A stretch of DNA of 64,000 nt from NCBI GenBank assembly GCA_951406725.2, contig OX597814.1:216690001-216754000 (forward strand), read 5' to 3'. Below, piece by piece: positions 1 to 64,000 of this stretch. The position numbers and the translations under genes are program-made. This stretch comes from Octopus vulgaris (lineage: Eukaryota). Position 1 is the first letter of the stretch. Each line of letters starts with the position of its first letter. The notes below the pieces were generated by a model. The model was not told where the DNA came from, ran no database searches, and was given only the letters and a program-made list of their open reading frames with translations.

Positions 1-199
1 CCATGCATTAACGTATCACACCCCGCCCTCTCCCTTTTCCCACTACCCCACCGCATTATACATTACCCTTTCCCTCTTCCTTTAATTTTATTTCTCAGAC
101 GCTTCTGTCCTAATAAATTATATTTTCAGATTTGCCTTAAAATTGTTTTCTTGTTTACGTTGATTACTAACTAATTAATTATTTAACTAATTTAATGAA

Positions 200-740
200 A
201 ATAGTTCAGTCATTGAAGGACAATTTAAGAAACCTTTATTAAAAGAATTGTCTTATAGAGGACTTCACATCATGCTAGGAATAACTGTCAAGTGCACAGA
301 AATTTGTGTTCTTTTTCATAGAGAACTGAAAGGTCTTAAAGAATCATAAATCTGCCCCCGTCAAAGTGGTCAGTATTGATGTTGAAAACACAAACCAAGG
401 GACTTTAAATTCACTTTGTTTATCCTTTTTTTATGTATGTAAGTGAAGGATAACTTCAGAAAACTTTATGAAACAATCTGACCCCTAAATTGTCTCGCAT
501 CATTCAAGAAAGACCAACGATGCTTTTATGAAACGTATTGTTCTACAGGTGGTCCGGTATCTTGCTAGAAATAATAGCTCATTGTATTATTTTCATGCAA
601 GACTGAAGGATACTTTAAAAAGCATCTGGAGAAATATTGTCCTTCTGGTGGTCTTACGTGATGCTAGAAATAACAGCCACGTACGTTAAAATTTTGTATT
701 GTTTTCCTATAAGAAATAAGGACACTTAAAAAATCCTCTC
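200..740 (+). repeat. Degenerate ~100-120 bp satellite-like repeat (TGCTAGAAATAACAG / TGAAGGACAC motifs)
   Basis: Motif pair recurs at ~270, 560 and 660, and again in patches at 8220-8460, 9840-10450 and 12180-12400. Confidence 0.6.
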
Positions 741-1091
741 TACACACACACACACACATATCCTTCGCTGTGCTTCTCCAATTCTTTCACTCCCTCTCTC
801 AACCGATACACTCCCTCTCCCATCGTTGTCTCAGAGGAGACCACCCCTCTCTCTCTCTCACTCTCTCTTTACCACCTCATATATCATAATATCCCTCTAC
901 TTCTTTTACTTTCTCGCCCGCGTCAATCCCTCCTCCCTCAATTTCCAAACCTATCTGTCGCTATCTCTCTCCCCTCCACCTCATTATATAATGCTCTATG
1001 ACTACGCCTTCTTTGCTTTTATCTCTTACCTCATACTTTCCCTCTTTTGCTTATATATCCCTCTTTACTCCCTTTCTATCTCTCTCTCTAT

Positions 1092-1194
<103 letters not shown>

Positions 1195-1499
1195 ATCTCA
1201 ATATCTCATTCTCACACATCGTTCTCTCTGTCGCTTTGTCTGTCTGATTATTTGCCTCTCTCTTTCTCACTCTCTTTTCTTACTCTCTCTCTCTCTCTCT
1301 ATCTTTCAACCCCTGTCACTGTCACTCCCCCTCTCTCCCTCTCTCTTACCTCATTGTGTGTGTGTGTGTGTAGAGGATTTTTTAAGTGTCCTTATTTCTT
1401 ATAGGAAAACAATACAAAATTTTAGCGTACGTGGCTGTTATTTCACTCTCCCTCCTCCTCTTTTCAAAGAACGAAAGAATCACTTCGACTTTCTTTCGT

Positions 1500-1535
<36 letters not shown>

Positions 1536-1928
1536 TACGGCTTTCTTTCCTCCTTTCTTTCTTTCTTTACTGCTTTCTTTCCTGCTTTCTTTCCTGCTTT
1601 CTTTCGTTCTATCTTTCTTTCTTTCTTTACGGCTTTCTTTCCTCCTTTCTTTCTTTCTTTACTGCTTTCTTTCCTGCTTTCTTTCGTTCTATCTTTCTTT
1701 CTTTCTTTACGGCTTTCTTTCCTCCTTTCTTTCTTTCTTTCCTTCTTGTTTCTTTATCTTTTTGAGCCTTTGTTTCTTTTTTCTTCCTTTACATACTTCT
1801 TTCATTCCTTGTTTTCTTGTTCTTTCTTTCTTTCCTCTTTCTTTTTATCCTTCTTTCTTTCTCACCTTTTTCCTTTCCTTCTTTCTTTCGTTTTTCTCTT
1901 TCCTTTTCTCTCTCTATCTTTCTCTCTT

Positions 1929-1959
<31 letters not shown>

Positions 1960-1979
1960 CTTTCTTTCTTTCTATTTGT

Positions 1980-2032
1980 TCCTAGCCTTGTTTCCTTCTT
2001 TCTTTCATTCTTTCTCTCTTACTATCTTCTAT

Positions 2033-2074
<42 letters not shown>

Positions 2075-2140
2075 TGTTTCTATTTATGTCTAGCCTTGTT
2101 TCCTTCTTTCATTCATTCTTTCTCTTTTACTATCTTCTAT

Positions 2141-2173
<33 letters not shown>

Positions 2174-2229
2174 ATTTGTCTCTAGCCTTGTTTCCTTCTT
2201 TCATTCATTCTTTCTCTCTTACTATCTTC

Positions 2230-2278
<49 letters not shown>

Positions 2279-2337
2279 ACTTGTTCCTAGCCTTGTTTCC
2301 TTCTTTCTTTCATTCTTTCTCTCTTACTATCTTCTAT

Positions 2338-2368
<31 letters not shown>

Positions 2369-2427
2369 ATTTGTCTCTAGCCTTGTTTCCTTCTTTCATT
2401 CATTCTTTCTCTCTTACTATCTTCTAT

Positions 2428-2467
<40 letters not shown>

Positions 2468-2625
2468 TGTTTCTATTTGTGTCTAGCCTTGTTTCCTTCT
2501 TTCATTCATTCTTTCTCTTTTACTATCTTCTATTCTCTCTCTCTTTCTTTCTTTCTTTCTTTTGTCTCTAGCCTTGTTTCCTTCTTTCATTCATTCTTTC
2601 TCTCTTACTATCTTCTTTCTCTCTT

Positions 2626-2668
<43 letters not shown>

Positions 2669-2729
2669 ACTTCTCTCTAGCCTTGTTTCCTTCTTTCATT
2701 CATTCTTTCTCTCTTACTATCTTCTATTC

Positions 2730-2766
<37 letters not shown>

Positions 2767-2822
2767 TGTCTCTAACCTTGTTTCCTTCTTTCATTCATTC
2801 TTTCTCTCTTACTATCTTCTAT

Positions 2823-2855
<33 letters not shown>

Positions 2856-3028
2856 ACTTCTCTCTAGCCTTGTTTCCTTCTTTCATTCATTCTTTCTCTC
2901 TTACTATCTTCTATTTTCTCTCTCTTTCTCTCCCTCTCTTTTTCTCTCTCTCTTTCTTTCTTTCTTTCTATTTGTTCCTAGCCTTGTTTCCTTCTTTCAT
3001 TCATTCTTTCTCTCTTACTATCTTCTAT

Positions 3029-3059
<31 letters not shown>

Positions 3060-3145
3060 ATTCTCTCTAGCCTTGTTTCCTTCTTTCATTCATTCTTTCT
3101 CTCTTACTATCTTCTATTCTCTCTCTCTTTCTCTCCCTCTCTTTT

Positions 3146-3183
<38 letters not shown>

Positions 3184-3466
3184 TTTCTATTTGTTCCTAG
3201 CCTTGTTTCCTTCTTTCATTCATTCTTTCTCTCTTACTATCTTCGATTCTCTCTCTCTTTCTTCCTTTCTTTCTTTCTTTCTTTCTATTTGTCTCTAGCC
3301 TTGTTTCCTTCTTTCATTCATTCTTTCTCTCTTACTATCTTCTATTCTCTCTCTCTTTCTTTCTTTCTTTCTTTGTTTCTATTTGTCTCTAGCCTTGTTT
3401 CCTTCTTTCATTCATTCTTTCTCTCTTACTATCTTCTATTCTCTCTCTCTTTCTCTCTCCTCTCTT

Positions 3467-3499
<33 letters not shown>

Positions 3500-3680
3500 C
3501 TATTTGTTCCTAGCCTTGTTTCCTTCTTTCATTCATTCTTTCTCTCTTACTATCTTCGATTCTCTCTCTCTTTCTCTCTCTCTTTTTCTCTCTCTCTCTC
3601 ATCCTTTCTTTCTTTCTTTCTATTTGTGTCTAGCCTTGTTTCCTTCTTTAATTCATTCTTTCTCTCTTACTATCTTCTAT

Positions 3681-3713
<33 letters not shown>

Positions 3714-4002
3714 CTACTTCTCTCTAGCCTTGTTTCCTTCTTTCATTCATTTTTTCTCTCTTACTATCTTCTATTCTCTCTCTCTTTCTCTCTCTCTCTT
3801 TTTCTCTCTCTCTTCCTTTCTTTCTTTCTATTTGTGTCTAGCATTGTTTCCTTCTTTCATTCATTCTTTCTCTCTTACTATCTTCTATTCTCTCTCTCTT
3901 TCTCTCTCTTTTTCTCTCTCTCTTCCTTTCTTTCTTTCTTTCTATTTGTTTCTAGCCTTGTTTCCTTCTTTCATTCATTCTTTCTCTCTTACTATCTTCT
4001 AT

Positions 4003-4041
<39 letters not shown>

Positions 4042-4326
4042 ATTTGTCTCTAGCCTTGTTTCCTTCTTTCATTCATTCTTTCTCTCCTACTATCTTCTAT
4101 TCTCTCTTTCACTCTTTCTCTCTCTCTTTCTTTCTTTCTTTTTTTCTATTTGTTCCTAGCCTTGTTTCCTTCTTTCATTCATTCTTTCTCTCTTACTATC
4201 TTCGATTCTCTCTCTCTCTTTCTCTCTCTCTTTTTCTCTCTCTCTCTTCCTTTCTTTCTTTCTTTCTATTTGTGTCTAGCCTTGTTTCCTTCTTCCATTC
4301 ATTCTTTCTCTCTTACTATCTTCTAT

Positions 4327-4357
<31 letters not shown>

Positions 4358-4929
4358 CTATTTGTGTCTAGCCTTGTTTCCTTCTTTCATTCATTCTTTC
4401 TCTCTTACTATCTTCTATTCTCTCTCTCTTTCTTTCATTCTTTCTTTCTTTCTTTCTACTTCTCTCTAGCCTTGTTTCCTTCTTTCATTCATTCTTTCTC
4501 TCTTACTATCTTCTATTCTCTCTTCTCTTTCTTTCTTTCATTCTTTCTTTCTTTCTACTTCTCTCTAGCCTTGTTTCCTTCTTTCATTCATTCTTTCTCT
4601 CTTACTATCTTCTATTCTCTCTCTTTATTTCTTTCTTTCTTTCTTTCTACTTCTCTCTAGCCTTGTTTCCTTCTTTCATTCATTCTTTCTCTCTTACTAT
4701 CTTCTATTCTCTCTCTCTTTCTCTCCCTCTCTTTTTCTCTCTCTCTCTTCCTTTCTTTCTTTCTTTCTATTTGTGTCTAGCCTTGTTTCCTTCTTTCATT
4801 TATTCTTTCTCTCTTACTATCTTCTATTCTCTCTCTCTTTCTTTCATTCTTTCTTTCTTTCTTTCTTTCTACTTCTCTCTAGCCTTGTTTCCTTCTTTCA
4901 TTTATTCTTTCTCTCTTATTATCTTCTAT

Positions 4930-4963
<34 letters not shown>

Positions 4964-5130
4964 TGTCTCTAGCCTTGTTTCCTTCTTTCATTCATTCTTT
5001 CTCTCCTACTATCTTTTATTCTCTCTCTCTCTCTTTCTCTCTTTCTTTCTTCCTTTCTTTCTTTTTGTCTCTAGCCTTGTTTCCTTCTTTCATTCATTCT
5101 TTCTCTCTTACTATCTTCTATTCTCTCTTT
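1980..5130. repeat. Polypyrimidine minisatellite, >30 units of ~80-110 bp
   Basis: Conserved core CTAGCCTTGTTTCCTTCTTTCATTCATTCTTTCTCTCTTACTATCTTCTATT separated by variable (CT)n/(CTTT)n. Confidence 0.95.
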
Positions 5131-6114
5131 CTCTCCCTCCCTTCTTTCTCTCTCTCATTCTCATCCCATTCTTTATTACAGAATCACTTCACGTTTTTTT
5201 GTTTCTTTCCATCTTTCTTCCTCACTTTCTTGTTCTGTTTCTTTTTTCTTCCTTCATTTCATTATTCCTTCCGTCCATCTTTTCTTTCTTTCTTTTCCCT
5301 CCCATCCTTCCCTTCTTTCTTCTTTTCTCTCTTGATTTCCTTCTTTCTTGTTGTCTCTTCCTCCCTCTCTCCTCTCACTTTCTCTTTTGTCATCTCTGTA
5401 ACCCCATCTCTCAATCCTCCCTGTCTCTCTGTCTCTCTCCTTCAAACCCATCTCTTTGTCCCCCTCTTCTTCTCTCTCTTTAACTCTGACCCTTCCTGTA
5501 TCTGACTGTCTGTCTACCTGTGTGTCTCTCTCCTTTTCTTTGCTTCTCTTTCATACTCTCTCTCTCTCTCTCTCTCACCCACCTCATTAATAATTACTCT
5601 ACCATTCTGCCTCTCTTCCCATTTATAAGTCTGAAACCTATTTAGGGGTAATTTGGGGTCACTAAGTTTTAAAATTGCAATATTTTTCTTTTCTATCACG
5701 TCATGTGATTTTTCCCTATAGACTGGTCCATATTAACCCACCCATAGCTCCATCTTTCAGAAATTTCTCGATGTGTCTTTGAAAGAGTAGCTTAGCAGTA
5801 AGAATCTCAGAGTCAGTTGAGCATTCAGTGAGTGAGGTTGTGACGCTCTGTTGGCCTCGTATACATACATGTATAGAAGTGTGTTTCCTAATATCTCTGT
5901 GCTTCAACGCTCGGTCGTCTCAATCTGCTTTGTTAATCTCTTCTTACTGTCAACAAATGTACAAAAGACATCATAGTTAAACATTTCTGTTGAATATTTA
6001 TTTTATCTAAGTATTTCGACATCTATTTAGACAAACCTAGATACATAAATATGCTCTTTGTTATTTTCTCTCTTTTCACATTTATCTCCTGAAATAAGGC
6101 AGAGGTTCAGTAGC

Positions 6115-7465
6115 ATGGTGTCTTTGCGAAGGAAATGCTTGAAATTCCCTGACTCTTTTTGTTATATATGTGGATGTTTTACAGTATCAAGTCCAAGAAT
6201 GAACATTGCTCAATTGACTTACCTGAAGATTAAAGTTGGCAATCGGTATAAATCATGGGTCCCGCTCAATATATGTAAACCCGGTGCCGAAAAATCTATA
6301 CCAATCATCAAAGGACTCAAACAAACAACTAACTTTTGGCATTCCTATGGCATGGTGAGAACCGAAGAACCATATTAAAGATTGCTACTTTTGTCTCATA
6401 AATTCTTCTGGTTATAGCAAGAGATTGCGACAGAACAAATCTGGATTCATCAAATCGTCCAATGTTTCACCCAGAACCCAGTTTCAAGGAACTACCGTCA
6501 TTGCAAGATAAAAATGGTATATGTGAAGTAGATGTAAAACATGAAGATGACAGTGATACAGACTTTGTAGTAACATCGACCAAAGAACGTGAAAACCAGG
6601 CAGAACTCAAGTATTTCGTTAGGGACCTAGGACTGTCACAAGAGTTATCGGAACTTATCTTCTAGGCTTAAAGAGAAGAATGTGTTACAGAAACGTGACT
6701 TTTTATCAGAACAAAGAAAAAGTCCTCTTAGCATTCATTACAACTGAAAATTATTTTGCTTACTGTTGTGACGTGGCGGGACTGTTAAATGCGATGGGTG
6801 GTGGATACTATGACCGCAGTGAGTTTATAGATAGCTGAAAGAAGTGTCTAAAATGTTTGTTAGTCCATAATTGAAACTTGTTTGCTGCGCTTCCTATTGG
6901 TCACTCTGTGAACTTAAAAGAGAATTATGATCACATAAAAGTTGAATTAGATTTACCCAAATCTGATGAACATAAATGGGTCATATGTGTGGATCTAAAA
7001 ATGCTCAACTTTTTACTTGGTCAACAAAGAGTTTACACAAAACATTCGTCTTTCCTGGGTTTATGCGATAACCAAACGAGAGACAATCATAGGGAGCGGA
7101 AACTCTGGCAAGTAAGGAAAAGTTTGACTTCTGGAGAGAAGAATATCATACACGAAAGACTTGTTGAGCGAGAGAAAATCATCTTCTCAACCCTTCATAT
7201 TAAACTAGGACTAATGAAGTAATATATCGAAGCTCTTAATGTGGAGAGTAGCTGTTTCAAATCCATATGTTTAGCATTTCCTAGCATTTCCTGTGTTATG
7301 ATAAAATAACGGCTGGTGTTTTTTGATGGGTCACAAATCCGAAAGTTAATGAAATGCCAGACATTCTCGCTCTCGATGACTGACGTAGAAAAAAGAGTAT
7401 GGGATTCATTTGTGGCTGTTGTGAAAGGATTCGTAGCGAGTGAAAAGGCTGAGAACTACAATAAG
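6115..7465 (+). pseudogene. Decayed DNA-transposon transposase, probably CMC/Chapaev-3-like
   Basis: Broken frames carry RKCLKFPDSFCYICG, EPKNHIKDCYFC, RDLGLSQELSEL, PIGHSVNLKENY, WVICVDLKMLNFLLGQQ, LHIKLGLMK and FDGSQIRKL, motifs of a widespread invertebrate transposase family; superfamily assignment is from memory. Confidence 0.65.
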
Positions 7466-7549
7466 GATTCATTATTTATTTGTCCTCATTTTGCTTGTTG
7501 TTCTCATTCCTAAGGTATTTTTCGATGTTATTATTATTATTAAGGTCAT

Positions 7550-7608
7550 TGCCTGGATTCGAACTCGGAATCTTGGGGTTAGTATCCCGCATTCTTAACG
7601 ACTACGCC
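7550..7608 (-). mobile_element. tRNA-derived SINE head
   Basis: Reverse complement GGCGTAGTCGTTAAG...GAGTTCGAATCC has A-box and B-box but no paired acceptor stem. Confidence 0.55.
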
Positions 7609-7769
7609 TGTGGGCAATTATGGAGTGAATTTTAGGGGTTATAAATCTAATATTTTCCTATACTTCCTTAATACCGGTTTCCATAATCTTCTTATATCTG
7701 CACTCGGTTTGCTTAGGAGGTTGTTGTGTCCTAGCATATGTGCTGCTTCTTCCAGTTTTCGTATTTTCC

Positions 7770-8056
7770 AGTGAGTGGATTTAGTAGAAGGAAACTGAAA
7801 GAAGCCCGTCGTATATATGTATATGTATATGCGTGTGTGTGTTTGTGTGTCTGTGTTTGTCCCCTAGCATTGCTTGACAACCGATGCTGGTATGTTTATG
7901 TCCCCGTCACTTAGCTGTTCGGCAAAAGAGACCGATAGAATAAGTACTGGGCTTACAAAAGAATAAGTCCCGGGGTCGAGTTGCTCGATTGAAGGCAATG
8001 CTCCAGCATGGCCGCAGTCAAATGACTGAAAGAAGTAAAAGAGTAAAAGAGTAAAA
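7770..8056 (+). mobile_element. SINE family A, 5'-truncated copy
   Basis: Matches 52018-52306, including the GCTCCAGCATGGCCGCAGTCAAATGACTGAA and (GTAAAAGA)n tail. Confidence 0.85.
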
Positions 8057-8151
8057 GGGTATATATATATACTTCTACCCTCTCTCTCTCTCACTAAACT
8101 ATATATCCCTCCCCTTCTCTTACCCGTTGTCTCTTTATGTTCCACTTCTTT

Positions 8152-8188
<37 letters not shown>

Positions 8189-8457
8189 ACTTTATCTCTC
8201 TTTCCCCATATCTTTCTCTCTCTCTAAAGGACACTTTACAGATCAACCACAAAAATATTTCCCCACCCATGATTTCATATCCTGCTAGAAAATACAACCA
8301 ATTACCTTCAAACCTGCATTTACTTTCAATTGAAGGACAGTTTAAGAAGCATGTATTTAGAACATTTCCTATATGTGGTCAATCTTCACGCTAAAAACAG
8401 AAATCAAATGACTACAAATTTTGTTTGTTTTTCATATAAGAATTGAAGGATGTTTCC

Positions 8458-8460
<3 letters not shown>

Positions 8461-8493
<33 letters not shown>

Positions 8494-8790
8494 ACATCAA
8501 CGTTTAACGTCCGCTTTCCATGCTAGCATGTGTTGGACGGTTTTGACTGAGGGCTGGTGAACCAGATGGCTGCACTAGGCTCCAATCTTGATCTGGCAGA
8601 GTTTTTACAGCTGGATGCCCTTCCTAACGCCAACCACTCCGAGAGTGTAGTGGGTGCTTTTTACGTGTCACCGGCATGGGGGCCAGTCAGGCGGTACTGG
8701 TAATGACCTCACGCGAATCTTTTTACACATGCCACCGGCACAGGTGCCAGTGAAGCGACGTTGGTAACGATCACGCTCGAATGGTTTCCC
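8461..8790 (-). mobile_element. RTE-related retroposon 3' end with (CAT)n tail
   Basis: (CAT)n then CGTTTAACGTCCGCTTTCCATG...GGATGCCCTTCCTAACGCCAACCAC; related sequence in opposite orientation at ~32570-32710. Confidence 0.55.
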
Positions 8791-8864
8791 AATTATTTAT
8801 AAAAGCAATTGATCTCCAAATGATCTCAAAATATTTAATAAAAACGGTAACTATGCATCCAGGC

Positions 8865-9265
8865 CTCAAACCCATATCTCCAGAAAGACATTCAGCACCT
8901 GGAACGGGTTCAATACTTAGCCAACGGAATGATCGTGGGCCTGTCTAAGCTTACGGATGAGGAACGTCTCCAACGGCTGGCATTACCTTCACTCGAACAA
9001 CAGAGAATGTGGGAGAACTCATCCCAGCTTTCAACATCTTCAACGGGAATATAAACCTACCATTTGCGGAGTTTTTCACCCTTGCGCCGGATAGGGGTCT
9101 TCGTGGGCACGATTGGAAACTCTGTCCCCAACACTTTCGACCCAACAGGCAGAAGGCTACATTCTCCATCCGTATCGCAGCCCCGTGGAACAAGCTACCA
9201 TAAGATGTCATTCAACTGCCCATCACTCCCCTGTTCAAAGAGGCTCTGGACAATTGTGACGACTG
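8865..9265 (+). mobile_element. CR1/L2-group LINE 3' fragment
   Basis: KDIQHLERVQ...EERLQRLALPSLE...LRGHDWKL...FSIRIAAPWNKLP, the C-terminal signature of CR1-group ORF2. Confidence 0.8.
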
Positions 9266-9315
9266 TATAAAACAATAACTGCTTTTCTTTTTTAACATGG
9301 CTTAAGCATATTGTG

Positions 9316-9530
9316 CTCTTTTACTCTTTTACTTGTTTCAGTCATTTAACTGTGGCCATGCTGAAGCACCGCCTATACTAGAGCAAATCGACCCCAGGAG
9401 TTATTCTTTGTAAGCCTAGTACTTATTCTATGAGTATATATTGCCTAACCGCTAAGTTACGGGGACGTAAACACACCAGCATTGGTTGTCAAGCGATGTT
9501 GGGGGGACAAACACAGACACACTAACACAC

Positions 9531-9601
<71 letters not shown>

Positions 9602-9800
9602 TATATACATACACATATATATACGACGGGCTTCTTTCAGTTTCTATCTACCAAATCCACTCACAAGGCTTTGGTCGGACCAAGGCTATAGTAGAAGACA
9701 CCTGACCAAGGTGTCACGCAGTGGGACTGAACCCGGAACCATGTGGTTGGTAAGCAAGCTACTTATCACACAGTAACTCCTGCGCCTGCACACAGCCACT
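9316..9800 (-). mobile_element. SINE family A copy
   Basis: Reverse complement of the 51896-52306 type with an internal (CA)n(TA)n tract. Confidence 0.88.
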
Positions 9801-10522
9801 TCTGTGGAAATAAATTCTGGCAATAAATTTGGCACTCTGGCATCGTGCTAGAAATAACAGTCAAGTGCTCTGAATTTCACTTCTTCTCCAGGTGGTCTCA
9901 TACGACCCTAGAATTACAAACTAAATGCTAAAATATGCCTTGTTTTTCATATAAAATGGAAGGACATTCAAAATATACACAAAATTACTGTTCAAAAGGG
10001 ATCTCACATCATTTTTGTGACAACACCCAAGTGTTCGAAAATTGGTATTGATTTTTGTATAAAAATGAAGGACACTTTAAGAATGATCTGTAAAACACTT
10101 ATAAAGATGGCTTCACTTCATGCTAAAAATAACAGCAAAATTTGCATTCTTTTTCATAGAAAAGTGTAGCACGACTGTCAAAATAATCTCTAATGAATTC
10201 ATACCATGCTAGATATAATAGCCAGTTGCTCCGAAATGCGCATTGATTTACATACAAAGTTGAAGGACTCTTGAAGAAGGATAATTTTATATGAAAGCAA
10301 GGTATATTTTAGCATTTGGTTTGTATTTCTAGCGTCGTATGAGACCACCTGGAGAATTGAAATTCAGAGCACTTAACTGTTATTTCTAGCACCTTGACAG
10401 AGTGCCTGACAAACAATATTTTTGGAGACATTATTCTAAACTGTCCTTCACATATTATATGGTAAAAAACATGAATTTCAAAGTACGTCAAATCAAATTA
10501 AATTTATTGCTGAATTTATTGC

Positions 10523-10853
10523 CGCAGGAGTGGCTGTGTGGTAAGTAGCTTGCTTACCAACCAGATGGTTCCGGGTTCAGTCCCACTGCGAGTCTTCTAC
10601 TATAGCCTCCGGCTGGTCAAAGCCTGGTGAGTAGATTTGGTAGACGGAAACTGAAAGAAGCCCGTCGTATATATGTGTGTTTGTCCTCCCTACCGATGCT
10701 GGTGTGTTTACGTCCCCGTAACTTAGCGGTTCGGCAAAAGAGACCACTAGAATAAGTACTACCCATAGAAAGAATAAGTCCTGGGGTCGATTTGGTCAAC
10801 TAAAGGATGTGCTCCAGCATGGCTGCAGTCAAATGACTGAAACAAGTAAAAGA
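10523..10853 (+). mobile_element. SINE family A copy
   Basis: tRNA-like head GCAGGAGTGGCTGTGTGGTAAG...GGTTCAGTCCC and family tail. Confidence 0.88.
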
Positions 10854-10855
10854 AA

Positions 10856-10902
<47 letters not shown>

Positions 10903-11003
10903 CGCGCACGTGCCTCTATCTCGCCATGTTGGATCGTTGGAGTCTGCACATTTTTCACTCGCCGTTTTTTTCATTCTCTTTCCATTTTATTTTTTTTCAT
11001 AAT

Positions 11004-11277
11004 CCTTTTTGTTGAAGAGCGTAGGCTCAAAAGGTGAAAGACTTTCTCATCTTTCCCGACCGTTAACATAATACGCCTTCCTGGTCGTTCCTACACTTGT
11101 CTTCATCTTTTGTTTTTATGTACATTTGAACTCTATATATACATAGTTAGAATTTACAAAAAGGACAGACAAAACAAAAGACGAAGACGGGTGTGTAAAC
11201 AACAAACATGTATTAGTTTAACGCTCGGGGAGTGAGAAAATATTTTACCTTCGAGCCTACGCCCTTCGACAGAAAGG
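11004..11277. mobile_element. Two inverted Penelope-like terminal repeats with degenerate hammerhead motifs
   Basis: GAAGAGCGTAGGCTC on + near 11014 and its complement GAGCCTACGCCCTTCGACAG near 11253; a third copy on - at ~30893-31020. Confidence 0.55.
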
Positions 11278-11314
11278 AACAAAGAGAGTGGCTAGGTTTA
11301 GTGGCTAGCGATCA

Positions 11315-12015
11315 TACTGGACCATCCAATAAATAATGCAGTTTTTTTTATATACTTCTATTATTTTTCAAAGTTAAAATGAAGTTCTATTTTAATCTAA
11401 AATACACTCTCCTTCATTTTTTACATACACTTGCAAGAGCCCTCTTCCAGAATTCACTTGTCCGAGACGAAAAATACGTCTGTTGTACTGTTCTGATCTC
11501 GTCGACTGAATTCATATTTTTTCCTCCAAATCTTTTTGAAGACTGCGGAATAAATGATTACTAGACGGGACAATGCCTAGCAAATATGGTTGGTGGGGCA
11601 TCACTTCCTATTCAAACTGCTCCAGCCCTTGGAATGTCATCCTCGCAATATGTGGTTGAGCATTATCCTGATGGAAGAATACCTTTCGTCTTGCAACCAA
11701 AGATGGTCCTTTTTCTTCTAGGACAGGTGTCGATGAATGGTTGAATGACTAAATCCAAGCTTCTCTGTTAGTTCCTCAACAGTTACGATGGAATTTTGTT
11801 GCGTCACGCTTTGCAGGACGTCCTCGTCGAGGTCTGCAGATCTTGCAGGACACTGGCTTATGTTTATTGCCCGATCCCCATATACTGCATTAATATTCCT
11901 AGCACTTTCTTTTGCGTTGATGCCCTTATTGAACTCATAAAGCAAAATATTCTCCTTTGTCACTTCCATTATAGCTTTGAAAAAATAGCAGTTAAGATCG
12001 AACTGCACTCTTGGT
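11315..12015 (-). mobile_element. Internally deleted Tc1/mariner element
   Basis: Minus ORF MEVTKENILLYEFNKGINAKESARNINAVYG...TVEELTEKLGFSHSTIHRHL (mariner HTH); FHQDNAQPH downstream; TA-flanked end near 11316. Confidence 0.8.
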
Positions 12016-12641
12016 AAAACAAAATATACCTACACGCGTGTTTATATGTGTGTGCGCATGCGTAATAAGAAAGGGAGACATATAGAAAGTAAGGGAGGTG
12101 GGGTGATATTAATATATGAGGAGGTGAAAGAGAAAATATTTTCTAAGTATCTTTAATATTTATATAAAACTTTAAGATACTTGGCTGTTATTTCTAGTAT
12201 CGCGTAAGGATCACTAGTTGGGCAAGATTTCTTCGTAAAGTGTCCTTCAATCTTTCATGGAAACCAATGCAAAATATAGTGTGTTGAGCCGTTATTTCTA
12301 GCATGTTGCTAGACCACTTGTAGGAAAACACATTTTATAGACGCTTCGTGAAGTCTCCTATTTCAATATGAAAAACATTACAAATTTGAAAGTCTTTAAT
12401 AATGGAAGGCAAGGTGAAGTGTGCTGCTCTCATCTACCATCTGAAGCTCCGATAGTGTGGGCGCATTGCCTCTGAAGATGGACAGTGCTGCTGTGGAGGT
12501 GGCGCCAAAAGAGACAGGTCTGAATGAGTTTTCCGTTTATATAGTTTCCATCGCGAGCCTACAGTAATAAATAATGAGGTGGGAGGGGGAGAGAGAAAGC
12601 AAGAAAGGTGGAGCATACAGTAATATATAATGAGGTGAGAC

Positions 12642-12875
12642 AAGGCGGCGAGCTGGCAGAAACGTTAGCACGCCGGGCGAAATGCTTAGCAGTATTTCGT
12701 CTGCCGTTACATTCTGAGTTCAAATTCTGCCGAGCTCGACTTTGCCTTTCATCCTTTCGGGGTCGATAATTTAAGTACCAGTTTCGCACTAGAGTCGATT
12801 TAATTGACTTAATCCCTTTGTCTGTCCTTGTTTGTCCCCTCTGTGTTTAGCCCCTTGTGGGCAATATAGAAATAT
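12642..12875 (+). mobile_element. SINE family B copy
   Basis: GGCGGCGAGCTGGCAGAA...GAGTTCAAATT...GACTTTGCCTTTCATCCTTTCGGGGTCGATAA; same family at 15189-15656 and 34988-35206. Confidence 0.85.
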
Positions 12876-13526
12876 ATAATGAGGTGAGAGACCGGTGGGA
12901 GGGGAGAGAGAATGTAGGTGAATTTTTGCGTGAGTGTGTAAGTGTATGTGTAAGTGTGTATTTCTATGTATACGCTTATACATTGGTGTGCTTGCAAGTA
13001 TGTACGCACACTCCTGTTAAATGAAAGAATAACCTCCTGTCTTATTCTCTGGTAAAGCTTTTCGGGCTTTTCAAAGAAAATATATTCAACACAATCAACT
13101 ATTCATAGTGTGGGAAAGTTTGTTTCAAGTCGGGCGAACATAATACAATAAAAGAATGCGTCTAAATGTGCTGCAGACGGTGTCCACATGTTGTTGCATG
13201 TGCGCAGACGAAACTCCTTGGTTCGAAGCGAGAGAATATTGAATAAATAAAAGAATCAATTAGAATGAACTAGAAAGGCACCCGAAGAGCGCTGACCTCT
13301 GCCAAGCAGACCATTTCCACCCATATACACGAATGCCCCCAAATCGCCCAATTTCTCAAACAATCATCGGCAAAAATATAACCTCCTTGGCGGGGGTAAA
13401 AAATAAATTAATACAGCCATATTATTAAAAAAAAAACCCCTTTAAAAACAGGAATCATCTGAAGCAGTTATTATACATCAATGATAATAGCGAGCTAGTT
13501 TAACCATACAACTTGTTTTTTTAAAC

Positions 13527-13903
13527 TTTTTTTACTTGTTTGAGGCATTTGGCTGCGACCATGCTGGAGCACCGCCTTTAGTCAAGCAAATCAATGCCAG
13601 GACATATTCTTTGTAAGAATAGTACTTAATCTATCGGTCACATTTGCTGTTATGGGACCTAAACACACCAGCATCGGTTGTCAAGCGATGTTAGGGGGGA
13701 CAAACACGGACACACAAACACACATATATACACATATATACGACGGGCTTCTTTTAGTTTCCGTCTACCAAATCCACTCACAAGGCTTTGGTCGGCCTGA
13801 GGCTATGGTAGAAGACACTTGCCCAATGTGCCACGCAGTGGGACTGAAACCGGAACCATGTGGTTGGTAAGCAAGCTACTTACCACACAGCCACTCCAGC
13901 GCC
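13527..13903 (-). mobile_element. SINE family A copy
   Basis: Full reverse-complement match to family A. Confidence 0.85.
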
Positions 13904-13944
13904 TAAAAAGAAACAACAATTACCTAAAACTTGAGTGATACACA

Positions 13945-14370
13945 CACAGCCACCACCACCACCACCACAACTATCCAACCACTATCACCACCAGCCACCA
14001 CCACCACCACCACCACCACCACCATATCACATTCACCACCACAACTATCCTACTACAACCACCACCATCAGCAGCAGCATTGTCATGGCTTCCACTTCAA
14101 CCACATACACCGCCATCAACGTTATCATGACGGTTACCTTGACAGTCACTTTTACCACCACAACCTGTATAACCACTGCAATACCATCACCACCACCCGA
14201 CTCACACTGTCATGAACACCACTATTACCACCATCACATCAGCATCGCACAACATACTGCCCCTGTCGCCATTATAACCATCGATACTATTTTATCCTCC
14301 TCCCATCCTTATCTCGACCATCGTCATCATCAACACTGTCTCTGCTTTCACCACCAATCACCGTCAAAAC
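13945..14370. repeat. Degenerate (CAC/CAT)n trinucleotide tract
   Basis: Direct inspection. Confidence 0.85.
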
Positions 14371-15188
14371 TACGATCACCACAATCAGTTTCTTTACACA
14401 GTTGAAAATCCATTTTCCGATACTCATGGGACCGAGATTGTTGCAGATTTTTGGTTTTTCTAATTTCGGAGTGCTTTATTAAAAACAAAATTGCATCTAC
14501 AAAACGGAACAGTTTGAGGATAGAAACCAGGTCTAAACACAATAGATTATAGACATACTCTCAATGTAGTTCTATATAAATATTTAATAATTTTTTTTAT
14601 ACTTAAGACCGTCAGAAATGTTAAGATATCAGCCTCTACCCATGTTGTCACGCTTTGATTAAAAGGTTACAGCATAGATTAGATTACTTAGATAAGTTTC
14701 GGCCAAAGTTGACTCAGGCCATGTCTAATTTAATAGCCCTACCTGGAAAAGATACACAGTCAGCTCTGGGGAACCGTAGCCCATTCAAGCAGAGGGTTAT
14801 TGTTTACAGAGGCATATCTGGGTGTGGGTGGTTTATCTGGTATTTGTTGGGGGTAATCATCTCGGTATCGTTTGAATACCGCGAAGTCACTTTCCTCCTT
14901 TATGTGTATTTGACACGATGTTGAAGAGAGCAGGGCCAGTTGAGGTGAAATAATTCTGTCCTAGTGTTGTGATACGACACGAACATTTCTGTAGTGGGCG
15001 GATGGCACGGGGGCCAAGCCTCGGACGAATTTTTAAGATGGGCAATGTTGATGGAATATTTTCCACATCATACAGATGATATAGAGCTTACAGCGGCCGT
15101 GGAGGGAGCAAAACCTGAGCTTTTTGAGCCGATCCCAATAGTCAAGGCTTGTCATGTCATCCTCCGCAAACCTCCACTAAGCAGCTAA

Positions 15189-15656
15189 GAGTTCAAATTC
15201 CGCCGAGGTTGACTTTGCCTTTAATCCTTTCGGGGCCGATTAAATAAGTACCAGTTGCGCACTGTGGTCGATGTAATCGACTTAATCTGTTTCTCTGTAC
15301 TTGTTTGTCTCCTCTGTGTTTAGCCCCTTGTGGGTAGTAAAGAAATAGGTATTTCGTCTGCCGTTACGTTCTGAGTTCAAATTCCGCCGAGGTTGACTTT
15401 GCCTTTCATCCTTTCGGCGTCGATAAATTAAGTACCAGTTACGCACTGGGGTCGATATAATCGACTTAATCCGTTTGTCTATCTTTATTTGTCCTCTCTG
15501 TGTTTAGCCCCTTGTGGATAGTAAAGAGATAGTTATTTCGTCAACCCTTAAGTTCTGAGTTCAAATTCCGCCGAGGTCGACTTTGCCTTTCATCCTTTCT
15601 GTGTTGATAAATTAAATACCAGTTGCGTACTGGGGTCGATCTAATCGACTGGCCCC
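15189..15656 (+). mobile_element. Three tandem partial SINE family B units; the last is split by the LTR element and resumes at 19784-19829
   Basis: GAGTTCAAATTCCGCCGAGGT recurs at ~15189, 15373 and 15557; CGACTGGCCCC|CTCACCCAAAATTTCGGGCCTTGTGCC matches the uninterrupted copy at ~35148-35186. Confidence 0.88.
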
Positions 15657-15909
15657 TGTGGGATGACGTCAGCAGCTAGGGAGCTGACCGGAAGAGGAAG
15701 TGTGCAGGAGTGACGCGCGCGCAGGCAAGGGACAATCGGGGTAACCGACAGTGCTGGATGTGTGAGCGCTTCGACAAGGTAAGGAAAAAGCAGCTGCTAT
15801 TTTTAGAGTTCGGATCGGGCCACGTGGACGGGTGCGTTACCACCGGGGAGGTCTGCGTTGTCGAAGAGAAGGTTGGTGTCTTTACTTCAAATTCCCCGCT
15901 TACACCACA
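15657..15909 (+). repeat. 5' LTR (253 bp)
   Basis: Starts TGTGGGATGACGTCAGCAGCT and ends CCGCTTACACCACA; both termini shared with 19521-19778. Confidence 0.88.
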
Positions 15910-15944
15910 AGCTATTTCGGCACTCCACATAAGTCGTCACCACG

Positions 15945-18900
15945 ATGACAGCTAAAATCAGAATCGCCAGCGACGTTATCAGACCTTCTAATGGTGAGGG
16001 CGATGTAGTGGCCTGGATGCGTAAAATTAGGCTTGTGGCGAGACTGCAGGGCATTAGCGATGTAGTGAGCCTTATGGCACTCTGTTTGGAAGGGAGCGCG
16101 TTGACTCTATACCTCGAAATGGACGAAGAAGAACGTCTGAGCTAAGAGAAGATTGAGCAACGTCTGAGAGAGGCTTAAGCCGAGTGTGAATATACAGCCT
16201 TTGTTAAGCTGGGCACGATTAGATGGACGGGAGAGCAGTTGGATGAATACGCGGCGGAGGTGCGTAGGCTGACCACGCTGATTGTGTTTACAGGAGAAGG
16301 CCTGGAGAGAGCAGCGCGACTGGCGTTCGTAAGTGGGTTCTCTGACGACGTAGAGATTCGACTGCAGCAATTGCCCGGGAGCAAAAGATGGCGCTGAGCG
16401 AACTTGTGACTCACTCCCATGTGTTGACGCGAAACACTGGATGGAAGGCGATAACGATGGCGGTAACGAAGGTGCGTAAAGACGGACGATCGCCGGAGAA
16501 AGACGCGAAGAAGCCTACCGTGCAACGACAGCGGTCGTTCTGAGGCTGGTGTTTAAAATGTCAGGGGTCGCGCATGGTGAGGGAGTGTACACAACCGGAG
16601 CCCGTCTGCTATCGATGCAGGCAGACAGGACACATCGCCCGTGATTGCGACCAGCGAAACGACCGTGGGGAAGTTGCTGCCTCTTGTTCCCCCGCAAACG
16701 AGTAGAGGCGCTTTTAGAAACGCTGCTCTTAATTGATGTCGAGGTCGAGGGAAAGACGTTCAAGACCTTCGTAGATACGGGTTTCACGACCACCCTCGTG
16801 ACTTCAAGGGTGACGAAGAAATGGAATGGGACAAGTAGCGTCCGGGCGGTCGACGGCAGCGAAATCCGTTGCAAAGGCAGCAGCAAGGTAGAGATAGTGG
16901 TGCGATGCGCGACGCTAAGACTGCAGGTAATTGTGGTTGAACGCGGGATAGACGGGATTGATGTGGTGATGGGGATGGACGCTATCAACCGCCTCGGTGG
17001 CGTCAGTATTGTAGGAGATGAGATCACGTTCGGAAGTGTGGGGGTGTCGTGCGCTGTGAGTCAGGCTCGCCATAGAAAGCAGAGCCCCGCGAGGGACTGC
17101 GCCACTTACACCATCGAGGACAAGGATTTTCAGGCGGTATTCGATGGTCAGCGGTGGACGATAGAGTGGCGATGGAAAGACGAGCTCCCGATGCTGAAGA
17201 ACAGGGTGAGCTGCTACCAGCGTACCCTGAAAGGTCACGCCAGGGTCGAGTTCGAAGACGAGATAGAGAGGTGTATCGAGGAAGGAGTCCTTGCCCCGTG
17301 GGAGGAGGAGGTAGTGGGTGGAGTGCTACCTCTTAGATGGTGGTGCAGCCGACGAAGGGAAAAGTCAGACTAGTGCTGGACTTTAGAGAGCTAAACGCGC
17401 ATATATCGTGCCACACGGGAGGCGAGGCAACTGACGTTTGTGGCGAGACGTTATGTGTGTGGAGACAGTCGATCAAGGCAGCGACGATTGTCGACTGGAA
17501 ATCGGCATACTTGCAGCCCCATGTGAGCGACAAACTGTGGCGATATCAGCTGGTGCGGTACAAGGGCCGGACGTACTGTTTAACCAGGTTGGGTTTCGGA
17601 CTGAATTCCGCTCCGAAGATCATGGCGGCAGTGCTTAAGTCCGTCCTAGGGAAGGAGGACAAGATTAGAAAGGCCACCAGTTCCTACATAGACGACATTT
17701 TGGTGGACAAAACTGTAGTGCCAGTCAACGAGGTAGTGAGACTCTGGAGAAGTTCGGACTGATTGCGAAGCCACCGGAGTCGATGAAAGGGGGAGATGCA
17801 CTGGGGCTGAGGCTGCGAAGAGATAGATCGAGAGAGTTGGTGTCCCGGATAGGAAATGAAATCCCAGAGCTGAGTTCCAGCGTCAGCAGGAGAGCGCTGT
17901 TCTCGGTGTGTGGGAAGTTGGTCGGTGACTACCCGATCGCTGGATAGCTGCACACAGCATACAGTAACATCAAGAGATGAGCAGAGGGGGGAGTTGGGAT
18001 GACAAGGTGGGAGAAGGGACGGTGGCGATGATGCGGGAGATCCTAGAACGAGAAAACCCGTTCAGGGGGAACTGGTATGTGCCCAAGCCGGAATGCGGGA
18101 CCGTCTGGTGTGCTGCTAGCAGTATAGCGATAGGGGTTGTGTTGGAGATCGAAGACGTTGAGGTGGAGGTCGCGGCCTGGCTTCGGAAAGTAGACGACTT
18201 TAACCACACCAATGTCGCCGTATTAGACTCGGTGCTGAAGGGGGTGAACTTTGACCTGAAAAGGGGGCTGCACTTAATCAAAATCCGGATGGATTCGGCC
18301 ACTATGCTTGGCTGGGTAGGATCGGTGATCACCGGTGAGAGGAGAGTTCGGATGAAAAGTACCGCGGAGATGTTGGTGAAGCGACGTCTAGGAGTTCTAG
18401 GAGAATTGATTGCCGAATTCAAACTGAAGCTGAACGTGGTTTTCGTGCCTTCGGAGAAAAACAGGGCGGACGCACTGACCAGGGTGAAAATGGCGTGGTT
18501 GGAGGAGCCGGAGGAGGCACAGAAAGGGACAGCTGCGGCGTGTCGGTTGGGTGACTCCGAACTGAAGAGACTGCACGCTTTGCCTCACTTAGGTGTGGAC
18601 AGGATCCAATATCTTGCGAAGATGATTGAAGCTGACGTCACTAGGAGAAGCATCCGGAAAGTGGTCGGAAACCGCGACAAATGTCAGTCCATTGACCCTG
18701 CTTCGTGTGGGCATGAGCAAGGAAACCTTTCGGTGGAGCACAACTGGAAGTGACTTGCTGTAGTTGTGACGCATTAGCGACAGGGAATGTATCTCTCTGG
18801 TCGACTGCAGGCCGGGCTAGCTGGCCATTTGGAGGGAGTTGAGGACGGGCATTGCTGACGAGATTGCGCAGATTTTGAACGGGATATTTTTAGAGAGAGG

Positions 18901-19489
18901 GCCCGTGGAAGAACTGCTAATGGCCAACGGGGCGGCGTTTCGTTCGGAAGCATTGAGGGTTATGCTCGGACGGTGGAAAGTGCGTCGCTTGTTCAGAGCA
19001 GCGTATAGGCCGAACAGTAACGGAATCGTGGAGAGACACCATCGGACAGTCCAGATCATAGCGAAAAGAGGACACATTTCGCCGCTGGAAGCAGTTTTCT
19101 GGTACAACATGTCTCCCCGATCGAGAAAAGCTGAAAAATCTGTGCCAAACAGAGCGCTATTTAAATACGAATGGAGGCATCCGAGTAAAGCACCGGAGTG
19201 TCACGAAGAAGAGAAGGGACCCGCCTGCGTGAAAATAGGGGAGAAAGTCTGGGTTAAGCCTCCGAAGATGCGCTGTACATCTGAATGAAGCAGAGGAATG
19301 GTGACGGCGGTCAATTTCAGAAACAACGTCTCCGTGGATGGAATGCCGCGACATGTCTTGGACCTTCGCAGGATTGTCGCTTCGTCGGATGACGATTGTG
19401 GAGAGGAGGAGAACGAAGTGCCTTGCCCGAGAAGATCTCGACGCGCAAAGCGCCCTCCCGGTTGGATAGTGGACTTCGACGTGGAGTAG
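15945..19489 (+). pseudogene. gag-pol pseudogene of the LTR element
   Basis: Fragments 15945-16145 (gag), 16645-17373 (protease/RT start), 17337-17762 (RT, LGFGLNSAP, YIDD), 17977-18753 (RNase H, integrase Zn finger), 18839-19489 (integrase core and C-terminus). Expected catalytic Asp residues appear as Ala (WCAASS, LMANG). Confidence 0.9.
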
Positions 19490-19520
19490 AGAGAATGTGA
19501 TCCTTAAGATCAGAGTGGCG

Positions 19521-19778
19521 TGTGGGATGACGTCAGCAGCTGGGAAGCTGACCAGAACTTGGGAGCTGACCTGAAGAAGAAGGGCACAGGGGCCTTTTCG
19601 ATCGGGGTAGCCGACAGTGCTGGACTTGTGAGCACTTCGACAAAGTAAGGGAAAAGTATGTCTTGCTTTTCTGCTGGGATGAGAACTTGAGTTATTCCTT
19701 GCCAGTCACGTATCAACAGGAACTGATCCAGTCTTTTGCACTGGAGCCAATCACAGAGAACCTTCCGCATACACCACA
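19521..19778 (+). repeat. 3' LTR (258 bp)
   Basis: Starts TGTGGGATGACGTCAGCAGCT after a purine-rich AGAGTGGCG and ends CCGCATACACCACA followed by the TSD. Confidence 0.88.
19657..19764 (-). pseudogene. DARS2: Captured fragment of mitochondrial aspartyl-tRNA synthetase (anticodon-binding OB fold) inside the 3' LTR
   Basis: Minus strand reads KVLCDWLQCKRLDQFLLIRDWQGITQVLIPAEKQDI, which aligns to human DARS2 as recalled ([34 protein letters not shown]) with about 15/33 identities; recognition from memory, not a search. Confidence 0.8.
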
Positions 19779-21504
19779 GCCCCCTCACCCAAAATTTCGG
19801 GCCTTGTGCCTAGAATAGAAAAGAATATTGAAGATGACGTAAGCATTGAGATAAAGAATGATTGTTTGCGGGAATAGGAGATACGGGGAAAATATATTCA
19901 CACGGTGTGTGGGAATGCTGGATAACATCGGCATACATATACACTGCAACACACACACACACACACATCCTTTAATCAAACATATACACACAGCAATATA
20001 CACATCCACCAACAGAGACACTACAACAAAGACATTCAAACAAAGATATGCACAAATATGTCTAAGTAACACCCACACATATATAAACGTCCTTCTGCTA
20101 CATTATATATAAACCAACGACATTTGGGAGTCTCATAATTCTCTCTGCTGTTTCAACGAACAGAACTCGCAAGACGTTAAACGGACATCAGGCTGATATT
20201 GAAACCTAAATATTATTGTATTTACACATTTACATCGTTAAACATTCACTACAACAATTTCAAACATAAATATACTTTTCTATTGAACTTTATTTTAATT
20301 TCATACAGTATTTTACTGACAAGAAACTGCTAAAACCTCTGGTAACAAAACATTTCATTTATTTCGTTTTGGGATTTGGTTTGCAAGATTCTTTATGTGT
20401 TTTTCGTGTGTTGAAGCATATTCTGTTGTGTCTGGGGAGAGTCATTCTCTTTTGGGTGACTTATAATTTAACAAACTCACCTGTAAAATTTCCACTTATT
20501 TCTTTTTTATTTTTCCAAACTTTTCGTTCCGTCCAGCAACCTTTTCAATAGTTTTTACTCTCTCTTTCATTTACATTTCCAGAATATAATATAAAATCTA
20601 ATTTGTTTATAACTATATAAAATGATGGAAATTAGACGAAAGAAAATGTTCCTTTATTTCGTTTTTGGATTTGGTTTGCAAGATTCTTTATGTGAGTTTG
20701 TGTGTTAAAGCATATTCTGTTGCGCTTGGAGTGAGTCATCCTTTTTTAGTGCCTTATAATTTCACCGGTGAGTTTGTTAAATTATAAGGCACTAAAAGAG
20801 AATGACTCTCCCCAGATACCACATAATGGTCCTCTAATCATCCAGCATTTTAGTTAGTCTATGATGGATTCCCAATTCACAAATGAGATTTAGAATTTGT
20901 AAATCAGTTTTATAGCTTAAAAATTAATTGGTTGTTTTTTTCATAAATTTCATTTCCGTAATGTTTGTCAGTTGAGAAAGCCCCTGCCTATAACCCTTGT
21001 TTTTTTTTTACCTGGGTCTTCGAGAGTGGCGAGTGGGAGGAAGACAGTCCCAAAACACGAGACCCAACACGAATATATAAACAGAAAAAATTCTATGCTA
21101 AAAGGAATCCAGGATCATGTGATCCTGTTAAAATAGGTGATAGCTTAATCGACTTATCTCGTCCCCTGAAATTACCGGCCTTGTGCCAAAATTTGAAACA
21201 AATATTTAATCTTGAATTTAAATGTAATAGTTCTGGTAATTAAAGAAGGATTGTGTGAATATAAAATGGTTTCGTGACAGCATATAGCTTTTAATCACCA
21301 TATACACATACATACACACGCATATATGTTTATCCCATGTTAACATGTTAATCTTTTAATGTGGAATGCATTAAATATGTTTTCTCTTCTTGAATATTAT
21401 TTATCAGATGGATGGCTTCTGGCAATTATTTCAAAATGTCTGGAATTATTATAAACTTTAATTATAACTAACAACGGAGACTATAAACTGCTACATGAAC
21501 TAAA

Positions 21505-21811
21505 CATTTATTTGTTCCTTCTCGAGCAATGCCTGACTCATAAGGGCCAGTTTCCCGGTTTCCTTGGCGTAGAGGTTCCCCACCTGGACTGGATTCCGGT
21601 CCGTCGCAGGTGAGCTTCAAGATGCAGGAGGAAAAAGTGAGAGAAAGTTGTGGCGAAAGAGTCAGCAGAAGTTGGCCATTACCTTCTGCCGGAGCCGCGT
21701 GGAGCTTAGGTGTTTCGCTCATAAACACACACACATCACCCGGTCTGAGATTCGAACCCACGATCCCTCGACCGCGAGTTCGCTGCTCTAACCACTATGC
21801 TATGCGCCTCC
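21505..21811 (-). mobile_element. tRNA-derived SINE family C copy
   Basis: Reverse head GGAGGCGCATAGCATAGTGGTTAGAGC...GGTTCGAATC; related to 25454-25760 and 31745-32000. Confidence 0.8.
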
Positions 21812-22103
21812 TTGAACTAAACATGTTAGGCAATGAGTGTTTGCGGGAGAGTCATGGCTGGAGTTGCTAGATAAGAATTAAGTTAAACCCTGACAGTAGG
21901 AAACGTAAATTTTATATATTTTGAACACATGTAATTGCCATATTTCAAATATATTTCATGCTTACAAAAACTATTTTAATGCTTAAATATTTCAACTTAA
22001 TAAGGTGGTGAGGTGGGAGTAACAACTGGACTTGTGTCAAATTTGAACCAGTTTTGCAACTTTATTTAAATATTTGAACCAGTTTTGCAACTTTATTTAA
22101 ATA

Positions 22104-22354
22104 TTGGGTTGGTGCATAATTATTGCGGCGTTTTTTCAACAAATTTTATTCTACAAAAACAATAGAAGTATTTATCAAAAACATCTTTAAATGACGGTCT
22201 GACCGTCTGCCAAGCAAATGAGAAGCAGTAATTGAAGTAGATGGTGAATATGCTCCGGAATAATCATTTAAAGATGTTTTTGTTAAATATCGCTATTGTT
22301 TTTGTTGAATAAAATTTGTTGAAAAAACGCCGCAATAATTATGCACCAACCCAA
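22104..22354. mobile_element. Mariner-derived MITE-like palindrome
   Basis: TA-flanked ~90-bp inverted repeats starting TTGGGTTGGTGCATAATTATTGCGGCG; centre reads DRLPSK*EAVIEVDGEY, like a mariner transposase C-terminus. Confidence 0.8.
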
Positions 22355-22598
22355 TATTTATAAAGTTGAAAAACTGGTTCAAATTTGACACAAGTCCAGC
22401 TGTTACTCCCACCTCCCTACCTTATTAAGTTGAAATATTAAAACATTAAAATAGTTTTTATAAGCAGGAAATATAATTGAAATATATAATAGATAAACTT
22501 AGATATGTTTCGACCAAAGATTGGTCCAGGCCATGTCTAACCTTATAGCACCACCTGGTAAATATATGCTTATAGATTGCATTTGTTATATATTATAT

Positions 22599-22799
22599 CA
22601 GTGGTTTTCAACCAGGGTTCCGCCAGTACAGTCCAGGGGTTCCGCAAGAAGTTACAAAACTGCTAAAATCAGCAGTAATTTTTAATTCTCCTGTGCAGAT
22701 ATGTGTGCATAAGACAATTAAATTATTACACAGGGGTTCCTCGAGCCAGTGGAATGTTTCCTTGGGGTTCCGCTCCAGCAAAAATGTTGAAAAGCACTG
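22599..22799. mobile_element. hAT-type MITE (201 bp)
   Basis: TIRs CAGTGGTTTTCAAC / GTTGAAAAGCACTG and a perfect 8-bp TSD TATTATAT (22591-22598, 22800-22807). Confidence 0.88.
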
Positions 22800-23127
22800 T
22801 ATTATATATTCGAAAAATAAAATGAATAGAAATAGATTTTCTCGTTAGGAAAAGTGACTGATAGGAGATCCTCGCTGTATCAGGACAATTAGCCTCTAGG
22901 ACAATTACTCCACTTGGTTATTTACCCCTTCTCCAATATATTAAGAAGTTTTAAATAATCATCTGATGTCCTCAGGAGTGATTGTCCTAGCAAGGGGGAG
23001 GTGGTGGTTATTGTCCAGGGGGGTGAGTAAATATCCTAGACTCATTATTTGCTTAAGAGCGATCATCAGACTGATGTTTTAGAGTTTATTATTCATTGTT
23101 TAATTAGGGGGTATTTAATTACCAACT

Positions 23128-23287
23128 AGGAGTGGCTGTGTGGTAAGTAGTTTACTTACGAACCACATGGGTCCGGGTTCATTCCCACTGCGTGGCACCT
23201 CGAGCAAGTGTCTTCTACTATAGCCTCGGGCCGACCAAAGCCTTGTGAGTGGATTTGGTAGACGGAAACTGAAAGAGGCCCGTCGTA

Positions 23288-23338
<51 letters not shown>

Positions 23339-23558
23339 GTGTGTGTTTGTGTATGCTTGTGTGTCTGTGTTTGTCCCCTCCAACATCACTTGGCAATCGA
23401 TGCTGGTGTGTTTACGTCCCCGTAACTTAGCGGTTCGGTAAAAGATTTCGACAGAATAAGTACTAGGCTTACAAAGAATAAGTCCTGGGGTCGATATGCT
23501 CGACTAAAGGTGGTGCTCCATCATGGCCACAGTCAAATGACTGAAACAAGTAAAAGAG
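23128..23558 (+). mobile_element. SINE family A copy
   Basis: Head, internal (TA)n and tail all present. Confidence 0.88.
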
Positions 23559-23776
23559 TACACGCACACATACAAACACTGACACACACCCACATACACA
23601 CACTCACACACACACACACATATATACCCATACATAAACAGGTATATAAAGAAACGTCTACATACCCGAAAACATGGACCTTACACATACATACACGCAG
23701 AGAAACACTCATACACATACATAAACAGGTATATAAAGAAACGTCTACATACCCGAAAACATGGACCTTACACATA

Positions 23777-24600
23777 CGAGGGGCGTTCAATAAGTAATGC
23801 CCCTGACCCACTTCCCATAGCAGTAGAGCAACGACATTTGGCACAGTTATTAGTCTTTTCCTACATAGGAACTACCCAGAGTTATGCATTTCTCCCATCG
23901 TTTGATACAGCTCTGGAGACCGTTTTTGTAGAAGACCCCAGCTTGGTCCTCCAACCACGACCTGACTTCAGAAATCAAGGCTGCATCATCTGGGAAACGC
24001 TTTCCTTTCAAAATCAACTTCATGGCTGTGAAGAGGTGAAAATCAGAGGGTGCAAGGGGAGGAGTTCATAGCTGCACGCCTGTGCTTCTGATCTGGCGAC
24101 ACGCGAGTTGTGGACCGGAGCGTTGTCCTGCAGGAGGAGGATGCCTTTGCTGATCTTGCCCCGCCTCTTGATTTTGATAGCTTCTCTTAATTTCCTCAAA
24201 AGTGAAGCATAATAGGCTCCTGTAATTGTGGTACCCTTTGCCAGGAAATCTGTCATCACTACTCCGTCCTGGTCCCAGAAGACTGTGAGCATAACCTTGT
24301 CAGCGGAGGGCTGCACCCTTGCCTTCTTTGGAGGGGGTGAGTCACGGTGCCTCGAGCACTCAACGCGTTCTTGCTTCTGGAAAGGTGTGAGCAACCTGGA
24401 AATCCATATGGCAGACACCTTTTGCATATGCAAATGGTCATGAATGATAGTTTCCACAGACCCGGTACTAATCTTGACCTTATGGGCTATTTGGCGAATA
24501 GTTATGCGTTGACCTTCCAAAATGGCAGCCTCAACTTGACGGCAGAAGGGGGCGACCAGATCTGGGAGCTGATTCCACAGAGTTCCGACTATGTTTGAAT
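23777..24600 (-). mobile_element. Truncated mariner transposon
   Basis: TA + TIR CGAGGGGCGTTCAATAAGTAATGCCC; minus ORF with [30 protein letters not shown]; segment carrying the first catalytic Asp is deleted. Confidence 0.9.
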
Positions 24601-24643
24601 TCACAATGCCAGGAATATATGGAGGAATATATATATAGGTATA

Positions 24644-24718
<75 letters not shown>

Positions 24719-24972
24719 ATATATGTATGTATATATACGTATATATATACGTATATAAATATATGGATATATATATATTTGCATATAGTTATACGTATAT
24801 ATATACGTATATATATGTATATCTATATCTATATATATATATATATATATATATATCACCATGATCGACCAGGCTAACAGATGTTGCTACACATCGCTGG
24901 TCACAATGCGCTTCATATTGTTTTAGCCCCCAACAGACGCCACTCCGCTGGCTAAGTGAGCAGGCCAATATG

Positions 24973-25090
<118 letters not shown>

Positions 25091-25129
25091 TAGATATAGA
25101 TATATATATACGTATATATATATATATTG

Positions 25130-25297
25130 ATTTGATTTTGATTTTCCAGTTTCAGCTAATGAGCTGCGGCCATGCTGGGGCACCGCCATTTGGTTTGCTA
25201 CACGGTTTTACCTCACGGATGCTTTTTAGCAAACGCCATCTGATGCAGTAGAGAGTTCGATGCAGCTGCCCTCATCTGCGCCTCCTGCCGTGAAGTT

Positions 25298-25300
<3 letters not shown>
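25130..25300 (-). mobile_element. 3' end of the same CR1-group LINE as 27397-28736
   Basis: [20 protein letters not shown] and the 3' UTR match 28560-28736. Confidence 0.85.
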
Positions 25301-25375
<75 letters not shown>

Positions 25376-25381
25376 CGCATA

Positions 25382-25416
<35 letters not shown>

Positions 25417-25453
25417 GTGTATGTGTGTGTGTGTGCGTGTGTGTGTGTGTGTG

Positions 25454-25760
25454 TGGATGTGCAATAGCCCAGTGGTTAGGGCAACGGACTCGCGGTCGTC
25501 GGATCGCAGTTTCGATTCCCAGACCGGGCGTTGTGAGTGTTTCTTGAGCGAAAACACCTAAAAGCTCCACGACGCTCCGGCAGGGGGTGGTGTCGATCCC
25601 TGCTGTACTTTTTCGCCACAACTTTCTCTCACTCTTTCTTCTGTTGGCCTGCTCACTTAGCCAGCGGGGTGGTGTCATTTGAAGGCTAAAACAATGCGAA
25701 GCGCATTGTGACCAGCGATGTATAGCAACATCTGATAGCCTAGTGAGTCATGGTGATCAC
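25454..25760 (+). mobile_element. tRNA-derived SINE family C copy
   Basis: A/B-box-like head TAGCCCAGTGGTTAGGGC...GTTTCGATTCC; tail also seen reversed at 24857-24968. Confidence 0.8.
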
Positions 25761-25791
25761 GGTGATATATATATGTATGTATATTGTATAT

Positions 25792-25834
<43 letters not shown>

Positions 25835-25865
25835 ATGTATATTGTATATTGTATATTGTATATTG

Positions 25866-25932
<67 letters not shown>

Positions 25933-26414
25933 GTTTATATATATGTACGAATAAAACGCCCCCCCCCCCCAGTCCACTGGACGGTGCTGAATCACATCTG
26001 CTGAATAAAAAGCAATCAGTGTTTTCTTTTTATTCAGATATAATTAATCATGCTTTTATTTCAATAAATTTTTTAGTTTTGTTCAACAAAGTTAAGGCAA
26101 AAAAAATTTCTTTACAAACCAAATAGTCTTTCCTTCCTTCATGCCAAGTTTGAAGAAAATATCTCTTTTCGGTCTCTTAAATATACTGCATTTTGTGGCA
26201 TTATTTCAAGCCAGCCGTGCACGTGCATTTTTCTCGCGTATGCGTAGTATCGATCGCAACAGCTGATGTACTTGCGCGTACAAATGCACGTTCCCACGGT
26301 TTTATCGATCGCATTCTCACCTGGAATCGATTTTTGTAATTTTTTCAAGACTTATACACACCCTGATACCGCCGAATTTGAGCGCAATCGGATGGAGGCT
26401 GCCCGAGTTCCTAG

Positions 26415-26462
<48 letters not shown>

Positions 26463-26552
26463 CACACACACACAGAACGGATTTTATATAACAGATACAT
26501 GTATAAGTTTGTATACATATATGCCTGTATGTATGTATATGATATACATGTT

Positions 26553-26589
<37 letters not shown>

Positions 26590-26628
26590 ATGATATATGT
26601 TTATATGTGTGTATATTATATATATGTT

Positions 26629-26661
<33 letters not shown>

Positions 26662-26742
26662 TAATATATATATATACATATATATATATATGTATATTTA
26701 TATATGTATATATGTGTATTTATATATGCATATGTATATTTA

Positions 26743-26836
<94 letters not shown>

Positions 26837-26838
<2 letters not shown>

Positions 26839-27140
26839 GGCTGCCTCTCCTTATCGAGTATGCCCATTGCACGAAGCTTAATTGTTACTGGTGCTGTGAT
26901 CGAATGTGACATTTTAGCCTGTCTTGTACAGAATTGGCAACTAAAACCTTTACTGGTAATAGCCGGCTGTCGTTGTAACTGGGCCTCATGTACCTTTTCA
27001 TGTCGTTTAGGTCCTCCTGCCGAATTACACTCTCTTCCACATGCCCGGCAGATATGATTAGTATGGTGTGTTACACCACCACCAGTGGCCAGGTTGTCAC
27101 TCATCTGTCTCGCTCTATGACTACGAAGATGACTCTTTAG
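26837..27140 (-). mobile_element. RTE-type LINE 3' fragment with C2H2 remnant
   Basis: [23 protein letters not shown]; tail TTAAGCTTCGTGCAATGGGCATACTCGATAA shared with 47037-47574. Confidence 0.7.
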
Positions 27141-27184
27141 TACATATATATACATATATATGTATATATAACTATGTATTTATA

Positions 27185-27251
<67 letters not shown>

Positions 27252-27313
27252 GTATATATATATATCTATACATATATATATATGTTTGTATATATATATA
27301 TGTATATATATGT

Positions 27314-27373
<60 letters not shown>

Positions 27374-27396
27374 ATATATATACAGGGAGAAGCTGT

Positions 27397-28736
27397 TTAA
27401 CTCAGCTCCTACAACACTATGACTGGGTGCTGAAACGGCTGCTCAACCACTCAAATGTGGAAGTGATATATCTCGACTTTGCAAAGGCCTTTGATAAAGT
27501 CGATCATGGAATGATATGTCACAAACTGCGTGATCTCAACATAGTTGGAAAACTGGGAGAATGGCTTCATGACTTTCTGAAGGATAGAAGTCAGGTGGTA
27601 GTAGCCAATGGGGCCACCTCCATTAACACACAAATAGTGAGCGGTGTTCCGCAGGGCACTGTTCTGGGACCACTACTGTTCATAATGGCCCTCTCAGACA
27701 TGCCCTCAGCCACGCAGAGAGCCACGATCACAAGTTATGCAGATGATACAAAAGTCTCACAGGCAATACAGAACCCTGAGGACACTAAACACCTGCAATG
27801 TGAGCTGGACGAAATATACAAGTGGGCTGAAAAGAATAGCATGCAGTTCAATGCTGGAAAGTTTCAAGCTTTATACTATCAGCATGCAAAACTGAATGCA
27901 ATACCCAATGAATACACTGGACCCGGAGGGATTGCAATCCCAGAGGCACAATCAGTGCGTGACCTTGGTATTCACATGAGTGATGACGCGACCTTTCATG
28001 TACATGTTGCTAAACTGACAATGAAATGTAGACGGCTGGCTGGATGGATTCTTAGAACCTTTAGAACAAGAGAACAAGAAACCATGATGGTCCTCTGGGA
28101 AGACACTTGTCCTAAGCCACTTTGACTATTGCTCTCAGCTATGGTCACCATCCAGTGTCAAGTTGATCACAGAACTTGAGGCGATCCAACGAAGCTACAC
28201 AAAGAAGATAGCCTCTATGCAGAATGTAAGCTACTGGGAAAGACTCAAGAGATTAAAATTATATTCCCTGGAGCGTAGGCGGGAAAGATATGCCATAATA
28301 TACATCTGGAAGATCCTGAAGGGAAGTGTCCTGAACTTTGGCATCGAGAGTTACGCAAATGCCAGAACTGGGCGCCACTGCGTGGTGCCTAGGACTCCAA
28401 ACCTGCCATCAAGATGTAGGACAAGATTCTGTGATAGCCTGGGCTTCCGAGGCCCACAGCTCTTCAATATCCTCCCGAAGAACCTGAGAGACCTGCATGG
28501 GGTGGATACAAATGTCTTTAAAATGAAGCTGGATCTCTTCCTGTCAGGTGTCCCAGATGAACCAACTTCACGGCAGGAGGGGCAGATGAGGGCAGCTGCA
28601 TCGAACTCTCTCATGCACCAAATAGCAGTTGCTAGAAAGCCTCCATGAAGTGAAACCAAGTAGCAACACCAAATGGCGGTGCCCCAGCATGGCCACAGCT
28701 CATAAGCTGAAACTAGAATCAATCAATCAATCAATC
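27397..28736 (+). mobile_element. 5'-truncated CR1/L2-group LINE (RT and C-terminus), relatively young
   Basis: YLDFAKAFDKVDH, SGVPQGTVLGPLLF, YADDTK; one frameshift near 28098; ends in an (AATC)n tail. Confidence 0.93.
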
Positions 28737-28782
<46 letters not shown>

Positions 28783-29083
28783 GACTGTTTATTTCTATTT
28801 TCTACAAGTGGTGAATTACAGGGATATGTCGTATGTGGAGTCCCACTTGTAGAAAATATAAATAAACAGTCTTGACTGCTATTTCTAATTTCTCGGTATG
28901 CGGCCAAGCAACCTGTTGCCTGCCCCATTTATTTATATACAATATATATACTAAACTTTACAGAAGTTCCTACCGTTAATCGGTTATATTTACATACCGA
29001 ATTCTACCAGTAAGTAACCATTATAGGAATTATTTACTCTTATTATTATATATATATATGTATATATATATGCATATGTATAA

Positions 29084-29168
<85 letters not shown>

Positions 29169-29202
29169 CCTGTGTGTGTGTGTATGTATATATATGTATA
29201 TA

Positions 29203-29259
<57 letters not shown>

Positions 29260-29280
29260 GTGTGTGTATATATATGTGTG

Positions 29281-29337
<57 letters not shown>

Positions 29338-29372
29338 ATATGTACATATGTATATATATATATATACATACA

Positions 29373-29407
<35 letters not shown>

Positions 29408-30327
29408 GATTAATATATATATATAAATAATGTAAGTTCTTTGTATGCATATATATAGCATGTATATATTATTATACAAAATATGTGTATTTAGAATATA
29501 TATACTAGCAAGTCACCCGGCCTTCGCTCCAGTATGCACTGTACACAAATCTATTCAAAAGGCATCTTTCGTAATGCTTATCTATAAAATCTCAGCTAAA
29601 GGCTACTAGTCGCCACTCTTCACAAGAAAACGTCCTAAATTCCAAACTGACTTGCAGTTGGTCAGATATTTCCTGTTCTCTGGAACATTCATTTCTATCT
29701 GCGTTACTTTGAAGTTGTTCTGTTAACGTATATTCAGTTAAGCTGGTTTTTCTATTGGTTTCAGACTCCAACCTTTGTCATTTCTCCTATGGTGTTTCGT
29801 GTCACACCTGGTGGACTTGTCTACTCGTTTGAAACTGGCCTTTTTACTTCTCGTTGCTGTTGTATCTCCACGGCATTTCTTTGTCCCTTACACTGGTGCC
29901 TGTCTTTCTTCTTGTGTTTCCATAACCCTTCGACTTTCGGAGCGTTGGGCTTCGGATGACAGAAAAATTTTATGTTATCTTCTACGATTCATACTGTTTG
30001 TCCTGAAGTAAAATATTTAAAACATCAAAAATAAATCCCGTAACATGCAATTCATTTTTGTCGTTTTTAAATTCAATGACGTCTCTTTATTTCATTCGTT
30101 TACCAAACTTCATAAAAATCGGTCCAGTAAATTTTCCTCTATCTTTATATATACATATGTATGTTTATGTGTGTGTATGTATGTGTGCATGCATAGGAAA
30201 TAGATTAATTTAGTATAGACTAATAATAAAGGAATGAAACTGAACCAGTGCGTGTGTTAATAATGTTGGCATATGATCCTCCCAAGACAGAAAAACAATT
30301 CATATATGTATATATTTTTATATTTTG

Positions 30328-30555
30328 TCACCAGCATGGCTGAGCGATAAGAAGCTTGCTTCCCAACCATATGGTTCCGGGTTCGATCCCGTCAAGCCAT
30401 GGCATTTGACTCCCATAACTTGGTGGTTCGCTTAAAGATAGTGATGAAATAAGTATTAGGCTGAATAAACGCCCCGGGGTCGGTTTGTTCAACCAAAACC
30501 CTTGAAGGCGGTGCTCCAGCATGGCTGCTGTCTAATGCCCGAAACAAGTAAAACA
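30328..30555 (+). mobile_element. Deleted SINE family A copy
   Basis: Head and tail motifs present, middle missing. Confidence 0.7.
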
Positions 30556-30851
30556 ATAAAAAATATATTTGTTGTGCAAGAAGTTTTATGTGAAGTCGTG
30601 TTTTGAAACAGATATTGTTGTATTTCGGAATGGTCATTTCGCCTGTTTAGCCAATAAAAACACACGCACAATATATTTGGTGTTACTTTGCTTCAGTGTT
30701 ATTAATTTTTTACATTAATCTTAATCTTATTTCGGCCAGAGTTCTTTCGTCGCACTCCTGTGACCGCATCAGTGGTCATTTGCTTTCTTCTTTCTTATTT
30801 GTGTGTCTCCTTACTAACCGTCAGCCATATATATTAAAATATATATTAAAA

Positions 30852-30894
<43 letters not shown>

Positions 30895-31545
30895 AATTTA
30901 CAGGAAACAAAAGACAAAGACAGGTCAGGTGATGGCACAACAAGAAGGTGTATTAGTTTGACACTCGGGAAAATGAAGAAGTCTTTGTTGATCAGAGCCT
31001 ACGCTCTTCGACAGAAAGGATTGAGTGGCGGAGATATAGTCAGAAAGAAAATAAAGGAGAGAGATATAATATATAAGGATTAAAAGTTGAACATGAAGAA
31101 ATGCCTGGAAAAAAAGGCTGAGTGAAAGGGAGCTGATAATGCTGATCCTGATGAACTAGGGTGCGCAAACGCGTGTCTGTATTTAAGAAGGATGCGTGGG
31201 TATGCATGTGTAGATGGAGACGAGTGCGTGTGAATGTATGTGTGGGCGAGCTCAAAATTATATGGTCCTGAGTGTGCGTACGGAGCGTGTGTGTGTGTGT
31301 GTGTGTGCGTATGGACATGTATACGAAGCTGCGTATATCCTGTGTGTGCGTGCATGTATGCAAAAGCATCTGTGTAGCAGTTAATGTCTGCTTATTTGAT
31401 TGGTGTGTGCACATGTATGTATGTAAGTGCATGTGTATGTGAGTGGGTGTGGTTGAGTGCAGAATGGTGTATGGTCTGAGAAGTGAGTTGAACAGTGTGC
31501 AGGTTCGGGGTTCTGATAGTGGTGATGTGGGGAAGTTACTGGTGA

Positions 31546-31582
<37 letters not shown>

Positions 31583-32361
31583 CCAGGCTGTCTGGTGCCG
31601 ATTCGGCTCCACTGACCACAGAATTTGCACCATTCCTCTTCTGCTCTCGTATTGCTCCTCCAGGTTCTTCTAAACATTTATTATTAAATCAACTTCGCAT
31701 CTGGCTGGAGGTCTTCTGAGTGGCTTCTTCCATTCGCAAGTGTGTGGAGCTGTATTGTCCAGTGGTTAGGGTGTTGGACTCACAATTGCAAGATCGTAGG
31801 TTTGATTCCTGGACAGGGTGTCGCTTTGTGATCTTGTGCGAAACAATTCCTTTCCCATTGCTGTAAATGGTTAACCTACGACAGACTGGACTTCATAATG
31901 TTGGTCTGCTTTCTTAACCAGTGGGGTAACATCATCCGAATGCTAAAACGATGCAAAGCGCATTGTGTTTAGTGATGTGTAACCTCTGACTGTGTTCGAT
32001 CACCTTACAACTGCACGGTTTGTGACTCTTGCGACATGAGCGGACCATCGTAGCTTTGTGTGGTGGTATTCTGCGACGATGTCCTTCACTTCATTTCTAT
32101 ATGCACACGCGTATACACATACATAGACTTATATATGTACGTATATGCATATAAAGCAATCATTTTACACCTTTTCTCCATACTAGCATGGGTTGTATGA
32201 GTATATTATTGATCCATTCTTTTTGTACCTGGATCCCCTTCATGTTATTAACCCTTACCTGTTATTCAGGGAATCACTTATTCCAATGGTTTGTCTATTA
32301 ACAGGGTAAATGATAAGCTAATCGTTCATAGCTGAGCAATTTTCAGTAAAAGCAAATGGAA

Positions 32362-32479
<118 letters not shown>

Positions 32480-32719
32480 GTACACACATACGCACACACA
32501 CACAAACACTTCAGTTTGGCAGTTTTTTCACTGGGTACTTGCCCAAGGTGTCATACAGTGGGACAAAACTGGTGGTTGGCGTTTGGAAGGGCATCCAGCT
32601 GTAAAATTCCTGCCAAAATAGACAATAGTCTAGGGTACCTGGCCGACACTTGTCATCCATCTTACTCATGAATGGATGAAACGCGGACGTCAAGTGGTGA
32701 TGGCGATGATATATATATA

Positions 32720-33114
32720 TATATATATATATGAAAAAATAAGTCAAAATAGAAAATGCTAAAATAATTTTATAAAGAACATTTCAGTACCGGTTTCAGT
32801 CATTTTGAGACCTTTTCAACTGTAACGATTAAATAATTAAAGTTAGAAAAATTAAAAGAAATGTTTTTTTAAAGGAATATTTGTATAGTGTTCAAATATA
32901 AGTGGCATTTTCCTTGTTTCTGCATTGCTCTGAAATTTTGGGAGTGCCTTGATTGTTGTATTTTGAATGGTCAGTGGCGGCTAGCAGTTCATGAGAGTAT
33001 TTCTATTGAAAGGTTTTTCTATAGAATTTGCGTAGGTGTTATACTAAAAAGCATTAGTGATAAAGTTAGGAAGTAGAAGGGGGAGAAGAAGATGAAGAAA
33101 AAGAGGAAGAAGAA

Positions 33115-33190
<76 letters not shown>

Positions 33191-33240
33191 TTGATGATGT
33201 TGAAGAAGAAGAAGAAGAAGAAGAAGAAGAGGAAGTAGAA

Positions 33241-33282
<42 letters not shown>

Positions 33283-34115
33283 AATGATGATGATGAAGAA
33301 GGGGAAGAAGAAGAAGAAGAAGAAGAAGAAGAAGAAGAAGAAGAAGAAAGAGGAGGGAGAATATGAATGAGTGGAAGTAGTGAGGTGTTGTATAACTTAA
33401 AGTTGGCACGTTATGGGTTATAGCTGTGATTGGGGCTGATTTGTAGTGGATTCTTAGGAATGTAATATTTGCGTGTGTATTTATGTTATTCTAAAGCAGA
33501 GGGGTATATATCGTTTGTCGTAGACCCGTTCAGAAGGGGCTTATATTTTGTAATAAAGAGAGTTTCTTTACTTATTCGTTGGCTCGAGGTTGTATCGTCC
33601 CTGAATTGGTAGAGGGGGAAAATCCTGAAGTTTGGTGTTTTGTTGTTGGTGCAAGTATCTATGTGTTGGCTGAATGTTATTTTTCTGTTTTGGGGAATTT
33701 TTATCTGGGATCTGTGCAGGGCCATTCTTTTACGCAAAATATTTTTCGTTTGGCCTATGTACTGCTCTTGACACCCAGAGCAGGTTAGTGTGTATATCAA
33801 GTTCTCCGAAGCACATGTGAAGTTGCTTTTCTCTGTAAACCGTTGTTTGAAGGAGAACCCTGATCCTTCAATTACATAATCGCATATCCCGCAATTGGGT
33901 CTACCACATTTTTTTTACTGTCGGCTTCTGTGTTGTAGAGTGTTTTCGGGCTTGTGTTAGGAGACATTTCATAGATTTAGGCTGTCTCTTGCTTTTTATG
34001 ATCGTGTGTGTTTTTGGAGGATTGTGTTCATTCAGTGGTCTTTTTTTAGCAGGGGTATGTTTTGGAGGATGGTGTCGAAGGCTTCATTGTTGAGAGGGTT
34101 GTGTGTGGAGATGTA
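32720..34115 (-). mobile_element. Penelope-like element 3' portion (GIY-YIG endonuclease and pseudo-LTR)
   Basis: Minus ORF 33486-33800 NLIYTLTCSGCQEQYIGQTKNILRKRMALHRS...ETLFITKYKPLLN; downstream microsatellite and terminal repeat homologous to 57180-57615. Confidence 0.88.
32782..32825 (-). ncRNA. Minimal type I hammerhead ribozyme motif (Penelope pseudo-LTR)
   Basis: Reverse complement CAG-TTGAAAA-GGTC-TCAAAAT-GACT-GAAA-CCGG-TA-CTG. Confidence 0.65.
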
Positions 34116-34737
34116 TGTGGAGATGTATATATATATATATAAATATATCAATATACATGTATATATAAGGGAAATGTATTAAATAATTATGAATAGTCAT
34201 AAAGATATTTGCAAAAATCTATAAAGTAAGCACTTGTTGATAGTGTCCGATTTGATCTCATCTACTTTGCTAGTGTTTCGACAAAGATCAATACAGGAGG
34301 TTTTATTGAACAAACTCAGTTTCATTGATTCTTTTACTATTTTTCGTAATTTTTCCTTTTTAGAGAATCAGTTTGTCTTTGATACAAAGCACCCTCCACC
34401 GTAGCTGGGCTATGATCCACAGATTTATAGCTCGACATGTACGCTGCCTCTACGTAACTGATCAACAGACTGTACATTCCAATATTGAGGGTTTAATAGT
34501 AACCAGTCAATCTGTAATCTAACCTAGAGACACAACACAATGACTGTTGTTAGGTTTATTAGTGTCAAGAAGAACATTCAGCTATGAATAATAGTTTAGA
34601 TAAACTGAAGTTTACAATATCAGTGTTATCTTATGCAAGATTTTAGAACCATCAACTTCTGTGTATTGTTGTTTACCTCATTTTATAAGTTTTTAAAAAC
34701 TGTTTTAATTTTTTTTGTCATCTTTTATTCAGAAGAC

Positions 34738-34821
34738 ATGGAGGGTTGTACAATCATTCGTAAAATTGAAGATGGTGACGTTGAAGGGTTGATAACCTTG
34801 ATAGAGGAGCTGCCTGGCCAA
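34738..34821 (+). CDS. Coding exon 1 ([28 protein letters not shown]; N-terminal ankyrin cap)
   Basis: Polypyrimidine tract and AG at 34731-32, ATG at 34738, donor GTAAGT at 34822; joins in frame to [12 protein letters not shown]. Confidence 0.75.
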
Positions 34822-37800
34822 GTAAGTTGTTCTGTTTATTGCTTTCTCAAATTTGCGTATTTCTTTATTATTTTATACGCAATTTGAAAACTTCAAACAA
34901 ACTGCATATATTTCTCCATAATATTTCATTTCTTTCTTCATCTCTTTCCTCTAATCGCCATTAATGTTATAATAAAATTCTTGACCAAGGCAGCGAGTTG
35001 GCAGAATCGTTAGCACGCCAGGTGAAATGTTTAGCAGTATTTCGTCTGTGTTTACGTTCTGAGATCAAATTCCGCGAGGTCTACTTTTCCTGGTAACCTT
35101 TCGAGTAGATAAATTAAGTACCAGTTGCGCAATGTGGTTGGTTTAATCGACTGGCCCCACTCCCCCAAAATATAAGGCCTTGTGCCTTGAGTAGAAAAGA
35201 ATATTATTATTGACCAAATTTTGAGCATGGCAAATTTAATGGAATGTGAATGAGAGAGAAATCCATCATCACACACTGCAAGGGAGTATTCTGACATGAA
35301 ATTTTCAGATGAGATGTAAGACAGATGGAGTCCGTAGATGGATGGTAACTTTTTAAAGAAGTCCTCCTGCTATACACAGTCGAAGGTTTTACTGATGTCA
35401 AGAGCTACACCATTTTATGCAGAATTTGTCAAACATATGAAAACACTGGTGTGTCACACAGGTACCAAGCCCCTCTTGATCTGGCTTTATAAAATTGTAC
35501 TGGTGTTCATTGAATAATGAAAGATACCTAAAGGGACAAATATGATGGTTGCTTGTGACTATTTACTTCATTATTGAAACATTGGAAGTTAGAATGACTG
35601 CATGGTAGTCACTCGATAAGATATTGTCTGCAGGAATATTGAGCAGGATTTCCCAGTGAGGTCAGTATTACCCATGTGTGGGGACGCTGTGGGAAAATAT
35701 TATATGAGTTTATGATTATATGAAACACAAAGAATGTGTACCCGAGTTTAACTGAAGCTATGTATCAACGGTTGGATCAGTAAAGAAATCTAAGTGGTGA
35801 AGCATCAAGTATTCACTTATTCTGGTGAAGGTTCTGTGGTAAGTAGTCACCCATGTCAAGACTAGGATCGAGAGGGAAATTAATCTGATCTGGTATTAAT
35901 GGAAACAACATTAAAAATGTGTTATATAGAGTCGTAGCAAGGTGAGGGACATTGAGAAATCCTTGGTAAATGAAAAGAAACCACATTTAAAAGGTTTAAG
36001 AATCCCTGGTATAGGACCGTCATGGTTAGAAAGCAGTTGGTAGGATGATTTTGTTAAATTTATAGAGATTCTGTTGGTAGGAGACCAGAAATCTTGGTTT
36101 TAAAATAGGAGTGAAGAGAGCTGACAGATTGTGAAATGCAGAAAAAAAGCATCATTTATTTTCTTGATGACTATCATACCTGTAATTCAATGGTGGTTGT
36201 ATGTCTGCTACTTTGTGATGGTAGGTGTTTTCCTCCAGATGATGTTGATAGTGTTGTCTAAACAGATGTATTACAGTTGTGTATGAACAACTCACATCTT
36301 TTAACATTTTGTATGGCTACAAAGTACTAACGAAGCACTTAATTTAAAATGAAGCACTGCCTTATTTATGTTTTTATACCCCTTTCGTTTCCTTTCATTT
36401 GTATCCACTTTTTCATGAACATATTCAACAGAAGTTGGTGTCATCCAGATGTTCCCACAGATATCTTGTCTCAAATAATTACTTTGTATTAGATTCAGTG
36501 ACAAACATAAAGTGGTTTTCTTTCTCTTCATTGAGCTTATGCATGAATTGAACCATCTTCCTAAGCATTTCGGGGAGCATGGTAATCAGGGAGAGCGGTA
36601 AGGTAACCAAAATAATCAGGCTCCAAGTGCAAGGAGCATTCCATCAATAGAGGTAAATCCTAGTAAATGCCTTGAAAAGATGTTTGACAAGTCGCTGTCA
36701 GAGAGAATCATTGTCACCAAAATTGTGAAGCAAGCAGAGGAGTGGCTGATGAGGATTTATAGATCAGGGCTTCCAGGAAAGTTCAGGACATGGCTCTACC
36801 AACACAGACTGCTCCCAAGACTCATATGGTTGCTGACGCTGTATGATGTTCCAATGACGAGTGTGGAAAGGGTGGAGAGAAAGATAACTAAATACCTCCG
36901 AAGATTGCTAGGAGTTTCCCAAGCTTCACTTCAGTAGGCCTGTTCATAAGATCTGGAAGGCTACAACTTCCCCTGTCGTATTTAATGGAGGAATTTAAAG
37001 TAGCAAAATGTAACGTAATGATGTAGAGGGACTCTAAGGACGAGCTTGTCAGACATGCAGGTATTACCACAAGGTGTGGGTAACTAGCACCGCTGTCGGT
37101 CAGGCTGAAGGCATGCAGGAGCTACGCGCCATAATTGGAGCTACATGTTGGGGTCGCCAGGGAATTGGCTCTTCCTATTTCCAACAATGGAAGAAAGCTA
37201 ACACCAGGGAGTGGTGGGCTATGACTCAGAAAGCAATGAGGAACCAGGAGGAAGATAAAAGGAAATCAAGACGTGTGGAGTTGGTATCTCTGGGTGCATG
37301 GACTAAATGGGATCTCCCTAAGAGGAAGCTCTCATGGACTGACCTGTGGAGGCTGGAACCTTTGCACATCTCCTTCCTGCATGGAGTGGTGTATGACACA
37401 CTCCTGACGCCAACAAACCTTCACAGATAGGGTTTGAGGGAAGACCAGTTGTGTAGACTTTGTGGGAAAGGGGCACTCTGGCACACATCTTGGAAGGGTG
37501 CAGAATAACACTTTCTCAAGGCAGATACAAATACTTGCTCAAACCCTGGAACAGTAAAGATGTAAGAAACATCATCACCAAGGGAAGATAACTTCCGCAA
37601 TTCAGTTCGTGAAAGAGGGAGAGAAACCAGTAAAGCCAGCAAAAGCAAAACATAGCTTGCTGCAAGGGTCTCAACCATGGGATATGAGGGTAGACTTAGG
37701 GAAGAGATTGCAGTTTCCCCAGGTTGTCCACAAAACTCTGAGGCCAGATGTGCTCCTGTGGTCTGAAAAGGCCCAGAAAATTATCATAATTGAAAGAAGT

Positions 37801-38259
37801 CACGTGGGGAGCGGGTTGTAACGAGGCCCATGAACGGAAGTGTGACAGATATAAGAGCATTCTGCAGGATTGCAGGGAGAAGGAATGGCAGGTATGGATT
37901 TTCCTAGTGGAGGTTGGCTGTAGGGGATTCTTTGCCCAGTTGGCATGGAAGATTTCTACAGCAACTTCAATGAGAGGTAAGGAGGGAAGGGTGGCTGTGC
38001 GCATGATGGGAGAGGCAACTAAAAGAGCCTTTTTGCTGGCTTGGTGTAAGAGAGAAGATTAACGCAGGAAGACAGGAGGAGTTGAGGAGCAGTGAATTGG
38101 CCACCTCTGTTGACCCACCAACAGTAGGGTGTTACGGTTCTGGGTCGAAACATCCGATGAACGAGGATAACGTATGACGACATTGGTTTCTCCTGGACAA
38201 GGCTCCATTCACTTTGGTCAATAGATAAAACACATCCTTATGGGTGTTATTAACTCGTG

Positions 38260-38320
<61 letters not shown>

Positions 38321-41304
38321 GTGTGTATACTGCCAAGCAAATGTGTGTGTATTATTGAGTGGGGGTTGTGTGTGTGTGTATGCATGTATATCTATGTTAG
38401 TGTGTGTCTCCAACTGCTAATTGATAACCGGTGTTGGTGTATTTGCATCCCTGCAAAAGAGGGCTAGAGGTCGCTGCTCATCAGACAGAAAAGGTACCAC
38501 GCATAAAAGACAAAATCGAGGAGGAGCCCCAGCATGGCTGCAGTCTCATGACTGAAACAAGCAGAAGAGAGAAAGAAAAAGAATGAAAAAAAAGAAGAGA
38601 GGAAGAGAAAAATAAAAGAAAGAAAAGGAAAAGTGAGAGAGAACTATAGAGAAGACAAAAAGAGAAAAGAAACAGAGAAAGAGAGAGCGAAAAAAGGAGA
38701 GAAAAGGAGAGAATGTGATTGAAAAAAGAAAACGAGAGAGAAAGAGAAAAATGAAAGAGTGAGAGAGAGGAAGAAGGATAAAAAGAAAACGAGAGGGAAA
38801 AAGAAAGAGAGAAAAGCGAGAGAGCGAGAAAAGAAAGAGAGAGAGAAAAAGAAACGAGAGGAAGAAAGAGAAAAGAAAGAGAGAGAGAAAGAAAAGACAA
38901 TGAGGAAATGAGAGAGAGAGAGCAGACAAAGAAAACGAGAGAAAGAGAGAAAAGAAAAAGAGAGAGAGAGTAAGGAAACAGAGAGAGAAAGAGAGAAAAG
39001 GAAAAGATAAAGAGAGATAGGGAGAAGGAAAACCAGAAAATAAAAGGAGAGAGAAAAGCAGAGAAGGAGAGAGCAAGAATAGAAAAAGAGAAAGAGGGAA
39101 AGGAGAAGAGAAAGATGGAAGGCAAGAGAAGAAAAAGGGACTGAGAAAAATAAAGTGAGAAAAAAAGAGAGAGAGAGAGAGTCAGGAAACAGAGAGAGAA
39201 AAGGAAAAGATAAAGAGAGATAGGGAGAAGGAAAACCAGAAAATAAAAAGAGAGAGAAAAGAAGCAGAGAGGGAGAGAGCGAGAATAGAAATAGAGAAAG
39301 AGGGAAAGGAGAAGAGAAAGATGGAAGGCAAGAGAAGAAAAAGGGAATGAGAGAAATAAAGAGAGGAAAAGGGAGAGAGAGAGAGGAAGAAAGAGGAAAA
39401 ACAAACAGTGAAAGAGAGAGAAATGAGAAAGAGAGGGATAAAAGAGACGTAAAAGGGATAAAGAGAATGAGAGAAAAGAAAGAGGGAGAAAGAAAGAAAA
39501 GAATGTGAGAAGGCAAGAGAGGAGAGAAAAGAAAAAAGTGAGTCCCTAAAAGGGAGAAAAGGAAAAGAGGGAAAGAAGAGAAAAAGGAAATGACAAAGAG
39601 ACAGGGAAAAAGAGGGAGAGTGAAGAAGAGAGAAAAGAAAAGTGAGAGAGCGAGAGAAAGAGAGAAGAGAAAAATTGCCAGAGAGAAAGAGGAAGAGAGG
39701 AAAGAAAGAGAGAGATAACAGGAAGAGAGTAAGGGAGAGAGAAAGAGAGAAAGAGGGAAAAGAAAAGGAGAGATAAAGAAGAGAGGATAGAAAAAGAGAG
39801 AAAGGAAATTAGAAAGAGAGAAAATTAAAGCAGGAGAGAAAGTAAAAAGAGCGGGGGAGAAGGAGAGAAAAGAAAAAGAGAGGGGAGAAAGAAAGAAGGA
39901 AAAGGGGAAAAAGAAAGTGAGAGATAAGAATAGGAGCGGAAGAGAAAGAGAAAAGAGACAGAAAGGGAAAGAGGGGAATATAGGAAAGAAAAGAGAGTGG
40001 GAAATAGAGAGAGAGGAAGAAAGATAGAAAAGTGAGAAACAGAAAAATAGAGGAAGGAAAGAGAGAGAAAGAGAGAACAAAGAGTAAGAGACATAGAGAG
40101 AGAAAGAAGAAAAGAAAATGTGAGAGAGTGAGAGAAGAAGAAAGAGAGAGAAAAGGCAAAGAGAAGTACAGAGAGAGAGAGAGAGATAATAGTAAAAGAG
40201 AAAGAGAGGCGAAAAAGAAAAAGGTTGGGTGCAAGAGAGAAAAGGAATAGTGAAGGAGACAGAGAGAGAAAGAACGAGAGAAAAGTAATAGAGAGAGAGA
40301 TAAAGAAAAAGAGAGAAAGAGGAAGGAAATGAGAGAAAGAGAGAAAAGAATGAGAGAGAGAGAAAAAAGGAAAAAGAGAGAAAGAGAACACAGAGAGAGA
40401 GAGGGAGAAAGAAAGAGAGTGAAGAAAAAGGGAAAGAGAGAGAGAGAGAGACGGAGAGCGAAAGAGAGAAATTGAAAAATAGAGAAAGAGAAAGATAAGG
40501 GAAAAAAGAAAAAGAGAGAGGAAGGCAAAGAGAGAGAAAGAGAGAAAAGAAAGAGAGAAAGAGTAAAAGAGACACAGAGAGAGAAGGAGAAAGAAACAGA
40601 GAGAAGAAAAAGGGGAAAGAGAGAAAAGAAAGAAAAGAAAGAGAGAAAGAGTAAAAGAGACACAGAGAGAGAAAGAGAAAGAACGAGAGAGGAGATAAGG
40701 GGAAAGAGAGAGAAACTGAGAAAAGAAAGAGAAAGAAAGAAATGAAAGAGGGAGATAGGGAGAGAAAGAAAAAGAGAAAGAGGAAAGAAAACGAGAAAGA
40801 GAGTGAGAGACAAAGAGAGAAAAGAGAGGGAGAGGGAAAATGGAATTTCTCTATTTCACATGTCCTCACTTTCTTCATTACAGATTAACAAAACGAATGA
40901 ATGGGGCGAAACTCCTCTAATGCTGGCCTGTTTATATGGCGCCGATAGAAGAATAATGGAGATGTTGATTGATGCAGAATGTGAAATGGAAGCAAAAGAC
41001 TACAAATATGGTCGCACAGCTTTACATTGGGCCGTGGATTGGTAAGTTGAGAATCAAGTAAAATCTCCAGATGTGTTTTTGTCTGTAAATTTGTTGCAAT
41101 TGCAGACACAGGTTCAATATCCAAAGAGGCCATGGTAGTATGATGATGATGATGATGACGACGGTGATGATGATGATGATGATAATGATAATAATGATAT
41201 TGATGATGTCGATCTTGCTGATGATGGTGGTGGTGATGATGATGATGATGGAGGCGATGATGATGACGATGAAGTTGATGATGATGATGTTGATTATGTT
41301 GATG

Positions 41305-41336
<32 letters not shown>

Positions 41337-41370
41337 GGTGACGATTGTGATGTTGGTGTTTATGATGGTA

Positions 41371-41406
<36 letters not shown>

Positions 41407-42026
41407 ACGATTACTATGATGATGCCGATGATGATGATTATGATTATAGTGGCGACGAATGATGATGATGATGATTATGATGATTTTGGAGATGTTGAAG
41501 ATGATGGTGGCTATGAACGATGATGATGATGATGATAGTGTTGGCAATGAGGGTGATGATGATGATGGAGATGATGAAAAGGAAGATGATAATGGTGATG
41601 ATGATGATAATGGTGATGATGGCGATAATGATGATTATGTTAATGACAGAGGTGGTGGCAATGATGATGATGGCGATGATATCGATGAGGATGATAGCGA
41701 TGATAATAGTGCAACTGATAATGATGGTGATGATGATGATGATGATATTTCGTCTGAAAGCCAAAACAATTAGTTGTTTAATGTAAATTAGTCAATGTTT
41801 CTATCTTTTACTCTCAGCCGTCGTTTTGAAGCCGTGGAGCTCTTACTATCTCGGGGCAGCGAGGTGAATGGGAAGAGCAAGGATGGCAGGACTCCTCTCC
41901 ATTTGGCTGCAGACTCATCTCAGGAATGGACAGATTGTGTGAGAGCATTAATGCAGCAAAGCACTGTTGAGGTTAGTGACTATATACATGTGTGTGTGCG
42001 TGTGTGTATGTGTGTGTCTGTGTACT

Positions 42027-42057
<31 letters not shown>

Positions 42058-42772
42058 TTATATATATATATATATATATACAAATAAAATGAATGGATGC
42101 ATATATAATGACATCTTCTTTGTCCCCTCTGTGTTTAGCCCCTTGTGGGTAATAAAGAAATATATATAATGTAAATTTTTGTAAAATTACGAGGAAACAA
42201 AAGATACTCTTGCGAATTTTTACTGAACTCTTCTCCCGACCTTTGGGGCACACTTATATAGGTACGTATATATAATCGTATATATAATGTATACATGCCT
42301 ATAAGATATTATATATATGTATATATATATATATATATATATACATATATATACATATGTATATACAAATATATATAACAATATATATATACACACACAC
42401 ACACATATATATGTATATAAACGTATATATGAGTATACATATACATATATACATAGATACATACACACACAAACACACATATACATATCTATCTATCTAT
42501 CTATCTATCTATATATCTATATATATATATATATATATACTTCCTGAGACCCTTATTTTTCCCCATAACTTTGTTGTGTTTCCTATTTTATAATGAAAAT
42601 CATTGATTTTCGATTACGATTATGTTGAGAAAAGGGAAGCATTTGATGAGTTCCAAACCAATCCCAACTCCAGACATAATTGTTGATTAAGACATGGAAA
42701 GGGATGGATTTTCAGAAAATTTCATCAAGAAATATTTATTCTAAAAAGCTTCATGAGGAACATACAACTACA

Positions 42773-42816
<44 letters not shown>

Positions 42817-43600
42817 TACAGGAGTGGCTGTGTGGTTAGTAGCTTGCTTACAAACCACATGGTTCCATAAGAAATCGGTTTCTCGATTTTTTCCACTCAT
42901 CGATTGTTTTTTCTTTTTTTTTTCATGTAACCCCACTTTGCCCATTGGATGAGAACCCTTCCAGCAAGGAAAGTAGAATGCCCAAAAGGGCTCCTGATCC
43001 TCTGTATAAGAAGCGGTTATGTTCAGATCACAACTAAGTTTATATATATGGGCAAAACACACAGACACAAACATATACGTACATACACCTATTGTATACA
43101 TGTTTTAGCACGTCATATTCGTTTAGAGGAAGTTTTTTACACATATTACACTAATTTTTTGTTTGCTTTTATGACAAGGTCAAACGCTTTAGGTTGACCC
43201 CTCTCCTTTCGAAAACATGAACAGTTTCGCAACATTGTTTACAAAATAATAGCTGATCGTTTGCGAAGGAGCGTGTCTACAGTCAACACGTAGGTCTTTT
43301 GCTCTGGTAACCTGTGCTCTCTCCCATGTTCACGCACGACCAGCTATATATCGCTATGATTAGAACAACGGATTCAGCTAATTTGGAAATTAGTTGTGGA
43401 GAAACGGCGAATATCGTTTATGTTGCCCGTATATATATATATATATATACGCACAACACACACACACATAAACATTGCATACATGTGTCTTTTACGCATA
43501 CATGCTCGCGTGTGTGTATGCGTGACTGAAGCCATTCACACATACAAACATACATAACAACACCTGTCTGTCTGTTATTGCCAGTAAAAGACGAAATTAT

Positions 43601-43647
<47 letters not shown>

Positions 43648-45745
43648 TCCCTCCCTCTCTTTACACAGTCGCTAGGAGGGGACTTAACTCATGTTTGCTT
43701 TGTAAACAATGGTAGCTTTCGCTATCTTAAAAATTTTAAAGTTATGGCTCAAAATTAATAGTCATATATGTGTGTGTGTGTGTGTGGTTATGTGTGTCTG
43801 TTTGTGCGTGTGTTTGTGTGTCTGTGTTTGTCCCCCAGCATCATTTCACAACCGATGCTGGTGTGTTTACGTCCCCATAACCTAGCGGTTCTGCAAAAGA
43901 ACCGATAAAATAAGTACTATGCTTCCAGGGGTCGATTTGCTAGACTGACGGCAGTGCTGCAGCATGGCCACAGTCACATGACTAAAACAAATGAAAGAAT
44001 AAAAGTATAAATGTTACTATGATCACACACACACGCGAACACACACATATATACACACACACACATTTTGCTGCTCTATGTGTTTATTTATTGAGTTATT
44101 CATCCTATATGCGTGTGTTTGTGTGTGTGTGTATAAATATATTTATATGTACATATGTATGTGTGTATACGCATGTGTGTGTATACAATAGAAATCTCCA
44201 TTAACTACTCCCCACCCCAATCATTCCACTTGTTTAATTAATTTCATTCCTTCTCTTCTCTTTTTCTGTGAGTTTCTCTTTTAATTCTTCAACGCCCGAC
44301 TCCCCCTTTCAGACACCATTTTTAATGTTTTTATTCTTTTCTTTTTCAGGTCAATGCACGGTCTAATGATGGTCAAACACCGCTGCACCGGGCCTGTTGG
44401 TGGGGACACTTGCACACTGTCGACATGTTGTTGGGTCACAATGGCATCGATGCCAACGTGGTGGACAGCGATGGAGACACACCACTGCATGTGGCAGTTC
44501 GGGGGTAAGTCCCCATTGGATCTGGAATATCCAAATCTGTTTCTTTAATGTTTTCAATAATGTTTGTTTCTTTTTCATTCAGTCATTCATGTCATAATCC
44601 CACCATGGGGTCATTGTCTTTCTTCTCTCTTTCGCACTGAAATAACACTGTAATCTACTTTATTAATTAATCATCACCATAATTGTTATTGTTGTTACCT
44701 GACTGGACACTTTACTTCATCTCGTTCTCCATTTCCTCAACGTCACAGGTTCAAATCCTCTCTCTTCTTCTTTTCATCCCATCTAGAACTACTTTCTCTC
44801 TCTTTCTCCTTTTCTTCCTCACTTTCTCTCCTTTGTAGTTTCCCTATTTACTCCGACCCTGGGCTAAATACAGAATCATTCCCTTACAGTATTTACATTT
44901 GTCTCTTTTATGTTCTATGTTCAAATCCTACCAGAATATTTAGTATCATTCTGGGGTCAATATAATCTGTACCAGTAATTCCCAGGGGTTCCTTTAATAA
45001 ACTGTCTTCCTTCTTTTCTCCAGTTCTTGATTCTTATTACTTTTAGAGGAAATAAATTGTTTTATTTTATTTACGACTCTTTACGTTCAGAGTTCAAATC
45101 CTGCCAAGGTCAACTTCTCCTTCCATCTTTGCAAGGTTGATAAAATACAATACCAGTCATTTTTACATGTTTATATAAGCTGTCTGAGTTATTAGCAGTA
45201 TTTTTCCTGTCTTTACATTTCTGGGTTTACTCAGGTGTGTATATAGCATTTTTCTACTGTGTAGAGTGTGTATTGAATAAATATATGTGTGTGAGTATGT
45301 GTGTAATAATTGCCGTAATTAAGTTATTGTGACCTAATTACATTTGTTTTCTTTAATGACCTAATAACTATTATCTCAAGCTGTGCGATGTTTGTTTTTT
45401 TTTTCATGTTTTTCTTTCCTCATCTATTACTTTCAGGCGAAACGATAAATTGGTGTCTGTGATGCTGAACCAGGTTAGTTAATAAATACATATTATATAC
45501 ACTCTCCAGCATTTTATTGATCTGTATAATAGAAATATTATGAAGGTACCAGTGAAATAATGGAGATAGATTCAATCACATGTACTACAAAAAACTTGGG
45601 TTTGTGGAGGAATTGCATGTTGATCATGTTGATGATGATATTAGCGGTGTTGACAGTCCAACTAACCACCACCACCGATAATAATATCTTCAGTGGTCAA
45701 ATGAAACAAGGTCATAATGAGATTAACCAAAATATAATAGATATC

Positions 45746-45805
<60 letters not shown>

Positions 45806-48795
45806 GTGTGTGTGTGTATGTCTATGCGTTGGGATATGTATATATTTATACACACACACACACACACACACACATACACACATATATTCATATGAAGTAA
45901 GAAATTATAAGATGAATATATTTCTTTCACCAGTTACATCGTTTCACAGAAGTTTTTGTGTATGATAAATTCTTTTACATGTCTGCATTAGTGTATAGGT
46001 TATAAATCATACAGTGCCATCGTACAATTTACAAAGTAAAACAGGTATAAATGACAAGCACCTCAGTTCATAGAATATCATGTTTACATCCATTCTTCAA
46101 TGCAATATACATACACAAGAACAGAATTTTATTTTCAAAATATTAATGTATGGAAGATAATAATTTACAAATCATTTTTTTATAGAAGAGAGAAGGAGAT
46201 TTAGTAAGATATCAAAAAGGAAGCAGTAAATATACATACATGCATATACACTTATATATATATACATATACATATATATGTATGTATATTAAAAATTGGG
46301 GTGTTTTATGGGATTACCCTGGGTTTCCCATTCATAAAGGGTTTAGCTTTGTACCGTATCGTAAGGCCCCAAAACCTGTTGGCCTAAGAACTCTTCAAAA
46401 TATGGAAGGGGAAAAGCCTGGGATTTACGTTTTCTGCAAACGATCCTTTTCGGCTCCCTAGCAAGAGATTATCCCAGTGACCATGTGGTTTCTACATATT
46501 CACTGAAACCACAGGTCTCCCATAAATATGAAAGGATTTGACCTCGGATACTCCAGCAATAACATCCCCACGTCACCCAACGAACTATACACCCGTAAGC
46601 AGCTGGAAAAGCTATTGGACGGGATTAGGCGTGTGAGGTGAAGGGCTTTTCCACCCTCCATATTTGGAAGAGGTCTTAGGCCAACAGGTTTTGGGGTCTA
46701 ATGACACCCCAAGAAGATAAATCCTTTTTGGACCGGAAACCAACGGTAATCCCGGATACCGGCCTCACCAGTTTTAAAATATACACTGCTCTACATCTTA
46801 GAGTGTGCTTCTTCTCCGGATTTATCTTTTCTATAAACAAAACATATATATACGTATGCCATTGTTCAGTTTATTTCAAGGTATTTTATTTTTCACTTTA
46901 TGTCAACATCCGCTGGACAGCTAATTCCCTCAACTGGGAACTGTTTCTCTATGTATGTATGTATGTATGTATGTATGTATGTATGTATGTATGCATGTAT
47001 GGATGGATGGATGGATGGATGGATGGATGGATGGATGTCACTTTCGAGTGCTGCTGGTAACATGTAACCCAGTACAACCTGTTGCATGGTCGGGTCGTCG
47101 GCGACTAAACCGGCAACCCCACCAAGTTTGCTTGGTGAGGAGGGTGTTTATTGGACACCCTGCAGGATGAAAACAAAACCCGTCAAAGGGCGGAGGACCT
47201 CTTGAGAGTCAACGGCCATCAAATAAATGTCTTAAGGCTTTATTATGCGCGGAGCCATAGAAATAATCGGACTGAATACCCGATCGCGCGGTTAAACCAT
47301 TGGGAGTGAAGGACTCCTAGCCTTTGTTAGGGAATCCTTCTAGGAGAAGGTAACTCGGGTAACTCCGACATAAAACCTGCAGCTCAGTGGTTACCGATGA
47401 TGTTCACTCGTTCTTCTTTTCGGATTTTGGCAGCTGTTGCTTAGTGAGTGGGATTGACTCAGTGCACAGCCTTTCCTCACTTTACAAAAAATCTTCTTGC
47501 ACAGGCATTGCACGACAACAACATTGATTAAGCTTCGTGCAATGGCCATACTCGATAACGAGGGGGTAGCCACCATATATGTATGTATGTATGTATGTAC
47601 GTTTGTACGTATGTATGTACGTATGTACGTATGCATGTATGGATGGATGGATGGATGGATGGATGGATGGATGGATGGATGGATGGATGTCACTTTCGAG
47701 TGCTGCTGGTAACATGTAACCCAGTACAACCTGTTGCATGGTCGGGTCGTCGGCGACTAAACCGGCAACCCCACCAAGTTTGCTTGGTGAGGAGGGTGTT
47801 TATTGGACACCCTGCAGGATGAAAAACAAAACCCGTCAAAGGGCGGAGGACCTCTTGAGAGTCAACGGCCATCAAATAAATGTCTTAAGGCTTTATTATG
47901 CGCGGAGCCATAGAAATAATCGGACTGAATACCCGATCGCGCGGTTAAACCATTGGGAGTGAAGGACTCCTAGCCTTTGTTAGGGAATCCTTCTAGGAGA
48001 AGGTAACTCGGGTAACTCCGACATAAAACCTGCAGCTCAGTGGTTACCGATGATGTTCACTCGTTCTTCTTTTCGGATTTTGGCAGCTGTTGCTTAGTGA
48101 GTGGGATTGACTCAGTGCACAGCCTTTCCTCACTTTACAAAAAATCTTCTTGCACAGGCATTGCACGACAACAACATTGATTAAGCTTCGTGCAATGGCC
48201 ATACTCGATAACGAGGGGGTAGCCACCATGTATGTATGTACGTTTGTATGTATGTACGTTTGTACGTATGTATGTACGTATGTACGTACGTACGTCTGGC
48301 TGTCTGTCTGGCTGCGCGCACAGACACACACACGTGATATAATTGTCACTTAGTCTACCTCAGAAATTTCACGGTTTTTTAGTTTTATTACAAATGGGGG
48401 ATTGGGAAATGGAGTATTGACCCATATTGCATCGGACCCTTGTGGGTTGGATACTGTATAATTGGATGTGTTGCATCCTCCGGTGCAGATGCATCTCATC
48501 TGGTGTCTTGTTTTACAGAAGAAGCCTCACTAAATATTCTCGGTTTCGCTTGGCATGTTATTGCCAGGAGGTTGTTGGCTATAATGGTATAATCCAAGAA
48601 CCTACTGACAACAACAACATACCAAGCGACACCGAGAACCCTCCCACCCGCAAGGAATCGATGCAACATGGGTCAAACCAATCGTTGTGATGAATAAAGT
48701 GTCTCGTGAACTTCATTTTACATATTCCTCATTCAACATATATATTTATATATCCAACAGTAATGTATATAAATCTCTCTCTCTCTCTCTCACTC

Positions 48796-48860
<65 letters not shown>

Positions 48861-49525
48861 TGTGTGTGTATCTGTGTATGTGTGTGTGCACACGCATCAA
48901 TTTCATGGTGGTGGATACTAACCACCTCAACAGTTTTATGAACCTCTTATTAATTATAGCAACATCAAAAGTATACTTTAGAAATTTTAATTCTTCTTTA
49001 CTAGTCTTGATCTGTTAATCATGTGTTCACTTGTGTTCAGCTCCCCTAAAACTTACTATAGTTAGGAAGAAAGGTAGATTAAGCTGAAACGATCTATTTA
49101 GGACATCTTTATCCTGTCTAGAACACATTCTCATAGCAACATCTAGAGGATCTTACGAAGGTTGATTTTACGGACAAACATCAAATGTACATGATCAGTT
49201 TGATCAAGTATACAATAGAAGACAATAATGACACATTGATATCCATCCTGATTTTCATGTAAATTTTCATTTTCTATTTTTACTTCCACAAAGGGGTCTG
49301 TTCAGTTGGATATTCAGAACAAAAAGAAAATGACACCATTGCTTGAAGCCGTTTCCCGGGGTCACCTCGGAATGACACACAAGCTAATAGCCCTGGGTGC
49401 AAACATAAATGCTGTTGATGGTGATGGTAACAGCTGTTTGCACCTTGCTGTGAAAAGAAAAGTGTTTAATTCTGAGGGTGCACCCATGGATTTACTAAAC
49501 GAGGTAAGTTTTTAAATTGTTTGCG

Positions 49526-49577
<52 letters not shown>

Positions 49578-52500
49578 TGGGTGTGTGGGTGTGTGTGTGT
49601 GTGTGTGCGTGTGTCTGTGTGATTTTGTGTATTTGTGAGTCTTTGTGTGAGTGTGAGAGAGAGACAGACAGACAGACAAGCTTTGCTTGTCATGTATCAA
49701 TCCTCCCCTATCAGCTCCATCCTCCATTACCATTCCGTAATCCAGTCTCCCCTTGTGACCCGAGTGATATTATGTAACAAACAATATTCCATCCCCTTTC
49801 ACTCTCAAAGATGTCGTCTCACCACGGTCGAGAGGTGACCCATCTCGGTTGTTGGCCATATAAACACAGCCATCACAATGTGACGGAGAAGTGGCCAATT
49901 TAATAGAGGAGATATTATTCTCAATTAACAATGATGCAGGATAGAAGAGATGTCTGAGCTTTATAGTGCTGGTGCCATGGTAAATACATCCAGTCCATTC
50001 TATGAAGAATTCTGAGTGAAACTGCTCTCTATCCTACTTCTTGTACACGACATGAATCCACTGACTTCTTGTGGACATGTCATAAGAATGTTCAATGTTA
50101 GGACACTAGAGAATGACTACAATAAAGCATGGTCCTTAGTGAGTTTTCCTGTATTTAAGTTCTGTATGTACACTTAGGCACACACACAATCACACACACA
50201 CATACACACACACACTCACACACACAGATAATCACACACAAGTAGTGATTTTGAGTTTGAGTATATATCTTGTAAAATGCTGTTTAAAGCCCGTTTACTG
50301 TATTCGGCTATCCGATGTCATCAACAGTATGGACTTCAATATTACTGGACTTTTTGCTGTTATCTCAAAAATGAAGCAGTTATTTATAATTCTTATATTT
50401 TTCAAAATTAAGATAAACAAAGTACTTTTTTCTGTTAATCTAAATCATACTCTCCTTCATTTTCTACAATGCTCTTCCATCTATCTGGTAGACTTACAAG
50501 TCGCCTCTTCCAAAATTCACTTGTCCGTGATTAAAAATACTCCTCCATTACTCTTATGACTTGACACTAATTCCTGCTTCCTTTACTTTACCGTAATCAT
50601 TCAAAGATGCTTCTTGCTTAATTATGAAAACATTATTGATATGTTTGGTCATGTCTGTGTGGTATTGACTTTGTTATGTTATAGGTGTTTTTGTTTCTGA
50701 TATAACTTATGTTCTTTCTTCTCATGTTGTGTTATATTTATATATACAATACTCTTTCTAATGGCTACATGGTCGCCTTTATCAAGCCAATTATATAGAT
50801 AGGTTCTTGTTGGTTTGTTCTTCCTATATTTGACTTTTCTATTGAATATATTGTGATATTTGTGATTGACAAGTAAATATTTACTCATTAATTAACAATA
50901 AGCTTGATGTTAATCAATACGGTTTGTCCTGATCAATGTAATGACAATATATTTAGAGGGTGTCTCAGTGTTGAAAATAAAGTAAAAACACGAAAATGGG
51001 AAATGGACTAAATTAAAGATTATGTAGGAACTCAATACTTTGTAATTGCTTTAATTGGTGGATAAACAACCTATGAGTAAATTTAGATGAACTTTTGTGT
51101 AATTGTGTAATTGTTATGAATATTTGTGTAATATTGTCATCATTTTATATTTCATCATTTGTAGTTCTGCACTGTCCTTAACCTGAAAAAGAATAGAAGG
51201 CTCTCTGGTATAGTGGTTGCTAGATATCTCAGCAGCCAGGGAGCTGACTTTCACCATAAAAACAACAACAATAACACACCATTGGACTTCATTAAGGACC
51301 CAAATTTGAGAAAAAAATTAGAAACATTTTCACCACCACAGTAAGTATTTCCTGGCAATGGAAAAGATAAACCAGTACATTTCCTATTTTGTATATAATC
51401 ATATTTATATGTTTATTTCGTTTTAATTCTACCAATACATTATATTGTCGCTAGTGTTTTTGTCAAAGACCACACAATAAACAATATGCAGTTGTTAGGA
51501 GATCAAAGAAAGAACACGATTTTGATTACATTCACATGATTCGTAGTGTTGACATTTATACTCCACTGTCCACCCCCACCTACCCCTCTTCGTTCCCTAT
51601 TTCAAAGATTTGTGATCAATAGGAAAATATAGATCTAAATAATGAAGTGAATGAATTCCATTTTGAAACTGTTACTTAGAATTAAGTGGAATTTATCTGT
51701 CTACCAACATCTTTTTCTCACTCTTCTATGTCCGAATCAGTCACTATTACGAATGATTTTATAGAAAAATAACCTACAAACACACACCAACAGTGTATAT
51801 ATTATACTTCTGCAAATACTGATGGGACATCGCCACATATCTTCATAGAGAAAAAAAACTGCCAGGAAACGTAAATAATTCAAGTAACACATATAGGCGC
51901 AGGAGTGGCTGTGTGGTAAGTAGCTTGTCTACCAACCACATGGTTCCGGGTTCAGTCCCACTGCGTGGCATCTTGGGCAAGTGTCTTACACTATAGCCCC
52001 GGGCCGACCAATGCCTTGTGAGTGGATTTGGTAGACGGAAACTGAAAGAAGCCTGTCGTATATATGTATATATATATGTATGTGTGTGTGTTTGTGTGTC
52101 TGTGTTTGTTCCCCTAGCATTGCTTGACAACCGATGCTGGTGTGTTTACGTCCCCGTTACTTAGCGGTTCGGCATAAGAGACCGATAGAATAAGTACTGG
52201 GCTTACAAAAAGAATAAGTCCCGGGGTCGAGTTGCTCGACTAAAGGCGGTGCTCCAGCATGGCCGCAGTCAAATGACTGAAACAAGTAAAAGAGTAAAAG
52301 AGTAAATACCATTATAAGGTGTTTTAGTCGCCTTTCACTCCCGTATTTTATAAGATTTGGCAATTTCTTTGCCATGCATCTCTCTGTATTAGCTACTTAA
52401 GAAGCAGACACATTTCCCCCTCAGTGAATATACAAAACTTTCTTTGTCTGTTGAAATTCAAATATTACTCTTTTACTTGTTTCAGTCATTTGACTGCGGC

Positions 52501-52676
52501 CATGCAGGAGCACTGCCTTTAGTCGACAAAAATCGACCCCAGAACTTATTCTTTGTAAGCCTAGCACTTAATTGCCAAAATGCTAGATTACGGGAATGTA
52601 AACACACCAACATCGGTTGTGAAGCGATGGTGGAGGGACAAACACAGACAGACAAATATACACACAAACACACACT

Positions 52677-52727
<51 letters not shown>

Positions 52728-55700
52728 GACAAGCTTCTTTCAGTATCCCTCTACCAAATCCACTCAAAAAGCATTGGTCAGTCCGAAGCTATAGTAGAAG
52801 TCACTCGCCCAAACTGCCACGCAGTGGGACTGAACCCAGAACCATGTGGTTGGTAAGCAAACTTCTTACCAAACATCTACTCCTGCGCCTATTGTTCATA
52901 GATATTGATTTTTGGACTGTATAAATATAGATCTGTTTTCTTCAATTGACAAGCCTCAGAAGGATTTCTCTACTTTTACAAATGATCGTTTATGTGAATG
53001 TTGTAATAATAATATAATGTCTATAGAGCGCAGCTGAAGTTACTGTAAAGGGGAAAAATAGGGGACAGAAAACTGCAATTAGTCAAAGAAAGGCAGCAAT
53101 AGAAGCTAGAAGTAGATGCACGATACATATAATAAAACAACCCGAAAGGAGGGAAACAGTAAAAGAGTTATGTCAAAGAAAGATTACATAGGTGCATCAG
53201 GAAGAGTGTTAGGGAATTTCAGGAAATATGGAAGTTTTGAAGAATGCAGTGTCCTGATAGCTAACAAGAGATATCAGTTTATTTCATGCTTCATGTTTTG
53301 AAGGAGCATATTTGGAGCGAACAATTTATCAAAAACTGGTCGATCAATGATTCCTTTAAATACACCAATGAAATTTTGTCAGGTGTAGCAGATTCAGTGG
53401 GTTTTTCAATGTAGTTTTATATGTATAAGAAGTAACAGGATACCAAGAATAGTTCCATGCAGATCTTCAGAGGTGATTGTATAGGGTGCAGAATGTTATC
53501 TTAGTTCTGTAACAACTTGTCATCTGAGAATGAAGGAACTGACACAGTTATAATATTAGAATTCATGCCCATTGCAGACAGCTTCACCGTATTTCTTTTG
53601 TGTGGTATAGAATTAAAAGTTTGAAGTAGGGATAGATAACATCTGCCCATGAGACCCCATTTTTGATTTAGATGATGTCTTCAAGAGGTTCCATGTGTTG
53701 CCCAAAGTAACTAAATTTAGAGGTAAATACAAATTATGAAAGATGAATCAAGTTTTGAGAGTTTCAAATGTTCCAGGAATTTCTTTCTGACTAAGGACTG
53801 ACTGGATGGTAATTAGTAGTTGATGGTGAGACTGACTGGATGGTAATTAGCATTTGATGAATGGTCACCCCTTTTAAACAGGGGGATTAAAGTAGCAACG
53901 CTCTTCTGATCCAGAGTAACAGTTAGTAAAACTGAATTGGAATAAGCTAAAAAAACCTGGTGTAGTAGAAAGAGGATGCCAATTTGAGATAAATAATACC
54001 ATCAAAACAAGAGGAAACATAATTGCACAAATGCTTTAAGAGTTGTTGCAGGAGTAAATTCAAAAGATGTGATGGAATTTAGTCTCCATTGCAGTGAAGA
54101 TCGTACATTTAGATTTTTTAACTGTAAAAATACCAGCATTGCATTAAGCAGTTGGCTCTTCACAATCTGACTTGGGGATTGACTTTGAAGAGATTGAAGT
54201 CTCCGGTTTTCAATATACGAACTTCCGGAATCTATCCAGGTTTTTCTCTCTGTGTTGGTCCGAATCAAGTGCATCCATTTTAATCACCTTTTTCGTGTGG
54301 TTTGATGCTCTGTTGTATATTTTAAAATTCTCTCTTCTATGTAATCTGTATTCCCATTCAACAGTTTGTTGATCTTTCTTCACAAAGTGGACTGCTGCTA
54401 CGGTCTGTCATATTCCGCTTTTGAGCACTTGAACATATTTATGTGGCACTCCGATGCTTTGCATATGACTCACATCGGATTAAATATTTGCTGTGAGATC
54501 TCTCCAGAATCGTAAACGTGAGGTCAGTCAGAACACTACGACTCAATACAAAAACACTTCTGGTCAGCATTGTTCCAGTAAAAGCAAGCAGTTTGGAAGA
54601 TGATGGTAGTTTTTTTCTTTCTTTCCATTAAAAATATATTGACAAGGTTAGAGAATGATTAGAGCGAGTTAAATATATCTTGGTAGGGTGGCTGATAATT
54701 TCAGAAGTAGTGGTCAATAGCAGATCCAAAGTTTTATTATCTCTTGTGGGAGAGATGACTACATGGGACTAGTTTGAATCCAACACAAAACGAAAGAAGT
54801 TGTATTTAGGGGTCAGTGAAAGGCATCCTAGTCAATCCTTCAGTAATTGAAGCCACATGTATGAAAAGATTGGAGACTGTTATCATGAATGCATTTCTGA
54901 GGATGTGGAAAAAGTGTTTGTGTTAGTTGTAGTTTGGAAGATGAGGAAGAGCTACAAGCAGAGGTGTTAATGTGCTTATATGTTGCAAAAAGTATATATT
55001 GGGACGGTTCTAATCTTGAACAGACATAGACCATCACACCAACCCCGAAGCAATTTGATGTCTTTGTGTAATAAAATACAGCTTGCCATACTAAATCACC
55101 ATTGCACAGTAAGGAATAGGTTTAACTGTAATCAAAGAATCAAAATGGTGGATCTTGTTACATAAAATATGGGCATTTAAAAAGTAATTATTTGTATCCA
55201 GATTTAAGCCTGTCATGATTCATAGTGAAGGATATATTGTTTTGTTTAGTTTCTTGGGCGTTTTCCATTTGGTGTTGAGTCATGAGACAAAGGAATTATA
55301 AAACATAACTTCAGGTGCCTATTGGGTGTTAAAACAAGATGGGTTCGAGAAGCAATTTGATTTTCACACTTAACGCTATCAGAGTCTAAACAGTATGCAC
55401 ATGCCTCAGTAAAAGGCTTAACCTAACAAGTCTGGGCTTTGATGCAATCAACACACGTAGCTGATATTTTTATTGAGAAACACATTTGAAGTGGACAAGT
55501 CAAAAATGTAGAGCAATGATTTCTTTAGATGAATTCGTGTCTGGTAGATTCAGGGACTTTCCCTATGTCTGTGGATTCAGCTGTAACAAGGGGAAGGTTT
55601 GTATGTAGGGCATTCTGATATGATCCTTCAATGTATGATTCTGTAAGGAGTTTTGCTTTTAATATCCCTTAAATCAAATTTCCTATGTATGGCTATAGAT

Positions 55701-56484
55701 TGAAGACTGTGTTCATGGATGTACTTTTAAGGGTGTGAAAAAAGTGTTTATTTTAATCGTAGCTTGGAGTATGGGGAACAACCCCAAGTAGAAGTGTTAA
55801 TGTGTTTATATGTTGCAAAAATACATCTTGTGACGGTTCAAATCATCGCACGGAATTCCTAAAAAGCTTGATCGGACAGAGACCATCACACCAACCACGT
55901 AGTAATTTCATGTCTCTGTGTAACAAAATGTATCTTGCTATTTATACCACAGCCATGGTGGAAGAAGACGCATGGATCAGGCACTGAAGGGACCAATCAG
56001 GTAGTTGAACTATTTCTCACAGTCTTTCAGTCATAGAATAACACTGTACCTTGTAATGGCCTGAGATCAATCTGAAGTTTGTGGTGCAGTGATGGCAGAT
56101 GGAAACATGACATTTACTGCATTCAACTCATCACTTTTGAAAATAATTCCCTAGTTATGTACACACTTATCGTATATACATCTAAAGTCATTACTCTAAT
56201 TTAGAACAATGACTTGTTTTGTTGTATAGATCAGCCATACATGAAACTATAGCAATTGTGTCCTATCTGTCCATCCATAAAATTCAAAGTCAAATGTCTA
56301 AGTATAGACGACCTCTTAAACAGATTAGATACAATCAAGTGTTATATGTATGTATATATGTATGTATGTATGTACGTATGTACGTATGTATGTTTGTATG
56401 TATGTATGTACTTATGTATGTATGTATGTATGCATGCATGTATGTATATATATATATACAAACACACATATATATATACATATG

Positions 56485-56564
<80 letters not shown>

Positions 56565-56576
56565 TATATTTATATA

Positions 56577-56608
<32 letters not shown>

Positions 56609-56885
56609 AAATATTAGGGAATAAATCCAAATTTACAGGGAAAAATCAGATTTAGGATTGAATCCAATTTTATAGTAAAATATTATATTATATTAAATTA
56701 GAGACAAAACCACTATTATGCAAATCAAACAAAGAAAGACTTAAGCCAATACATAAAATAATTTATATAAATTAAAAATTTATATAAATTTAATTGTTAA
56801 ATTTTAATTTATATAAATTATTTTATGTATTGGCTTAAGTCTTTCTTTGTTTGATTTGCATAATAGTGGTTTTGTCTCTAATTTA

Positions 56886-56916
<31 letters not shown>

Positions 56917-57611
56917 GTATAAGGGTGAAAAGGAACACACGAGTTGATCTTCCTCTTCTTCTTCATCATCATCATTATCATCATCATCGGCGTCATCATC
57001 ATCACCACCATCATCACCACCATCTTCTCCTTCTCCTCCTTCTTCTTCTTCTTCTTCTTCATCATCATCATTATCATCATCATCGTCGTCATAATCATCA
57101 CCACCATCACCATCATCGTCATCTTCTCCTTCCCCTTCTTCTTCTTCTTCTTCTTCTTCTTCTTCTTCTTCTCCACCCCCTACCCCTTAAGTTTGTCACT
57201 AATGTTTTTTAGTATAACACCTACGCTAATTCTATAAACAAGCCTGTCAATATAAATATTCTCCTGAATTGAACTGAGACTGCCAGCCGCCACTGACCAT
57301 TCAAAATACGACCATCAGGGCACTCCCAGATTCTCCCACCCCCTTTCCTCACCAGCCTTCCCTCTACTACCCTACCAAGAACTCACAACTACCTCGAACA
57401 CACAAGTGCAAACAAGGGAGTCAGAGAAAGGCAGAATGCCTCTTAAATCTGAACACTACTATAGAAATATTCTTTTAAAAAAACTTTTCTTCTAATTTTT
57501 CTAAATTTAATTATTTAATCGTTACAGTTGAAAAGGTCTCAAAATGACCGAAACCGGTACTGAAATGTTCACTATAAAATTATTTTAGCATTTTCTATTT
57601 TTTACTTGTTT

Positions 57612-57668
<57 letters not shown>

Positions 57669-58076
57669 TATATACATACATACATACATATATATGTATG
57701 ACTGACCAGTCCGTCGGGCATCCATTTGACAACGCTGGTCACAGCACGCTGTCCACTCCTCTCTGGATCGCGCCTCATCCACGTGATCTCAATCGTCCTC
57801 CTGAAATCGTAACTCCACCGTCGTGGAGGCCTTCCGGGTGGTCGTTTTCGCTCGCGCGAGTACTACTCGACAACTACGCGGGTCCACCGATTATCGGTAA
57901 GCCGGGTGATGTGCCCAGCCCATCTAAACATATATATTATGTATGTATGTATGTATGTATGTATGTATGTATGTATGTGAAGTATATTTCTGGAATATAT
58001 GTTGTTCACTTTGCGTAAATCAGTTTTTGTGATGTATCAATGTCATGACATATACTTATTAATATTTGTGTCCATT

Positions 58077-58170
<94 letters not shown>

Positions 58171-59296
58171 TGCGTGTGTCTGTGTCTGTGTCTGCATTCA
58201 TATACACACAAATTCGCCCATATGTAATTGTTTAATTGTGGTGTCGCATAATATTCTCTATTGTAAATATGCACACAATGTAATATTTGTTATAAATGAA
58301 TGTTATTAATGGGATGTGTTCATGTTTTTGTTCCTCAGATGTGTGTTTTGTGAAGACGAAGTGGCCACAGAGACGTTCTTTCCATGTAAACATCTTTTGC
58401 TCTGTAAGAAATGCTGTCCTCCAAAGGTACCTAAACGATGCCTCAAGTGTGGACAGAAGATAACGAGCAAAAATAGTTTGGGTAAGAATACTGTATGATC
58501 TGTCTGTTTGTCTCATGGGCTTTATGGTGTGGAATATTGTATTTCATGTTGTTGTGTAGATCCAGTTCTGCCTTAATCAAGCACACTTTTGATAAAAGAT
58601 GTTCCAGGTGTCTTTTCACTGTCATATTATGTCTCTCACTACTCCCACTAAACTTTGTTCTTGTCCAATTAGAAGACTTGTCACACTTCAAGATGGTTAC
58701 TTTCTGCAACATAAAAATAATAAAGAATACTGAATTATAAATGGTGACTAAATATCAATAAATCACCAAGGTTCTATCAGTAAATACCGACATTTTGTGT
58801 GTGATTAGAGTGATTAATGATTTATCAATATCTTCGGAAGCTGAAAATTAAAGACAACTGCATTTATATGAATATAAGAGTGAGTCTTTATAAAATAGGA
58901 GACTCAATAAGAAAATCTCAACCGAGGGTTTAGGGACCAACATTAGAGAGGGGACATCAAAAGGGTGGGAAACTTTGATTGATGTATAGATTAGTATTCC
59001 TGAGTATATCAGTTCTTCTGAATCGTTTCAAATATTTCCACAGCAATAACGTGTGGACGACAAGTTTTATGTCGTTAATGAGGTTTTGTGTGAATGTAGT
59101 GTGTTAATTTAGGACACGAGATATCACTTCCTGTTAGACCTGATGTCACTTTCTGTTCGACCTGCTTTATTCAGGAGGATGAATGACATTGAAATATTTT
59201 CAAATATTTCCCCACACCTGATTACTTTCTGGAGAACTGTGATGTGGGTAATTAAGATTAAAAATTACTAGTAGTAACCAATAACAAAGAGACCAG

Positions 59297-59350
<54 letters not shown>

Positions 59351-62300
59351 TGAAGTGGTGTTTCGTGTTTGCGGTTGGATATTCGATGCGCAACTTGGTT
59401 GACATTTGAATTAGGCAGAAGATGAGACGAAAACCATAACGAAACTTTAATGCCTGAAACTTGAACATATTTTTTTCAGAGGCTCCAACGCGTGGGAAGT
59501 TCACGACGGTGTCAGAGCCTACATCCTCTAAATCACAGCCAGTTGGTGAGTATAATATTACAGCATCATATTAAAGCTTCTGGACCGAGGGCTGTAAAAG
59601 TGTAAACGTGTAAAGCTAAGTGAATAAAATAATATTGCAAAATTCCGGTTTTTCTCAGGTACTTCCTCGAATACTTTTCAAATATTTTCACATAATAATG
59701 TGTGAGAGATATCATGCTTTTTCGCCCCCTGTGCAGAATCTAACCATTACCCACATGAACAAATTGCCCTTATGATGGAGAATGTATGACGTTCAAATAT
59801 TTGCAAACATTTCTTGAGTTACATAACATTCCGGTGTACAGTGATGTGACAGTTTGTGTTCCACCTGTGTAGAACTAATCATTTCTCTGCTTTAAAAAAA
59901 AGTTGCTTTAAGAAGGAGTCTTCAAATATTTCCTGAATCAGATGGTGAACCATGATGTTAGTTAAAGATTACCAGCAGCAACGTTAGCAAATGCATGTCT
60001 ATTCTACTTGGTGTGAGGTGTCATGTGTTTGTGGCTGCATGTTTGATGGCAAACTGGTTTAATATTGGAATTAAGCAAATGAGAAGAGTGTTGGTTAGTG
60101 AAGTCTAGACGCGAGAGGCCAATGCCATGTCATAGATTTCGCACAGATGTAATGGAAGAAATACAAAACTAAAAAATTACTGTGATAATTAAATGAGACA
60201 ATAGTAACATTATTACACTATTTAAGAAACCGTAATAGAGATAGGAAATTTAGAAAGGTTAGTGTATTTTGATGTGGGCCTAAGTATTGAGCTATTATAT
60301 GAGGCCTCCGTGGAAAGTATAATGCTGACCGAAACCATAGCGGTCACCAGTTGACCAATTATGATAGGAATTTCTCACAATAATAAATATAGATTATTAA
60401 TAAAGAAAATTAACTTTAAGTATCTAATTTCGGAATATTTATTTCAGAGTCTCCAGTGTTAGATGAAAAGTTTCTCCAAGATGTCGCACAAAATTTAGGA
60501 GGAAAATGGCAACAAGTCGGTGAGTATAAAATAACAGCACCTAATTGATTTATATAAGTTTCAGACGGAAAAAAAGATCCCATTCCTTCTATCCAATTGA
60601 AAGGTTAGCTGTAAAGTGACTATGTTAAAGATATTGATATTACTGGAACTTCAGAAAATATCCACCGAGGTCAGCAGTGTTGATAATAATAGATAGAGGA
60701 CATATTTGAGAGTACAGGACAGCATCATTAAATGGTCCTTTCTCACAGCTTTCTGTGTATATTGTGTGACATGTAGCCTCTCCACTGTCCAGTGTCCATC
60801 TAGTAGTGTACCAGGCATCACCCACATATAGTGGCTTATTGTATGTAGGTGAATAACGTAGAGGTTGGTGAGTCCTGCCTTCTTTCCTACTAACTAAAAC
60901 TCTTCTCATTTCTAGCTTTATCCATTATTGATTTCTCTCTAAATCATGGCATTGACACCGTGAAAGAAATGCGGATCATTTCTTTTTTTTTTTTTGCTTT
61001 AACTTTTGAAATTTGAAAATCAAGGGAAAACTATTGAAATATTGTTTCATACTGAACCTGATCTTATTCACTTGTTCCAGAAAAAATTCTTAAAATGTTA
61101 GCAGATTAAATTTTGATCATTTTTACCCAATGAGAAAATAGGATTTGGAAGCAAGCATTTTGAGCGGAAGTTTTAATAAGTTTTAATCAATTAACTTATG
61201 TGAAATATCATAACAGGCATGCGAAAAATGACAAAAACGAGAAAAAAACCATATAAACTAAATGGGAATGTTGAATTACGAAAAAATAACGAAAGTTTGC
61301 GATGCAGTTTAGGAGTTTGTAAAAGAAAATTCTGATTTAAGCACCCCATTTGAACGTATATAGTTTTTTTTTTATTTTTTGGAGTTTTGAGAAAATGTTT
61401 GCAAATTTGAGTCGTACTTACGGGAATTCCTATGATTAAGCAAACTTATTTCAAAGCATTTATTAATCCCTTACCTTCATACATCCTAAAATTTATACTC
61501 TTTTTCAATTTTTTGTTTTTCAAATCAGAGTTTGAAATACAGAGTTTGTCCGAATTGTTTGCCTAAATCCCAGAAACCGACCACCCTTGACTGCATGATC
61601 ATTCCATTTAATGAGTTTATAGGAGGAAAAATATTGAAAAACATCAATACATGTCATAGTAGCAAGGAAACGAGGAGGATGTCAGGTGGTCAGGAGATGT
61701 ACTAAAAACAACAGCTAAATCGCCATTAACTCACACAGATTTTTACTTCATAATTTTATAATTCCCATATGTAGAACACAAATTTGTAATAAGTTTCTGA
61801 AAATCCCCAAAAATACAGAAAGTTATTTGGGATTATGTGGGGATAATAAAACCAGAATTCCTGCCAATTTTCGTAATCCCTGTGCCAAATAAACTCGCAG
61901 AAACACGAGTCAACCATAGAAGGGAAGGTTTCAGAGTGACAACAACAGACGTGTAAAAGCAAGAATACAAGGTAACAGACGAGTAAGGAGGCTACACAAC
62001 ACCTTAGCTTGATACCATGGAAACGGGTGCCAATACATTTGTGGATTTCGAGTGACTAAAGTACAATACAAAATTTGTAGATTTAAAAGCTGTTAAGTTT
62101 TTATTTATTAAATTATGGGGAAAGTGATTTCCATTTCCATAATTAGCATACAACTCTACATCAATACATGAAATTTGAAATCAATCGGAAAAAAATTGAA
62201 GGAATTGAAAAGTGAAAGCCAAACAGATGGACAAAATATAATACGTTGAGATCATTCTTGTATCTTGTCTATTTGTATTTTAATTGGTCCAGGTGTACCT

Positions 62301-63294
62301 AGTATTTTCTGAGAGTTCAATCCAGAAAATCAATCAAGATATTTCTAAATCGTGATATGCTTTAGTCATTGATCATAGGATGTTATCAAACAGTCAGAAT
62401 GAGATTCCATTTATGGGTCTTTACTCAATTACTCAATAGAATGTATAGTTCAGAAATATGGGAGTCTCTTCGTGTTCACATCTCTGGTACTACGGACATA
62501 TGATCGGAATGTCGCAGGAACAAATTAAAGGACCGATTCTCAAAACAAAACCAATGGAGTAGAAGAACTAGGGGTAGACCAAAAACGAAATGTTTAGATC
62601 ATATTCATAGTCTTAGTTGTTTACGCTAAGGAAACCAACCAAAACGTCTAACGATGGTTGCATCTGATGGGGCACTATAGAGGAGGCCTCTACCCCAAAA
62701 CCCTCCCAGGAATATTGAGCAGTGGAAATGGACAGATAGATTAAATGGTTTGACTGTTGGTCGTCTATGTTGATTTTCTAGGTTCTCATATACTTTTGCC
62801 CCCACAAACACTTCTCCTGCCATCTCTTTACCATATTCTCAGATGTAATTTACAATTAATTCTCTTTAAAATCTTCACAATTTTCATCCTATACTTCAAC
62901 CTCTTTGTTATTATTTAATCAGCGTTCTTAGAAATAGAGAACGATGTCTTATATATTTTATGTTTCTTAACTACTACTCATTCCTCTATGGACATAATGC
63001 CTTTGTTGGGTTTATGACAAACTACAGTAAACATCTTTTATAATATTGTTAATGTTGTTGCAGTTATTTCTAACTGTTGTATGTTTTGCAGGAAGAGAAT
63101 TAGGAATTAAAACTGTTCGATTGGAAATCATCAAAAATGACAATCCCCTTGACACCGTTGAACAGAGCTTCCAGATGCTGTGGAGATGGTTTACACATTG
63201 TGATACAGAGACACGAACACACAGAACACTCAGAAAAGCTCTTGAGAAATGTAAGTGTTTCGATGCACTCGAATGTCTACCTCAGACGATGTAA
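34738..63294 (+). CDS. Spliced gene (11 coding exons, ~485 aa): Mind-bomb-like ankyrin repeats + RING-HC + death domain; putative E3 ubiquitin ligase/adaptor
   Basis: Exons 34738-34821, 40884-41041, 41818-41971, 44350-44504, 45437-45473, 49294-49503, 51165-51340, 58339-58481, 59480-59545, 60448-60519 and 63092-63294 have AG/GT boundaries and matching phases (0,2,0,2,0,0,2,1,1,1). They sum to 1458 nt with no internal stop. About 9 ankyrin repeats ([62 protein letters not shown]). An AG acceptor at 34731-34732 implies at least one further upstream exon that I did not locate. Confidence 0.9.
34988..35206 (+). mobile_element. SINE family B copy (intron 1)
   Basis: GGCAGCGAGTTGGCAGAATCGTTAGCACGCC head and GGCCTTGTGCC tail. 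Confidence 0.85.
36630..38200 (+). mobile_element. Decayed Hero/R2-group non-LTR retrotransposon 3' half
   Basis: [22 protein letters not shown], a CCHC remnant (CRLC...LAHILEGC) and restriction-like endonuclease [10 protein letters not shown]...IIIE...EAHERK; many stops and frameshifts. Confidence 0.85.
38565..40840. repeat. ~2.3-kb polypurine (GA-rich) low-complexity tract
   Basis: Almost only A/G on +, with internal re-duplicated blocks; source of the 744-aa F/L/S pseudo-ORF. Confidence 0.95.
40884..41041 (+). CDS. Coding exon 2, ankyrin repeats
   Basis: ttacag acceptor; [52 protein letters not shown]; GTAAGT donor, phase 2. Confidence 0.92.
41140..41745. repeat. Degenerate (GAT)n tract filling intron 2
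   Basis: Direct inspection. Confidence 0.95.
41818..41971 (+). CDS. Coding exon 3, ankyrin repeats
   Basis: ctctcag acceptor; [51 protein letters not shown]; GTTAGT donor. Confidence 0.92.
43160..43425 (+). mobile_element. Helitron PIF1-helicase C-terminal remnant
   Basis: QGQTL...VGL...[15 protein letters not shown]...TANIVY correspond to the Helitron helicase motifs QGQTL / PVFSHGQLYVA.SR / T.NIVY. Confidence 0.7.
43800..44005 (+). mobile_element. SINE family A 3' half
   Basis: CAACCGATGCTGGTGTGTTTACGTCCCC...GCAGCATGGCCACAGTC. Confidence 0.8.
44350..44504 (+). CDS. Coding exon 4, ankyrin repeats
   Basis: tttttcag acceptor; [51 protein letters not shown]; GTAAGT donor, phase 2 (this frame is absent from the ORF track). 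Confidence 0.93.
45437..45473 (+). CDS. Coding exon 5, 37-nt micro-exon completing an ankyrin repeat
   Basis: tttcag acceptor; (G)[12 protein letters not shown]; GTTAGT donor; supplies the missing second helix and converts phase 2 to phase 0. Confidence 0.85.
46290..46780. mobile_element. Foldback/MITE-like element with subterminal inverted repeats
   Basis: CCCCAAAACCTGTTGGCCTAAGAACTCTTCAAAATATGGA (~46367) versus TCCATATTTGGAAGAGGTCTTAGGCCAACAGGTTTTGGGG (~46657); weaker outer symmetry. Confidence 0.6.
47037..48227 (+). mobile_element. Tandem pair of ~540-bp non-autonomous RTE-derived retroposons
   Basis: 47037-47574 and 47689-48227 are essentially identical; 3' tail shared with the RTE fragment at 26837; no coding capacity. 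Confidence 0.8.
49294..49503 (+). CDS. Coding exon 6, ankyrin repeats
   Basis: aaag acceptor after pyrimidine tract; [70 protein letters not shown]; GTAAGT donor. Confidence 0.9.
51165..51340 (+). CDS. Coding exon 7, last ankyrin repeats (Mind-bomb-like)
   Basis: tttgtag acceptor; [58 protein letters not shown] resembles the end of the MIB1 ankyrin region as I recall it ([31 protein letters not shown]); GTAAGT donor, phase 2. Confidence 0.9.
51896..52306 (+). mobile_element. SINE family A, full-length copy (intron 7)
   Basis: GGCGCAGGAGTGGCTGTGTGGTAAG...GGTTCAGTCCC tRNA-like head and (GTAAAAGA)n tail. Confidence 0.9.
52465..52889 (-). mobile_element. SINE family A copy, inverted relative to 51896-52306
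   Basis: Reverse-complement match over nearly the full length. Confidence 0.88.
52940..56100 (-). mobile_element. Probable old LINE remnant
   Basis: Coding-like composition without a long ORF; internal duplication 54860-55100 / 55690-55945; family not resolved. Confidence 0.35.
56684..56895. repeat. Perfect palindrome, 94-bp arms with a 24-nt spacer
   Basis: 56684-56777 is the reverse complement of 56802-56895. Confidence 0.92.
56950..57615 (+). mobile_element. Penelope pseudo-LTR copy with (CAT)/(CTT) microsatellite
   Basis: Reverse-complement homologue of 32720-33355. Confidence 0.8.
57522..57565 (+). ncRNA. Minimal type I hammerhead ribozyme motif, U3-A8 variant
   Basis: CAG-TTGAAAA-GGTC-TCAAAAT-GACC-GAAA-CCGG-TA-CTG: stem I, core, stem II, GAAA, palindromic stem III, GUA cleavage triplet. 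Confidence 0.72.
57700..57927 (-). mobile_element. RTE-clade LINE 3' fragment
   Basis: Minus strand [37 protein letters not shown]. Confidence 0.8.
58339..58481 (+). CDS. Coding exon 8, C3HC4 RING finger
   Basis: [41 protein letters not shown] fits C-x2-C-x11-C-x-H-x3-C-x2-C-x8-C-x2-C (MIB/IAP-type spacing); cctcag acceptor, GTAAGA donor. Confidence 0.92.
59480..59545 (+). CDS. Coding exon 9, S/T-rich linker (diverged copy of exon 10), symmetric phase 1-1
   Basis: ttttttcag acceptor, GTGAGT donor, 66 nt open ([22 protein letters not shown]); skippable without frameshift. Confidence 0.65.
60448..60519 (+). CDS. Coding exon 10, death domain N-terminal helices
   Basis: tttcag acceptor; [24 protein letters not shown] matches the death-domain L..VA..LG..W..(L/V)G pattern; GTGAGT donor. 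Confidence 0.88.
63092..63294 (+). CDS. Coding exon 11, remainder of death domain and stop
   Basis: ttttgcag acceptor; [33 protein letters not shown]...LRKALEKC..., TAA at 63292-63294; typical death-domain motifs (LG....I...NP....EQ..QML..W). Confidence 0.9.
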
Positions 63295-63554
63295 AATTTT
63301 GTGTAAATGATGTAATTGTCTAATCCGAGGTCAATCGTGACCAAACCGAGACCTATAATCAAATGTCTTCTAGCCAGAGCCCTCCTGGCTTTATCCTTAA
63401 TGTAGAGAGCCCAGAATCACGTGTCCTATCTGTCCTTCTTTAAAGTGATAATTGTGAATTGGGGAGGATTTAGGTACTAATTCTAGCAGATCTATCTACC
63501 ACATAACATAAACTTACTGGTTTGGCTCCTTTCTTCTTAAAGATTAACTTCTGA

Positions 63555-63560
63555 AATAAA
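63555..63560 (+). promoter_or_regulatory. Candidate polyadenylation signal
   Basis: AATAAA ~260 nt after the stop, followed by a GT-rich (TTG)n tract. Confidence 0.4.
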
Positions 63561-64000
63561 GATAAACTTTGAAATGTTCATTTATTGTTGTTGTTGTTGT
63601 TGTTGTATATCTAATCCCCTCCCTAAACAACCCCATGGCTATATAGACAGCTTTAATATCTTCTGCTATATTGATAGTTATCTACCTTCATTTTTAGTTT
63701 AGAATAGAATGCCTGGTATATATATAGATGTCTTTTTCCCTTTATATATCCTACAGAGATAGTATTTCTTTCTATATAATATATGATGTATCTAAGGATA
63801 TCTCACCTTGTCCTTTTGTGGTTTAAGACAGGACTCTCCAAAGTGGTTGAATAAAAATTCAGGGGGTTTTGAGTGCAATATACAATTTTTTTTTTTATAT
63901 TCTTACTTCAGGATCATCGTTATTTACTAATTACTGCAATTTTTCTCAGTAAAAAACAAAACTCACCGATTGTACATTATAAAAGCAAATCAGCAATTTA

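Follow-up and report, generated by a model that had tools for sequence, protein, structure and literature searches.

LTR elements are known to capture host mRNA, usually as a replacement of their internal sequence. Retroviral papers reportedly describe plus-strand capture, and the study of Dunn, Olsen and Swanstrom in 1992 is said, going by its title, to concern LTR-associated cell-derived inserts in unintegrated retroviral DNA. Double template switches onto mRNA, guided by microhomology, are documented for LTR elements in the portions of PMC5131818 available to us, where internal ORF sequence is replaced in all of the 15 Drosophila cases and some of the captured pieces went through further rounds of retroposition. 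The repair of retroviral DNA with patches acquired by such switching is treated in the available part of a review (PMC4997597).

In this study, we analysed a stretch of 64,000 nucleotides of Octopus vulgaris DNA, hereafter the window, and found a Gypsy element whose 3' LTR carries a short antisense piece of spliced mRNA of the host gene for mitochondrial aspartyl-tRNA synthetase (AspRS), DARS2. This piece, the patch, is present in only one of the two LTRs of the element and spares the LTR terminus.

The Gypsy element and its primer site

The element spans 15657-19778 of the window, with LTRs in direct orientation, TG...CA ends and a 5-bp target duplication. Its parts are as follows.

15652..15656, plus strand: left target-site duplication GCCCC, in a short dispersed host repeat that resumes beyond the element
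15657..15909, plus strand: 5' LTR, 253 nt, TG...CA, family-type throughout
15793..15892, plus strand: the family's normal 100-nt 3' part of the 5' LTR, presumably U5 or R-U5, whose counterpart is replaced in the 3' LTR
15910..15921, plus strand: primer-site position, 12 nt, exact complement of nt 1-12 (the 5' end) of host tRNA-Phe(GAA), directly next to the LTR
15922..19503, plus strand: broken gag, protease, reverse transcriptase, RNase H and integrase, in Gypsy order
19504..19520, plus strand: polypurine-tract position, conserved and purine-rich, not a pure purine run
19521..19778, plus strand: 3' LTR, 258 nt, TG...CA, with the host patch
19779..19783, plus strand: right target-site duplication GCCCC, equal to the left one

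The gene order, gag followed by protease, reverse transcriptase, RNase H and integrase, is that of Ty3/Gypsy elements. Pfam matches of the ORFs in the window are weak (protease, E=3e-6; reverse transcriptase, E=8e-4; integrase, E=0.24). Natural relatives encode a zinc knuckle, reverse transcriptase, RNase H and integrase in that order, and the window element aligns to all three relative ORFs. Against these natural ORFs it has 16 stops and several frame breaks, with every gene affected, and its copies on contig C31, which are described below, have lost gag as well. Neither LTR contains a TATA box or an AATAAA/ATTAAA signal. The polypurine-tract stretch joined to the LTR start has 146 matches genome-wide, and 18 of the 45 LTRs examined are solo LTRs with 5-bp duplications. 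Rearranged copies of the family were also seen: the LTR copies of one locus (L036, G000:C4:152013330-152016476) form an inverted fold-back pair with an internal rearrangement, another (L186) has an inverted LTR within its internal region, and two (L193, C2:66087827; L264, C27:25572531) have internally deleted 3' LTRs in which only the last 7-10 nt of the terminus are left.

The primer site does not pair with a tRNA's 3' CCA end, as that of a Ty3/Gypsy element would be expected to, and it contains no TGG. The 12-nt motif is kept in divergent subfamilies whose following bases differ entirely, and it is also present in copies that were found by LTR similarity alone (primer-site loci L153-L182 and L283-L288; tRNA loci L149-L152). 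The counts for this motif in the 3' LTR census are biased by the search pattern. Conservation of the motif in the sequences compared suggests that the family may be primed by a short 5' tRNA fragment. Priming on internal, non-3'-end parts of tRNAs is known for other elements (PMC10886601, in the part available). A description of 5'-end tRNA primer use was not found in the literature covered, which included part of PMC7472051 and had most subscription journals and Repbase outside its scope. The apparent tRNA-Phe 5'-end primer site may be more surprising than the patch. Tandem arrays related to these sequences were observed at two loci, with about 45 tRNA-Phe 5'-end matches at a 200-bp period in one (G000:C18:30147732-30157146) and 7 units of the LTR-end and primer-site junction at a 170-bp period in the other (G000:C29:18419067-18420112); a tandem array at C1:57299253-57315571 has a larger unit at about 8.1 kb in 3 units.

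The DARS2-derived patch in the 3' LTR

The minus strand at 19657-19764 is open, and it translates as reported in a first-pass annotation of the window, which had assigned the product to AspRS/DARS2. That assignment is borne out by a search of 177,635 PDB sequences, in which human mitochondrial AspRS (4ah6_A, E=2.8e-5) was the sole match at E<=10; the 36-aa translated piece has no match in Pfam. All six candidates (6/6) in the octopus genome match the patch, and they are the patch itself, three loci on C31, one on C29 and an exon of host DARS2 on C22. The exon on C22, which matches human DARS2 with E=2.3e-12, aligns to the patch over 97 nt at 93% (90/97 identical), and a bacterial-type AspRS profile matches six places along C22:50.11-50.165 Mb.

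The C22 match is the final 97 nt of a 173-nt exon and ends precisely at the GT donor. After this exon end, the next 8 nt of the window copy are the first 8 nt of the following DARS2 exon, which sits behind an AG acceptor, whereas the start of the intron is mismatched; therefore, the template was spliced mRNA. The junction 8-mer has a single occurrence on the plus strand of the 70 kb examined around DARS2. Since the patch crosses an exon junction, lacks an intron of 2,120 nt and is neither confined to a single exon nor extended into intronic flank, the origin from spliced mRNA proposed in the first-pass annotation holds. The annotation also expected an exon junction within the piece, and one is indeed crossed, but at a different site, close to the end of the piece, where ...AEK is followed by QD. 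R76, at which the human exon 2/3 junction reportedly falls, lies within one exon in octopus and is not the junction crossed. Two residues noted as odd, D and C, are each one substitution away from the host G and Y. The extent of 19657-19764 needs correction: the host-derived stretch is 19654-19762, and the first codon (K) is mostly LTR sequence. The patch and its borders are composed of the following parts.

19654..19658, no strand: microhomology, 5 nt, common to the LTR and the complement of DARS2 mRNA
19654..19665, minus strand: beginning of the downstream DARS2 exon, from host C22:50113724 on, counting the microhomology
19666..19762, minus strand: final 97 nt of the upstream DARS2 exon, host C22:50111507-50111603, to the splice donor, 90/97 identical
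19763..19778, plus strand: retained LTR terminus, 16 nt, the presumed integrase attachment end

The downstream DARS2 exon has one match in the genome (1/1), and therefore no processed pseudogene that could have been the donor was found. With the six matches of the patch (6/6) also accounted for, a processed DARS2 pseudogene was rejected as donor. We also rejected a native DARS2 exon lying beside a truncated LTR, because the gene is on C22 with its introns and with further exons to model position 582 of 586, and because the LTR resumes after the patch. Elsewhere in the genome, a 506-aa intronless frame (G000:C4:113358380-113359900; L037:979-2499, minus strand) matches the aspartyl-tRNA synthetase model weakly; it reads like a mitochondrial asparaginyl-tRNA synthetase and is possibly a retrogene.

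Alignment of the LTRs, together with the host exon match, confirmed that the piece is located inside the LTR itself and is antisense to the element. It had been described as having no counterpart in the 5' LTR. The host piece is indeed found only in the 3' LTR; it is not an addition, however, but a replacement, for the corresponding 100 nt of the 5' LTR are those normal for the family. Thus, 103 host nt stand in the 3' LTR instead of 100 nt of normal LTR sequence, and the stretch between the junctions is 99-100 nt in 10 natural family LTRs. The 5' LTR is normal in the window copy and in the three C31 copies, and that of the C29 copy was not found. A variable cassette site, with another capture in the 5' LTR, was ruled out, because the sequence of the 5' LTR at this position is typical of the family. 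Where the patch begins on the left, 5 nt are exactly common to the LTR and the DARS2 mRNA complement (chance about 0.006; 8/11 in a looser reading), and at the right junction, where the copy exits, there is 1 nt of microhomology. No poly(A) and no duplication were found around the patch.

Two further observations were made on its borders. Within 2-3 nt of each junction there is one C-to-T change (19657 and 19764), the first of them inside the 5-nt microhomology, and both are the same in all five copies, which error-prone strand transfer could explain. The patch, 19659-19762 (103 nt), and the sequence it replaced, corresponding to 15793-15892 (100 nt), are nearly equal in length, and neither of the two mechanisms considered below, template switching and break repair, predicts this.

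Copies, age and origin of the patch

Copies of the patch were found at five loci (the window, three on C31 and one on C29), all with the same flanks on both sides, because they were carried by segmental duplications of a region that contains an ankyrin-RING gene.

34733..63291, plus strand: ankyrin-RING-death-domain gene (MIB1/MIB2-like), of a family expanded in Octopus
7771..59431, no strand: minimum span shared patchily with the duplicated regions on C31 (three) and C29, the vehicle that multiplied the patch

On C31, similarity to the window is about 83-93%, beginning at 7771 and ending at 30565-37868; on C29 it is patchy and reaches 59431. More than 20 kb of flank is held in common. Identity among the C31 regions is 99%, and they are therefore recent, or partly assembly duplicates. 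Since the chimeric locus is represented by contigs from runs with three different organism labels (B, C and D), it cannot be put down to an error in a single assembly.

The nearest named homologues of the ankyrin-RING-death gene are Octopus proteins, up to 99% identical. A splice acceptor stands at the start of what is inferred to be its first coding exon, and therefore an upstream non-coding exon is likely. When paralogue loci (C29 12.847-12.863 Mb; C31 near 5.487 and 3.946 Mb) were compared using queries with some exon flank, the ankyrin exon regions were 71-77% identical, the RING exon 87% and nearby non-coding DNA 86-93%, hinting that the family may be diversifying fast or may consist of mosaic units. 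On the other side of the element, about 1-7773 of the window is a repeat of roughly 8 kb with long internal microsatellites and an inverted copy at C31:5512237-5517998; three of its ORFs were tested and had no Pfam match, and it is probably a DNA transposon.

How often LTRs of this family carry host sequence was examined in several ways. Sixty LTR loci were found via LTR similarity, half of them with the normal LTR as query, and they represent 45 distinct LTRs, 40 normal and 5 patched, the latter being one insertion. A 3' LTR census, designed to be blind to the patched region, covered 100 of the 146 loci and gave 95 family-type LTRs, 4 that were broken off or internally deleted, and this patch. 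In 66 stretches (109,504 nt), no other host piece was found by a test that does not detect a patch beside the terminus; the 2 uncovered runs were both LTR-derived. The left-anchor pattern had 3 matches, all of them this patch (2 copies with a variant anchor were missed), and of the 42 matches of the right-anchor pattern the 30 examined were this patch (1) and unrelated sequence (29). A subfamily of patched LTRs was ruled out, since every patched copy has the same flanks. The count of other LTR copies suggested in the first-pass annotation thus yielded four further copies, all of the same insertion, and no patched LTR at any other insertion site. The capture is a single event.

Between the 5' and the 3' LTR, 13-15% of the shared sites differ and there are several indels; the duplicates differ at 7-10% and their flanks at 4-6%. 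The age of the insertion is therefore at most about double that of the duplications. The patch copies have 7, 7, 8, 8 and 10 differences from the host in 105 nt, 5 of which are common to all copies, and 1-7 differences among themselves. These figures, based on few substitutions and on a CpG-rich LTR, would fit a capture near the time of insertion. Copy-specific changes comprise 8 replacement and 2 silent changes, close to the unconstrained site ratio of 80:22, and therefore the patch drifts neutrally. The differences to the host that all copies share are 4 silent and 1 replacement. The silent excess (binomial P=0.009 for 4/5) might suggest that the mRNA came from a foreign donor; silent change in the host gene since the capture, however, suffices to account for it (Poisson P=0.14, 4 vs about 2 expected).

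During replication of an LTR element, a template switch that occurs while the minus strand is being made leaves the insert in sense orientation, and any alteration of the LTR at that stage is transmitted to both LTRs. Synthesis of the plus strand reaches the 3' LTR last, on minus-strand DNA, and a switch there gives an antisense insert in one LTR only. Antisense orientation and restriction to a single LTR are both seen here, which supports a late plus-strand switch. We lean slightly towards the view that the reverse transcriptase switched onto a co-packaged DARS2 mRNA in late plus-strand synthesis and returned before the LTR end. The DARS2 mRNA would have been present in the particle, and the growing plus strand would have paired with it at the 5-nt microhomology. 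Integration would have been open only to a product that came back to the LTR end, and the mismatched bubble would then have been fixed by replication or repair. The plus-strand switch fits the spliced source, the antisense orientation, the replacement in one LTR, the microhomology at entry and the intact terminus and target duplication. The lack of another DARS2 copy usable as a DNA donor (patch, 6/6; next exon, 1/1) and the age pattern, with capture at about the time of insertion, also count for it. Against it are the microhomology of only 1 nt at exit and the failure to find a second antisense capture (1/100 3' LTRs; 0 in 66 stretches, 109,504 nt).

The same patch may instead have been acquired after integration, which fits nearly as well and which we consider possible but less probable: a double-strand break in the 3' LTR would have been repaired in the germ line with a short DARS2 cDNA, by class 2 templated sequence insertion or RT-product-mediated repair, with a deletion of 100 nt, and the location in an LTR would be incidental. 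The absence of poly(A) and of a duplication around the patch, the deletion and the microhomology are class 2 features, restriction to a single LTR is expected of such a repair, and the 103 nt lie within the 73-414 nt reported in the available part of PMC5110952. Capture of spliced mRNA at breaks in mouse zygotes is likewise described in the part available of PMC4516963. Break repair, however, makes the antisense orientation a coin toss and leaves it to chance that the last 16 nt of the LTR were spared, and the divergence from the host (7-10/105) is weakly nearer to the insertion age than to the duplication age. A single event cannot separate the plus-strand switch from later patch repair with cDNA; the orientation favours the switch about 2 to 1.

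The two LTRs have diverged from each other about as far as unrelated members of the family (several indels, 13-15% substitutions), and so the patch might also have arisen in an earlier element and have arrived here ready-made within an LTR, through intermolecular strand transfer or gene conversion; alternatively, the 5' LTR might have been converted back to the family type. We regard this as improbable, because no patched LTR is present at any other insertion site, the matching target duplication indicates one insertion, and the closest relatives of the 5' LTR are only its own duplicates (94%), the next being at 88%.

Function and comparison with known systems

The first-pass annotation raised the idea that the patch acts in trans, as an antisense RNA or a source of small RNAs that tunes DARS2. 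By analogy with Pxyfem, for which the accessible part of a preprint (bioRxiv 10.1101/2022.04.04.486979) provides a precedent, such a role can be envisaged: the patch is still 90-93% identical to the mRNA at 5 loci, the chimeric locus is represented among contigs of runs with three different organism labels, and the patch is on the same strand as the downstream gene, which likely has an upstream non-coding exon, so that read-through is possible. Contigs from two runs that we guess to be RNA overlap the patch. In run X13, a 725-nt contig of the C31 type covers 19524-19940, with neither strand nor level given by the contigs and without a silent control. In run X15, an 85-nt contig covers 19733-19817, again without strand, level or silent control, and a 2,532-nt contig with host alleles aligns at 19654-19762, with 12 letters past the exon junction, fewer than the 31 letters of the bridging rule. 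We nevertheless think a silencing role very unlikely. The copy-specific changes look neutral, and the copies do not track the host, as the same 5 sites differ from the present host in all 5. Multiplication was passive and included more than 20 kb of flank, neither LTR has a TATA box or AATAAA/ATTAAA, the element is dead, and silencing of an essential gene would have no evident benefit. The presence of the patch in one LTR only, the absence of spread by retrotransposition, the broken element and the neutral changes do not support a regulatory role, and the patch is most likely an inert fossil. A bolder proposal can be made, which we would give little credence: plus-strand switching may be a second route of LTR-mediated retroposition that leaves antisense patches in single LTRs, and here the patched LTR, multiplied with the ankyrin-RING-death family and transcribed, might feed small RNAs against DARS2 mRNA as a ready-made trans-silencer.

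Pxyfem of Plutella xylostella is, like the octopus patch, a multi-copy, spliced partial retrocopy joined to LTR-element sequence. It differs in being W-linked and tandem and in giving ping-pong small RNAs against its parent PxyMasc, whereas the octopus copies look neutral (bioRxiv 10.1101/2022.04.04.486979, available part). The Cassandra, Helenus and Ajax TRIMs also have sequence derived from host RNA within the LTR. Their sequences are 5S rRNA- or tRNA-like, are family-wide and have been proposed to be Pol III promoters, according to the part of PMC10886601 available, whereas the octopus sequence is from an mRNA and is present in one LTR of one insertion (40/45 LTRs are normal and the other 5 are that insertion).

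Class 2 templated insertions and RT-product-mediated repair resemble the patch in that they are short and reverse-transcribed, with deletion and microhomology and without poly(A) or duplication (PMC5110952 and PMC4516963, each in part). The patch shows the class 2 combination of no target duplication of its own, no poly(A), and a junction deletion with microhomology. In the portions of these papers available, the insertions have no tie to LTRs and no orientation rule; the octopus patch lies just inside an LTR end, in the orientation that plus-strand copying gives. In retroviral patch repair, short host RNA is likewise copied into element DNA after a template switch at chance microhomology. The examples in the available part of the review (PMC4997597) are laboratory retroviral products, whereas the octopus patch is in an integrated, inherited Gypsy copy.

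In the literature covered, with most subscription journals outside its scope, no inherited antisense mRNA patch in a single LTR was found; the supplements of PMC5131818 may contain antisense or LTR-located cases. The LTR-mediated retrocopies of Tan et al. 2016 (PMC5131818, in part) are similar in several respects: a partial intronless mRNA piece replaces element sequence with microhomology at the junctions, there is no poly(A) or L1-type duplication, and the element ends are kept for integration. The octopus patch is such a partial intronless copy, with 97 nt of one exon followed by the beginning of another, and it took the place of element sequence (100 nt lost, 103 nt gained), with microsimilarity of 5 nt and 1 nt at its two junctions. 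It does not lie in the internal region between two complete LTRs but inside the 3' LTR, and no secondary insertion of it was found (5/5 copies with common flanks).

In conclusion, a spliced antisense patch that is confined to the 3' LTR and spares the terminus is the expected trace of a reverse transcriptase slipping onto RNA in late plus-strand synthesis. If this reading is true, the patch preserves, as a fossil passed on by inheritance, a step that can hardly be observed by other means, and it provides a signature that can be searched for in genomes: antisense, in one LTR, with the ends spared. In contrast to the Drosophila cases in the available portions of PMC5131818, the octopus patch is within one LTR, is antisense to its element and was never retrotransposed again.
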